In this document: positions 1 through 62,624 of the stretch, piece by piece | Position numbering within the stretch: the stretch's first letter is position 1 | How the letters are laid out: every line of letters starts with the position of its first letter | Assembly: GCA_965202585.1 (NCBI GenBank) | Contig: CBDBBG010000332.1 | Location: forward strand, 1-62,624 | Length of the DNA: 62,624 nt | Direction: 5' to 3' | DNA from: Thalia democratica | Lineage: Eukaryota | Program-made: the position numbers and the translations under genes | Notes under the pieces: generated by a model | The model's input: only the letters and a program-made list of their open reading frames with translations | The model's database searches: none | What the model was told of the DNA's origin: nothing

Positions 1-2845
1 CAATTGTAAGATAGTTTTATTTTATGATGTTAAACTTACCCATTGAACAATTTAGAGTTTTAAATACATTTAGCTGTTTATGATAAACTCATTAAGTGAT
101 TATTCATGGAATACTAAACAACAAAATAACATTATCTAACTCTTTTTTATGCATCATCTGGTTTTAAGCTTATACAATTGGATTATCTTTTAAAGCTCAA
201 ATTTTTAAGTATTTTATTTATTATGAGAAATACGATTTTGAATTACTAAAATACTAATAGGCCTACTAACTTAAAATAAACCATTTTCACTGAAAACCTA
301 TTGGTTGCAGTGATGTCTTGTAAAAATTATCAGTTGTCAAACTGGATTTTAGCCATGCATTGTAACTTAAAAAGTTAGGTTTTGTTTAAATTAATACTTA
401 TGTATCAAAATGTAGTTTAAGTTAATTGTTATTTAATATCATTTTGTACCCTAGTTGACAATAACTATGTTGTATCAAAAGTATTATTAACTAACTAAAT
501 ATCTGGTTATCATACTAGTAAATCAAGTATCATACTACCTTATACATTATAGTTTATATTATGTTTTTTTAGTAGAGGTTTAAATATATTTTAAAAGTTT
601 CAAAACTGCAAATATTTCTGCTTAGTTATAAATATAACACTCCATAAAGTAATTAAGGCAAGTAAAAAGACTTTAAACACAAAAATTTGAGTTGTTTTGT
701 ATTATATAAACTACTTCTCAGTAGATAATGCTTACAAAGCATTTATTCATTAAAGTTATTCATTCAATATTCATTTAATATTCATTCAATTTTCATTCAA
801 TATTCATTAGTATTGCATTAAAAAAAGTTTTTAAGTTTTTCAAGTTTTATTTAAGAGATTGTTTTATTAGCTTTTATTTATAAATAAATGAATGATGCAG
901 TAGTAAAATTAATAAACTCTGAGTCTTTTCTTAAACGCCTATGATGTTAATAATATTTTAATATTTAATATTTAATTATTTTATTGTAAATATAATTTTA
1001 AAATATTAACAAAATGGTTCTTTTTAAATAAATTAAATGCATTTTATATACGTTTATCAATACTTGGTCTTTAGTACTTTTGCTTACCTTGAGTTTGGTA
1101 TAATTTAAACACCTAAATTATTATACTTTTGTATGTTTTTATACAACAATTTCAATTTCATAGTTGCAATAATGTTTACTTTATTTAGATTATTTTTGTT
1201 TTTGGGACATTTTGGGCTTACGGCTGTTTTGGGAGCTGTGTTCAATGAGTTTAATTTTAAACCATTTTGTACTAAATTTAGGTAGAAAAAGCTTTCTTTT
1301 TGACGTACTATTTTACTGAAATGCATATATTTGCTTTATAAATAATTAACAAAGTCTAACTTACATACTATAAACTTTGTGGTTTTGTTTACGAATTCTT
1401 TTTGTTTTATTTTTTGTTTGTATTTTTTGCAGAACTATCATAGTTTTTAAATGTATTTTAAAAGTTAAATAGGTAAAAAAAATATTCAGAATTTAAAAGC
1501 TCGTGTTTTTAATGATTACACTTGTATAAGTTTTAGTTTTATACTTTTGCCAGTTGTTCAAAACTTTTAATAAAAAAGATTCTTCAACTAAAGTGAAAAG
1601 AATGCGTTTGTTATATTCGTCTAGTACATTTAGTATTGATTTTTCAAATATATTTTTATAAGAATTTTTTTTTTTAACGTCAAAAAAGATACGTAAATAA
1701 ATGTGTTTTTTTTTTAGAAAAAATTTCCATGATTAATCTTAACAAGATCATTACTTATATTTTGTGAAAATCTCTTTTTATACCTTCGACTTCCAATAAG
1801 AAAATTGATATGAGCGTAAATAGAAATATTCAATTATCATGTGCTAAAAAATGCTTAGATAAAATTTACTTTTCAGTTTTTACAAAGTAAAAAGTATTCA
1901 TCTACTATATTTGTACATTTTTTGAAGTTTTATAAATGCGATTTTTTTAATAAGCATTTTTACGTTTTGCTTTACAGGAAGGACTTTAAAAAAATTGTGA
2001 TCTAACACATTTCTTGTAACAGAACTTTAGTTAACCAAACATTTACAGAGAGTTATGTCAGGTTACAACAATTCAGGAAATTGTAGGTCACGAGGTAAAA
2101 AAAGGTCAAGATCACCAAGTCGTACGAGATTTAGGTCATCGAGTTATAAAAGATCTAAATTACCAATTAGAAGTTTCGATCATGGGTCGAATCTGTATAA
2201 AAGTAAGGCACGGCAGTTTGGGGATATGTTAGTTTTTCTAATTTTTATTTTACACTGGGTTTTAGTTCATATCTTGCTATAATATAACTTTATTGATAAA
2301 AGTTATTAAATTCAAAGTATAAAACCTGTGCAAAGACTTTTTAAAAACTTCTCAACTATCATTTCATCACATTTTAATTATAACTTTTCTTAACATTATT
2401 AATGACTAATACTACCGAGTACTTAATTAATAAACCAAATGAATAATGGTCAAAACCTATTTTTCAAATATATTGCAAATGTAGTATAAAAAGTTGAAAA
2501 ATATTTAGAATTCCAAATGCAAACAGAGGAATAAAGCCAAGCTACGACAAGAGATCAAAGAATCGTATGAGGTTTGTTTAAAAAATAAACAACTATTGCT
2601 ACTTGTTAATTAGCTAAATTGTATGGATCTAAGTTTTTTAGTCCTTTAATGAATATAAAAGAAAGCTTAAAACTTCTACATATATTTTAACTAGACTTTT
2701 TGTAATGTTGTAAGTAGTATTCTGCTTTATTTTTGACAGTTTAATTTATTAAGAAAACATAGATAGTTACATTTATACCTTTGTGATCAGCAAATTATTA
2801 GAGGAAAATTAAATAGAGTCGTTCATAAGACATAGCCTACAGCTG
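1..2845 (+). repeat. Near-identical segmental duplication of 31969-34812 (may extend beyond the window start)
   Basis: Sequence and ORFs recur at offset 31968/31967 (ORFs 1105/33073 and 2055/34022 give identical proteins). Identity ends at CAGCTG (2845 = 34812). Confidence 0.95.
2055..2845 (+). pseudogene. Truncated copy of the RS-repeat gene (exon 1 2055-2227, exon 2 2509-2571 only)
   Basis: Matches exons 1-2 of the copy at 34022. Homology stops inside intron 2 and is replaced by unrelated sequence, so the RS exon and downstream exons are absent. Confidence 0.8.
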
Positions 2846-3059
2846 CCGAATACAATCACGCTGACTTCATACCGAGTTATGACGTCACAATTAATTGGCA
2901 AAAAAATCAAAGTCTACGTGTTTTGTTAGTGAACGAAGTAGCGAGATATCGCATAGCAAAATCTATTTAGTCGATCAAAAAACATCCACAAGCACTGAAG
3001 TTTATGTAATGGACAACAGTCCTTGTTCGAGTGATAAAACAGAAGTTTCATGAGTGATT

Positions 3060-3410
3060 GTCTCACCAAGATACGAGCATAACGCTTCCTAGTAGTGCTC
3101 TTTCGCTTTGTTAAAAGAGCTCTCACCCTTGGATATTGAAGTCAACCTTTTGTTGATAAGTTTAGGTACTTTGTTGACAAAATATTGAACATTGACATAT
3201 GTTGCTTAGAATTTTGGTGCTTTGTATGGTACATAAGTGTAATTGCGAAGGTCTAGCTCTACATCTAAACAATTCCTTCTTATCAGAAGTCTATAGTTAT
3301 TTTTAAGTCAAATATAACGAGCACGTTTTCAAGTCTTTTTGAAAGTCGCTCTAGAATTGGATCTGACTTACTTACTACGATCGCTAAGTCATCTTTATAT
3401 CATCTCTATA
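3060..3410 (-). mobile_element. Degenerate Penelope-like element (PLE) reverse transcriptase fragment
   Basis: Minus-strand translation across stops and frameshifts: YRDD/YKDDLAIVV...ERLSKRLENVLVIFDLKITID...CLDVELDLRNYTYVPYKAP...VPKLINKRLTSISKGESSFNKAKEHY*EAL. This follows the PLE RT pattern YRDDGL...LKIT...FLDVxLDL...YxPYRKP...INKRLSxIS..FNKAKxxYxEAL. Confidence 0.8.
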
Positions 3411-3945
3411 TATATATAAGTCATCTATGTTTTTAGATAAAAAAACAATTAGTCAGATAAAACATTATTACTTTATATCATAAAAAGTTTCTTTTGTTAC
3501 TTCAGTAAAGTTTTAGACTTTAAACTGAAGTAGCTTATTGTTTAGAATAAGTGAGATTCTGTTTGATAAAAACAACAAATTTTATCAAAACATTTTGTTG
3601 GTAAAAATATTATCTACTAATAACGATGAAAACAACTTGTTTTTAGTAATTTTAACTTTAAGAATTAAATTCTTACATTTAAAATTATCACACTTAAACA
3701 TAAAGTTTTAACAAAAAATTTAAGAAAAAAATTGAGATATGTGTATCTGTTTTTGTGATATTTGTGTTAGTATTTAGTTTTAAATTTGAATTTTTTACTT
3801 ATCATTTTTGTTAGGTAAAGAAATAAAATTTGATTTAAAGTCAGATCTTATTGTGTTTTACCTGTTTTAAATTAGTTTTTGAAGTCTTTAAATAAGGTCA
3901 GTTGATTGAAAAACACCTAGTTTCATAACTAGTTCTCGCGACTGT

Positions 3946-3988
3946 ACCTGTTTGACGAGTCCTAATTAGGACGAAACCGGTCGTAGGT
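3946..3988 (+). ncRNA. Minimal type I hammerhead ribozyme, variant core (UUGACGA)
   Basis: ACCTGT-TTGACGA-GTCC taatta GGAC-GAAA-CCGG-TC-GTAGGT. Stem I has 2 G-U pairs, stem II is 4 bp, stem III is palindromic (ACCGGU), and the GUC cleavage triplet ends at 3982. C3 is replaced by U. Confidence 0.7.
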
Positions 3989-5087
3989 TGCCTCGGATGC
4001 TGTTGTTGTTGATCGACTGGTAAAATTCAATATTATTTAGTTTACAAAGGTAACAACCGTAATAAACCGAAACAACTATTGTGCTAAACGAAGTTTATAA
4101 AATAATTTTATAAAACTTTTTATTTTAATTTTATTAAATAGTATAAAAAAAAAAAACTTTTTTTTTTAATTTTTGTTCATTGAAAAAAATTGTTTAAAAA
4201 TAATAAAGATTAGATAGCTTTTAATAAAAACTAAATTTGACAAGTAAAACGTATAAACGTTTGTTCACACTTTAAGAAAAGTTGCTTTAAAATAAACTTT
4301 TAAACTATAGCTGCTTAATTGTGTGAGTTTTAAGAAGGAAGTGGAGATCAAAGTTTAAATAATTAAAATATTTTTAAATGTAAAATTTGTTTACTATTGC
4401 TTTGTATCAAGTAGAACAGCAAGTGTTGTACTATGCATTTATTTTTAGTTCTACACTTATTTTTTAGCATATTGTTATTTAAAAAACTGTTATGTTTAGA
4501 ATGTTTTACAAGAGTTTGGAAGTAATTTAAAATAAAACGATCGACATAATACTTATGTTAGCAGTGAATATAAGTTAGAGTAAACTTTAATCTTTTTTTT
4601 TTGTTTAATACGAGCAGCTTATACAACAAATTTTTGATTAATAGTTAAAACTAATTTTATCTAACTAGCTTAATGAATATTATTGTAAATTATTTGTACT
4701 TTTTCTCAGAAAGTGTAAATATTTTTAAAGTTATTTTGAATAGATTAAATCAATTTGATTAGTACATTTCAATAGAAAACATTTTGTAAACCAATAAGTT
4801 TGTTGGTTTTAAGCTTGATATATGAAAAAAGACATAATTTTTAACTTTTAAAACAGTTTAGTTACTAATTACATATTAGAGTTTTCAAACGAGCTTGAAA
4901 TTGTTACTTGTCAAAAGTTAGTCTATCTAAGAAGCACTGAATTCTTTTACTTTTTAATGAAATATCTCAAAAAGCATGAAGAAGTAATTTACATCATGCC
5001 ATTTTTCTTAATAGCATCAGCAACTGAACAAGTTTAAACTGTCTAACACACTCTTACAGCTTAAATAACGAAGGAGAATTTTTAGAA

Positions 5088-8000
5088 ATGGTTAGAAAGA
5101 TAATTTCGTTCGGAATAGTTATACTTGCTCTATATATATACAAAATACACCATCCTGTGCCTAGTGACTGTGAGGACTATTTGGTTTCACAAATATTTAC
5201 TGATACTCTTCACACGTTTGCATTATTAGTAAGTTTTACAGTTATAGAGTATTTAGTTAGCACGGCTTGTATAACATTAAAAGAATAAAAACTAAGAAAT
5301 TTTGATTATTTTGTTTACTGACAATGCGGTTTAGTTGGGTACTTTTTTAACCTCAAAAATATTAATTTATTCATAATGTGTCGTTAAAAAACTTGTAAAA
5401 GTAAAGAACAATGTAATAGATTCTTTTATTAGTTGTATTATTTAAAAGAAAATACAAATTACGTTTATTTAAGTTAAAATAAGTTTTATCAAAGTGGCTA
5501 GATAATTAAAAATATTTTAAAGTTATTAAAGTCTAATATTTTATTTATGTAGCTTAATTATACATTATAATTAATTTGAAATATCTTATTATAATTTTGT
5601 ATTAGTTTTCTATCTACTAAGCATTAATTATAACAAATAAACGTTAGATATATAATGACCTAAAAATAGTTTAGGGCTGTAAATAGTTTTTTATATCAGA
5701 TTGCTTTTAAGTCTATTGAAGGTTTTTTTTTATTAAGAGTAATTTAAGTAAAGATGATTTCTTTGTTTATAGCTAGTAATCGACTGAATAAAAAACAAAT
5801 AAGTTTATTAACAGTAATCTTTAAACTTTTTTCTACAAACTTACATTTATTTTTAATCAGGGAGAATTTTTTAAAAATTTGGGACTTCACAGATCGACTC
5901 CATTTATTATGTTTGAACAAATTCAACTACTATTGCAAGGAAACATACGCAGTGATTTAAAAATTCATTATGACAAATATGCAGGTGTTCCATCTATCGT
6001 AATTAAACCAAAAAGTTAGTAAATAATTTTTATTGGATTTAAACCTTAAGTACCATATATGAACTTATTTGTGCAACAATTTAAAAGCTTAATTACCATT
6101 ACAAAAATTTAAGTTTAAAGTTGTTGCTTGTATTCGAACATTTTAAATGCTTAAATTTTTAAAAATTATAGAAAAAACATCAAAGTGGTTTGTTCAAAAA
6201 TAATTACTTACTATTTATTTTACTTTTACTAACTAATGCATAGATAAATATCAAACATTATTAGCTAATTTATTTAAATGCATAACAAATATATAAAACA
6301 TTCTCCCAAGTTTTTTTGTATTAGTTTATACGTATTACACTACTCTTCTTCAGAACCTAACAGTAGAACAAATTTAAAACTATGAGTAGTTTTTTGAACA
6401 AAAACACAAAAATTTAAAACTAACAAAGTAATAAGCGCAATAGATAATCAGTGTGAAGTAATAAATTATTTATTGCGCTTATTACTTTGTTAATTTTAAG
6501 TTTTTGTGTTTTTGTTTAAAAGACTATTCCTAATTTTAAATTTGTTTTACTTTTAGGTTCTGACGAAAAGTAGTGTAATACAGAAAAACTTGGGAGAATG
6601 TTTTGCATATATGTTATGCATAGATAAATGATTATATAGTTCTATCTTTTTTTTTTATTAGTTATATCAGCTTTCAGTTAATGTAAATAGTGTTTATTAT
6701 TTCAAACTATATAACAGTAACAACTGCTGAAGCAACAATTTGTTTTATTTAAATTAACAGATATGGTGATTCAAACTTATTTCAAACTGATTTAATATTT
6801 TAGCAAGTAAAATGCCTTTGACAACTATAAATATTTTTTTACAACAGAGAATAATGAAAAACTACCTACAATTGTTTATTACCACGGAGGTGGCTAGACT
6901 ATTGGAAGCATTGGTTTGATTTTATTAAAATTATTAATACTAGTTATTACATTAAAAAAATTACATAACATATTGCTTTTAGCATGTGTTATTCATAGAC
7001 TGTTTTATTTACAAACTGATACATTAAACATAACATTAAAATCTAGCTTTTATGGTTTATTTCTGTCACAATTACATAACATTAGTTTGTTTATTATTAT
7101 CAGAATCTTACAAAAAGGTTTTGGCGCATATGGCAATTCACACCAATTCAATTGTGATGTCACCTGAGTAAGTTTGGCAAAAAAATACAGTTTTAACTTT
7201 TCTTTTTATTTTTCATATTGTTAGAATATTACAAAATTAATTTCTGATTTCTTTTGTTTTTCGAAATTAAAGTAAAACTCAATACAGTTATTTGAACTAT
7301 CCTTTCTTAAAAACATTACTTATTTTTATTAGTTTTCACGTTTTACAAGTTTAAATCATGTTAAATAAATATTAACGAATTTGTTACACAATTCATTTGA
7401 TTTAAAACTTGATGAAGTTTAAAGAGATAAATTGCTTATCTATTATTAGCAAATTGAGAAGAAATAGCATAGTTTATTTTAAAAAATATGTTTCAAAAAA
7501 GGTTTATTTTAAATAAAATTTTGTTAGTAGTGCTTATTAAGTGATAATAAAAATTAATGTTAAAAACAGCTACAGATTATCACCAGAACATCCGTTTCCA
7601 ATTCCATACGAAGACTGTTTAAAATCGACTGTTGAATTTCTGTCATCATGCGAAAAAGAATATAATTGTGACGTAAACAAAGTGGTGTTAGCGGGAGATA
7701 GTGCAGGTATGTTAGTTAGATAAGATAAAGTTTTACATTTATAGGTAAACTATGTACGTTATGATGAATTTAAAAAGAACAAAAATGTTAAGCTCAACTA
7801 ATTTTAATTAACCATTGATAAAATAATTATTTAATATATTTCAAAACAATGCTTAAAAGATTTTGTTTTTTAAATCTTGACAGTATAAGAAAAGTGTAGC
7901 TTTTTTGAATGATAATAAAATGAAATACATGATTAGTTTATTACAATAAATGTAAACATAATACATATTAGGAGAAAATTTAGCAATGTCTATCACAAAC

Positions 8001-10334
8001 ACTTTATTGAAGAACAACGAGCTTTCTATCACATCACCAGTGATGCAAGTCCTCATTTACCGTTCAGTACAAATGGTCAACTTTGATCTGGACAGCATTC
8101 AGATGCGAGGTATTGACGGAAACCCTTTGATGCCCACCTGGCTTCTCTACAGCTTCGTGATGTCATACTGGGGGTTGGTTGCAGTTTTGTGACGTCACAA
8201 TGATGTTATATTGTTCTAATCGCTTTAACTTTTTTTTTCATATTTACTTATAATATTGGATCGTTTTATGTTGTCTAAGGTTTTGTATTTTTATTATTAG
8301 CTAGTTTTTACAGCTCTATAACTTAATCAATTTCTCTATATGTCTTCAAGTTGATACATTTGTGACGTCATAAATAATATGACTGTATGACCATTTGAAA
8401 CGACTTTTTATGTACTCATTATGAACAGAAGCCTTTTTTTTATCATCATTCTTCTTATGTAATTTTATTAAATGTAAATAGCTTCGTTTTTAAACAAACT
8501 ACTTTAAAATACTTTTAAACTTTACCCTGTCATGTTAACACATACAGCGTATATTACTTCGCACAATATGAAGTTACACATCATAATTTAAAAACTGTAC
8601 ATAACATATAGACATTCTTTTTTATTACTTTAATACTTTAAAAAGCCACTTGCTTTTCTTTTTGATTTAAATTTAGTTATTATAAATTTGCTTATGTTGA
8701 TATTTTTCGCTAAAAACTAAAACGAATACAAAACAACCACCAACTAGTAAATATCAATTCTATAACCATTATAAGTTAATAGAGTTATTAAAACTTAAAA
8801 GCTGTTAAGCGTTAACCAGTGTAATTTTAATAAAAAAAAGAAAAAAAATATTTAAGTACTTATTGTTTAATGGTTATAAATGCTATTAAAGTACATAAGT
8901 ATTTAGTTTGTTTGCATAAAAATGCGATAATTTATAAAAACTAAGTAGGCTTCGTATTTTAGATGAGATTTTATTTTCATCTAAATTTTTTGCTTTTTTC
9001 TTATTTTTTTCCGCATTATTTAAATTTTTCAGATAAAGATGTTGCAGCCTAATATATACTAATAAACGCATAACGCTGTATATAAAAGTTAAAAATATGT
9101 TTGAAGTTACTTCAACATTTTTCTAAATATATTTTTTAGGTTAGAAAGTGAGGCCCATCTGAGGGATTTACTCGATGAAAATAGACATATTGATGTTACG
9201 AACAAAGATATAGCCGATAAGCTCAAATGGGTTAAAAATCATTACCTTGATGAAAAGTAAGAAGTTTTCAAAATTGTCAAACAAAACGTGTTAACTAGTT
9301 TTAACTAACTTAATTAAGTTCCAATTTCTACACCAACTTTATTATCTTATAACTAAATAACTATTTTTATAGCAGCTTGTTCAAATTATTAACCTAAATA
9401 TTTATTAGTGTTGAGAATCTGAAAGAAAAAGTGTTCATGTTTAACTGAAGCTAATGACAGTTTTGATGACTTTTAAAGGTTTTTAAATGTTTCTTTTATA
9501 ATAAATCAGCTACATAAAGTGTCAAAAAATATTATTCAATGTTATTGATAAAGAAAATTTAAAATTAAAATATACACGTTTTTGTTTCAGAAATAAGCAT
9601 TACATTTTTTAAGCATAAAAAATATATAAACTAACAATAATTTATTAGCTTTCTAAACAGCATTTAAGCTTATTTTTATTTATGATTACTTAATATCTAT
9701 CCTACTAAATGTTTTCATTGTAATGTTTTTTTTGTATGATAATTTCAATAAGTGTTGTATTAAAAGTAAAAAAAAAGCAATGAAGCCAGTTAAATCCGAA
9801 TCAGATGAGATCAAATTGTTTCAATCAAAAGTAAGCAAACTTGTATTGGATCCGAGAGTGTGTCCTTTGATGGAAAATGATGAAAATTTGTCGAAACTTC
9901 CGAGGACACACGTCCTTGTTTGTGGATACGATCAGCTCCGAGACGACAGGGTGAACTATTTTATTGTAATAAATAAATATTAAAGCAAAAATTAAAAATT
10001 TTAGTACTTTTGTTATATCTTTGAAAAACATTAAAGTTTAAAATAGTTATAAAAATTGAAACTATTTATTGTTTTCGTTTTCTGTAGCTAAAAAAGATTG
10101 TGTTTGTCTGAAAACATACTAATTTTATTAAACTTACTATCAACTTATTTAATTCAGTTTATTGTTGTGGAAAAGTTGCGCAGTTTAGGAGTGAACACGA
10201 CGCTCCAATACTTACCCCGATCACTTCACGGATCATTTAACATTGGGAGCGATTTGGAGTCCGAATCTAGTTACTACTGGCAACAGAACCTGCTTCTTTT
10301 TAAACATATAAAAGATTATACTTCACAGATTTAA
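5088..10334 (+). pseudogene. Arylacetamide deacetylase/NCEH1-like (HSL/GDXG family) esterase with an in-frame TAG; exons 5088-5228, 5861-6014, 6848-6913, 7104-7167, 7570-7706, 7972-8173, 9140-9256, 9767-9950, 10158-10334 (~413 aa if read through)
   Basis: N-terminal signal-anchor MVRKIISFGIVILALYIYKIHHPVP; YYHGGG*TIGS; DYRLSPEHPFPIPYEDC; GDSAG; YDQLRDD; LHGSF. All exon phases join. TAG at 6895-6897 sits where Trp is expected. Confidence 0.85.
6288..6621. mobile_element. Fold-back (palindromic) MITE-like element in esterase intron 2
   Basis: Imperfect inverted arms along the whole length, e.g. AAAACATTCTCCCAAGTTTTT / AAAAACTTGGGAGAATGTTTT and AACAAAGTAATAAGCGCAATA / TATTGCGCTTATTACTTTGTT. Centre is near 6450. 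Confidence 0.7.
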
Positions 10335-13300
10335 AGATAATTCGATATTTGTTTTTCTATTTATCTAAAAGATACTTTAAATAGTTTGCTCAAGTTTTGT
10401 TTATTAGCTGCTGCAGTTGTATACAAATATTTTCGTCTAAATAGTCTACAATACTTTAACTACTTCAAAATAATTTATGTACAAAAGGGACGACTTGAAG
10501 TAGTTTCAGTAAAATTTTATTGTAAATTAGTTAACTGTTTTAGTTGTTTTAAAAAAAATCTTCAAAAATATAATTCTTTTTTTTTTGAAAAGGCGGTTTT
10601 TAAAAAATTTTTAAGTTTAAACCTTGTTTAGAAGTATTAAAACAATATTCGAAAAAGTTACAAAGTTTAGGGCTAGTAGACTAAAAGTTCACTTGTTGTT
10701 TTAAGTTACATGGTTCGCTAGAAGTTTCTACATGACAGCCAAATCCGACTTGCGGGTCAAACGTTGCTCATCCCTAAACTACAATTATCTTTTTGCTAAC
10801 AACTAAAACTGTTTCCAATGCATTGATTCAAATTCAATTGTCGTTTTAACAACAAAAGACAATGAAATTAGATCAGGTAAGATCTGTAACGTGATTAAAT
10901 CTTTGTAGGTAAAAATATGTACTAAACAAAAACACTGATAAATGTTTGAACAAAAATCTAGATATGTGACTTAAAGTATATTGAAAGTAAACTGAAGTGC
11001 TAGTTTAGTGGTATTATTTTAATAGTTTAGTTTGAATGTTTTTTAAACATTTATTACACTTTTACAGCAACGTCTGTTTTATTAAGCAGTTTTTCGTTAC
11101 AAATTTAAAATGATTGTCCTATTTAATATGGTCGCAATAAAAAAGAGAAATCTATAATTTTATCATAAAAAAAAATAAAACATACCGATTGAGGGCAAGG
11201 GTTAGGGGTAATAGTGATAGTAAAAGAAAAATAATAGTGATAAAAAAAAAGAACAACTATTTTTTTAACCCGTTCAAAAGTGTCTTCGTGCAAATTTAAC
11301 CTTTGTGTATAGTTGACCCTTCTTGCCAAAGTGTATCTTCGTGCATTTTAAACTCCTATTCGTTTTTAAGTAACACTTTAATGTTTTCAGTTAAGAAAAT
11401 AGGTTTACTAAAAAAAAATTACCTTTATGCTATGAACTGTTACTTTTAAATTATATATTTATACATGTTTATGGTAAACAACGACTTTATAAAAGTCTGA
11501 TTAAGTTTAAGTTATTTTTTTTGACAATGTTTAAAAAGTAATTTTAATTCATATTTGAAGCCTACATTTACTTTTTGTACTACTTTTACTGCCTAATTTT
11601 AAAATTTTTTTAAAAAATTATTTTAGTTTGTTTATTTTCGTAATTTATTTTAGATAAAACGTTTAAGCATAGTTTGAGCATAAACTTGAATACAAATTAA
11701 AAACTGGTAAAAGTCTTGTTTATATGCAGTAAACTATAATGAAACTAGTTAAACAACAAATCGATCGACTAAAAAATGTTTTAATTTTTATTTGGAAACA
11801 GCCACTAAAATATTTATAAGATTTTAAAAAATTTAGATTGTACTTATGTCTAGTTGCTTTAGATTTACCTAAACATTTAATATCTGAATAGTTAACAGTT
11901 TGGTAAAAGCGTTAAAAATAATATGCAATTAATACTTAACCTTTTTTTAATAAAACAAAAAAAACGTCAAAAGTTATTGTTTATTTTTATTTTAAAAAAG
12001 GCTTTATTAATAAACATACACAGTAATAGTTTTTATACAAATTAATACAACATAACATTTTAAATTTAAACAATTTTTCAAATAAAAAGCTGTAAATTAC
12101 CTTTTAGTTTGTGCTCTAGTTTTATTGTTGTTAATTTGTCGCAAACATAAAATAAATGTTTTAAACAAACTTTTATTCGTGTTCGTAATGCAGTAACTCT
12201 AACTTACTACTAAACAAACTTTATTTACCATTTAATATTATCATTATTACTAACCATTTTTTTTTTGCTTCTAATCGTTGAAGTATATACTTAGTTTGTA
12301 TTTCAACAACTTGAAATGTTATTCATATTACTTCCGTGCTTATTGTATTGTTTGTGGAAAAATTTATATTTTTCCAACTATCTTGCAATCATTGTGACGC
12401 GACATAAAATAATTTTTACCTGCTTTGACTTATTTTCATTCTAGATTATAATGATCTATACAAATTTAGAACAAAATTGATATTTTTTTGCATAATTTTG
12501 ATGCACAGATTTCTATTTGGTAATTTATAATATTTTTGTTCATAAACTGTTTTTAAACAGTTTAATTTTTGTTCATGTTTTAAGTTAAAATGTCGTATAA
12601 AGTTTTGCAATAAAATATGTATGAGTGTTTTATACATTGATTATGTTTCTGAACACTAAGTTTAGGAAAAAATATATATAGAAAGTTTTAAAAACTTTAT
12701 TGATAAAGCTTTACTCTTTTAGAAAAATATATATAGTAAGTATGTCGTAGAAAGTATATTATGTTTAGTTAAATATTATTTATTGTAATGTTTAAATAAT
12801 AATAATAATAAAGTAGAGTTTTGATTCTCTAACATCATTTAAATCTTATTTAAAAATTTTTAAAAATGTTTTTATTACTTTAAATCTTTTTGTAGCTAAA
12901 GTGTTGTTTAGAACAAAACTGAAAAACTAAATATTTTTTTTTTATAATTTAGATATCTATCTATATAAACGAAACTATAGCAAACTTAATGTTTAAGATT
13001 TTCATTACAATTTAAATATTATAAATTTTTAATAACTTAAAAGTCAAAACGTGTTAATTTTTACCTCCTGTATTTTAAAATGGCAATGTCTGCTAAACTT
13101 TTTTTGGACAAAAATATTCATTTATAAAGTATATCGTAGTATAAGAGAATATAAATTAAGTATATTCTATGTTAATTTTAGAATGAATTATATGTTTTCT
13201 GTTTTATTTTTTTTTGATTAACAAAGACACTATAAATAAAGTTAAGTGCTTCACTTGATATTATTATTAAAAGTGATTTAAATAAAGTATGTACTTTGCT

Positions 13301-15666
13301 TATTAAGTGATAAAAAGGAGTTGGATTAGACCACGTGGTAATGTTAAGATGTTTTATCGTTCCTGTGTAGTTTTAAACTTTATGGTTGTCGTTGAAAAAA
13401 GTTAATTCATTTTTATACTTTATATTAAAGAATTTTTTTTGTTTACTTTTACTAGCAGTTTGATAAACTTAGTTTTGGTGTAATTTTAATTAATTTATAG
13501 TAGATTTTAATGAAAACCAATAATTTAGAGTTTCAAATTTCTTATGCTTTACTTTTCTTTCTCATACGCTTTAATGCAAGTAAAAAGACAAAAAAAAAAT
13601 TTTATTTGATTACAATCTTTGTTTAAAATGTGTTTAAGTAGTTTTTTTCGGAATTTTTAATGAATTTTTTAAACTTTTAATTTTTTTAAAGTTAGATAAA
13701 GTATGCAACACACTTAATTTTTTAATATGATGTAAATGGCGTTTACGACAAAATGTTGTTGTGTATATTTTTGTTGAATAACCAAGTTTCGCTGTACAAC
13801 TTATATTAATTCATCATTTTAGGAGATTAACTTGCAAATTTATTTTTTCGATCTTAAAAAACTTTAGATTACAAAAAACTTATTTCTTTAGTTAGTGATA
13901 TCCAAAGTGAATTATAAACTTATTTGTGTATAAATTAAACAAAACTAACAAAACTATTGTTCTTAAGTAGTTGAAATTATATGTACGATTAGTAAACACA
14001 AAACTAAACAACACTTTAAGCATTTAATTTTTATATTAGTTTGGTGCATTGTAAAGTTAATTTAAATTTTAAGTTAGTATATAAAGTTTGATGTATTAAA
14101 AAATCGCTTTCAGATTATTAATTCGATAAAAGTATAATCTTGCAATTTTCACTGATTAGTTTTATTTTTGTAATTACATACCATTTTTGAAAAATTATGA
14201 ATTAGTTTTACAATCCTTTTGATTATTTAAATCATTAAGCTTTCAAATTTAATATAATTTTGTTGCTTGTAAAGCTACTTTAAACTTTGAACATATAGAT
14301 TAAGTTTGGTGTAGTTTATTCGAATTTACAGATTTCTAAATTTGATTAACATTTTAATCTTGCAGTTATCACTCCTTAAATTTTTTTAAGTTACGTACTA
14401 TTGTAAAACAGTTTATTTTAATTTTAAAATATTTGTACTATCTGTGTCTTTAAAAGAGAACTTTAACAAATTGTTAGTAGTATAGCGGTTTGTAAGCTAA
14501 AATCAAAGAAATGCATATAAAATATCTGAACTAACTTACCTGAAATACGTGTTTGTTTTATAAAGTTTTCTTAAACCATTTAGTTTTAATGAAGCTATGG
14601 CAAGAATAAAGTTTAATTTTTTATAAATTTCAAATAGCCTTAGTAATTAAAAGTTATTTGTTTAAATAAGAAGTACTATAATAACTTAAGTTTTGCTTGT
14701 TAAAATAATAAATAAATTAAAGATTTTATATAAAAAGTTTAAATATAAAGGAATAATTGTTTATTATATAGACAATTATTTAAACACTTTGTGTTGTTTT
14801 TAACACAAAGTTTTAACTTAATTTTGTTTATAGCCCTTAGTTAGTAAAAAAGTTAAATAAAAAATATTTATCTATCTGACGTGTTACTATACACTTAATA
14901 CTATCAGTTATATGAGAAATACGCAATTATTTATACAATTATCTTTTTTAATTTAATTTTATGTTTTGGTACAGTTTCATTTTATTTTAAAATTACGCGA
15001 AATAGACTAAAATTGGTTATGTCATATATAAACTTAGATTTATTATTAAACGGTCTAACGCTGTATCCTTTTCAACAATTTTAGTGACGCTAACGTTATT
15101 TTAAATTGAAATTTTTATTAGTTTATTAGCATAAAATATCAAGGTAAAACATCGTTAAGTATTTTCTAAAGTGTTTTAATTTAGTTTAATTTTGTTTATA
15201 CTGTTTAATTTTAGGAAAACAGAAAATAATAGAGACTATACCAAAACGTTATACAATAGTGAGTTGTTATGCTATTAGATAATATTTGCTTACATTTTGT
15301 TTCAAACAATATTCAACTACATTTAGAAGCTTTTGCAATAATTATTAACATCACTTAAAGTATTTGTTATATGTAACTTTATTATACTATTAATTTTTTT
15401 CAATGTTAAGAAAAACTAAACTAAACAATTAATTAATAGCTATAAGATACACCAATATAGTTATATTTTATATAATGTTTAAACTTATTATAAGTGAGTT
15501 GTTTTACTCTTCAAATGCTTTGTGAATTTGTACCTGTAGACCGGGTTAAAATGATTAAGTAAAATTATGTCACTAATTTTTTTTTTTTTTTTTGTGTGAT
15601 AGTATTAAGGTTTTAATTAATATTTTAGCTAACTTAAGTGAAGATTAGTTTCTAAGATAAAGAAAA

Positions 15667-18600
15667 ATGAACAAACTTTTCTGGGCAACCTTTATTTTGA
15701 TGGTTTTCCTATGTGCTGGAGACGAATCAAATTCTAATGGTTCACCTTCCAATGGTGAAAATGGAAGTTCACCTTCCGGTGGTGAAAATGGAAGTTCACC
15801 TTCCGGTGGTGAAAATGGGAGTTCACCTTCCGGTGGTGAAAATGGAAGTTCACCTTCCGGTGGTGAAAATGGAAGTTCACCTTCCGGTGATCCTGAAAGT
15901 GGCGACAGTGGTGAGGCAAACTCAAATGCATCCGCAGGTGCGACTTAAAAATACAGATATGAATACTCTCACTTTGCTATTGTTCATTGAACGATAAAAA
16001 AAAGGGCATGATAAATTTTGTCTAAGTACCTGGTGTGCAAAGAAATCTTTAGGTTATCGAGTCGTACACCACATGCTTATAAAGTTTTTTACGAGCCATT
16101 ACACATATTTTTTGTTATAATTTAAATATTTAAATCTTTAATAATAAACAATCAGTAAAACGAAAAAAAAGAGAGAAAATAAAACTAAACGAAAGTTAAC
16201 TGAACTTTGTGTTTAGTAATGTACTATGAATCTTGTTTGGTAAAATACGTACTAAAAAATCTATATAACACTTTAAGTTGACTTTAAAAAGTAAATAAAC
16301 AACACTTATAACTAACGTTAGAATACTTGAATTATAGGTTACAACTTCTTTAAAGAAAGTAAAATGTAACACGCTGAAACTTTTTCACGAAACTTTTTCT
16401 TTTTAAGTGTTTTTGTTAAAAAGGTAATTTTTATTTACTTAATAATTTAACTTAAACAGTAAAAGCAATTTTACATTAGAATAGTTAAAAAAGATAAAAA
16501 ACTAAAATACTAAAAATCTTAAATATTTTTCTGCTCTTAAAAAAACTCTGCAGTCTTAAAAAATTTTTAAAGTATAATATAAGGTTGATATATTTAAAAG
16601 TATGTAAAAGTTAAACTAGCTGATTACGAGACTTTATACATAACAATTAAAACAAACGCTATTTAGATAAACGAGGATTTCCAAATATTCTAAACACTTT
16701 TTTTAACTAATAGAATCCTAAAAGTGTTGAAACGAAAACATAAATTTTTAAGCAAATATAAATTTAACACAGATGATGAAGAAGAAGAACAGTTATCAGT
16801 GTGCAAAAATAATGGAGTGTACAATAAAAGAAAATGTGTTTGTTTAGAAGGATTTAGTGGGCAGTTTTGCGAAATAAGTTCGTAAAACTTTTAGTTTTAT
16901 GTGTTATTACTGACGAGTCAAATTTTTGCAGTATTTTTTTTTAATAAGCTGATTAACCTAAGTCCCTTTTCATTAAATTATAGTTCAGCAAAAAGTATGT
17001 AGTAATAACTTATTTCAGCGTGACGTAATGGCTTACTCAAAAAACAAAATTTTAATTTTTTTAAAACAAAATTTATAAACGTTTTATTTTTTATTTACCA
17101 GGTGATAAGATAAAATGTAAAGAAGATAAAAAAAATCCTTGCAAAAACGATGCGACTTGCATTGACTGGGCAGTTGTGAAATCGACAGAAAGTTTTGACG
17201 TAAAAAGTCTGTTGTACAAGCAGAACAGAATAGTAAAGAACCAAACAATGTGCATTTGCAAGCCGGGATTTAAAGGAAAATATTGTCGACATGGTATGTG
17301 TCTTTTCATGTTGTAAGGATAAAGTATCAAACAAAAAAAGATTAAAAATAATCATTTCATTAATTATATTAAAAAAAGGGTTGATCATGCCAATTCGATC
17401 ATCAGACCACAAGTTTCGGTAGACTGAGACCGGTTTCGTCCTTATAAGGACTCATCAGTCAGTCACAACCGAAAAACCTGTAGTCGTCAATCTACAAACG
17501 GTTTATCATGCTTTCGCATGAAGCAAACAGGTTTTTCGGTTGTGACTGACTGATGAGTCCTAATAAGGACGAAACCGGTCTCAGTCTACCGAAACTTGTG
17601 GTCTGATGATCGAATTGGCATGATCAACCCTTTTGTTAAATTTGAGCTTGTCTCACGGCAAACGAAAGTCCGGACTTGTTTTGCAGACTTTCGCCGATTT
17701 TGTTGATTAATTATATTAATTGATAATTTTAGAAAATTTTTGTACACAATCGAAAACTAGTACTTACTAAATTACTTAATAAATTAATAAAAAAACAGTT
17801 TCTTTCTAACTGCTAAATTACTTACTAAATCAAAAACAAACAGGCCACTTTTATGTTATTAGCTAAATCAGTTTTATTAAGAAAAATCATAAACTCATCA
17901 ATGAAATATTAACAAGTTGCTTTTAAATGTTCATTATTTATTAGTTTACAATAGTATTAAACAAAGCAAGAACTTAAAGATTCACGTTTATAAAAGTTAG
18001 CAGTTTTGCTTGTGTTTAAAACAATTATAAAAAAAAAAAAGCTTCTTAAAGCATCATGTTTGTTTAACAACCTAAAATAGTTATATTTAGCTATAAAGTA
18101 TTGTTATTGAAAAAAAAATAGGCTTATTGTAATTATTTAAAAGTAAATTTAAAAAAAAAGACAGAGTATTTATAAACAAAACAGTTTCAAGTTTTTATCT
18201 GAACACACTAAAACAATAATTTCAATAAATGATATGTTCAAAACTTAAACAGATTGTAATTCGTGTGCTTATAACAAGGAATGTTATTTTAACAGCCAGA
18301 AGGGCTTCTTAAATGGAAATCCCGTGAAAAGATCGAGACATTATAATTGCCACAAACTTAAAATTCTTTCTTACGGTTTTTAGTTTTAGTAGTTGTTTGT
18401 AACACTAAAAATCTTACACAATCTATTACAGATTAAAGTTTGTTATAAAGACAGTATGTTTGTTTATATAAAAAGCTGGTTTGTATTAGATTAAATAGCT
18501 GATTTACTCATGCATTGCTACTTCTTGAAACATTTAGTTTTAATTTATGCAATAGTTTGTTAAAAAATATATTAATTTAACTTAAGCTCTGCCTAACATT

Positions 18601-20613
18601 AAAATGAGTTACACGACATTAAAACTTGTCTTTTAGTCTTATTACTGCTTAAAACATTTAGTTGTGTTTTATGAATTAGTTTTTATAAAAATATATTAAT
18701 TTAACTTAAGCTTTGTCTAACATTAAAATTAAGTTACACGACATTAAAACTGCTGGTTACTCAGGCGCTGAGTCTTGCGGCGAATGCGATCACCGCAAAA
18801 CTTGCTTGACAATCGGATTGAGCCATAATTATACTGAGGGCATATGCGTTGCGACCAAAACAGAGGAACTACCAAGTTAGTTTGTATTAAGTTTTGTTGC
18901 ATATGTGTTATTTATTGCAAGTCAAGTGCTTTTGCAACTACAGGTAAAAGTACCAAAAAAAGTTTTTTTAAATATTTCTTTATTGTTATTATGAGTATAT
19001 ATACTTTTATTAAGACTTGTGCAACCTTAAATTATTAACAATTCCATTATTTCAAAAGAACAATGTTTAAAGAAGAACATGATAGTTTACATAACATAAT
19101 AAAAAATAATTGGTATTGGTTGATCATATCTACTTAACCTTTTTCTGATATTTCTGAGTTTTAATTATTTTTTTTTACTCGGATTCGAAATTTCGGACTT
19201 TTTGAAAATTAATTAATAGGGAGGAATTCAAAAACAAAATAATTAAAAGCTTGAAAAAAAGATTGTGAAAAACTCCAAGTGTCTTTGAAGGGCCTAAATG
19301 CATATTGGTATTTTGTATTTGATATAATATTAAACAAACAGATAAGGAATGCAATAGCTGTGTTGAGCCAAACAAATGTGTTAAAAACAGATTCTACTCA
19401 AAAAATTTTGAAAAAAATTATAAAGACGTCTTTATGTGTCAAAAAGAGTCTTTTAACAGTAAGTTTGTTTTTTTGTAGTTTTTAAAACGCAATACAGTCT
19501 AAAAGTGTATAAATACAACTATTTATTTAGTGGTTTTTATTTATTAGTTTAAAGAAAAAAAAAATTAAATGATTTTGTTGATATCATGAAAAACACTAAT
19601 TAATGCGTGTATTGTTAAAAATTTAAAATAAACTTGCCGTAAAAATAAGTTTTAAAATAAAAAACACTCAAACAACAAACTAATCTTACATATTTAAGTA
19701 GAACAGGAACAAAAAACAATCTGTTTTAGGTCTCTAAGGTGTTTAGCACACCATGCTTTTTAATTTCAATAGTAAGCTAAAAAAATAACGTTAAAAAACA
19801 CACACAGGTACTGAAGGAAACGGTGGAATTGCGGGGGATAATAGTGAGCTTTATTTTTATTTTTCGTAAGCCTAAAATAGCTAGGAATTTTTTTAGGTTT
19901 GAAACAAATTACAATAACTAAAATAAAAATATACGATCAGTATTAGCAAAACCTATTTTGAATTGAAAACAGAAAATGTTCAAAACAAAATCATCATTTT
20001 TGTATTATAAAATTATTTAATTCATATTTTACTCTACATTGTGTGCGGGTATAATTATAATATAATTCTTTCAAAAAAATAATTTGTTAAACATTTTATG
20101 TATCTGCTGAAGAATTCTATAATTATTTACAAATTTCAAAAACCCTTTGTTTATATTCTCAACAACTTGTTTGTGCAGATTCTTTTGTGAACCAAGTTTT
20201 TCAATGGGAGTACATTCTGGCTGCTGCGGGAGGAATTTTAGCGATGATTTTATTCTATTGTTTTCTAACACGTCGGTCAAATAAAAGGTTATTTTTTACA
20301 AAATCTATTAAACTAGAATATTAAATACAATCTCCTCGCACTATAGTTTTTTTTTACTTTCTGCAGAGAACAAGCGATTGACGGAGAAGATGAAAATGAT
20401 GAAAACAATTATGATGATGAGAATTATGAGGATTCTGAAAATGTGAACGCAAAGATGGCCTTTAACGAGGAATATTATAACCGCCCGGTCAGTTGTAACT
20501 GGACGCCAACAAATTATCACCAAAACGTGAACGAATGCGATCTTATGGGACCGGTCTACGGTGTTGAGGACACAAGAGTCGAAATTTGGGATCGCATTCA
20601 TGATAAGAACTGA
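15667..20613 (+). CDS. Type I membrane protein (~432 aa): signal peptide, GENGSSPSG repeat, 2 EGF-like domains, 3 four-Cys modules, TM helix, acidic Tyr-rich tail; exons 15667-15937, 16773-16877, 17102-17293, 18253-18375, 18765-18875, 19342-19458, 19808-19843, 20179-20275, 20367-20613
   Basis: Exons join in one frame (1299 nt); ectodomain exons are phase 1-1. EGF motifs CKNNGVYNKRKCVCLEGFSGQFCE and CKEDKKNPCKNDATC...CICKPGFKGKYCRH. TM segment WEYILAAAGGILAMILFYCFLTRR. Some donors are weak (18375, 20275). Confidence 0.8.
15754..15888 (+). repeat. Coding tandem repeat, 5 x 27 bp (GENGSSPSG)
   Basis: Unit GGTGAAAATGGAAGTTCACCTTCCGGT repeated five times with one substitution. Confidence 0.95.
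17422..17464 (-). ncRNA. Minimal type I hammerhead ribozyme (minus strand)
   Basis: Reverse complement reads GACTGA-CTGATGA-GTCC ttataa GGAC-GAAA-CCGG-TC-TCAGTC. Core is intact, stem I is a perfect 6 bp, and predicted cleavage is between 17428 and 17427. Confidence 0.9.
17544..17586 (+). ncRNA. Minimal type I hammerhead ribozyme (plus strand)
   Basis: GACTGA-CTGATGA-GTCC taataa GGAC-GAAA-CCGG-TC-TCAGTC. Canonical CUGAUGA/GAAA core, palindromic stem III, GUC triplet ending at 17580. Confidence 0.9.
18524..18751 (+). repeat. Two-copy intronic tandem duplication, period ~124 bp
   Basis: AAACATTTAGTT...ATATTAATTTAACTTAAGCT...GTTACACGACATTAAAACT occurs twice. Confidence 0.8.
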
Positions 20614-23159
20614 TGAAATTTAAAATTAGTTGAACATTCTTTTCTATGTTTCAGTAAATGTATTAAGAACAAGTACTTTATCATAGCAATATGAGTATTC
20701 ACAGTAAACAATATATTTTTAACAATACTCAAAGAGTATAAAATTTGCAGCTAATTTTTTAAAATACTTTATTTTAGCTTACTGACAATTTTAAATATAA
20801 GTTATCTTACTTGATAACATTATTGTTTTTAAATTTGTAACAGTTATTTTTTTCTGTTACTTAATTATATTACTTATGTTAATTTGATTTTAAAACTTTT
20901 GATTAATATAAATTTATTTCTGTTGAAGTTATTTTGTCGTTCTAATTAACTGTGCTTAAAACATAAGCTGCGAATTAGAATTATCTTTTTATAATCTCTA
21001 TATATAGTTATTAAGTACAGAAATTAAATAAATTTTTAAATTTATTCAAAGAAATACTCATATTTTTAAAGCAAAATAATTTCTGTTGGTGGATAAATAC
21101 TTTTTAAACATAATCACTTTCTATAAATTCTAACGAATTTTATAAATAAACTTTTCTTTTGTGTGTTGTATTTTAAGTTATGACTTCTTTTATATATTTA
21201 TTCTAATATTAGACATTACCTTAGACAAAATTGTAGATAAATTATGATTTTTTTTTCCCTAAATATGTAAATAGTTTAGATAAATTACTAATTATTCTGG
21301 TACAACTGTTTTACTGACCGCACAAAGTAAACAAGGTTTTCATTCAGTTTATTACCAAACTAAAGTTTAATAATTTCAAATGTAAATTAGGTAGGTCTTT
21401 AAAAAATAATTCTATAATCATATTAATAGCATACTTAGCTTTAAAAAAATACCTGTTAACAAAAAAGTTGTTAGTTTTAATCAATTAGTGTTGGTCCTGA
21501 TTTAGAAAATGACAAGTCTACACAATTTTAATGACGTCACAATGAAAATAAAAATTGTCGCTGCAACGAGATTACCCAAAAAGGAACCCCTATAAAGACC
21601 TACTGAAAATACTTACGATAATATAATTAATAGTTTTAATAATTTTATGTTAGCTACGTTACATCTTGAATACGTACATTGAAGAGTGTTAACAGTTAAA
21701 AAAGCTTATGGTATATTTTGAGATAAGCTGGAAAACAAAAGATTTATATTAAGTAAACGAAACTAAGAAAACTTTAAATTAAATAAACTTAATTTTCCTA
21801 AAATGGAATAACAATAAAACATACAGCATGTATATGTACTTTAAAACAAGCTACTCCTTCTTAAATTTCTTCAGCTAATAAAGGTATTGATTTAAGTTTT
21901 TAAACCATTTGAAGAGTTATTTAAACATAATATAAAAGGTAAACAAAAATATACGAATTTTTAACTTTAAAACTTTCATTTTTAAGAAGCAAAAAAAATG
22001 TTAACAGACATAAGAATTTTCTATGACTCATATAAAACTATACTAGTTTTTTTACTAATTTGTTAATATTAGTTTAAGTTAAAATAACTAAATGTAAAAC
22101 AGTATGTGTCTAAGAAAGCACCAACTATAATCAAGTACAATACTACAATAAAAGTAATACTACAATATAAATAGTAAAAGAATAAAAGTAATACTACAAT
22201 ATAAATAGATTAAATATATACAAAACAAGTTATAATTTTTTTAAGTCCTGTGTAGTCGCCGTTAAGGTAACTTAAATTTGTGCAAAATAAGCTGAAATAA
22301 AAAATTATGTGCAAACGAAGCTCTAAATTTCTTAAATATTTTCCTAATATTTTTTCTCTTCTTGCATAATTTAATTTTTTTTACCGGGTAAACTTTATCT
22401 TTAATCTGATATTTGTTTTTAAACATCAGAAACTTTTTCTTGCACCAAAATTCTAAGAATATGTATTAAAAGCTTTCTTAAACTTTTATTCTTCTGGCCC
22501 TTTTTCAATAAGTTATAATAAGCCTTCCTAATACAGTTCTTACAAAACCTACGCTGGCATATTTTGTTGCTCTCTTTCACTAACTCCAAAACATCTAGAG
22601 TAAGTTTCAAATGACGCCCCCCCTCTTTGAAGCTAATGACCCTCTAACTTTTTAAAGTAACCCATTTTTTAAAGCCCTGGTCCAGTGAATGTTTGAAATG
22701 TTTCCATAATATCTAGTGTAGGTTACGAAACTACCCTTAATGCGTCTGATTCCTTTTTTTCTCTTCATCATCAACTCTGAAAAATCTGGTGTAATTTGAA
22801 ATCGTCACCCATTTACTATTTATGCCTGTTATTAAGAAATCTTACGCATTTTGCAACTCTGGTTTGCAAATAAAAACCATTCAAATGATACTTACTTGTT
22901 TAAAATTATTACTTAAAGTTTATACTTTTATAGTTATTTTAGATAAGGAAGTATTATTTCAAACAAATACTTACTTCTAAAAAAAATTGACCTTCAAAGT
23001 CGGTTAAATTAAGAATCTGATAGAACTTTTTAATCCTTTGTAAAATCATAAGTTTTTAAGAACTTAATTTTATTGTTGAATATATTTTTCATTAATAAAT
23101 AACCATTTATCAAAGTCGTATGCTTTTCTAAAATAACTTTTCAAATTAAAAGACTTATT

Positions 23160-23945
23160 CATATTAGCTTGTTAAGTGATGTTGAAAAACAAAGTAGTAG
23201 AAAGCTTGATTAAACAACAGATAAACACTTTGTAAAGAATGTTACATGAACTAAGACATACAAATTTATATGTAATATAATACATTTTAAGAACTTATTC
23301 CTATTGTTGAATAATTCTTTCATCGATGAATGATTATATTGTAATTTTGTATGATTTTGTATACAAAACTTGATTATATTAACAGGTTTAAGCATATTAA
23401 CTTGTTAAGTGGCATAGAAAAACAAAGTAATATAAAGCGTGATGAAAAAACAGAAAAACACTTACTAAAGAATGTTACATAGACTTAGACATATTAATAA
23501 ATATGTGATATGATATACTTTAAGAACTTATTTCTATTGTTGATCATTTTTTTCATCGATGAATGATCATATTGTAAAGTTGTATGATTTTGTATACAAA
23601 ACTGAAATATATTAACAGATTTAAGCATATTAACTTGTTAAGTGGCATGGAAAAACAAAGTAATATAAAGCATGATGAAAAAACAGAAAAACACTTACTA
23701 AAGAATGTTACATAGACTTAGACATATTGATAAATATGTAATATGGTATATTTTAAAAACTTACTCTTATTGTTGAATAATAACTTATCAAAATTTTATT
23801 CTATTGTAGATAACCTTCATTAAATTAACAGATTTAATTGTATTAACTTTTAACTGAGATGTAAAAAACAAAGTATAATAAAGCAAGATTAAAAATCAGA
23901 AACACACTTTGTAAGGAATGTTATATAGACTGAGACATTTTAATG
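23160..23945 (+). repeat. Tandem repeat, unit ~233 bp, ~3.5 diverged copies
   Basis: CATATTA(G/A)CTTGTTAAGTG...AAAAACAAAGTA...AAAGAATGTTACAT starts at 23160, 23393 and 23626, with a degenerate partial copy near 23840. Confidence 0.85.
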
Positions 23946-24367
23946 TTTATTTGTTAAATTAAAAAATAAACTCTCAATTTGTTTATACTTTTCAGTTTAT
24001 GTTTTTTGTTAGTAAGTCTCTGCTATAATACTAGTCTATTTCTAAAAATACTTTGTATTTATTTAGTCTAACAATATCATTAGTATCTAAACAGTATTTA
24101 TAATGCTAGTGCTAATATTATCTAAAGCTTTTAGTTTTTAACTTGTTGTTTATTTATGGCTCAAAACATAAATGTAAAACTTACCAACATCGTAAGATTT
24201 TATTTGATAGTGTATTTCTTAGTTTAATGATAAAACATTCAATTTAATACATTTCTCACTCGGCAGTTAGTATGTTCCTTAAAAAAGAGTTCTAAAAAAT
24301 TTTATTGTAAATATGATCTCCAACTAAATTATTCACATTTAAAGCTAAAAATGTGCAATTTGTTTTA

Positions 24368-27300
24368 GAGAACAAGTCAGTTTATTTTTACACCAGGTGA
24401 GCATTTTATTTGCTTTTTAGATGGAAGCCAACATAATGTTGAGGTTGTTAGTCTTAGTCAGCAGTTTATAATATCTTTCAAACAACTTTAACATTCAAAC
24501 AGTTTTCCATAAGCCTAAGAACAAAGGTCTTTAAAAAAGTGCTTACTTTTTTCAGCGGAACATTTTAAAGAATTTTATTTTTCTTTTAAATAAGTATATA
24601 AACTAGATTTGAATGTGTAGGTTTTATGATTTTTAACTTAAGAAAGTATTAAACACTGACACCAGTTAGCTTGATTTTATTATATAAATTTAAATTAAAC
24701 GTTTTTTTTTATTTCAGTTGCCTTACAGAACGTGTGAATTTAAGTATTGATCTAAAGTATAATTCAAATAATAATTTTTAGAAACGAATCTTTTTTTATC
24801 CATCTTAAAAACTATATTTTTTTATTAATACTTATAGAATTGTATAATAAGTATTCTGAAGTTGCTATATTTTACAAAATGAGGTCTTATGTTTATAGGT
24901 ACTATTTTATTTGACTACTGCCTTAAGGCATAACTTCCATAATGACTTTAAACCAAATAATATCTCACATTTGATATTTTTTTCAAAGTATTAGATATCT
25001 AAACTATAAATATTCTGCCCCCAAGGCATGTTAATTGAAATATAAGAAGAGAATCAAGGCCGTATTTAAACTTGTTTGAAAATAAGATTGTTAGAAGAGC
25101 AACCTTTTTACTTAGAATTGCATTTTTTCTAATAAGTTTTTACATTTTTCACTGAAATAAAAATGCTAGTTTTATAAAGCAACTGCTTTTAGTTCTTTCA
25201 AAAAACTATAAACTTGTGTTTTAATTTTTTTTTTTATGTTTTTCTCGTTAAGAGATTTCATTGTTTATAATTTTTGCTGATTTTTGTTCAAATTAAAAGG
25301 TTTCCGGTGAAGTATTGGTTACAAAGTGTGATTCAGATTATACTTTAAAGTTATCAGATGCTTGTTTGTATTAAAGTATTGTCGCATAAAAGTATAGTTC
25401 TTTTTAAAATGAATTTTTGTTAAACTACTTCATTGTTTCTATTATATATAAACTTAATATAGTAAACATTTATGAAGTAATTCAATTACTTTCACTATCT
25501 TTCAGATGATGCAATTGTAAACTAGTTTTATTTTATGATGTGAAATTTACCTATTGAACAACTAAGAGTCTTAAATACATTTTAGTTGTTTATAATAGAT
25601 TTATAAAGTGATGTTTTATTAAGTTATATGCATCGTCTTAACTGAGAACATTTAACTGAATTACCTTTCAAGCTTATTTATCAAAGTCTATATCTATTCT
25701 TAAAAGAGCTTTTAAGGTACTAAAAGACTACAGATCCTATTCAATTGAAAAGTTGCTCTTTTAGTAAAGTTTTGTAAAAACTATCAGTTATCAAACAATA
25801 GTTAAGCCAAGCATAATGAATTGAAACATAGGGTTATATTTTATATTTGATAATTGTGTAATAAAATGTTGTTTAACTTAACATAAACATTTTAACCGTA
25901 GTCTGCAATAACTATGTTATATCAGCTTATAATTGTGTTACTAAACATGTGACTATTTAATTAGTAAACTAAGTGCTGTGCTAAATAGTTTAGATTATTT
26001 TTATTATTTTTAGTGGCTATAAATACAGTTTCTAAAGTATTTAAAGTTATAAATATTGATGCTCAATTATTACTTTATCATTTCAAAAATAACTAGTTAG
26101 GACAGGTAAAAGAAACTTTAAACCCAAAAATGTGTGTTGTTATTGAAATATGAGAAAAAGTTCTTTATAAGTGCTTACAAAGATGATCTGTTAATTTTTG
26201 TTGTTGAAATATGAGAGAAAGTTATTAACAAATAGTGCTTACTAAGCTAATTTGTTGATTATATATAAATACAAAACCTTTGATTGCAATAAAAGCACTT
26301 TAAGTGTTTTAAGTGTTACATCTAGATACCATTTAATAAGTTTGTGTTTCTAGATAAATGAAATGCTGACATAAACACATGATTGATAAGTCCTGATAAT
26401 GTTTTTAAAAATTCAATGGTTAACAAACTATATATATTAACAATAATAGTATATATGTTTTAAATATATAAACGCACTCCGTATGTGAATATTAAAGCTT
26501 TTTCATTAGCGCTATTACCTTAAGTTTTATTTACGCTATGACACCTGAGTTGTTATCAATCTTTATGAATTATTTTATTTAAAAATGTCAACTTCATTCT
26601 TACCACTATTATTATTTCTTCTTTAATTATTGTTTTGATATCATTTGGGGTACTTTAGGGTTTACGGCTCTTTCAAAAACTGTGGTCAATAAATTTTAAT
26701 TAAAACTATTTTAAAGTGAATTTACATGGAAACGGCTTTCTTTCTTGACATATTATTTTTACTTAGATGTGAATTATAGCTTCATAAATAGTTAACAAAG
26801 TATAACTAAGAAGTTAGAAATTAAAATGTTTTGTTAGGAAAATCATTGTTTTGTTTTTGTTTTTATTTTTTATAAAAACTGCATATTTTTAAACTTTTGC
26901 TAGATAGAGAAAAAGTCAAAATTAAAAAACATCTTTTTTTGATTATTGCACTTATATGTTTACCTAATACTTTTGCCAGTTTTATAGACTATTAATAAAA
27001 AGTAAAAAATATGTTATTTATTATTTATAGTAAGATTTGTGCTTCTGTTTGAGTTTTTTATGATTTTGCACTGTTGTTTACGTGAGACCAGCTTTATTTT
27101 ACTGTTCAACTTCTCAAAAGACGCGAACATAAAAGTAGTTAGTTAGCAAGAATATTCATAAAAAAAAACTTGGCTTATTTTTGTTTAAAGACCTTTTATA
27201 AAACCTCTTTAACTTCTTAAAAATATATAGGCGTAAATAAACAGGTCTTTAAACTTATTATATCCTTAAACTATTTTAAATAATGCTTATTTTTCAGTCT

Positions 27301-30300
27301 TAAAAATATACTTTAACTTATTATAAACAATGCTTATACATTTTTTGTTTAAAATCTAGTAATTTTTTTGCGGTTATTGCTATAGGGCATTATTTCCACT
27401 ATGGTTCAAAGCGTTAAGCCAAATCTTTCATACTTTTTATAATTGTTTAAGTATAAACATATTTAAGCTCTAACTACTTAGTCTCTAGTCATCTTAACTG
27501 AAATTAAGAAAAGGATTAAGGTTGTATTTGTTCTGAGTTTATTACAATATTGTAAGGGGAGAAACCGTTTTACTAATATTTTTTCAATATCTTTTTACTT
27601 AAATAAAAATAAAAGTGTTATAAATATGGTATTAGTCTTTGAAAAATCCATAAACTTGTGTTTTAAATTTTGAATGTTTATCTCGTAAAGATAGTTCATT
27701 GTTTAAAATGTTTTGCTAAACTTTGTTCAAGTTATATTATTTACCGGTAAAAAGTTTGCTTAGAGTCTGATTCAGTATCAGATTTAAAATTTTCAGCTGT
27801 ATATTGAGGTTGTATTATAGTTTCGTAACATAAAAGTATAACAACTTGTTAATTTAATTTGTGTTAAGCTACTTAAATTTTTGTTCTTAATATCCATCGT
27901 AAACGATTGTGGTAGTTTGAATTTTTAAAAGGTAGTTCAATTATTTATGGTCAGTTTCAGATGCTGCAATTGTAAGATAGTTTTATTTTATGATGTTAAA
28001 CTTACTCATTGAAAAATTTAGAGTTTTAAATACATTTTAGTTGTTTATGATAAACTTATTGAGTGATTATTCATGGAAAACTTAACAACAAAATAAATTT
28101 ATCTAACTCTTTTTTATGCATCACCTGGTTTTGCTTATGTAATTGGATTAGCTTTTAAAGCTCAATTTTTAAGTATTTTATTTATTATGAGAAATACGAT
28201 ATTGGCTTACTCAAAGACTAATGGGCCTACTAAACTTAAAATAAATAATTTTCACTGAAAAGTTAAAACCTATTGGTTGTAGTCTTGTACAAATTATAAT
28301 TGTCAAACTTGATTTTAGCCATGCATTGTAACTTAAAAAGTTAGGTTTTGTTTAAATTTATACTTATTTATACTTATTTATTTAAAGAACAAGACAGTTT
28401 GTTTTTACACCAGGTGAGCATTTTATTTGCTTCTTAGATGAAAGCCAACATAATATTGAGATTGTTAGTCTTAGTCAGCAGTTTATAATATCTTTCAAAC
28501 AATTTTAACATTCAAACAGTTTTCCATAAGCCTAAGAACAAAGGTCTTTAAAAAAAGTGCTTACTTTTTTTAGCGGAACATTGCAAAAAACTTGATATTT
28601 CTTTTAACTAAGTATATAAACTAGATTTCAATATGTAGGTTTTTAATTTTTAACCTAAGAAAGCATTAAACGCTGACATCAGTTAGTTTGATTTTATCAA
28701 ACTAATTTAAATTGAAAGTTTTTTTTTTCAGTTCCCTCACAGAGTGTGTGAGTTTAAGTATTAATCTAAAGTATAATTGAAATAATCATTTATAGGAACG
28801 ACTGTTTTTCTACCTATCTTAAAAACTATATTTTTGTATTAAATTTTATAGAATTGTATAATAAGTATTCTGAAGTTGCTGTAATTTACACTACTAGGTC
28901 TTATTTTTATAGGTACTTTTTTATTTGACTACTGCCTTAAGGCATAACTTCCATAATGGCTATAAACCAAATAGTTCTTACATTTGATAATTTTTCTGAG
29001 TAAAAAATATTTAAACTATAATTACTCTGCCCTCAAGGCATATTAATTGAATATAAAAAGTGAATCAAGGCCGTATTTAAACTTAGTTGAAAATAAGAAT
29101 GTTAGAAGAGCAAACTTTTTCCTTACAATTGCATTTTTTCCAATATTTTTTTACATTTTTCACTGAAATAAAAATGCAAGTATTTTTGACCAACTGCTTT
29201 TAGTTCTTTAATAAAACCATATACTTATGTTTTAATATTTTATGTTTTTCTCGTTAGGAGATTTGATGGTTTATAAATTTTTCTAATTATGTTCAAATTA
29301 AAAGGTTTCCGGTGAAATATTTGTTTACAAAGTGTGATTCAGATCAGCTGCTTGTTTGTATTAAAGTATTGTCACATAAAAGTATTGTTCCTTTAAAATT
29401 GAATTTGTGTTAAACTATTTCATTGTTTATATTATGTATAAACTTGATATGTTCAACATTTTGAAAGTAATTCAATTACTTACAATTACTTTCAGATGAT
29501 GCAATTGTAAACTAGTTTTATTTTATGATATGTAAATATATGTGAAATTTACCTATCAAACAATTTAGGGTCTTAAATACATTTAAGTTGTATATAATAG
29601 ATTTGTAAAGTAATGTTTTATTAAGTTATATGCATCGTCTAAACTAAAAACAATTAACTGAATTACCTTTTAAGTTTATTTATCAAAGTCTATATTTATT
29701 CTAAAAAAGAGCTTTAAAGGTACTACAAGACTACAGATCCTTTTCGATTAAAAAGTCGCTCTTTTGGTAAAGTCTTGTAGAAACTATCAGTTATTAGATA
29801 ATAATTAAGTCAAGCATAATGAATTGAATTATGGGGTTATATTTTGTATTTGATAGTTGTGTATCAAAATGTTGTTTAACTTAACATAAATATTTTAACC
29901 GTAATCACCAATAACTATGTTATATCAGATTATAATTGTGTTACTAAACATGTTGCTATTTAATTAGTAAACTAATTGGTGTGCTAAATAGTTTAGATTA
30001 TTTTTATTATTTTTACTGGTTTTAAATACATTTTTTAGAGCATTTAAAGTTATAAATATTGATACTTAATTATTACTTTATCATTTCAAAAATAACTAGT
30101 TAGGACAAGTAAAAAAAAACTTTAAACCCAAAAGTGTGTGTTGTTATTGAAATATGAGAAAAAGTTCTTTATAAGTGCTTACAAAGATGATTTGTAAAGT
30201 TTTGTTGTTGAAATATGAGAGAAAGTTTTTAAAAACTAGTTCTTACTAAGCTAATTTGTTGATTATATATAAATTCAAAACCTTTGATTGCAATAAAAGC

Positions 30301-32368
30301 ACTTTAAGTGTTTTAAGTGTTACATCTAGATACCTTTTAATAAGTTTGTATTTCTAGATAAATGAAATGCTGACATAAACACATGATTGATAAGTGATGA
30401 TAATGTTTTTTTTAAATTTAATGGTCAATATACTATATATATTTAAAATAATAAATAATACATATATGTTTTAAATATATAAATGCACTTCGTATGTGAA
30501 CATTAAAGCTTTTTCATTAGTGCTACCCTTTTACCTTGAGTTTTATTTATACTATGACACCTAAGTTGTTATCAATCTTCATGTATTATTTTATATAACA
30601 ATGTCAACTTCTTTCTTACTACTAATATTGTTTTTTCTTTAATTATTGTTTCATTATCATTTGGGTTACTTAGGGGTTTAAGGCTATTTCAGGAGCTGTG
30701 GTCAATGAGTCTTAATTAAAACTACTTTATACTGAATTTACATTAAAAAGGCTTTCTTTCTTGACATGCTGTTTTTATTTAGATTTATATTATGGCTTTA
30801 TAAATAGTTAATAAAGTATAAATAAGAAATTCTAGATTAAGATGTTTTCTTTACAAAGTCATTGTTTTGTTTTTGTTTTAATTTTGTATAAAAACTGCAT
30901 GTTTTTTAATGTTGCTAGGCTAAGAAAAAGTCAGAATTAAAAAAACATCTTCTTTTGATTATTGCACTTTTTTGATTAACTTATACATTTGCCAGTTCTG
31001 TAGAATATTAATAAAAAGTAAAGAAAATATGCTTTTTTTATAAGTAAGATAGAACATTTGTGCTTCTGTTTGAGTTGTTTATGATTTTGCACTGTTGTTT
31101 ACGTGAGACCAGCTTTATATTACTGTTCAACTTCTCAAAAGACGCGAGCATAAAAGTTGTTAGTTAACTAGAATATTCATAACAATAAACTTGGCTTTTT
31201 TTTTTTTTTTAATATTTTTAAAAACTTTCAAACTTCTAAAAAATATGTAAGCGTAAAAAAAATTTCTTTAAAATTCTTATTTCCTTAAAACTTTTAAATG
31301 AAATTTAATTTTCAGCCTTAACAATATACTTTGAAGTTATTTTAAAAATGGTTATACATTTTTTTGTTTAAAATCTAGTTATTTTTCAGCGGTTCTTGCT
31401 ATAGGGCATTACTTCCACTATGGCTCGAAGTGTTTTGCCAAAGATTTCATATTTTTTATTATCGTTTAAGTATAAACATTTTTAAGCTCTAACTACTTAG
31501 TCTCCAGTCATCTTAACTGAAGATAAGAAAAGAGAAAAGGTTGTATTTCTACTCAGTATATTACAATATTGCAAGGGAAGAAAACTTTTTTCTAATAAAT
31601 TTTTTTTCCAATATTTTTTTACTTAATAAAAATGAAAGTGTTATAAAAATAGTATTAGTCTTTGAATAACCATAAACTTGTGTTTTAAATTTTAAATGTT
31701 TTTTTTCTTAAGTAAATTTCATTGTTTAAAATGTTTGGCTAAATTATGTTCAAGGTGTATTATTTACCGGTGAAAAGTTAGTTATAAAGTGTGATTCAGT
31801 ATCAGATTTTAAATTTTCAGCTGTTTGGTTGTACAAAAGTATAACAACTTGTTAATTCAATTTGTGTTAAGCTACTTATTTTTTGTTCTTCATATCCATC
31901 GTATGTGATTGTAATAATTTGAACTTTTTAAAGGTAGTTCAATTATTTATGGTCAGTTTCAGATGCTGCAATTGTAAGATAGTTTTATTTTATGATGTTA
32001 AACTTACCCATTGAACAATTTAGAGTTTTAAATACATTTAGCTGTTTATGATAAACTCATTAAGTGATTATTCATGGAATACTAAACAACAAAATAACAT
32101 TATCTAACTCTTTTTTATGCATCATCTGGTTTTAAGCTTATACAATTGGATTATCTTTTAAAGCTCAAATTTTTAAGTATTTTATTTATTATGAGAAATA
32201 CGATTTTGAATTACTAAAATACTAATAGGCCTACTAACTTAAAATAAACCATTTTCACTGAAAACCTATTGGTTGCAGTGATGTCTTGTAAAAATTATCA
32301 GTTGTCAAACTGGATTTTAGCCATGCATTGTAACTTAAAAAGTTAGGTTTTGTTTAAATTAATACTTA
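24368..32368 (+). repeat. Two ~4-kb tandem copies (24368-28367, 28385-32368), built from older diverged ~2.45-kb subunits
   Basis: GAACAAG(T/A)CAGTTT...TACACCAGGTGAGC at 24370 and 28387. TTTCAGATG(A/C)TGCAATTGTAA at ~25500, 27955, 29490 and 31957. Confidence 0.9.
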
Positions 32369-34021
32369 TGTATCAAAATGTAGTTTAAGTTAATTGTTAT
32401 TTAATATCATTTTGTACCCTAGTTGACAATAACTATGTTGTATCAAAAGTATTATTAACTAACTAAATATCTGGTTATCATACTAGTAAATCAAGTATCA
32501 TACTACCTTATACATTATAGTTTATATTATGTTTTTTTAGTAGAGGTTTAAATATATTTTAAAAGTTTCAAAACTGCAAATATTTCTGCTTAGTTATAAA
32601 TATAACACTCCATAAAGTAATTAAGGCAAGTAAAAAGACTTTAAACACAAAAATTTGAGTTGTTTTGTATTATATAAACTACTTCTCAGTAGATAATGCT
32701 TACAAAGCATTTATTCATTAAAGTTATTCATTCAATATTCATTTAATATTCATTCAATTTTCATTCAATATTCATTAGTATTGCATTAAAAAAAGTTTTT
32801 AAGTTTTTCAAGTTTTATTTAAGAGATTGTTTTATTAGCTTTTATTTATAAATAAATGAATGATGCAGTAGTAAAATTAATAAACTCTGAGTCTTTTCTT
32901 AAACGCCTATGATGTTAATAATATTTTAATATTTAATATTTAATTATTTTATTGTAAATATAATTTTAAAATATTAACAAAATGGTTCTTTTTAAATAAA
33001 TTAAATGCATTTTATATACGTTTATCAATACTTGGTCTTTAGTACTTTTGCTTACCTTGAGTTTGGTATAATTTAAACACCTAAATTATTATACTTTTGT
33101 ATGTTTTTATACAACAATTTCAATTTCATAGTTGCAATAATGTTTACTTTATTTAGATTATTTTTGTTTTTGGGACATTTTGGGCTTACGGCTGTTTTGG
33201 GAGCTGTGTTCAATGAGTTTAATTTTAAACCATTTTGTACTAAATTTAGGTAGAAAAAGCTTTCTTTTTGACGTACTATTTTACTGAAATGCATATATTT
33301 GCTTTATAAATAATTAACAAAGTCTAACTTACATACTATAAACTTTGTGGTTTTGTTTACGAATTCTTTTTTTTTATTTTTTGTTTGTATTTTTTGCAGA
33401 ACTATCATAGTTTTTAAATGTATTTTAAAAGTTAAATAGGTAAAAAAAATATTCAGAATTTAAAAGCTCGTGTTTTTAATGATTACACTTGTATAAGTTT
33501 TAGTTTTATACTTTTGCCAGTTGTTCAAAACTTTTAATAAAAAAGATTCTTCAACTAAAGTGAAAAGAATGCGTTTGTTATATTCGTCTAGTACATTTAG
33601 TATTGATTTTTCAAATATATTTTTATAAGAATTTTTTTTTTTAACGTCAAAAAAGATACGTAAATAAATGTGTTTTTTTTTTAGAAAAAATTTCCATGAT
33701 TAATCTTAACAAGATCATTACTTATATTTTGTGAAAATCTCTTTTTATACCTTCGACTTCCAATAAGAAAATTGATATGAGCGTAAATAGAAATATTCAA
33801 TTATCATGTGCTAAAAAATGCTTAGATAAAATTTACTTTTCAGTTTTTACAAAGTAAAAAGTATTCATCTACTATATTTGTACATTTTTTGAAGTTTTAT
33901 AAATGCGATTTTTTTAATAAGCATTTTTACGTTTTGCTTTACAGGAAGGACTTTAAAAAAATTGTGATCTAACACATTTCTTGTAACAGAACTTTAGTTA
34001 ACCAAACATTTACAGAGAGTT

Positions 34022-37000
34022 ATGTCAGGTTACAACAATTCAGGAAATTGTAGGTCACGAGGTAAAAAAAGGTCAAGATCACCAAGTCGTACGAGATTTA
34101 GGTCATCGAGTTATAAAAGATCTAAATTACCAATTAGAAGTTTCGATCATGGGTCGAATCTGTATAAAAGTAAGGCACGGCAGTTTGGGGATATGTTAGT
34201 TTTTCTAATTTTTATTTTACACTGGGTTTTAGTTCATATCTTGCTATAATATAACTTTATTGATAAAAGTTATTAAATTCAAAGTATAAAACCTGTGCAA
34301 AGACTTTTTAAAAACTTCTCAACTATCATTTCATCACATTTTAATTATAACTTTTCTTAACATTATTAATGACTAATACTACCGAGTACTTAATTAATAA
34401 ACCAAATGAATAATGGTCAAAACCTATTTTTCAAATATATTGCAAATGTAGTATAAAAAGTTGAAAAATATTTAGAATTCCAAATGCAAACAGAGGAATA
34501 AAGCCAAGCTACGACAAGAGATCAAAGAATCGTATGAGGTTTGTTTAAAAAATAAACAACTATTGCTACTTGTTAATTAGCTAAATTGTATGGATCTAAG
34601 TTTTTTAGTCCTTTAATGAATATAAAAGAAAGCTTAAAACTTCTACATATATTTTAACTAGACTTTTTGTAATGTTGTAAGTAGTATTCTGCTTTATTTT
34701 TGACAGTTTAATTTATTAAGAAAACATAGATAGTTACATTTATACCTTTGTGATCAGCAAATTATTAGAGGAAAATTAAATAGAGTCGTTCATAAGACAT
34801 AGCCTACAGCTGAGAGTTTAAAACTTTGTAAAACTGGGCATCTTTATTGAAAATATTTATTAAAATTGCCTCCTTAATAATAAGTTAAATAATAATATAA
34901 TTTTTCTTTTTATGAAGTAAAGAAACATAACTACCGTTTATTTTCGAAAAGAACAAAACATATTTGGAGATAGAATTACTTAAATATCAGAAAAAAACTT
35001 GAAACAAAACGAAACTATTCGCAGATCAAGTTCTTCTCGAAGCTATTCAAGAGGTCGCAAGTCAACTTACCAAACTAACTCAAGATCCAAGTACCGCAAA
35101 AAATCGAGATCAAGAAGCCGTAAGAGGTCGAGAAGCCGTAGTAGATCGAGATCGAGAAACTATGGTAGATTGAGATCAGGAAAAAACAGTAGATCGGGAT
35201 CAAGAACTAGTAAAAGGTTGAAAAGACATAGTAGATCTAGATCAAGAAGCCATAGTAGTTCGAGATCAAGAAGAAACGGTAGATCGAGGTCAAGAAGCTA
35301 TTGTAGGTTGAGTTTAAGAAACAATGATAGTTCGAGATCTAGAAGCTATAGTAGATCGAGATCAAGATTCAATAGTAGGTCGAGATCAAGAAGCAATGGT
35401 AGATCGAGATCAAGAAGCCATAGTAGTTCGAGATCAAGAAGCTATAGGAGATCGAGATCAAGAAGCTATGGTAGATCGAGATCAAGAAACAATAGGAGAT
35501 CGAGATCAAGAAGCTATAGTAGATCGAGATCAAGAAGCCATAATAGATCAAGATCAAGAAGCCATAGTAGTTCGAGATCAAGAAGCAATAGGAGATCGAG
35601 ATCAAGAAGCCATAATAGATCGAGATCAAGAAACAATGGTAGATCAAGATCAAGAAGCTATAGTAGTTCGAGATCAAGAAGCCATAGTAGATCAAGATCA
35701 AGAAGCTATAGGAGATCGAGATCAAGAAGCCATAGTAGATCAAGATCAAGAAGCTATGGTAGATCGAGATCAAGAAGCTATAGTATTTCGAGATCAAGAA
35801 GCTATGGTAGATCGAGATCAAGAAGCTATGGTAGATCGAGATCAAGAAGCTATGGTAGTGCAAAACGTAATAGATATTCGTGAGTTTTTTGTAGACTTTG
35901 CAATTGGAAAATGCACAACTAATAAATTTAACTACAATTAATTTAGTTAACTTGATAATGTTTTATTAGCATATCTAAGTTTTAGGAATTTTTTAAGTAT
36001 TATTTATTTTTTATTCTTGTTTTAGATTATTACAAAAATTTTAGTAATTTTAATTTTATTCTAATGTAGAGTAAATTTTCCCTTGCAAAATAACAAGTAT
36101 CATGTTTAAGAGACTAATTTTAGGTAGCCATTTTAATAAACTTTTTATTTAGAAACAAAGCTAAGTAAAACAGTTTTAAAACGAATACAACGTAACAAAA
36201 ACTTTATATTTTCTTTGTTAAAAAAAGATTATAGTAATCAAATAAAACAATTCACAGAAAATACTATCCTAAAATTTACTCAAGAGATCGCAAGCCAATA
36301 AAACGTACCAGCTCAAGATCAAGGAAACACAACAGGTCAAAATCAAAAATCTGCAATAGGTACAGATGTCACAGTAGTTCAAGAAACGATGGAAACTCGT
36401 AAGTGCTTTGGTTTTACAAGGTGTCTTTAAAAAATCTTTTAAGGTTTTTGATAACTTTATATTCAAGTTTTAATATATTCAATGTTTCTTAAAGCAACAT
36501 AAAAGGCGAAAATAAGTATAAAATGATAAAATATTGTTTCTAGTTTTCAAGATTCTTTAGTTTAGACATTACTTTGAATGTTTTTTTTCAATATACACTT
36601 GTTATTTTTTTTAAATAACAAAAACGATTTATTAACATGAACGAGTCTAATCATAACCTTTACATATATTGTACAGCACACAAGTTACAGGTCAGTTTCT
36701 TAAATTTAATTCCCAAAGGCGATTAACGGGAAGAACAAATTATTACAATTAGTCAGAGGAGTAGTTTTAATCAATGACGTAGTTGAATATGTTTTATAAA
36801 ACACTTAAAAATAACGTTTAAAAAAATTGTCAACAAAATAAAATTTGTCTTTAATTTCAGATCTCGAGCAGAATTAAGTAGAATTACCCAATATTTTCCT
36901 ATAATCCCTCCACCTGCATTGAATGGTTTGTTTAAGAGTTTGACTATTTTAACTAACCTATTCAAACTATTAATTGTTTTCAATTGTTTTTTACCGCTAA

Positions 37001-38524
37001 TTTAAAAACCGACGTGTAAAAAAATAAATTAAAATACCAGTTCTTGTCGTATATGTCAATATTTGAAATCTTAAACAGTTTTTTTTAACCAGTTGTTAAA
37101 ATTATACTTAAACAAACCTCATTACCAAATAAAATCAATGAAAGTGTTTTAAAAACTTATAAGTTAACGTTTTTTAATTAAAAACATTGTTTTTACTTAA
37201 AAAAAATTATTTGTTACAAAACTTAAAAACACATTAATTTATTTTAAAGCACATTCTAATATATTTGACATTAAATATACAGATTTGTTTCAGTACAACA
37301 TTTTTGTCTCTAATATATATATATTTATCTATAAACGAAATTTATTTCCTTTATTTTAAAAATTTTTCGTTTGCAGTTAACCTCAGAACGATAAGAGAAA
37401 ATGATAACGGCAGGTAAGACTAAATTTTCATTTACTAAAAATTATTTTATATTTCAATTATATTCTACTAATTTTAGCAAATTTTATTATAAATAAACAA
37501 TTGAACTATATAAGCCATTAATAAAGCTTTGTTGTAACTGATATTCAAACAATATTCTCAGTGGAAGTTGTCTGAAACAAATTAGTAACTATGCGCTGAG
37601 TAAACGGCAAATTAGCATCAAAATGGTGAACCAACTTGAAATGCTTCAAAATGTTAGAGATATTATAAAAAAAAAATACGAGTACAGCATTCCTGATGAG
37701 CACGTTGAACTGCAGGATTCTGATGGAAGTCAATACAGAATCATCTTCTTAACCCTGCCAACTAAAGAACAGGTTTATTTTAAATTATTATAAGACCGGA
37801 ATGTTAGGGCACATACATTAAAAAGAGGAAGACATGAAAAAAAGTAGGCTAAACTACTCTTTAGTTTAAAAAACTTAATAGTAACAGATTTTAAGCAAAA
37901 AAAAATTTTTATAGTTATAAAACTTAATATTTTTCCTGTTTACAATTGTCATCTAAATGATCGTACTTTAAAAAAAACTATAAAAACTTTCATAGAATAC
38001 TTTATGTTTTACATATTTTTCTCCTTAAATCAAGCTATTACGTACAGTTATTAATACTAAAGTACGAGCAATTAAATTACAACAGGTTGTCAAAATTCTC
38101 CAAGACAGAAACGAGAAACACTTCAAGAGCTTCCGAGCCGACAAAACGGGTTGGATAATCGATCTTCCCAACTCCAGCTTCGTAAATGACCGGGTCGCTT
38201 CGGTGGCAGAAATTCTCGACAGCGTCACGTACGAAAACAAGTCCTGTCTGCTGTACCTGAAGAAGGGTCATTACAACATGAGCCACTACCAAATGAAGAA
38301 GGCTTTGGAAGAGAGGTTTGAAGATCCTTTTCAAAAGTACTTCGAACGTCTGAACTTTTTATTTAAAACTTCAAAGTTGTTGTATGAGGTTCCAGGAAGG
38401 CGTGAGTGGGTGAAAATTAGGTTCAAGTTTGTAAAAGTGACCTTTAAGTCGGCTGAATATGCGAAAGTTTTTCATAAGCTACCTAGACTTGAGACATTTG
38501 AAATTGCGGGACCTATAGGAATGT
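34022..38524 (+). CDS. RS-repeat protein with two putative divergent RRM-like domains, paralog A (3' end lost in the assembly gap); exons 34022-34194, 34476-34538, 35025-35879, 36258-36398, 36861-36925, 37377-37413, 37562-37772, 38086-38524+
   Basis: All exons join in frame and the same splice sites exist in paralog B. The apparent stop at 35881 is in fact the donor TC|GTGAGT. RRM-like beta3-helix segments are YRIIFLTLPTKEQVVKIL and FKFVKVTFKSAEYAKVF; this assignment is by eye. Confidence 0.8.
35110..35862 (+). repeat. Coding 24-bp tandem repeat (AGATCGAGATCAAGAAGCTATGGT-type; RSRSRSYG octapeptide)
   Basis: Many degenerate 24-bp units. A shorter array is present in paralog B (~40780-41222). 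Confidence 0.95.
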
Positions 38525-38624
38525 NNNNNNNNNNNNNNNNNNNNNNNNNNNNNNNNNNNNNNNNNNNNNNNNNNNNNNNNNNNNNNNNNNNNNNNNNNNN
38601 NNNNNNNNNNNNNNNNNNNNNNNN
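38525..38624. other. Assembly gap (100 N)
   Basis: N run at the junction between tandem paralog A and the upstream region of paralog B. Confidence 1.
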
Positions 38625-39708
38625 CTCTGAGTCCTTTCTAAAACGACCATGATGTTTTTACTGGTATATTTTAAGATATTAACAAAATGGTAGTTTATAA
38701 ATAAATTATAAGAATTTTATTATGTTTTTCAACAGTTGTTATTTTATAATTTTGCTTAACATTAGGTTTAATAAAATAAAAAAAATTAATTATTTTATTT
38801 TTCTATGTTTTTATACAACAACTTCAATTTCATAGTTGCATTAATGTTTACTTTATTTTGATTACTTTTATTTCAATAACATTTGGGACATTTTGGGCTT
38901 ACAGCTAATTTTGGAACTGTGGTCAATGAGTTTTAGTTACACAATTTTGTACTAAATTTGAGTAAAAAAGGCTTTTTTTTGACACTCTTTTTTACTCAAA
39001 TGCATTATTTGCTTCATAAATAACAAACAAAGTCTAACTTACGAATTATAAATAGATGATTACAAAGTTTTTTTTGTATTTTTTGTAGAAACTACTAATT
39101 TGACAAGGTTTAATAGGTAAATAAAAAGTCATACCTATAAAGCACGTATTTTTGATGACTACACTTGTATGAGTTTAAGTTTTATACTTTTACCAGTTGT
39201 TCAAAACTTTAATTTAAAAAAAATTTTCAATTAAAATAAAAAGATTACGTTTGTTATTTTTGTTTAGTATTTTTAATTTAGACTTTCCAAAAATATTTTA
39301 ATAAGAAAAACATTGTTTTTAACCTCAAAAAAGATACGTAAATAAAAGAGTTTTCTTATTAGAAAAATTATTCATGATGAATCTTAACAGTCATTAATTT
39401 TGTTTATATTTTATGAAAATCTCTTTTTATACCTTCAACTTCTAATAAGAAAATTGATATAAGCGTAAATAGAAAGGTCTATTCAATTATCATATTCTAA
39501 ATAATGCTTAGATAAAATTTACTTTTCAGTTTTTACAAACTAAAAAGTATTCATCTATTATACTAGTATATTTTTTGAAGTTTTATAAATGCGATTTTTT
39601 GATTCAAGCACTTTTGCGTTTTGCTTTACAGGAAGGACTTTAAAAAAATTGTGAGCTAAAATACTTTTTGCAACAGAACTTTAGGTAACCAAACATTTAC
39701 AGAAAGTT

Positions 39709-42700
39709 ATGTCAGGTTACAACAATTCAAGAAATCGTAGGTCACGAGGTAATAAAAGGTCAAGACCACAAAGTCGTACGAGATTTAGGTCACCGAGTTA
39801 TAAAAGATCTAAATTACTTATTAGAAGTGTCGATCATGGGTCAAATCTGTATAAAAGTAAAGCACGGCAATTCGGAGATATGTTAGTTTTTCTAATTTTT
39901 TATTTTACACTGGGTTTTAGTTCATATCTTGCTATAATATAATTTTATTGATACAAGTTATTAAATTCAAAGTAAAAAACTGTCAAAGACTTTTAAAAGA
40001 CTCCTTAACTATCATATTATCACTTTTTAATTATAACTTTTATTAACATTATTAATGACTAATACTACCGAGTACTTAATTAATAAACCAAATGAATAAT
40101 GTTCAAAACCTAATTTTCAAATACATTGCAAATGTAGTATAAAAAGTTAAAAAATATCTAGAATTCCAAATGCAAACAGAGGAATAAAGCCAAGCTACGA
40201 CAAGAGATCAAAGAATCGTATGAGGTTTGTTTAAAAAATAAACAACTATTGCTACTTGTTAATTAGCTAAATTGTATGGATCTAAGTTTTTTAGTACTTT
40301 AATGAAAATAAAAGAAAGCTTAAAGCTTCTACATATAGTTTAACTAGACTTTTTGTAATGTTGTAAGTAGTATTCTGCTTAATTTTAGACAGTTTAATTC
40401 ATTAAGAACACATAGATAGTTTCATTTATACCTTTGTGATAAGCAAATTATTAGAAGAAAATTAAAATAAAGTCGTTCATAAGACATAGCCTACAGCTGA
40501 GAGTTCAAAACTTTGTAAAACTGGGTATCTTTAGTGAAAATAATTATTAAAATTGCCTCCTTAATAATAATATAATTTTTCATTTTATGAAGTAAAGAAA
40601 CATAACTACCGTTTAATTTCAAAAAGAGCAAAACATATTTTGAGATAGAATTACTTAAATATCGGGAAAAAAACTTCAAACAAAACAAAACTATTCACAG
40701 ATCAAATTCTTCTCAAAGCAGTTCAAGGGGTCGCAAGTCAAAATACCGAACTAACTCAAGACCCGAGTACCGCAGAAAATCGAGATCAAGAAGCCGTAAG
40801 AGGTCGAGAAGCCATAGTAGATCGAGATCGAGAAACTATGGTAGATTGAGATCAAGAAAAAACAGTAGATCGGGATCAAGAATCAGTAAGAGGTCGAACA
40901 GACAAAGTAGATCTAGATCAAGAAACAATAGGAGATCGAGATCAAGAAGCCATAGTAGGTCAAGATCAAGAAGCTATGGTAGATCGAGATCAAGAAGCTA
41001 TAGTATTTTGAGATCAAGAAGCTATGGTAGATCGAGATCAAGAAGCTATGGTAGATCGAGATCAAGAAGCTATGGTAGATCAAGATCAAGAAGAAACGGT
41101 AGATCGAGGTCAAGAAGCTATAGTAGTTCGAGATCAAGAAGCTATGGTAGATCGAGATCAAGAAGCTATGGTAGATCGAGATCAAGAAGCTATAGTATTT
41201 CGAGATCAAGAAGCTATGGTAGTGCAAAACGTAATAGATATTCGTAAGTTTTTTGGCTTTACAAAGTTTTTGTTTTTATTATATCATGTTTAAAATATAA
41301 CTGGCATGTAAATTGCAATATATTATTAATTGTTTTATATTATTAAGAAATAACTAGTGGTTTTATTTTTATTCTAATGTAAAGTTATTTTTCCTAGCAA
41401 AATAACAAGTATCATGTTTAAGACACCAATGTTAGGTGGCCATTTTAATAAACCTTTTATTTAGAAACAAAGCTAAGTAAAACAGTTTTAAAACGAATAC
41501 AACGTAAACAAAACTCAATATTTTCTTTGTTGTCAAACTATAATAGTAGTCAAACAAAACCATTTACAGAACATACTCTCCTAAAATCTACTCAAGAGAT
41601 CGCAAGCCAATAAAACGTACCAGCTCAAGATCAAGGAAACACAACAGGTCAAAATCAAGAAGCTGCAGTAGGTACAGCTGTCACAGCACTTCAAGATTAA
41701 GAAACACTGGAATTTCGTAAGTGCTTTGGTTTTACAAGTTGTTTTTATATATTTTTTTTTAAGGTTTTTGATAACTTTATATTTTAGTTTTAATATATTC
41801 AATATTTCTTAAAACCACATAAAAGGCGAAAATAAGTTTTAACTAGTAGAATATTATTTTTAGTTTTCAAGATTATTTAGTTTAGACGTTACTTTGTATG
41901 TAATTTTTTTCAATATACACTTGATATTTTTTTGAAATAATAAAAACTATTTATTAACATGAACGAGTCTTATCATAAACTTTAGATATATTGTACAGCA
42001 CACAAGTTACAGGTCAGTTTCTTAAATTTAATTCCCAAAGGCAATTAACGGGGAGAACAAATTGTCACAATTAGTCAGAGGAATAGTTTTATTCAATGAC
42101 GTAGTTAAATTGTTCTGTAAAGCACTTAAAAATAACGTTTAAAATAAGTTTCAATAAAATAAAATTTGTCTTTAATTTCAGATCTCGAGCAATATTAAGT
42201 AGAATTGCTGAACACTTTCCTATTAACCCTCAACCTGCAGTGAATGGTTTGTTTAAACAATTTGACTATTTTAACTAACCTATTCAAACTATTAATTATT
42301 TTCAATTGTTTTTTACCGCTAATTTAAAAACCGACGTGTAAAAAAATTAATTAAAAAACCAGTTCTTGTCGTATGTGTCAATATTTGAAATCTTAAACAG
42401 TTTTTTTTATGCAGTTGTTAAAATTATACTTAAAAAAACCTCATTACCAAATAAAATCAATGAAAGTGTTTTAAAAACTTATAAGTTAATGTTTTTTAAT
42501 TAAAATTATTGTTTTTACTTAAAAAAAATTATTTGTTACAAAACTTAAAAACACATTAATTTATTTTAAAGCGCATTCTAATATATTTGACATTGAATAT
42601 ATAGACTTGTTTCAGTACAACATTTTTATATCTAATATATATATATATATATAAACGAAATTTATTTCCTTTATTTTAAAAATTTTTCGTTTGCAGTTAA

Positions 42701-43847
42701 CCTCAGAACGACAAGAGAAAATGAAAACGGCAGGTAAGACTAAATTTTCATTTTCTAAAAATTATTGTATATCTTAATTCTATTCTACTAATTTTAGCAA
42801 AATTTCATAATAAATAAACTATCGAACTATATAAGCCATTAATAATGCTTTGTTGTAACTGATATTAAAACAACATTCTCAGTGGAAGTAATCTGAAACA
42901 AATTAGTGACTACGCGCTGAGTAAACGGCAAATTAGCATCAAAATGGTGAACCAATTGGAAATGCTTCAAAATGTTAGAGATATTATAAAACATAAATAC
43001 GAGCACAGCATTCCTGATGAGCACGTTGAACTGCAGGATTCTAATGGAAGTCAATACAGAATCATCTTCTTAACCCTGCCAACTAAAGAACAGGTTTATT
43101 TTAAATTGTTTTAAGACCGGAATGTTAGGGCACATACATTAAAAAGAGGAAGACATGAAAAAAAGTAGGCTAAACTGCTCTTTAGTTTAAAAACTTAATA
43201 GTAACAGATTTTAAGCATACAAAAATATTTCATAACTATAAGATTTAATACATTATCTGTTTACAATTGTCATCTAAAAGATCGTACCTTAAAAACAAAC
43301 TATAAAAAGTTTCATAGAATACTTTATGTTTTACATACTTTCTTCTTAAATCAAGCTATTAAGTACTAAAGTACAAGCAATTAAATTACAACAGGTTGTC
43401 AAAATTCTCCAAGACAGAAACGAGAAACATTTCAAGAGTTTCCGAGCCGACAACACGGGTTGGATAATCGATCTTCCCAACTCCAGCTTCGTAAACAAGC
43501 AGGTGGCCTCGGTGGCAGAAATTCTCGACAGCGTCACGTACGAAGACAAATCCTGTCTGTTGTACCTGAGGAAGGGTCATTACAACATCAGCCGCTACCA
43601 GATGAAGAAGGCTTTGGAAGAGAGGTTTAGAGATCCTTTTCGAAAGTACTTTGAACGTCTGAACATTTTAATGAAAACTTCAAAGTTGTTGTATGAGGTT
43701 CCAGGAATGCGTGAGCGGGTGAAAATTAAGTTCATATTTGTAAAAGTGACCTTTAAGTCGGCTGAATATGCGAAAGTTTTTCATAAGCTACCCAGACTGC
43801 AGACATTTGAAGTTGCTGGACCTATAGGAATGTGCATTAAAGATTAA
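39709..43847 (+). CDS. RS-repeat protein with two putative RRM-like domains, paralog B (563 aa); exons 39709-39881, 40162-40224, 40701-41243, 41570-41716, 42182-42246, 42697-42733, 42883-43093, 43395-43847
   Basis: 1692-nt open spliced frame with GT-AG sites conserved with paralog A; ends GPIGMCIKD*. Confidence 0.85.
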
Positions 43848-44914
43848 TATACGACTTTTTAAAAACTTTTCAGACTTTAATTTCAATAATTAGTCGTTTC
43901 AAAAGTCACTTTTTCATAATGATGTCCTGGACAAGACATTAAACTGTATCTAAGCTGTGTTCGATTCGATAATCGAAAGGTTTTTTCGTACACCAGGTCC
44001 TAGAATTAATTGTTTTGAGCGTTTTTTTGTCGTTCAATAAACAATGTACAAAAAATATACATTTTGATGTTTAAAAACTTTTCAATAATGTTTTATGAAT
44101 TACACAACTGAAAAAAAAGTTGTTTCTTCAAGTATTGTAAATAGTTATGTGGTAAAAATAAAACAACCAACACTGTTTATTTTTACACTTTCATAAGTTG
44201 ATAACGTTTCCTGATTTAGAAAGTTAAAAGTATATAAACGAAGACTAATAATAAATTACAATAAGCTTGCGCTACCTTCGTAGTTTTCAAAAATACAAAT
44301 TTGTAAATATAAAAAAGCATTAGAACTATAAAAACATTACACTTTGACTTATAACTTTTTTCACTTTATTAGGGTATGTGATCGAGCAGTTTTTTAAGAT
44401 AATATTCTTAAGTATGCATGCAATAAAAACAAGTTTAGGTTTGTATCAAATTTTGTGAATAAATACCAAATTAAAATCAAAAAATACGCTGATCTTGTTA
44501 GTTTATGAAATTATGCATTTTTAAAAGTTTGGAATAATTGTATTAGATGATTGTTTTAAATTGTATTAGAAAAATGTTTTTAACTTTTTGTGTTGGCCGC
44601 TTAATTTTACTTTTATTTAATATCTAGTTAGTTTTAGTTGCGCTTAAAAAGTATTTTTGGTAATGGATGCATATATTTTGTCTTTCGCTTTTTTTTTGTT
44701 TAGTGTTATGTTATTGTCTGATTTATCAATTACTATTTTTTCGAAGTTACTCTCTGAAGAGCCTAATTATGTGTATATATAAATTAGCTAATTTAGTTTT
44801 GTTAGTCAACAGCGTTTTAAATAATTATAATTAGACAGTCGGTTGATAATCATCACATTAAGGTTTTACGCATAATACTTATGAAAAAAACTTTAGAAAA
44901 TTTATGTTTAACTT

Positions 44915-47900
44915 CAGGGTTTCCCAAACTCATTTTCTAAATCGCCCCCTTTTCAGAAACTTGAAAAATAATCGCCCCCACGATTTTTCAAAATAGTTTT
45001 TCTATTGAGTACAAACTTTTGAGCCGAAAAAATTGTGTTCGAAATGTAATTTAGTCTGGTACTCCTTAAGCACGCACTTTTGGGCTGTGTTCAAAATAGT
45101 TTACAGGGGTTGAGAAAATAAGTAACATTCGCTTTCCTAAAGCCCAAAAAAGGGTATAAAATACTTAATTATTACAAAGCCTTTTATAATCTGTAATCAA
45201 TTCTGTTTAGATATGAATTGTTTTAAATCTAATGAAACTTTTAGGGTAGTGGTGGACAAATTTTGTAGTCAGCAATTCATATTTACAAAATAGTCTTTTC
45301 TAGTTTCAACTCGTTAAAAAAATGTGATTGCGGGCTGCATAATTTAAATACACAACATATATGACAATTAAAAAAACTCGAGCAAAATTGTAATAGAATG
45401 ATTTAGTAATATTGTGATCTAGGAAATACTATTGTGAACTGTAAACCAAATTTAAAGTGTATTACAAAAAAATAAGTATCAAAAAGCTAAATTTTATTTA
45501 TTTTGCATAAGTAGTTTTCAAGTTACTTAGCGGGTCGAAATTTGACTGGATCGTAACCGTACGTTACCCATCTGAAATCTTAACTTAAACCTGACAATAT
45601 AATAATCTCTCATATAACGAATTTCGGACATTTAGAAGTTATTATTTAAGCCGCAAAAAATACTTTAGTTATTTTATAAAAAGCGTATTCTTAAATTACT
45701 ATACCAGAGATTAAAAAACTATAAAAATTGAAGAGTTTATTTTACACATAATATAATACATATTGTAACATAATTTCTGATCTAGTTTGAGAAAGTTTGA
45801 CCGACTGGTTAATTATCTCAAATGAAAAGTGGTTTCATCAAAAGGTTCAGTTAATGCAGTAAAATTATTAATTTCAATGCTAAGATATATTATAAGCAAG
45901 TTAGTTGTAAGGTTAAAAACTTAATTTTAAACTTTTTAAACTATATGTTTTGTAATAGAATACCATTAAATAGTATTTGACTTGGAATAACCTATAGGAA
46001 ACTAAACCTTAATATTAACATTTTTTTTTCTAAATTTAAATTTAAAAAAAATCAAAAGTTTTACAGTTAATTCTGTGAACAGAAAGTAATCGATTATAAA
46101 ATTCTTTTAATTAGGTCAAAATTTTGTTCTGTAACTGAAGCAGTCTTTTTTATGGCTTTTGTAATACTGTTTAAATTTATTTATTTTCCAGTTATTAGCC
46201 TATAATAATTTACCAGAAGAAAATAGTGAAAAACTAAAAGCTAGTGTTGAACTATTAAAATAAACAACATATTCTAATTGCTAATATATTAGAAATTAAG
46301 ATTAAACAAAAACAGTTGTATTAATAGTTTTAAACTCCTTAACACATAGTTTTTTTAACAATAATAAATCAAGTTAGAAAATAAAATTGAGTTTAAGAAT
46401 CTTTTAAATGAAAAATTTGGAGTCATTTCAAATAGAGACCTCAAATCTATACTCTTTTAAAACCAAAAAAAAAAAATTTGAAATAAAAACTTTAATAGTT
46501 ATCAAGATTTTTTTATTTATACAGATTAAATAAGTAATAACAAAATTATCTCAAATAAATTTCTTCCAAACAATACTTTAATCACTATGCTATAAAAACT
46601 TTTAGTGTAGTGTAAAACGACAAATATAAACTACAAAATTAACCAGGTCAAAATAAAACTATTAACAGATTTAAAACATAAACCATTCAATAAATACAGT
46701 AGACCTCCGCTTGAGTTCGCACTTTGAACAAAATCAAAAAATGCAAACTCAAAAATGTTTATCTTTTTTTTTCAAAATGATAAATTTAAATATGTTATAT
46801 GCAATAACGTTATGAATAATAATGAAATCAACTAAAACTTAAAACAAACATTCATTAAAAAAATAGGTCTATACAAGCTATTTAATATTATGAATTTTTT
46901 GTTTTATTAATACTTAATTAGTAATAGACTTTATTTAAGTTAAATTTTAGAAAATTAAAATTTGCACTTTTTTCGGGTAAAAAGTGCGAACTCAAGAGGA
47001 AGTCTACCGTAATTAATATTTATTGGGCATTATGCAAACCTGTTTTAGAATAAATAACTTAATAAAAAAACTTTTATAAAAAACTACTTAAATACAATAC
47101 AAACCAGGTTAAATAAAAAGTATTTTGAAAGATCAAATAGAATTAAAAAACTTTCATAAAATAATGTCTGCTACTGGAGTCTAATATAATGTGAAGGATG
47201 AGGTTCATGACTGCTTGCAAGTTTTTCTAATCTGATTCTTAATCAGTAAAATAAAGCCTCCTTTATAAATATCTAGATTAGATCTTTTGCTCAAGATGTT
47301 GATAACTGAACTGAAAGCTTTCTCAACAACATAGCTAGAAGGAAAAATTATAAACAACAATGTAAATTCCTCTCAAATGATTGGATACTTTTTCCTTAGT
47401 TTTTGTTGATTCCAAAAGCATTCATATCGTTCTTTGGAAAAAATTACTTTACGTTCAAGGTCAGTTTGTAAGTCTAAGACGGTTTCCTAAAGTCGTTTAC
47501 TTCAAAAAGATCTACGTCGAAGGGATAAATATTTTTATCTATATGATAGCTTTTTTGTGTCAAATCGAAATTTTACTACTTAATATGTTGAAATCGTTAA
47601 ATTCCAGAATTTTAAAGTTTTTTTTTGCCTAAATTGACAAATTCCAGGTTTTTCAAGGTTTTTAAGTATATTGGCAACCCTGTATAGTTTTATTTCTTAG
47701 TCTAACTTAGTGACTTTTCAAAAAACAATTGGAAATATCATGAGGTGATTTAACTATCATCTCATGATATTTCAAATAAAAATAAAAGTATACATGGTTG
47801 CCAGTTAACCTAGAAATCTAATAACATATAACATATGTAAGGTAATTTAAACTCTTTTATGATCCCAAATAACATATATGTCAGGTTAGAAAATGGTGAG

Positions 47901-48244
47901 AGGGATTCTGATTGTCTATCATCTATGTAATTGTTAAATAAGAAAATATATGAATGAAAATATGTAATTTACTTGAAAGTAGGAGTCATAAGTACTTGAT
48001 TTTTTTCTTTATATTTTACATAAACAAAATAAACTTTTTTAGTTTAAGTTTTATCTCAGGGTCAAATATTTTGTAGCAAGCTAAAATTAGTAAAATAGCT
48101 TTATAAAATTTAAAAATTTTATGACAGCCCAAAACTTTAAAATCGCCCCCTTTTCGCCCCCTTACTAGTTATCGCCCACCCTTTCGCCTCCCCTACTAAT
48201 TATCGCCCCCGACTTACTAAAATCGCCCACTTTGGGAAACCCTG
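44915..48244 (-). mobile_element. Degenerate hAT (Charlie/Buster-like) DNA transposon
   Basis: 14-bp TIRs CAGGGTTTCCCAAA (44915-44928, 48231-48244). ATCGCCC subterminal repeats at both ends. Minus-strand remnant at ~47175-47480, KEKYPII*EEFTLLFIIFPSSYVVEKAFSSVINILSKRSNLDI, resembles the hAT C-terminal dimerisation region. No clean 8-bp TSD. Confidence 0.8.
46697..47009. mobile_element. Tc1/mariner-pogo-type MITE (313 bp) nested in the hAT element
   Basis: TIRs CAGTAGACCTCCGCTTGAGTTCGCACTTT / AAAGTGCGAACTCAAGAGGAAGTCTACCG, flanked by TA on both sides. Confidence 0.8.
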
Positions 48245-51200
48245 CTCTAGCACTGAAAGTACGAAGCAGACTGTTTTAAGTAGCAAAGAATTCTAAAATG
48301 CTTCATTCAAATGCTAAAAAATAATACTTTATGGTCATCAAATACGTTTTTTCTAAGATTTTTTGGTTTAAGCGTCATATTGGATACTGCAATAAAATAA
48401 TGTTGATCATTATTTAGTATATTTAACTCAATATTATACACTTCGATCCAAACTTTTTGCAGGTAAAATAAAGTTTTGAGCTTAGTAGTTCAACGGATTT
48501 TAACTTATTCTGCGTCAAATTTTGATTGGACATTACATACAAACAAAACCTGAAGCCTGCAAAAAAAAAGTGCATATATTTTTTATTGTTTATTGAATTT
48601 CTAAAACGAACAACCGACATTTAAAGCAAACTTACTAATTATCAGTATTTTAGATTGTTATAATTTAGCTCAGATAATATATATTTTTTTTGAGCAGAAG
48701 CATACTGTTTGTAAATCCAACAGTGTTACAATTCCGTACGAAAAATACTCGAGCGAAACTGGTTCAAAAGAAACAAACGTAAGTTAAGTGTTCAACTGTC
48801 ATATAAGTGTTAGCATTTTGACAACCTTGGTTTAAAGTAGAGTTATCAGAATTCAAGTACAGTGTAAATCAAGCGGTTTCGTATACTATAGTTTCTTTTA
48901 CACTTAAATTTTCCAGCGTCTTGTTTTGACTAACTGAGTTGAGAAATAATAAAATAGTTAGAAACATTGCTATCTATTTATATTATTCGTCTATGCTTAA
49001 TTATAAAATATATAAAAGAAAATGACGAATTGAGTTAATTTAAATTTGAACGGCTAGTTAGAAACAATAGTGTATACATATATATATATATTTATACTAT
49101 TGTCTCTCCTTAGTGGAAACATATTTAAACGAAAATGACGGAACGATTTGATTTAAACTTGATTGGCTTACAATATATTTGTTCAAGTTGTGTAGTGTGT
49201 TAGTTTGAGTTTGGTTAGGGATAAGGTTATAAATAAAAAAAGCTTCGAAAGTTTTAATGACTCAGCTTTTGTTCATTAATTTTCAGCTCAGACTGACTTA
49301 TAAGTATACAAAAACTTTAAGGTTATGATCAACATAATACATTATTTAGATAAAGCTTGTTTGTTATCTATTACAAAAATAGTTTATTAGTAATTTAAAG
49401 TCTAAAATAGACTTTAGTTAATCTTTATTGATAACACTGCAAGTAAAGAATTAGTTTCTATAGAGAAAAGCAAGAAGATTTAAATAAACCAACTTTTTTT
49501 ACATCAATTTTAATCAACTAGAGTTGTCATTTATATGTCTAAATGTAAGCTGCCTTTTTTTTTGTTTAATTTAATGTAATAAAGCTCATAATATTTAATT
49601 ATATATTGTATGTTTACTTTTGCAAAAGCACTCATCAAATTCGTTCACACATTTTTTATTACAATTACTTCTTGTTCCACACCGTCAAGCAACTAGGTGT
49701 AAAATAAACTGTAGCTGAAATTAAATAAAAAACATTTCATTTACAATACTAGTTTATTCAAGGTTTTTAATAAAGCAATAGTACTTAAAAGCAAAACGTG
49801 ACTAGAATTGCTGTTTGATGCCACTTTTGTTGAGGCGTTTTTAACTAAATTAAAGTGTGGGCAGCATTGACTAATAAAACTTGTTTGCTGCCGAGTAGAG
49901 TTAGCTCAACTAGCTTGTTTTTATAAAATTTCTTAAGACGTGTTTTAGCAAAGCATAAATAAAAAGTTTTAATTAATATGAGAAACAGATATCAGATATC
50001 TTGTAATTTGTGATCGTGTTTGTCTTTTTTTTATCAAAAAAAGTGTTTACTTAAATTGTTCATATGAATTACAAAAACTAAAAGCTGTTTTATTTTCATC
50101 ATCAACTTGAGGCGAAAGATCATGAGTCTCGAAATTTTCCTATTAGGTTTTCAGGGTTCAGCATTTTAGACTATTTCTTATTTGTAAAAAATAGCAAGAA
50201 GTACTTTGAAATACTCAAAAGCCAAAAAAAACAATTTTCCTTAAATTTAAAAATGTTTAGTTTTCTTTGCTTTTACCTTTATATTTTGCCTTTCAAATTT
50301 TTAAAGAATTATTTTTGATTTTAGAAAATGATTATTATGTATATAGTTCTACTGCACAAGTAGAATTTAGTTAATTTTTTGATCTTGGTTTGCATTATTA
50401 GTCCTTTTGAACTTTCAAATTATATAAAACTATTTAAAAGTTTATGCTAAGTAGATTTGAATGACTACAAATAATAAAGATTTTTGTTCAGCTGTTTGAA
50501 AGGTTATCTTTTCTAATTGCTGAAGTTAGTTATAATTTTTAAAATTAAAGAAAATTCATACTTTTAGAATAATCTTCTTGAGTGCTTTACGTATCATTGC
50601 AACTTTTTAATTTTAGTTTTGAGAATTATTTTGAAGATAATAAAATAAAGACAAATTTTAGCATTTTACTTAATAAAAGTTAAATTAAGTGTTAGCTGTC
50701 TTTGTTGTTGTCTTATTTTGTAATAAAATTAATCATGTTTAGTTATTGTTATCGTTTTTTTTTGTGTAATAACACTAGTCATATTTAGTCATTGTTATCT
50801 AGCTGCTTTTATTTTCATTTGCTGCAAGTTATACACAGTTAAGTAACTACAACTAAATTTTAGCAAAAAAGTTTATTTTGAAGACTAGCTAATTCAAGTA
50901 AAAATACTAGTGAAATCTTATTCAACCTGCATTACATTTGTTAAGTTATTTTATTAAACTCTTTTTTTAATAACTTATTATGAACAGCTAATATCTTATA
51001 TCAAGAAACTGTTTTACAATTACAAAAGATTAGCACAGTATGGTAGGTATAGTAATTAGCTAGTGTCATTTTGAACTAACTATTTCAAATAACTTTAAAA
51101 AGAATCTTTGATTAATTTTGTATTTTGTTTTCTGGTTTGGGAACTGACACTTTTAGTACCTTGCTTTCTATCAGAAGTTGTTTAAGTTTAAGAAGAAGTT

Positions 51201-51303
51201 ATAGAAGTTTAAAATTTTATAACTTTGATAAAACATCAGCAGTTTATATTTAACCAAAATGGACGCCAGCATGCGAATGATTCAAAGCCGCAAAAAGTTG
51301 AAG

Positions 51304-52600
51304 ATGGCAGTGTGCGTGATGTTGGTCTTGCGGCTTAGCGTTGTTGCCGAGGAAATGCTCATGTGCAAGGTTGGCAGCATATTAGGGGGTGCCACCGGTT
51401 CTTACAGTCTACCTTGTCTAGCCAATTCTTCGTGCTTGCGCGTTGAAATTGACGAAATCGAAACCACAACCGGAGATAAAGGTCAGTTCAGTTCTCAGTT
51501 GTCCTTTTAAAATTTTTACGAGTTTCATGAAAACATTTCGACGTAATACTGCATGTGCAATGTTCAACCTCAAGTTCACAATTGTGTTTTGAAACATTTG
51601 TTCATTCACGTATGTTATAAATAAAAAGTGAGTAAAATCGGCCAAAAGTTGTAATATTTTATATTCATGTTTGAATAATTTTTTTTTTTGTAAAAGAAAC
51701 TGGCTTATACAATGTTAGAACTAATAAGCACACTTGACATTGTTTCGATAAAAATATTGGTTCACATATTAAAATAAAGAAGATAAAACCATTACGAACA
51801 CGTCACGTCAACCATCCTTCCATATAAAAGTAAATGCTTATCGTATCACATGTTCAAAAAAGTTTTTGTAATAATTTTAAAAACTCTGCAGTAAAAAACT
51901 ATGTGGGAATGTTTTGTCAAGATGACTGTAGAAACAAGTTTGAGAACGCTCCCCAAGATCAATTAAAGAATGAAACTTTCAAAGCCATTTCCGCTATAGA
52001 TCGTATTTTTAAAAACGATATGACGTAAGTTTAACGTAGTTTTAAAGCACACTAGTTGGACTTAATTGTAAATTTTTACACTTTTTAATAATAAGAAAAA
52101 AAATTAACAACAAAAACCATTAAAATCCAATTATTTGAATTAAAGTAACGAATATAATTTTTTTTTAATTACCTACGTAACAAGTATATAGCACTCTCTA
52201 AAGTTTTTTGAGACAATTAAATGTATTTTTTTCTTCTTAAGTTCGCAAACTAACAGTAGAACACTTTTATGTTTAACTCTACTTTTAGTTTCTAAAGAAG
52301 AGTAGAGAAATTCGAGTTAAACTATAACAAAAAACTTTAGAGAGTGTTATTTACCTGTCATGTATCTAATTAGAAGCAAAGACTTATGTTTGAAGTTCAA
52401 CTAAAAAGAAACAAACTAAAAATCTTTAAAATCGCTTATTTAACTCTACTCGTTTTTTTAACAGAGGAGTAAAGGCAAGTTGCTGCGACTATGACAACTG
52501 CAATTCTGAGCCAATACCGAAGCCGGAAATGAGCGGTGGCAGCAAAGCTTCTTTTAGTTTGTTGTTTGTCTTTGTTGCGGCTTTCTATAACCAGGTTTGA
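51304..52600 (+). CDS. GPI-anchored Ly6/uPAR (three-finger) domain protein; exons 51304 (or 51259)-51481, 51892-52024, 52465-52600
   Basis: Signal peptide MAVCVMLVLRLSVVA, 8 Cys in the mature part, terminal SCCDYDNCN signature, and hydrophobic C-terminus SFSLLFVFVAAFYNQV. Exon phases 1 and 2 join. Confidence 0.8.
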
Positions 52601-54432
52601 TGCGTGGGCCAAATTTAAATTCGTTTTTTTTTTGCTGCTTAACAAAGTTAAGTAACTTAGTTAAGCTTCTTTTTTTTTTGAATTATTAAAAAACCTTAAC
52701 GAGAAAGTTTGACTAAAAGCTTTCATTTAGATAAAAAAATTAAAAATTTTTAATTTCAAATTTTTTTAATTTTTTTATTTATGAAGTAATTCCATTTTGA
52801 AGAATTTACCGAGTTTTAAAAATATTTTCTAAGTTTCATTAAGTTGGTTATTTTTAATTTTTCAACTTGTTTTGTTTCAACGTAAAAATTAAAAGTAAAT
52901 AAAATTCTTACTTGTTTGTGATTTTTGTTAAAAAAATTAAAAAAAGTAATAGATAAAGTAACTAAAACAAAATATGGAAAAGTTAGTTATACATAATAAC
53001 AATCAGTTATAATAATATTAAACGACGTGAATTATGAGAGAAAACAAAAATAGTTTTAATCTACCTAAAGTAAAGCTTGTTAAGTATATTTTGTTATTTA
53101 GATTATCATAGATTATCAAGTTTAGTTTAAAATGCTGTAACAGTGAAACGTAACGCTTTAGTAAAATGCTTACTGTTGAATTACGAGTTGTTGTAGTTTT
53201 ACCCCATGGCAAGTATGGTACCTGCTACTTAAAGTTTAACCTCATACGCTTGTAATGAAAAACTGTATCACAGTTCATTAAACAGTTAGTAAAAGTGTAT
53301 TAAATAACCCAAATCAGCTTTTTTTTAAAGTTTAAATACCAATTTAATGTTACTAAAATTGAATGAAGTTTTGTAACAAAACTGTTTTGTTTGATAATAT
53401 GTTAAAAACTATCTTCATGTTTATTTGATAAACTGAATAGTTTGTACTATTCACCTTTTGCATTTCATAGTACATGGAATTTTGACTAATTATGACGTAT
53501 GCTGTGACAAAAGGAAACACTGACGTCAAAATTATTCATTGTAAATAAATAAATTATATTTTAATAATTTTTTGATTTACAGTAAATTTATTATTTGTAA
53601 AGTTATACATACTAAAAGTTTTGAAAATAGTTTTTAAAGAAAAATGTTATGGAATAAAACTAAATTTAATAAGGTCATCATTAAAGTACATTGAGTAGTT
53701 TTAAAAGTAAGGAACTTTTTCAAAAAACGTATAGTATTATTGTTTAATGCTTTATAAATTTAACTCTTGTAAAATATAAATTTTAATAAAAAGTTGATAA
53801 ATATTTAATATCCGTTTGTTGCCCATACATATTCCGTTTGGTTTTGTAAGCTATAAAAAAATAAAATCATTTCTTTAATTTACATTAAGTTATCTAATAC
53901 ATTATAATGTTAAAAAGTTATTCTCACAATTTTAATCCGTGTTATACCACCCTATAAGATAAAACACTTTTCTAAATTATCTTCAAAGTTTTGTACATTT
54001 TTATCTTATTAAAAGTTAAAACTATTATCTGTTTGAAAATTTGAAAAGCGTTTTAATGCAATTATTTTTAAGAATGTTACTCACATCTCAATAAATGTAA
54101 GCTTTTCTGCTTAAATTTTAGTAGACATTAGCGTGTTGGTCTATACGGTGTGCATCTATAAACAATATAGTAGTGTGCATAGAAACTATTCCAATCTGCA
54201 CAGAAAATTTATTTAATTTTAAGAAACGGGTATTTTGCATTTTAAATAAAATATTCCAATATTTCTAAAGCACTTTATTCTAATGAGCATATTCAAAGTA
54301 AGTGGTTTCAATTAAGCCAGAAACTTGAAAAAAGCGACTAAAGACGGGTTATTCACAAAGCAATGGAACTTGTGTTGTTTAGGTTCTAGTTTGCTTACAC
54401 CCAACATACTATTTGCGGACTGGATCCGACCT

Positions 54433-56340
54433 TCACCATAGTTTTAAAAGCTGTTTAACATTAACAAACAAACTTAAATAATAACATAAAAACATGATAC
54501 AATTTAAATTTTGAGTTAAATTTGCTTGTAATGTCATGATTATATTGTTATAATTTCTTATACAGAAAAACCCAAAGTTCAAAAGGTAAAAAATTAAAAT
54601 AAAACTTTGCATCAACAAACCAGCCCGCTAAAGTCTACGTTAAACAAATCCGGTCCGTTATGTATAAACGACTGCAGCATCTGATCTAAAAACTCGAGAA
54701 GTTGCCGAACCCTATTCTAATTCGTTATTAATTTTTATTAGCTTAGTTTACCATTTTAGTTAAACTAAAAATAAACACAAAAGTATACAATCAGTAAGTT
54801 TTAAAATAAAAACATAACCTGCACACTGTACGATTTTAGCAAGAAAATAAGAACTTCGAAAAAATTAGAAAGAAAAAATTAAATTTTTTAAAAAGTAATG
54901 TAGAAATACTTATATTTTCCAACAAAATAATATAAATTTGCCCAACTATAAAACTAGATAAGTGAAATACCTCTATAACTAGATACCTTTAAAACTTATG
55001 CTCTCACTTCTTATTTTTAATTTATCTTAGACACAAAAGTTTTAGCAAGTTTTATCAAGGTTTAAACATTTGTTTAAAAAATTTGAAAGTAGTTTTTATA
55101 GTTAGTAGCTATATTGTCGTTTTTGTGCTAACTTCAAAACACGTTTTATTTTCATGTGTCTCTTACTTAAATACTTTTTTTTGTCTTAATTAGCTAAACT
55201 ATTTTTATACTGCTGATTTATAGTATGCTGATACAAATTATGTTATCAGCTTCATATCTACTCTAAAAAATTGTTTATTATGCTTTTAACTACATATAAA
55301 TCAATACGCATTAAAACAATGATTATTTGATAAAAACTAGAAAAATAACTTAAACAACAAAAATTTCAAAAGGACCTTCATTTACATATTCGTTTAAGTT
55401 ATTATAATAATTTTTAAAAGAAATTTTCTTAAATAAAAACTTATCAAGATAAATAGACTTATAAAGCACTTATTTATAATAAAATAGAATAAAACTAGAA
55501 CTCAGGTCTTAGTCCTGTTACCGTGATTCGATCCTTAACTTCTTGACAATGACTACATTTCGTATGTTTATACTATCAGACTATTATTTTTAATCTGTTT
55601 TATTGGTATATATAGTATATTATTTGTATATAATTAAATGAAGTTTTATTAATATATTTTTTCAAAAACAGTGTGTTAATAATGTTCAATAATCACTTAA
55701 TCTGAGTAATAAAAAAGGATACTGTATAACTTGTTACTATTATGTATAAAACACTAGTACAATAAAAGCTTTTGGCTCGATATAACCAATAAGTACTTTT
55801 AGTATAAATACTGTACACTACACACTAAAAACTTATGTATTTCTAACTTTTTTTGGCATCGAAAAACTAAAGTTGCTTGATGAATTTGAAACGTAAATAA
55901 AATAATCTGAGAACAGAAAGGTAAAACGTACACAGCAGCTCTTGAGGCGTGAAACGCATATTTACAAGATTTCTGGTAACAGTAATCATATACTCCTCGA
56001 AGTAAGCTTCAATACACTTTCTAGTGGCTGCTTCTTGTCTGTTCATCCATGTAACAATGTCGTTTACTGCTAACCCGCATCTATCTTTTATGGTTTCTGT
56101 GCAACGTAGAGTTTGTTTCGATTTGTTGTAATTTATGTACTCGTAATAGATCAAATCAGAGTACAGCTTCCAGTAGCAAGACTGCTTAGTAGAAGGAAAG
56201 GGTTTTGGGTTTTCAGACGAAAACAACAGAGAGTCTTGTTTGCTGCACAATTCGTTGTAATTTCTCGGATAGCAAGAGTTGTCAGCGTAATTTGTAGCTA
56301 TTGCGAGCCTTGCCACAAAAATTATAAATAAAATATTCAT
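54433..56340 (-). CDS. Secreted Cys-rich protein of unknown family (~185 aa); exon 56340-55928 well supported, tentative exons 55552-55522, 54716-54621, 54450-54433
   Basis: Signal peptide MNILFIIFVARLAIA and a long open frame with spaced Cys. Downstream exons (HCQEVKDRIT; NRVRQLLEFLDQMLQSFIHNGPDLFNVDFSGL) join in phase but rely on weaker splice sites. Confidence 0.6.
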
Positions 56341-59300
56341 TGCAAATCTATTAGAAGCTTTTAACAACTTATGAACTCAAACAACAGAATTCAGTAAGCT
56401 GATTGGTTACAAAACTTAGTTTCTCAGTTAATGTTTAAACTTAGTATAATGCTAAGAAACTACATCAGATTAAAGTGCAAAAGTTTGTTCTGTCAACTAC
56501 AGCTGTTTCGAAGGACAACAGTTGTCGTTTTCTTCAGGCCTGCTATGAAACTAATGCAAGATAAATTAAGAAAAAAAAATTAATTTAGCACACTCTAGTG
56601 TATAAAATATTTAGCTTATAACATGTAAGTTTGCTGTGGTGTGCTGGTGCTGATTAAACTTGAAATTTTATTTAAGAATGAAGAAAAAATTATTATTGAT
56701 TTTTGTCTGCTCATTTTTGAAGGACAACTTTGAGCTATTACGTTTAATTCAACACTTTTAAGCTTATTCTAATCCGCATAAGTAGAAATAATCAAATAGT
56801 TAGATACTTTTTAGAGTAGATATAAATACAACTTAATGTTTTATAGAAAATACAAAAAAACCTAAAGTTTTGTTACTTGATAAAATAAAATGTTTAAAAC
56901 TATAGTTGCTATATATGATCTTGTTTATAATGTCATTTTTGTTTGATAACCACCACATAAAACATAGGAAAAACCATGAAACATTCCATGAAAAAGTAAA
57001 ATAAACAGAATTAAAAGGAAAACATTATTTTTTTCAAACTTTTTATTTTGTGTGAAGTTACGTTAGTTCCTTGCGTAACTAAAGTAAAAAAAACTTCATA
57101 AATATTTTTACTTTTACTAATTTGATTATAATTTAGTTTTCTCTAAACATGGCTACAGTAGTTTTTGCTTTTAAATAAATAATTACAACTAAGCTTATTT
57201 TAATTAAATTGGGCTATACATAGTTTAACCAAAAATATTTTTTGTAATAAAACAAGTAAGTTAAAAATTTAAATTTGTAAAATAATTTTCTTCTTAAACG
57301 AAATCGATTACTTACATCCCATTTAATTAATTTTTTTACATTGGGAAATGTTTTCTTTTTTTTATCAAATTGTAGCTGTAATCAAAATTATATCAAATTT
57401 AGTTTCCTGTGATAAAAAAATTATATTGAATTCCATCTAATGTACAAAGTTTTACAAACTTAAAATTTTCCAAACTTTATTAAAAACTGTGGTATTTTGC
57501 CTTAATTTGAATTGTTGGAATTTTTTTGACCAAATTTGAACAGTCATGAAATTTTTTTAAACATAATTTGTTTGAATTAAAACACTATAATATTTTAAAA
57601 TAGTTATAGTTTGAACTATCTATATAGAAAAGCTTGCTTTCAAAAGTTTTAAAGCACTAAATATGTGACATAGAAAAACAGATGTATCGATTCATACAGT
57701 GTACAATTTTTTTATTCAAACTATATATTTTATAGTTTTAAGCTTAATTACTGTACAAAAAGTAGTTATTCTAAATATAGCATTTGATATATTCTTAAAG
57801 TATTTATAATTTAAAAACTGTTTAATGTTGTTAACAGACAGTACTGTATGAGTAGTGTGTGAGATTTTAAAGATCTGAAGTAGTAATTAATACTCTTTAT
57901 TTTTGCTAATCAAATATTCTAAAAGTTTTTTTTTTCATTTCAATCTAAGTTAGAACATTTTACAGTTAAATGTTGATTGAACTACTAGAGACAATACATA
58001 TGCTTAAGATTTTTAAGAAGAGTTACTTTGGAATAAAATACTATTTATTGACTTTGAATATATTTATATTAGTAAATTGAATAGAAAAACTTTACATACT
58101 TTTTAAACGTGTTAGTTTTGGTGATAATAAATAATTAAAAATATTAATCAATTTTAAGTAGAAGCGGATTTACTTTAGCCTTTCACTTTGAATGTGCACT
58201 TTGTATATTTACTTAAATATTGATTTTATTCCAGTTTTATAGAAGGTATTTTAGAAACATTTTGGCAGAAAAATGTTTTGTTTGTTTTTATGTTTTATTA
58301 TTTTTCTACAATCTTTTTGTATGAAAATTTTGTATATGTTTAAAATGCAACCGACACAGATTGAGCTTGCACCTATAATTTACTGAATAATTGAAGATCG
58401 AATGTAAAACTTGAAAACAACCAAATTTGTCATTAGATTTAGTAAAAAATAGCAATAATCTTTAAAAGTAGAAAACTTCTTTTTCTTTTGACTAGGTAGA
58501 ACAACAGCTACAGTGCAACGCCCCTGAGAATTACTATATAAAACACTTGTTAAAGCTTTAAGACTCTGTTATTTTTTGATAAATCATTTTCTAAAGTTTT
58601 AAATAGAATTGTTCTTTTTTATTTCAACTAAAATAACACATAAGAGTAATTAGATTTGATCTGATTCAGTTTAAGCCCTTGTTTCGTTTAAGTTTAGATT
58701 AAAATTAGCAATCAGCTAGTTGAAAGCTCAAAAAGTTGTTCAGATATCATCTGCATATTGAAGCTAAAATACTGTATTTTAAGTTGATATTAGTACCAGC
58801 ATTCTCTAAAGCCTTATTAAAAGCTGAGTAATCTATTTGTATAATATAAAATTTAAATTTATAAACATTTAATAAGAATATTAACTAAGTCTTCTATTTC
58901 AAAAAAGTAAAGTTGTTTAGTTTTGAATTTTTTCAGTATAAAAAACTTTTGAATTTAGTAAGATTAATCCAATTTGTTAATTTGTAATTCAAACCTGACA
59001 AACTTCAATCGTTTTACCAGTACAATTATTCTTTCTATATAACTTACAGAAATAAATCTACATTTTATATATAATCTAGTATAATAAAAACTAAGTTATA
59101 TAAACTTTATTTATTTTAAACTATTTTAATTGCATTTTTTTTTTCTTTTTTATATTTTAATTAGAATTGCAACTTTATAGTACACAGGTTCTTTTTTTAT
59201 CAAAACTTTGATTAAAAAACACTTTTATACACGTATTAGTCTCTACACTTACAAACTACTAAATTAAAAAATGCTAATTAGTTCTTTTTATGATAATAAA

Positions 59301-60542
59301 CAAAAATAGTAATCGTTAGAAATACATACGCATTAGAATTTAACTCGCACATTATTTCAGATATTTCAGCATTAAAGACGATATTGTCAAATATTAAGTT
59401 GTTAATAAGTACCAAACAACTTAACTTTCCAGTTTAGTGGTAGCAAGTATTTCTACCTTAATTAGTGTATAAGAGAACACTTACTTATAAATTAAATGTA
59501 CAACAAAAACTTTTAAGATCTAAACGTTTACACTAAATGAAAAGTTTATTAGTCATGATGATTTATACAGACACTCGTTTTAACGACAATTGTAAATAAT
59601 TACGTATGAAGTAGACTTGTATTTCGCGTAACCATATAATTACAATAGTAAACACTTTCCTAGTGCAGCTTCAAGAAAACGTGTGATGAATCACGTTAAA
59701 ATCTTTAAACAATTATTTTTTAAATAACAACAGATGAAGCTTGTATACAGTTTTTAAGCTTGTTTGTAATTAATTGTTCATATAAACTTTTCAATTTCAA
59801 CAAAAGGTCAAAGAGCAAAAAATGCAAATCGTTGTTACCAAAGCGGGGAATCGTGTGAAACGTGAGGGAATCTTCATACGTATTAACAGCATTATGACGT
59901 ATGCAGAACAAACGTAAGCCAGTGGCGGTTACAATGCGGAAGGTAGTTTGAGGCTGAGTGTTCAGAACGTTTCGTGTTGACAACTAACAGAAGACAAATC
60001 TCGTTTGATGACGAGCGAACTATCTTTCTTTAAAACCAACAAATTTCACAAGTTCAAAGCGTAAACTTTTTAATGAGTAAAAAGCGAAAGTTCTGCTGCG
60101 AGGTTCTTGTATAAAGTAGTCGGGCAAGCGAGCTTGCAAAAGAGCCGTAAACGTGGAAAGAGGAATCTGTGCTTTGAAACATCACGTAGAGAGAGAGGTA
60201 GATTTTTACAAAAAGTGTGTCAGAAGCGTTAGTACCTAGAATGGCCGATTTCGTTTTTGCCGCCACAACAAAACATGTGTTTTTGTACACCAATGCTCGA
60301 AATAAATTAAAGCAGTTGAAAAGTGCCTCGACAAGCCGTTTAAATCGTCAGTTTTGAGGTAGAATCGAACTTGTTTTCAATTTTATTGTTGACTATTCGT
60401 CGTTTGGTAGGAACAAAGCAGTCTTCGAAGAATCAAACTCGGAAATAAAAATAAAGTAAGTTTCGAACTAAACGTTAAACTGTGATCATAATTTTAAGTT
60501 CTTTAAATTTTTTTTTTGGCCTTGTTACTATCTACGCCTCTG

Positions 60543-62624
60543 TTACTTTCGTTCCTTGCTCAAACGTAGCGATATCTCCAGCTGTAAAATAAATTAGGTT
60601 TAAAATTTCAATTGAACTTATCTTTTCAAATAAATATATAAGTGTTCCTTAAAACTAAAAAGTCAAATTTTTAGGTTTTAAAAGATTGTTTTTAAATTTT
60701 TTGGTTAAACATTTTGAACCGGTACAAACTACTCACTCAAATTCTCCGTGTGTTTGAAACTATGTTTTGGAATCGGGTAAGACAGCAAAACTTTGTCGGC
60801 TCCATTCTAAACGAAGTATGAATTTATTAATTACAAGCTACTTTGTGAAAACTTACGTTGTAATAAACTATTAAATTGTCATCTTACCTGGTCAACAGCG
60901 ACCTCCAGTGGTTGGTTTCCGCCGAAAACCGACCTCATTCTTTCTTTGATGCTTTTCTGGGGCGAGACTGAGTTGTTGCCGGACCTGGTCAGTTTGTAAC
61001 TTGTTTATTTTTTAAGAAGATTAGAATAAAAGATCATTTTATAACCTATAAAAGAAAAACTAAGTTTGTTTGTAACGTTGTCGTACTAAAAAGCGATACT
61101 AAACTTTTACCTTTAATGCCAAGCATTTTCTATGTATTTCAATTCACGTTTTCTATTTTCATCATGCATAAACATCACGTTTTTATTTACGGTTTGCATA
61201 TAGTTAAAAATATATTTAAATTTTAACTTTGGTGGAACAGGAAAAAACAGGAAACTAACCTAAACTTTGGTGAACTTTCATGTTTGTGTAGTTTTTCTTC
61301 GACTAAACTGATTTTGTAGTCCTTCTGTGTAAGTTACACGAAAGTTAAGAACAAAATCCTTAGAATTATTTTGTTTTGAAAAGGAAATAAGTTAAAATTT
61401 GAAAGCATTGCTCAATAAACTGTTTAAATGAAAAATTATTAGTAGCAATAAATTGGTACATAAAATCCCTAGATTTTTGCATAAAAAAACTTACATTTTC
61501 TTTCTGGAGTAAAAAATTGTTTTGGTTGTTATCAATGTTCACAAACGGCTGCCGGAAATTTACTTCAACTTTATCTCCGGTTTGTAAATCTGAACTTGAC
61601 GTTTTACTGTGAATCAAAAAATAATTACTTCCTGAAAACTTTTTAGGGTTACAGTTATATATCGTACTCAATACATAAAAGCAATATCGTTTTATCGTAA
61701 CAAGCGATAATTAACTAAAATGTTATGTACGCAATCTTTTTTTTATTTATAATTTTGTTTTTATGTTAAAGGTAAATATTATCAACATTATTTATTTAAG
61801 AGTTTAATTCATCAACCTGCTTTTGTAGGTTGTTTCGATTTCAGACATTTCTAATTGAGCTGCGTCTCTCTTCTCCATACAATTGAAACAAAATATTGAC
61901 TTGTGAAAGTAGTTTCTGTTGTGAAAGTAGTTACATATTAAAATACATGCACATTTTGGTAAAACAAATAAGTTTGCAATAAAAACTTGAAAACAAATAT
62001 TCAACAATGTATAGATATTTTTTGTTTATAGCTACAAAGTAAATAATTGAATCATTATTAAACTGTTTTGACTCAAAGTTATGATCGTATTTTAAGACAT
62101 AAACAGTCAATATTGTCTTGAATTCAAGTTGGTGAGTTTATATTATTAGAATAAAGAAATTTTAAACTTTTAAGTGTTCATATTTTTCTTTGTTATATTA
62201 TTTAGATTAATTTTATAGAAACTAAGTAACTAGTCACTTAATAATCGTTTTATTTAGTTAAATAAAATCAAGCAACTTTTATACAAACGCTAATGGTCAT
62301 ACTAGTCGTAGTTTTTAAAATACTTTGTATTAAGGAATACAAATTCATTTAACGGGAATATTGATTACAAAGAACAGCCCTAGAATTTAATCGATTATTT
62401 TTTATAGAAACGCTGTGTACATAGTCATTAAAAAAAAAATTATTAAGCTTTTATCATAAAAGTAATGTTTTTTTTCACTTTGATGTGTATTAAACAAAAG
62501 TTATTAGTTCCGACCTGTTGCCGTTTTTTACAACTTTCCACATCAGTAGAGCGAAAAGGGTGACGATGAAAACGGAAACCATTACGGGAACCATTATTTG
62601 CAAAATGGTTGCAAAGTTGCCTGC
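60543..62624 (-). CDS. 3' part of a single-pass membrane protein gene (TM helix plus ~160-aa cytoplasmic tail); exons >62624-62515, 61915-61817, 61666-61495, 61324-61260, 60999-60888, 60581-60543
   Basis: TM segment IMVPVMVSVFIVTLFALLMWKVV. Five downstream exons join in phase and end DQLEISLRLSKERK*. The ectodomain lies outside the window. Confidence 0.7.

Follow-up and report, generated by a model that had tools for sequence, protein, structure and literature searches.

Two hammerhead ribozymes, one on each strand and placed back to back within a long inverted repeat, are found in an apparent intron of a Thalia democratica gene, which raises the question of whether this arrangement represents a new kind of mobile ribozyme element or the trace that a known type of element leaves when it integrates. 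We examined the locus within a window of 62,624 nucleotides (the whole stretch of DNA analysed, contig CBDBBG010000332.1), to which all positions below refer, and compared it with the rest of the genome, with public sequencing runs and with published elements.

Anatomy of the insertion and its host gene

Excluding its target site duplication (TSD), the element is 333 bp long, and both of its ribozymes point outward. The following features were located:

17359..17372, left copy of the TSD, 14 bp, ATTAATTATATTAA (repeat comparison and empty-site contigs)
17706..17719, right copy of the TSD, 14 bp (repeat comparison and empty-site contigs)
17373..17529, minus strand, inverted 5'-truncated copy of a 328-nt unit (BLAST tiling against the array unit, 97.3% and 97.9% identity)
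17527..17705, plus strand, 5'-truncated copy of the unit, positions 1-179 (to 182 in tiling), with the 'long' 3' terminus (98.9% identity to the array unit)
17406..17476, minus strand, type I hammerhead, loop II UUAUAA, predicted cleavage 17428/17427 (Rfam HH9 and motif scan)
17532..17602, plus strand, type I hammerhead, sense to the host pre-mRNA, predicted cleavage 17580/17581 (Rfam HH9 and motif scan)
17482..17526, minus strand, inter-arm spacer, 45 nt, within the minus copy (unit 281-328; tiling)
17636..17705, plus strand, one-sided 'tail', 70 nt, unit 110-179, with a hairpin at 17663-17693 inside (difference between short and long termini; fold)
17110..17293, plus strand, host exon, EGF-like module, ending at the 5' splice site G/GTATGT (translation and list of open reading frames)

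The minus copy runs through unit positions 281-328 and then 1-109 (to 113 in the BLAST tiling), its left edge being the 'short' 3' terminus, while the long terminus of the plus copy at 17705 was set by the TSD. The two copies meet head to head at 17527-17529 with an overlap of 3 nt, and the spacer at 17482-17526 corresponds to the excess 5' reach of the minus copy over the plus copy. The inverted arms (17369-17481 and 17527-17639) are 113 nt each, 98% complementary and 45 nt apart. An earlier note on this DNA had described 113-bp near-perfect arms, two type I hammerheads with intact cores pointing outward on opposite strands and a tail hairpin following them, and all of these were recovered, the hammerheads both by HH9 matches and by direct reading. 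The note had also placed the insertion in intron 3 of a gene, and the exon structure is consistent with this placement. Upstream on the plus strand are an exon for the signal peptide (15667-) and a further EGF exon (~16780-16880), and the EGF-like end of the following exon reads ...CICKPGFKGKYCRH before the exon stops at 17293. The host of the insertion is therefore plausibly intron 3 of an EGF-repeat gene, with the element starting 79 nt into the intron.

Type I hammerhead ribozymes

A search with hammerhead models, as the earlier note had suggested, matched both ribozymes, though under the gathering score. Against the Rfam model Hammerhead_HH9 (RF02275), the plus-strand ribozyme (17532-17602) scored 38.8 bits (E 1.9e-8) and the minus-strand ribozyme (17476-17406) 35.6 bits (E 2.1e-7), both over the full model length. 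An Rfam scan of the whole window at gathering thresholds returned nothing, and both hammerheads surfaced only in an E-value scan; the HH9 gathering score of 52 bits was missed because helix III is nearly absent (5 model positions deleted). Direct reading revealed in both ribozymes an intact CUGAUGA...GAAA core, a G10.1-C11.1 pair and C17, so that the conserved core of type I hammerheads (C3-A9, G12-A14, A15.1-U16.1, H17 and G10.1-C11.1; clan CL00010) is present in both arms. Helix II pairs GUCC with GGAC, helix I pairs GACUGA with UCAGUC and is followed by a bulged distal stem, and helix III consists only of A15.1-U16.1, closing a palindromic CCGG.

The ribozyme core is invariant across 20 variants. 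In helices I and II, 97% of cells are paired, and covariation is 0.267 compared with 0.116 after shuffling (0/500). Two helix I pairs are changed on both sides between two families (a sixth pair likewise by eye), although this helix I covariation amounts to effectively one evolutionary event, two families being compared. In the canonical metazoan type I hammerhead, helices I and II comprise 6 and 4 bp, and helix III is reduced to 1-2 bp around a small palindromic loop; this form shows poor activity alone while being active as a dimer of two nearby copies (PMC4209133). The earlier note had referred to minimal type I hammerheads as typical of the pseudo-LTRs (pLTRs) of Penelope-like elements (PLEs). 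Judged by its sequence, the window ribozyme belongs to the canonical metazoan form that retrozymes and satellites typically carry, with a helix III of 1-2 bp (PMC4209133), and not to the minimal hammerheads (min-HHRs) of PLEs.

The source family is an abundant 328-nt retrozyme

BLAST searches against the organism's own 802-Mb genome showed that each half of the element matches elsewhere better than the whole element matches anything. Element bases 155-333, and the reverse complement of bases 2-157, match direct tandem arrays with a period of 328 bp at 97-99% identity on many chromosomes, and one array unit (L031:3744-4071) served as the reference for tiling. This unit is non-coding (longest open frame 68 codons in a trimer), has a G+C content of 43.6% versus 25.6% for the window (context ~26%), and forms direct arrays of up to 6 full units a side. 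The monomer RNA from one cleavage site to the next has a compact predicted fold in which the ends are paired together (z -4.8). The ribozyme core, defined by 25 specified bases, occurs 966 + 958 times in the genome (~1,900) versus 0 + 0 times in the reversed control, and these hammerheads are therefore not chance occurrences. A sister family with a 327-nt unit has an identical core and ~55% identity elsewhere; its helix I, UCCUGC/GUAGGA, differs from that of the 328-nt family by compensatory changes. A decayed copy of this sister hammerhead family was confirmed at 3933-4015 of the window. Five marine metatranscriptome runs contained 41-66% of the words of the 328-nt family, a signal that may include DNA carry-over and may come from linear or circular RNA, and contigs of public runs also align to the family.

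The features by which retrozymes are recognised, namely direct tandem repeats of 150-450 bp, one type I hammerhead per unit, absence of an open reading frame and low G+C content, were all found in the 328-nt family, and so was a TSD longer than the 4 bp of plant retrozymes (8-18 bp overall and 14 bp at the window). The window element is classified as an ordinary, minimal and young member of an abundant 328-nt animal retrozyme family. A genome-wide BLASTN search for other copies, their TSDs and empty sites had been proposed in the earlier note; other copies with TSDs were found, and for the window insertion an empty site as well. The note had also stated that its claim of novelty would fall if all copies proved to be ordinary fragments of full-length PLE termini, and, as fragments of a known type of element, the copies essentially answer to this description.

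A recurrent insertion plan with variable inner junctions

We tiled 25 further TSD-bounded insertions from the two families, including one duplicate pair and two plain one-orientation arrays. The plan of the window copy, in which minus copies are followed by plus copies, recurs in about 23-24 other insertions, with inverted halves, 3' ends outward, and one short and one long end. Family 1 (the 328-nt family) contributes 15 insertions, including that of the window, in which both ends follow the plan: the short end lies at unit position 99-124 (one at 77), typically ~105-109, and the long end at 176-185, typically ~179-183, with TSDs of 10-18 bp (mostly 13) and 0-6 full units per side. Eight independent insertions of the sister family share the plan, with ends at ~105-124 (~110) and, in six of the eight, at ~160-170 (~164), giving a tail of ~55 nt. 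TSDs across both families range from 8 to 18 bp, 13 bp being the commonest length. The tail, i.e., the recurrent difference between short and long ends seen in ~15 insertions of family 1, is on the left in about half of the insertions and on the right in the rest. The inner junction, in contrast, falls at a different unit position each time, with an overlap of 2-8 nt or a filler of 6-17 nt. Insertions of about the size of that in the window also exist (L062, 274 bp; L068, 310 bp; L076, 319 bp; and L070, 379 bp). Scanning the first 48 Mb of contig 1 gave 16 ribozyme pairs in divergent (-,+) orientation, of which 13 are independent, and 0 in convergent orientation.

Since the junctions vary while the outer ends are fixed, the inversion appears to be made anew at each integration. 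Both halves of one insertion also carry the same private variants in several cases (4A>G in the window; 285T>A in L032; 296A>T in L036; 294C>T together with 324C>A in L038; many in L069; and also L070), which indicates that both halves were copied from one template. Two hallmarks of PLE-type insertions are found here: an inverted 5'-truncated copy beside the main copy with 3' ends outward (in the window and ~23 others) and a one-sided tail bounded by two discrete termini (in both families).

An alternative would be a distinct non-autonomous family in which the inverted hammerhead pair is heritable and the inverted unit is transcribed and retrotransposed whole. Such a family might be suspected from ~20 loci that align to the whole 333 bp at 82-95% identity and from four loci on contig 1 that have one common junction. 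However, the full-length alignments are approximate, tiling gives a different inner junction at each locus, and the halves are closer to direct arrays (97-99%) than the whole is to other inverted copies (82-95%). The four divergent pairs with a common junction turned out to be segmental duplicates, with 92% identity through 2.4-kb flanks and no TSDs of their own, and an RNA forming a 113-bp hairpin would probably be a poor template for reverse transcription. We regard a heritable inverted unit as very improbable. The earlier note had described a non-autonomous, PLE-mobilised element with an inverted architecture; a small, non-coding, retrotransposed element with Penelope-like anatomy is what we find, whereas the diversity of junctions argues against the inverted architecture as a distinct or novel element. 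Halves placed back to back are what PLE insertion usually leaves behind, and they do not make the element one of a new kind.

An exact empty site and the age of the insertion

To look for an empty site, contigs of three public runs (X1, X2 and X3; two samples, labelled as two organisms) were aligned to 16900-18200. In all three runs, contigs join 17358 directly to 17706, skipping 347 bases (333 + 14), and at the joint 14 letters fit both sides, as expected of an exact empty site with one TSD copy. The 14-bp direct repeat that the earlier note had interpreted as a TSD is thereby confirmed, and the insertion is a true, non-fixed one. Across 231 nt of flanking sequence, 6 substitutions and 2 indels separate the empty-site contig from the window, and the contig therefore represents another haplotype or individual. 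The filled allele is documented by the assembly alone, as the short-read contigs break inside the repeat. The window insertion is young, not fixed and still polymorphic, and it is probably neutral for the locus.

Resident Penelope-like elements and the origin of the inversion

A search of the genome for GIY-YIG domains (PF01541) gave 69 matches, and the resident canonical PLEs carry a C-terminal GIY-YIG domain and open frames of up to ~900 codons. Three resident PLE loci are head-to-head palindromes with arms of 1.6-2.3 kb that are 99-100% identical, a one-sided tail of 64-70 nt and TSDs of 13-16 bp, and family 1 of the retrozymes matches these resident PLEs in tail length and TSD length. Neither Rfam nor two motif scans, including min-HHR geometry, detected a hammerhead in 18 PLE loci, and these loci have no BLASTN resemblance to the 328-nt unit. 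Smith-Waterman comparison of the abundant PLE family with the 3' region of the retrozyme gave no significant similarity against shuffles, and an autonomous PLE with this hammerhead or a similar 3' end was not found among the 18 loci and the one abundant family. A candidate for a decayed Penelope reverse transcriptase (RT) on the minus strand of the window (~2850-3400) was rejected; it consists of five stop-free pieces without a Pfam match at E<=1, and shows no tblastn or tblastx similarity to the resident PLE.

Published PLE insertions consist of partial tandems, often with an inverted 5'-truncated copy adjoining the upstream pLTR (PMC8557442, Fig. 2), and have a 30-40-bp 'tail' at one end only (PMC8557442). 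In reactions with purified PLE protein, both strands of the target are cleaved and extended, and reverse transcription starts at two internal RNA sites, the tail being the sequence between them (PMC11167929). Inversion could also arise by snap-back (self-primed) synthesis of the second strand, by palindrome formation at the DNA level or as a fold-back artefact of assembly. Private variants common to both arms would be expected from such processes as well, and the arms of some resident PLE palindromes are 100% identical, with the same loop-like spacer of 70 nt occurring twice. Snap-back, however, would copy the tail to both sides and run into the flanking DNA, whereas one arm repeatedly ends at a defined position inside the unit (~109), and the insertions are flanked by clean TSDs; moreover, a purified PLE is reported to extend both strands (PMC11167929). 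Nor would an assembly artefact be matched, in independent runs, by a precise empty allele retaining a single copy of the TSD. We thus consider these routes very improbable, and synthesis from both target strands remains our preferred reading of the inversion.

Proposed mechanism

We propose, with high confidence, that the 333-bp element is the minimal product of one Penelope-type retrotransposition of the non-coding 328-nt hammerhead retrozyme. The proposal builds on what was observed: the anatomy, the relationship to the 328-nt family, termini that recur, an empty site and private variants common to both halves. The enzyme and the sequence of steps are inferred from published PLE biochemistry, and the absence of cleavage is likewise an inference. 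An enzyme with PLE RT and GIY-YIG domains would cut both target strands 14 bp apart, and cDNA would then be primed from both target 3'-OH ends on one retrozyme RNA, at internal sites ~109 and ~179. Synthesis of each cDNA would proceed towards the RNA 5' end but cover less than one unit, and a template switch with a 3-nt overlap would then join the two cDNAs head to head. Such a course of events would account for the outward 3' ends and the inverted arms, as well as for the 70 nt of tail at one side only and the 14-bp TSD. An originally longer insertion could also have been shortened by unequal crossing-over, which is a point against the minimal-product reading.

As to the source of the enzyme, both retrozyme families bear the whole set of Penelope integration marks, yet no sequence in common with the abundant hammerhead-less PLE family was detected. 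It is conceivable, though rather doubtful, that this PLE serves as the mobiliser; recognition would then be structural and not sequence-based.

Predicted behaviour of RNA from the window copy

The whole element is predicted to fold into a single 113-bp hairpin (-231.7 kcal/mol, z -26.9), while a hammerhead-compatible fold is predicted to be possible for the isolated right half. The outward orientation of the ribozymes means that, whichever strand is transcribed, the sense ribozyme is synthesised only after the antisense arm. A nascent ribozyme would therefore emerge beside its complement and should zip into the 113-bp hairpin. In addition, a helix III of one A-U pair plus CCGG would need a second ribozyme on the same strand to form an active dimer, and the window copy has none. 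According to these fold predictions, the window copy most likely folds into the 113-bp hairpin rather than cleaving, and with the antisense arm made first and no dimer partner its ribozymes are probably passengers. The earlier note had envisaged a choice between self-cleavage and a long double-stranded RNA (dsRNA); the long hairpin agrees with the predicted fold, but the choice is probably one-sided. A long intronic dsRNA would be the only plausible activity of the locus.

It might be argued that the intronic ribozyme or hairpin has been domesticated to regulate the EGF-repeat gene in which it lies (cf. the amniote HH9/HH10 intronic hammerheads), or that the element is a hairpin-RNA locus feeding siRNA or ADAR pathways. 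The plus-strand hammerhead is sense to the pre-mRNA and lies in an element beginning 79 nt past the 5' splice site, HH9 is its best Rfam match, and a perfect long hairpin is a plausible substrate for Dicer or ADAR. On the other hand, the precise empty site in other individuals means that the element is neither fixed nor conserved, which argues against a conserved host function; the sequence is 97-99% identical to a currently abundant mobile family; and the hairpin would sequester a ribozyme whose helix III is of the dimer type and lacks a partner. We therefore give domestication only a slim chance, and a retrozyme insertion with passenger ribozymes is the reading that we retain.

Implications

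For the window locus itself, these results have little consequence, as it belongs to a known class of repeat. Their wider interest lies in the relationship between retrozymes and PLEs. Retrozymes have been proposed to depend on PLEs (PMC7761336), and in Xenopus the link has been argued from co-occurrence and pLTR homology (Li, Clavereau & Pollet 2026 preprint, 10.64898/2026.07.22.740005); inverted halves or tails are not discussed in PMC7229834 or 10.64898/2026.07.22.740005. To these two lines of argument, on which the link has rested so far, insertion scars add independent structural support: the inverted half, the one-sided tail, the halves copied from a shared template and the long TSDs at retrozyme insertions match the two RT start sites observed in vitro. 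PLE-type integration thus appears to build perfect hairpins with opposed ribozymes inside genes routinely, and annotators and ribozyme hunters should read such hairpins as insertion artefacts and not as new ribozyme architectures. If the abundant PLE is indeed the mobiliser, retrozyme insertions would provide a large natural data set on dual-strand priming by PLEs, and each insertion in a transcribed intron would give rise to a long hairpin RNA directed against its own family.

Comparison with known systems

The 328-nt family has close counterparts in the animal non-LTR retrozymes (Cervera & de la Pena 2020, PMC7229834; Li, Clavereau & Pollet 2026, 10.64898/2026.07.22.740005), with which it shares non-coding direct tandem repeats, one type I hammerhead per unit and a TSD well over 4 bp. 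The window copy differs from them in comprising less than one unit and one ribozyme per strand, and it would therefore release neither a monomer nor a circle.

Dimer-acting type I hammerheads are also known from newt satellite 2, Schistosoma Sm-alpha and amniote HH9 (PMC4209133; Forster et al. 1988 as cited there). The window ribozyme and this canonical metazoan form have in common a 6-bp helix I with a UAC bulge side, a GUCC/GGAC helix II whose hexaloop is A-rich, and a palindromic CCGG loop on a helix III of 1-2 bp, HH9 being the best Rfam match. Unlike amniote HH9, however, the window ribozyme remains below the HH9 threshold (38.8 vs 52 bits), and whereas HH9 is conserved in RECK, the ribozyme is not conserved at the window locus. 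The min-HHRs of PLE pLTRs (PMC4209133; Lunse et al. 2017 as described in PMC7761336) resemble it in their dimer logic and Penelope-type mobility but differ in that helix III is wholly absent.

Compared with PLE insertions (PMC8557442, PMC11167929), the window element has no open reading frame and no sequence similarity to the PLE family examined, and the retrozyme tails, at 70 nt in the window copy and ~55 nt in the sister family, exceed the 30-40 bp typical of published PLEs. Nevertheless, the element resembles them in its inverted 5'-truncated copy with 3' ends outward, and retrozyme insertions as a whole share with PLE insertions two discrete 3' termini that delimit a tail, which can lie on either side, as well as partial tandems and variable TSD lengths.

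Variant periodicity and haplotype divergence

Within the single array that supplied the reference unit of the 328-nt retrozyme family (L031:3416-5564), two variants, 255G/T and 89T>C, repeat at every third unit, with position 255 reading T,G,T,T,G,T along the units and 89C present at units 4 and 7. This periodicity suggests that the template RNA was trimeric or that a 984-bp higher-order duplication occurred afterwards. In the 231 nt of 17128-17358 that flank the window copy, 6 substitutions and 2 indels (about 3%) separate the haplotype with the empty site from the assembly. Such divergence points to very high heterozygosity or to a closely related taxon. With window 17100-18000 and L031:3744-4399 as queries, a 31-mer comparison with public runs found the family in metagenomes from marine and fish-gut samples, as well as in five metatranscriptome runs of marine origin, and 59-70% of the family's words were present in runs under three further organism labels. 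The animal that carries the family is evidently abundant and marine, and probably planktonic. G+C content of the window is only 25.6%.

Older and decayed copies and the host gene

The segment holding an older inverted retrozyme insertion on contig 1 has been duplicated at least four times, and two of the loci (L058 and L059) share 92% identity across 2.4 kb. The window itself contains a decayed copy of the sister hammerhead family, in which helix I pairing is retained and a C3>U change has turned the core into UUGACGAG. For the adjoining candidate decayed Penelope RT, YKDDLAIVV could be read in one piece, while a Pfam search gave no match and comparison with the resident PLE showed no similarity. 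These features and the host gene exons are as follows.

Contig 1 near 7.203, 7.212, 8.506 and 8.850 Mb (L058, L059): older inverted retrozyme insertion in duplicated segment
Window 2850-3400, minus strand: candidate decayed Penelope RT
Window 3933-4015, plus strand: decayed copy of the 327-nt sister family, 87% over 84 nt
Window 15667-15948, plus strand: host gene first exon, encoding a signal peptide and then five GENGSSPSG repeats
Window ~16780-16880: EGF-like exon, 3' of the first exon
Window ~17110-17293: EGF-like exon, 3' of the first exon

Palindromes of the resident PLE

Head-to-head palindromes of the genome's own canonical PLE were identified at three loci, none of which contains a hammerhead.

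L053:3972-8825, genome contig 5: arms 2347 nt
L055:4095-7535, genome contig 1: arms 1639 nt
L054:4104-8084, genome contig 2: arms 1574 nt

All three are very recent insertions, with arm identity of 99-100%, a one-sided tail of 64-70 nt and a TSD of 13-16 bp in each, and an identical 70-nt spacer in two of them.

Follow-up and report, generated by a model that had tools for sequence, protein, structure and literature searches.

Eight-exon genes encoding a basic RS-repeat protein

The window, a 62,624-nucleotide stretch of Thalia democratica DNA (contig CBDBBG010000332.1), carries two paralogs of identical eight-exon layout at positions 34022 to 38524 and 39709 to 43847 (Table 1). Copy 2 has 552 codons, and copy 1, the 3' end of which is missing, has at least 650. 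All junctions of both copies are GT-AG, the exon phases join as one continuous frame, and in exons 3, 4, 5, 7, and 8 the coding frame is the sole frame free of stop codons. This is the arrangement that had originally been predicted, namely, two eight-exon paralogs in which a basic head and a long RS exon precede a globular tail. The encoded protein would be strongly basic, with about 550 to 670 residues, and would consist of a short Arg/Ser head, an RS domain, a basic linker, and a tail of 220 residues. This nonrepetitive tail is encoded by exons 7 and 8 together.

Table 1. Exons of the two paralogs and adjoining features in the window
Feature	Position	Strand	Remarks
Copy 1 exon 1	34022..34161	+	ATG, short basic Arg/Ser-rich head; alternative donor moves end to 34169
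Copy 1 exon 2	34476..34538	+	63 nt, no differences among the five genomic copies; alternative acceptor moves start to 34496
Copy 1 exon 3	35025..35879	+	RS domain, 284 whole codons; 24-bp minisatellite, 31 units, at 35124-35858
Copy 1 exon 4	36258..36398	+	Basic linker rich in Ser/Arg/Lys
Copy 1 exon 5	36861..36925	+	
Copy 1 exon 6	37377..37413	+	
Copy 1 exon 7	37562..37772	+	70 codons, opening part of nonrepetitive tail
Copy 1 exon 8	38086..38524	+	146 codons plus 1 nt, then gap; contains RRM-like unit
Assembly gap	38525..38624	.	100 N
Copy 2 upstream region	38625..39708	+	
Copy 2 exon 1	39709..39848	+	Alternative donor moves end to 39856
Copy 2 exon 2	40162..40224	+	
Copy 2 exon 3	40701..41243	+	RS domain, 180 whole codons; 24-bp minisatellite, 18 units, at 40800-41222
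Copy 2 exon 4	41570..41716	+	
Copy 2 exon 5	42182..42246	+	
Copy 2 exon 6	42697..42733	+	
Copy 2 exon 7	42883..43093	+	Acceptor and donor both used in spliced contig of close relative
Copy 2 exon 8	43395..43847	+	150 codons plus stop; modeled beta-alpha-beta-beta-alpha-beta unit at about residues 53-143

Three further intact copies were found on the chromosome-scale contig C4, at 81.06, 81.28, and 81.38 Mb. The assembly thus holds five intact copies, which lie within segmental duplications measuring 20 kb or more. All five have eight exons, keep their GT-AG sites and a consistent frame, and are free of stops and frameshifts over 550 to 670 codons. The exon 1 donor and the exon 2 acceptor can be paired in two frame-compatible ways, either CT/GTATAA with TTTAG/A or AAA/GTAAGG with ACAGAG/G (slashes mark the splice sites). 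Since AT replaces GT at the first of these donors (GTATAA) in one of the C4 copies, the second pairing is favored.

The assembly gap begins one base into codon 147 of the last exon of copy 1. At the point where copy 1 breaks off, the four other copies have four further codons and a stop. Judged by these copies, what copy 1 loses in the gap is roughly its last four codons, its stop, and its 3' flank, so that it is 3' incomplete. Over the 1,084 bases that follow the gap, identity is 100% with the sequence upstream of the C4 copy at 81.38 Mb and 80 to 87% with the sequences upstream of the remaining copies. These bases have no match in the stretch just downstream of the copy 2 stop codon. Because these bases are the upstream region of a gene copy, the open reading frame listed through the Ns is an artifact, and the placement of the two copies head to tail relies on the scaffold join.

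RNA support for the exon model comes from a close relative and covers the exon 7 acceptor and the exon 7/exon 8 junction. A Logan contig belonging to a Tara run uses both of them and has intron 7 canonically spliced; this transcript evidence consists of one aberrant chimeric contig. Apparent exon joints in three public runs were discarded: these runs are DNA, their contigs cover the introns evenly, and the sides of the joints are 20 to 23 nt long or lie within repeats.

A lineage-restricted family with a constrained last exon

An exhaustive HMMER profile search of 1.84 billion cluster representatives recovered four relatives, all of them fragments from Tara Oceans marine samples, in line with the predicted restriction to one lineage. 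Among the four is a spliced contig, which bears out the junction between exons 7 and 8. Three of these fragments were also found by a word-index protein search with exon 8, the HMMER search adding P0004. The same word-index search with the spliced relative P0003 returned P0003 alone, and a scan of JGI metagenomes found no relative. A further HMMER match, P0005, a bacterial repeat protein of 1,008 residues, was rejected as a repeat-inflated chance match, since its E value of 1e-4 is built up from six repeated stretches. An exon-by-exon check for the tunicate markers cellulose synthase (PF03552) and GH6 (PF01341) gave no match, the GH6 control also staying silent.

In exon 8, dN/dS is 0.30 to 0.47 among the paralogs and 0.27 to 0.45 in comparison with L001 and L009, Tara relatives that are more distant, at dS values of 0.56 to about 2. 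The constrained blocks are residues 1 to 45 and 106 to 150 (omega, 0.23 to 0.47), and residues 109 to 133 form the best-conserved block of the family. These sequence comparisons indicate moderate purifying selection on exon 8. In exons 1, 4, 5, and 7, dN/dS is near neutral, at about 0.8 to 1.1, indicating that much of the protein is weakly constrained. The fast evolution proposed at the outset is thus seen in these four exons, against values of about 0.3 to 0.5 in exon 8.

Among the paralogs, exon conservation is no higher than intron conservation. Together with the near-neutral exons and the single chimeric contig, this would suit nonfunctional copies, either young duplicates whose frames stay open through recency or a misbuilt gene model. 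We regard this explanation as highly improbable, given that five of five copies are intact, that exon 8 is constrained against relatives at considerable dS, that its domain stays open in three separate Tara lineages, and that intron 7 is canonically spliced in RNA. We conclude that the genes are real and protein coding, a point that our broader interpretation below takes up.

The RS domain is encoded by a minisatellite

Exon 3 is a 24-bp minisatellite whose units encode octads of RSRSRS plus two residues, mostly YG, YS, or HS. In the five copies, the RS exon measures 543, 591, 639, 855, and 903 nt, and all differences in length are multiples of 24. The RS domain, which spans 180 to 300 residues across copies, is thus encoded by a minisatellite of unstable length. 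Arg accounts for about 34% of the residues of the RS exon and Ser for 37%, with 82 to 145 RS/SR dipeptides per copy.

In the SR protein family, as reportedly defined by Manley and Krainer in 2010, one or two N-terminal RRMs precede a C-terminal RS domain, which must have 50 residues or more, an RS content above 40%, and a run of consecutive RS/SR dipeptides. The RS domain studied here, with about 71% Arg plus Ser, has these properties of length, content, and dipeptide run. The order of domains is the reverse, the RS region lying in exons 1 to 4 and the RRM-like unit at the C terminus.

Protamines and other sperm nuclear basic proteins are likewise highly basic, Arg/Ser rich, and fast evolving, and they are plausible SRPK substrates (PMC13327716). 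The RS array could accordingly be read as a phosphorylation-controlled, DNA-condensing polycation of a germline or sperm nucleus, like the SRPK1-regulated protamines. The extreme basicity and RS content would fit, as would the rapid evolution, gene conversion, and variation in copy number and repeat length, all typical of reproductive genes, and it also counts for this reading that SRPK1 is a protamine kinase (PMC13327716). We nevertheless consider a sperm protein unlikely: protamines are much smaller and have Arg tracts, whereas here Arg and Ser alternate strictly and poly-Arg tracts are absent, and the protein carries a 220-residue tail, a conserved and presumably folded region under purifying selection, that sets it apart from protamines.

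A probable RRM-type fold in the last part of the tail

The original prediction placed two RRM-like domains in the tail. We searched each exon separately, and the natural spliced fragment P0003 served for domain 1 (exon 7 and the start of exon 8). Pfam searches with every exon gave nothing above noise, exons 7 and 8 matching no RRM family even at an E value of up to 10. PDB searches, with a single sequence as well as with a profile, gave chance matches only (HIV Env, OrfX2, and a GTPase).

The structural evidence throughout comes from one model of exon 8. This model, of low confidence (pLDDT 57) and built on a shallow alignment, shows a beta-alpha-beta-beta-alpha-beta unit with unusually long beta2 and beta3 strands. 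Foldseek found no PDB match for it at an E value of 0.001 or below. In an exhaustive structural comparison against 48,161 chains, about 40 of the 50 best matches were RRMs or RRM-fold domains, including Prp24, U2AF65 RRM1, DND1, U1-70K, and the PUF60 UHM, with Z scores of 5.0 to 5.9, a range below the trust level stated in the notes of the comparison tool itself. RRM-containing clusters were also among the results of an ESM Atlas shape search with exon 8 (TM, 0.38 to 0.51). Neighbors from the ESM Atlas feature search were LRR/FNIP clusters sharing about 100 of 256 features at low recognition, which we took as chance matches.

We also aligned exon 8 by hhalign with a profile derived from 22 RRMs of the same genome. 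The whole RRM was matched in register (P = 0.03), and 3 of 150 column shuffles attained the same score. In this weakly supported register, RNP2-2 is Tyr, RNP1-3 is Phe, and RNP1-5 is Lys; all three residues are invariant in the family, and two of them are aromatic. The earlier statement that the tail is without canonical RNP1/RNP2 therefore seems too strong.

Taken together, the model and these matches suggest that the last 95 or so residues of the tail probably form a degenerate RRM-type (ferredoxin-like) domain. The second of the two predicted RRM-like domains is thus retained in part, on a low-confidence model and weak RRM matches. The first is not: the domain 1 model was unusable (pLDDT 48.5; pTM, 0.28), with no RRM among its structural matches, and hhalign gave no in-register match of domain 1 to the RRM profile. 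An origin of the two domains by internal duplication was also unsupported (hhalign, P = 0.16). Hallmarks of a UHM were absent from exon 8: no Arg-X-Phe motif follows helix 2, the alpha2-beta4 loop reading PRLQTF, PKWDEI, PVWKEF, or SKRWNEI in family members, and helix 1 is mixed to basic, not acidic.

The same data bear on the possibility that the RS domain is joined to a new, non-RRM C-terminal domain and that the protein serves a purpose other than pre-mRNA splicing, perhaps as a scaffold of nucleoli, chromatin, or condensates. Consistent with this, Pfam and PDB searches gave no sequence-level link to RRMs, Foldseek was empty, the structural Z scores reach just 5 to 6 from a weak model with long beta2 and beta3 strands, no fold could be assigned to the first half of the tail, and the language-model neighbors are not RRMs. 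Yet RRM folds dominate the best structural matches instead of being scattered across other ferredoxin-like families, and the profile match is in register, with conserved aromatics at RNP positions. We hold a non-RRM domain to be rather unlikely.

Comparison with known RS-domain proteins

U2AF65 (U2AF2), RBM39 (CAPER-alpha), and PUF60 also have an N-terminal RS domain followed by RRM-type domains, and the structures that exon 8 matches best include U2AF65 RRM1 and the PUF60 UHM. They differ in having three Pfam-detectable RRMs, conservation across eukaryotes, and short RS regions, whereas the family described here shows no sequence homology to them, has an RS array of 180 to 300 residues, and is devoid of UHM hallmarks. 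With the classical SR proteins (SRSF1 to SRSF12) it shares a long consecutive RS/SR domain and an RRM-like module, and SRPK/CLK kinases would be the expected partners in both cases. Unlike SRSF1 to SRSF12, it places the RS domain first, its RRM-like module escapes Pfam, orthology is absent, and it is restricted to one plankton lineage.

RNPS1 and Tra2 resemble the family in having RS-rich regions upstream of a single RRM, and insect Transformer in being an RS protein that evolves fast and in a lineage-specific manner. No sequence relationship to any of the three was found; moreover, the RRMs of RNPS1 and Tra2 are canonical and both proteins are conserved widely, while Transformer is without an RRM.

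Proposed role in RNA processing

The genes could well represent a small, young, lineage-restricted SR-related family acting in RNA processing, a reading that we consider about evenly balanced. By analogy with other SR-related proteins, SRPK/CLK-type kinases would phosphorylate the RS domain, which would then mediate nuclear import, entry into speckle-like condensates, and binding of other RS proteins. The conserved C-terminal module would provide specific RNA or protein binding, giving the protein its presumed role in RNA processing. N-terminal RS regions have precedents among such proteins: that of U2AF2 controls interactions and speckle-proximal splicing (PMC12956353), and NKAP (PMC3950704) and SNRNP27 (PMC6140464), proteins of speckles or the spliceosome, carry N-terminal RS motifs.

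If this reading is correct, an orphan SR-related family has recently arisen in a single group of planktonic marine animals. It would offer a natural case of an RRM-type module, itself highly diverged, joined to an RS domain whose length shifts rapidly by minisatellite expansion and contraction. Genes of this kind would be useful for studying the birth of RNA-processing regulators and the effect of RS length on condensate behavior, and they may be signs of regulation tied to reproduction or to life-cycle stages in animals that are ecologically important but little studied. The overall architecture is a known one and would not surprise the field. A bolder version, in which the tail is an undescribed nucleic-acid- or protein-binding domain found in one pelagic lineage alone, the repeat number of a hypervariable RS array with Arg/Tyr stickers tunes condensates, and the protein is a fast-evolving, Transformer-like regulator of reproduction, sex, or life stage diversified by segmental duplication and gene conversion, strikes us as a long shot.

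Condensation of the RS-repeat protein would be favored by the regular spacing of Arg and Tyr. The condensation of FET proteins is driven by Arg-Tyr contacts. In composition only, and with no homology implied, the RS array recalls the [G/S]Y[G/S] regions of the FET family, with evenly spaced Tyr residues beside Arg and SYG or SYS closing most octads; unlike in FET proteins, Tyr and Arg are here interleaved within one repeat.

Gene structure and the RS exon

Copy 1 and copy 2, the two RS-repeat paralogs of the window, harbor the same set of eight exons. All five genomic copies of the gene have GT-AG at every junction, the phases run on without a break from ATG to stop codon, and exons 3, 4, 5, 7, and 8 are each free of stops solely in the frame used. 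Two frame-compatible solutions exist for the donor of exon 1 and the acceptor of exon 2; since the GT of the first is missing in one of the copies on C4, a chromosome-scale contig of the same assembly, we favored AAA/GTAAGG joined to ACAGAG/G (the slash marks the splice point). The encoded protein is 552 residues long in copy 2 and at least 650 in copy 1, whose 3' end is cut by an assembly gap.

Exon 3 is a tandem array of 24-bp units (copy 1, 31; copy 2, 18), each encoding RSRSRS plus two residues that vary, most commonly YG, YS, or HS; its composition is about 34% Arg and 37% Ser. Exons 1, 2, and 4 are likewise basic and rich in Ser and Arg. In composition, the N-terminal RS domain falls within the definition of SR-protein RS domains. 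Exons 7 and 8 together encode a nonrepetitive tail of 220 residues. In a DNA contig from runs X2/X3 (one sample), the whole RS exon is replaced by 20 other letters between the intron 2 end and the intron 3 start, at about one-eighth of the local depth; the contig may represent a copy or allele without the RS exon in a related population.

Genomic copies and the scaffold join

The window is the whole of the unplaced scaffold C341 (62.6 kb), from an 802-Mb, very AT-rich (about 25% GC) animal assembly. Exon-by-exon searches of it for cellulose synthase (PF03552) and GH6 (PF01341), as possible markers of tunicate identity, gave no matches, and neither did the GH6 control. In this genome, exon 7 has exactly five matching places, as does exon 8: two in the window and three on C4. 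All five copies are intact and colinear through the introns at 88 to 97% identity, and their RS exons measure 543, 591, 639, 855, and 903 nt, spaced by multiples of 24. Flanks common to the copies extend for several kilobases up- and downstream, indicating segmental duplication in units no shorter than 20 kb.

Identity between copies changes along the gene in a mosaic. Up to and including intron 2, copy 2 is the same as the 81.38-Mb copy; over intron 3 to exon 5 it is the same as the 81.06-Mb copy, apart from single-base gaps. The three C4 copies hardly differ from one another over intron 5 to intron 7. This pattern points to gene conversion or to C341 representing, in part, an alternative haplotype of that stretch of C4. 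C341 may be a haplotig or a partly mis-joined scaffold. Overall, this is an intact, real gene family, recently amplified and converting.

Coordinates of the family copies and neighboring features
Feature	Sequence	Position	Strand	Remark
Copy 1	window	34022-38524		
Assembly gap	window	38525-38624		100 N; begins 1 base into codon 147 of copy 1 last exon
Copy 2	window	39709-43847		
C4 copy	C4	81.06 Mb	+	exon 7/exon 8 matches
C4 copy	C4	81.28 Mb	+	exon 7/exon 8 matches
C4 copy	C4	81.38 Mb	-	exon 7/exon 8 matches
Repeated scaffold start	window	1-532 and 31969-32500		identical
Upstream block	window	24995-28371 and 29000-32374		3.4 kb, 86% identity
Contig without RS exon	window	40690-41263		runs X2/X3
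Dispersed repeat	window	45500-48250		about 2.7 kb
Homologue of L008 first exon	C7	6790368-6790940		L044:1369-1942
Reverse-transcriptase-like ORFs	L001	3800-4160		

At the position equivalent to the gap, all four other genomic copies carry four more codons and a stop. The first 1,084 bases to the right of the gap are 100% identical to the sequence just upstream of the 81.38-Mb copy and 80 to 87% identical to the upstream regions of the remaining copies; no match was found between them and the stretch just downstream of the copy 2 stop codon. What follows the gap is therefore not the end of copy 1 but sequence from the promoter side of copy 2, and the two copies depend for their head-to-tail placement on a scaffold join of undefined length. 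An open frame listed through the Ns is an artefact, ruled out by the same upstream identity.

C341 repeats its own start, and the block duplicated upstream of copy 1 is also found upstream of every C4 copy. The dispersed repeat inserted downstream of copy 2 has more than 40 copies across the chromosomes (84 to 92% identity) and is absent at the equivalent place of the C4 copies.

Selection on the coding exons

Among paralogs, exons are no more conserved than introns. Exon 8 was compared between paralogs and with the Tara-derived relatives L001, L009, and L010.

dN/dS by exon, comparison, and region
Region	Comparison	dN/dS
Exon 8	paralog vs paralog	0.30-0.47
Exons 1, 4, 5, 7	paralog vs paralog	about 0.8-1.1
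Exon 8	vs L001 and L009 (dS 0.56 to about 2)	0.27-0.45
Exon 8	vs closest relative L010 (dS about 0.2)	0.65-0.88
Within exon 8, residues 1-45 and 106-150		0.23-0.47
Within exon 8, residues 46-105		0.40-1.26

A block at about residues 109 to 133 of exon 8 is nearly invariant, the most distant relative included. As judged from these substitution patterns, this is a real coding gene, fast-evolving around a conserved core formed by that block, and a conserved C-terminal module is present.

Fold of the tail

The original prediction had placed two RRM-like domains in the tail. The model of exon 8, built with a seven-sequence alignment, is of low confidence (pLDDT 57, pTM 0.58); residues 1 to 42 are disordered, and residues 53 to 143 form strand-helix-strand-strand-helix-strand. 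Foldseek returned nothing significant for it in the PDB. With an exhaustive aligner run on 48,161 chains, RRM-fold domains made up about 40 of the top 50 matches, including Prp24, U2AF65 RRM1, DND1, TRMT2A, U1-70K, and the PUF60 UHM, at Z values of 5.0 to 5.9, under the aligner's own reliability level. An Atlas shape search listed RRM-containing clusters at TM 0.38 to 0.51. Using a profile made from 22 Pfam-positive RRMs of the animal's own genome, hhalign aligned residues 54 to 144 with the whole RRM in the expected register (P 0.03; the score was reached by 3 of 150 column shuffles). In the register of this weak profile match, the family invariably has Tyr at RNP2-2, Phe at RNP1-3, and Lys at RNP1-5, the RNA-stacking positions of an RRM. 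UHM hallmarks were not found in the exon 8 unit.

The proposed first unit, exon 7 together with the first part of exon 8, was modeled from P0003, a natural spliced fragment of a relative. The model is unusable (pLDDT 48.5, pTM 0.28), with no meaningful structural matches and no in-register profile match. Language-model neighbors were uninformative. Searches and folds covered single exons and P0003, and statements on the whole tail are limited accordingly. The exon 8 unit may thus be RRM-like, and the first unit found no match. A rival reading is that the tail is not an RRM and serves another nuclear role.

Splicing in a relative

L010, a Tara metagenome scaffold, carries exons 6, 7, and 8 with unchanged intron positions. 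L008 (run ERR1719489), a Logan contig of a close relative and the sole spliced contig of the family, has exons 7 and 8 joined with both predicted GT-AG sites used to the base. In its positions 1 to 580, a 578-nt unrelated upstream exon is joined exactly, and out of frame, to the predicted exon 7 acceptor. Removal of intron 7 and use of the exon 7 acceptor are proven at the RNA level in this relative. The predicted junctions are thereby supported at these two points; the own-species runs found are DNA only and support none.

The homologue of the L008 first exon in the animal's own genome ends at a canonical donor (CAA/GTAAGA) and belongs to a multicopy locus; at least 13 copies lie on C7, C1, C401, and C879. 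The arrangement in L008 looks like the splicing of a repeat- or transposable element-derived exon onto the relative's gene, or like a trans or chimeric RNA. Further along (L008:865-870 versus L010:962-1397), L008 follows exon 8 for 75 nt and then continues in the gene's 3' flank; four letters at the break are unmatched, and a GT donor is lacking. Because of this noncanonical jump, we regard L008 as an aberrant transcript or else as a chimera that the assembly made from transcripts of different paralogs.

That the copies are nonfunctional young duplicates is disfavored, as they are intact, constraint extends across lineages, and splicing is seen.

Proposed role and distribution

The family departs from the SR family in domain order and in having no detectable RRM, and we therefore classified it as an SR-related orphan family. 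Its members are predicted nuclear SR-related proteins, in which the RS array would be kinase-regulated and condensate-forming and the tail would bind RNA or a partner protein. This role is proposed from established RS-domain behavior (PMC12956353, PMC3950704, PMC6140464) together with the weak fold evidence. A rival reading as a sperm chromatin protein is consistent with the phosphorylation of protamines, too, by SRPK1 (PMC13327716).

No exon matched Pfam or the PDB in exon-by-exon sequence searches. A word-index protein search returned three fragments, one further relative (P0004, 40% identity) came from an exhaustive profile search with HMMER across 1.84 billion representatives, and a JGI metagenome scan yielded none. 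A bacterial repeat protein in the HMMER listing was rejected as a chance match. All relatives recovered are from marine samples of Tara Oceans, as would fit a planktonic animal. In public data, the family is thus limited to this animal and close relatives of it, a very narrow range that bears out the lineage restriction originally proposed; no one-to-one ortholog among known conserved genes emerged from the Pfam, PDB, HMMER, and JGI searches. In L001, the contig of a 61%-identical relative, reverse-transcriptase-like ORFs lie about 3 kb downstream of the gene, indicating that retroelements flank the relative's locus too.
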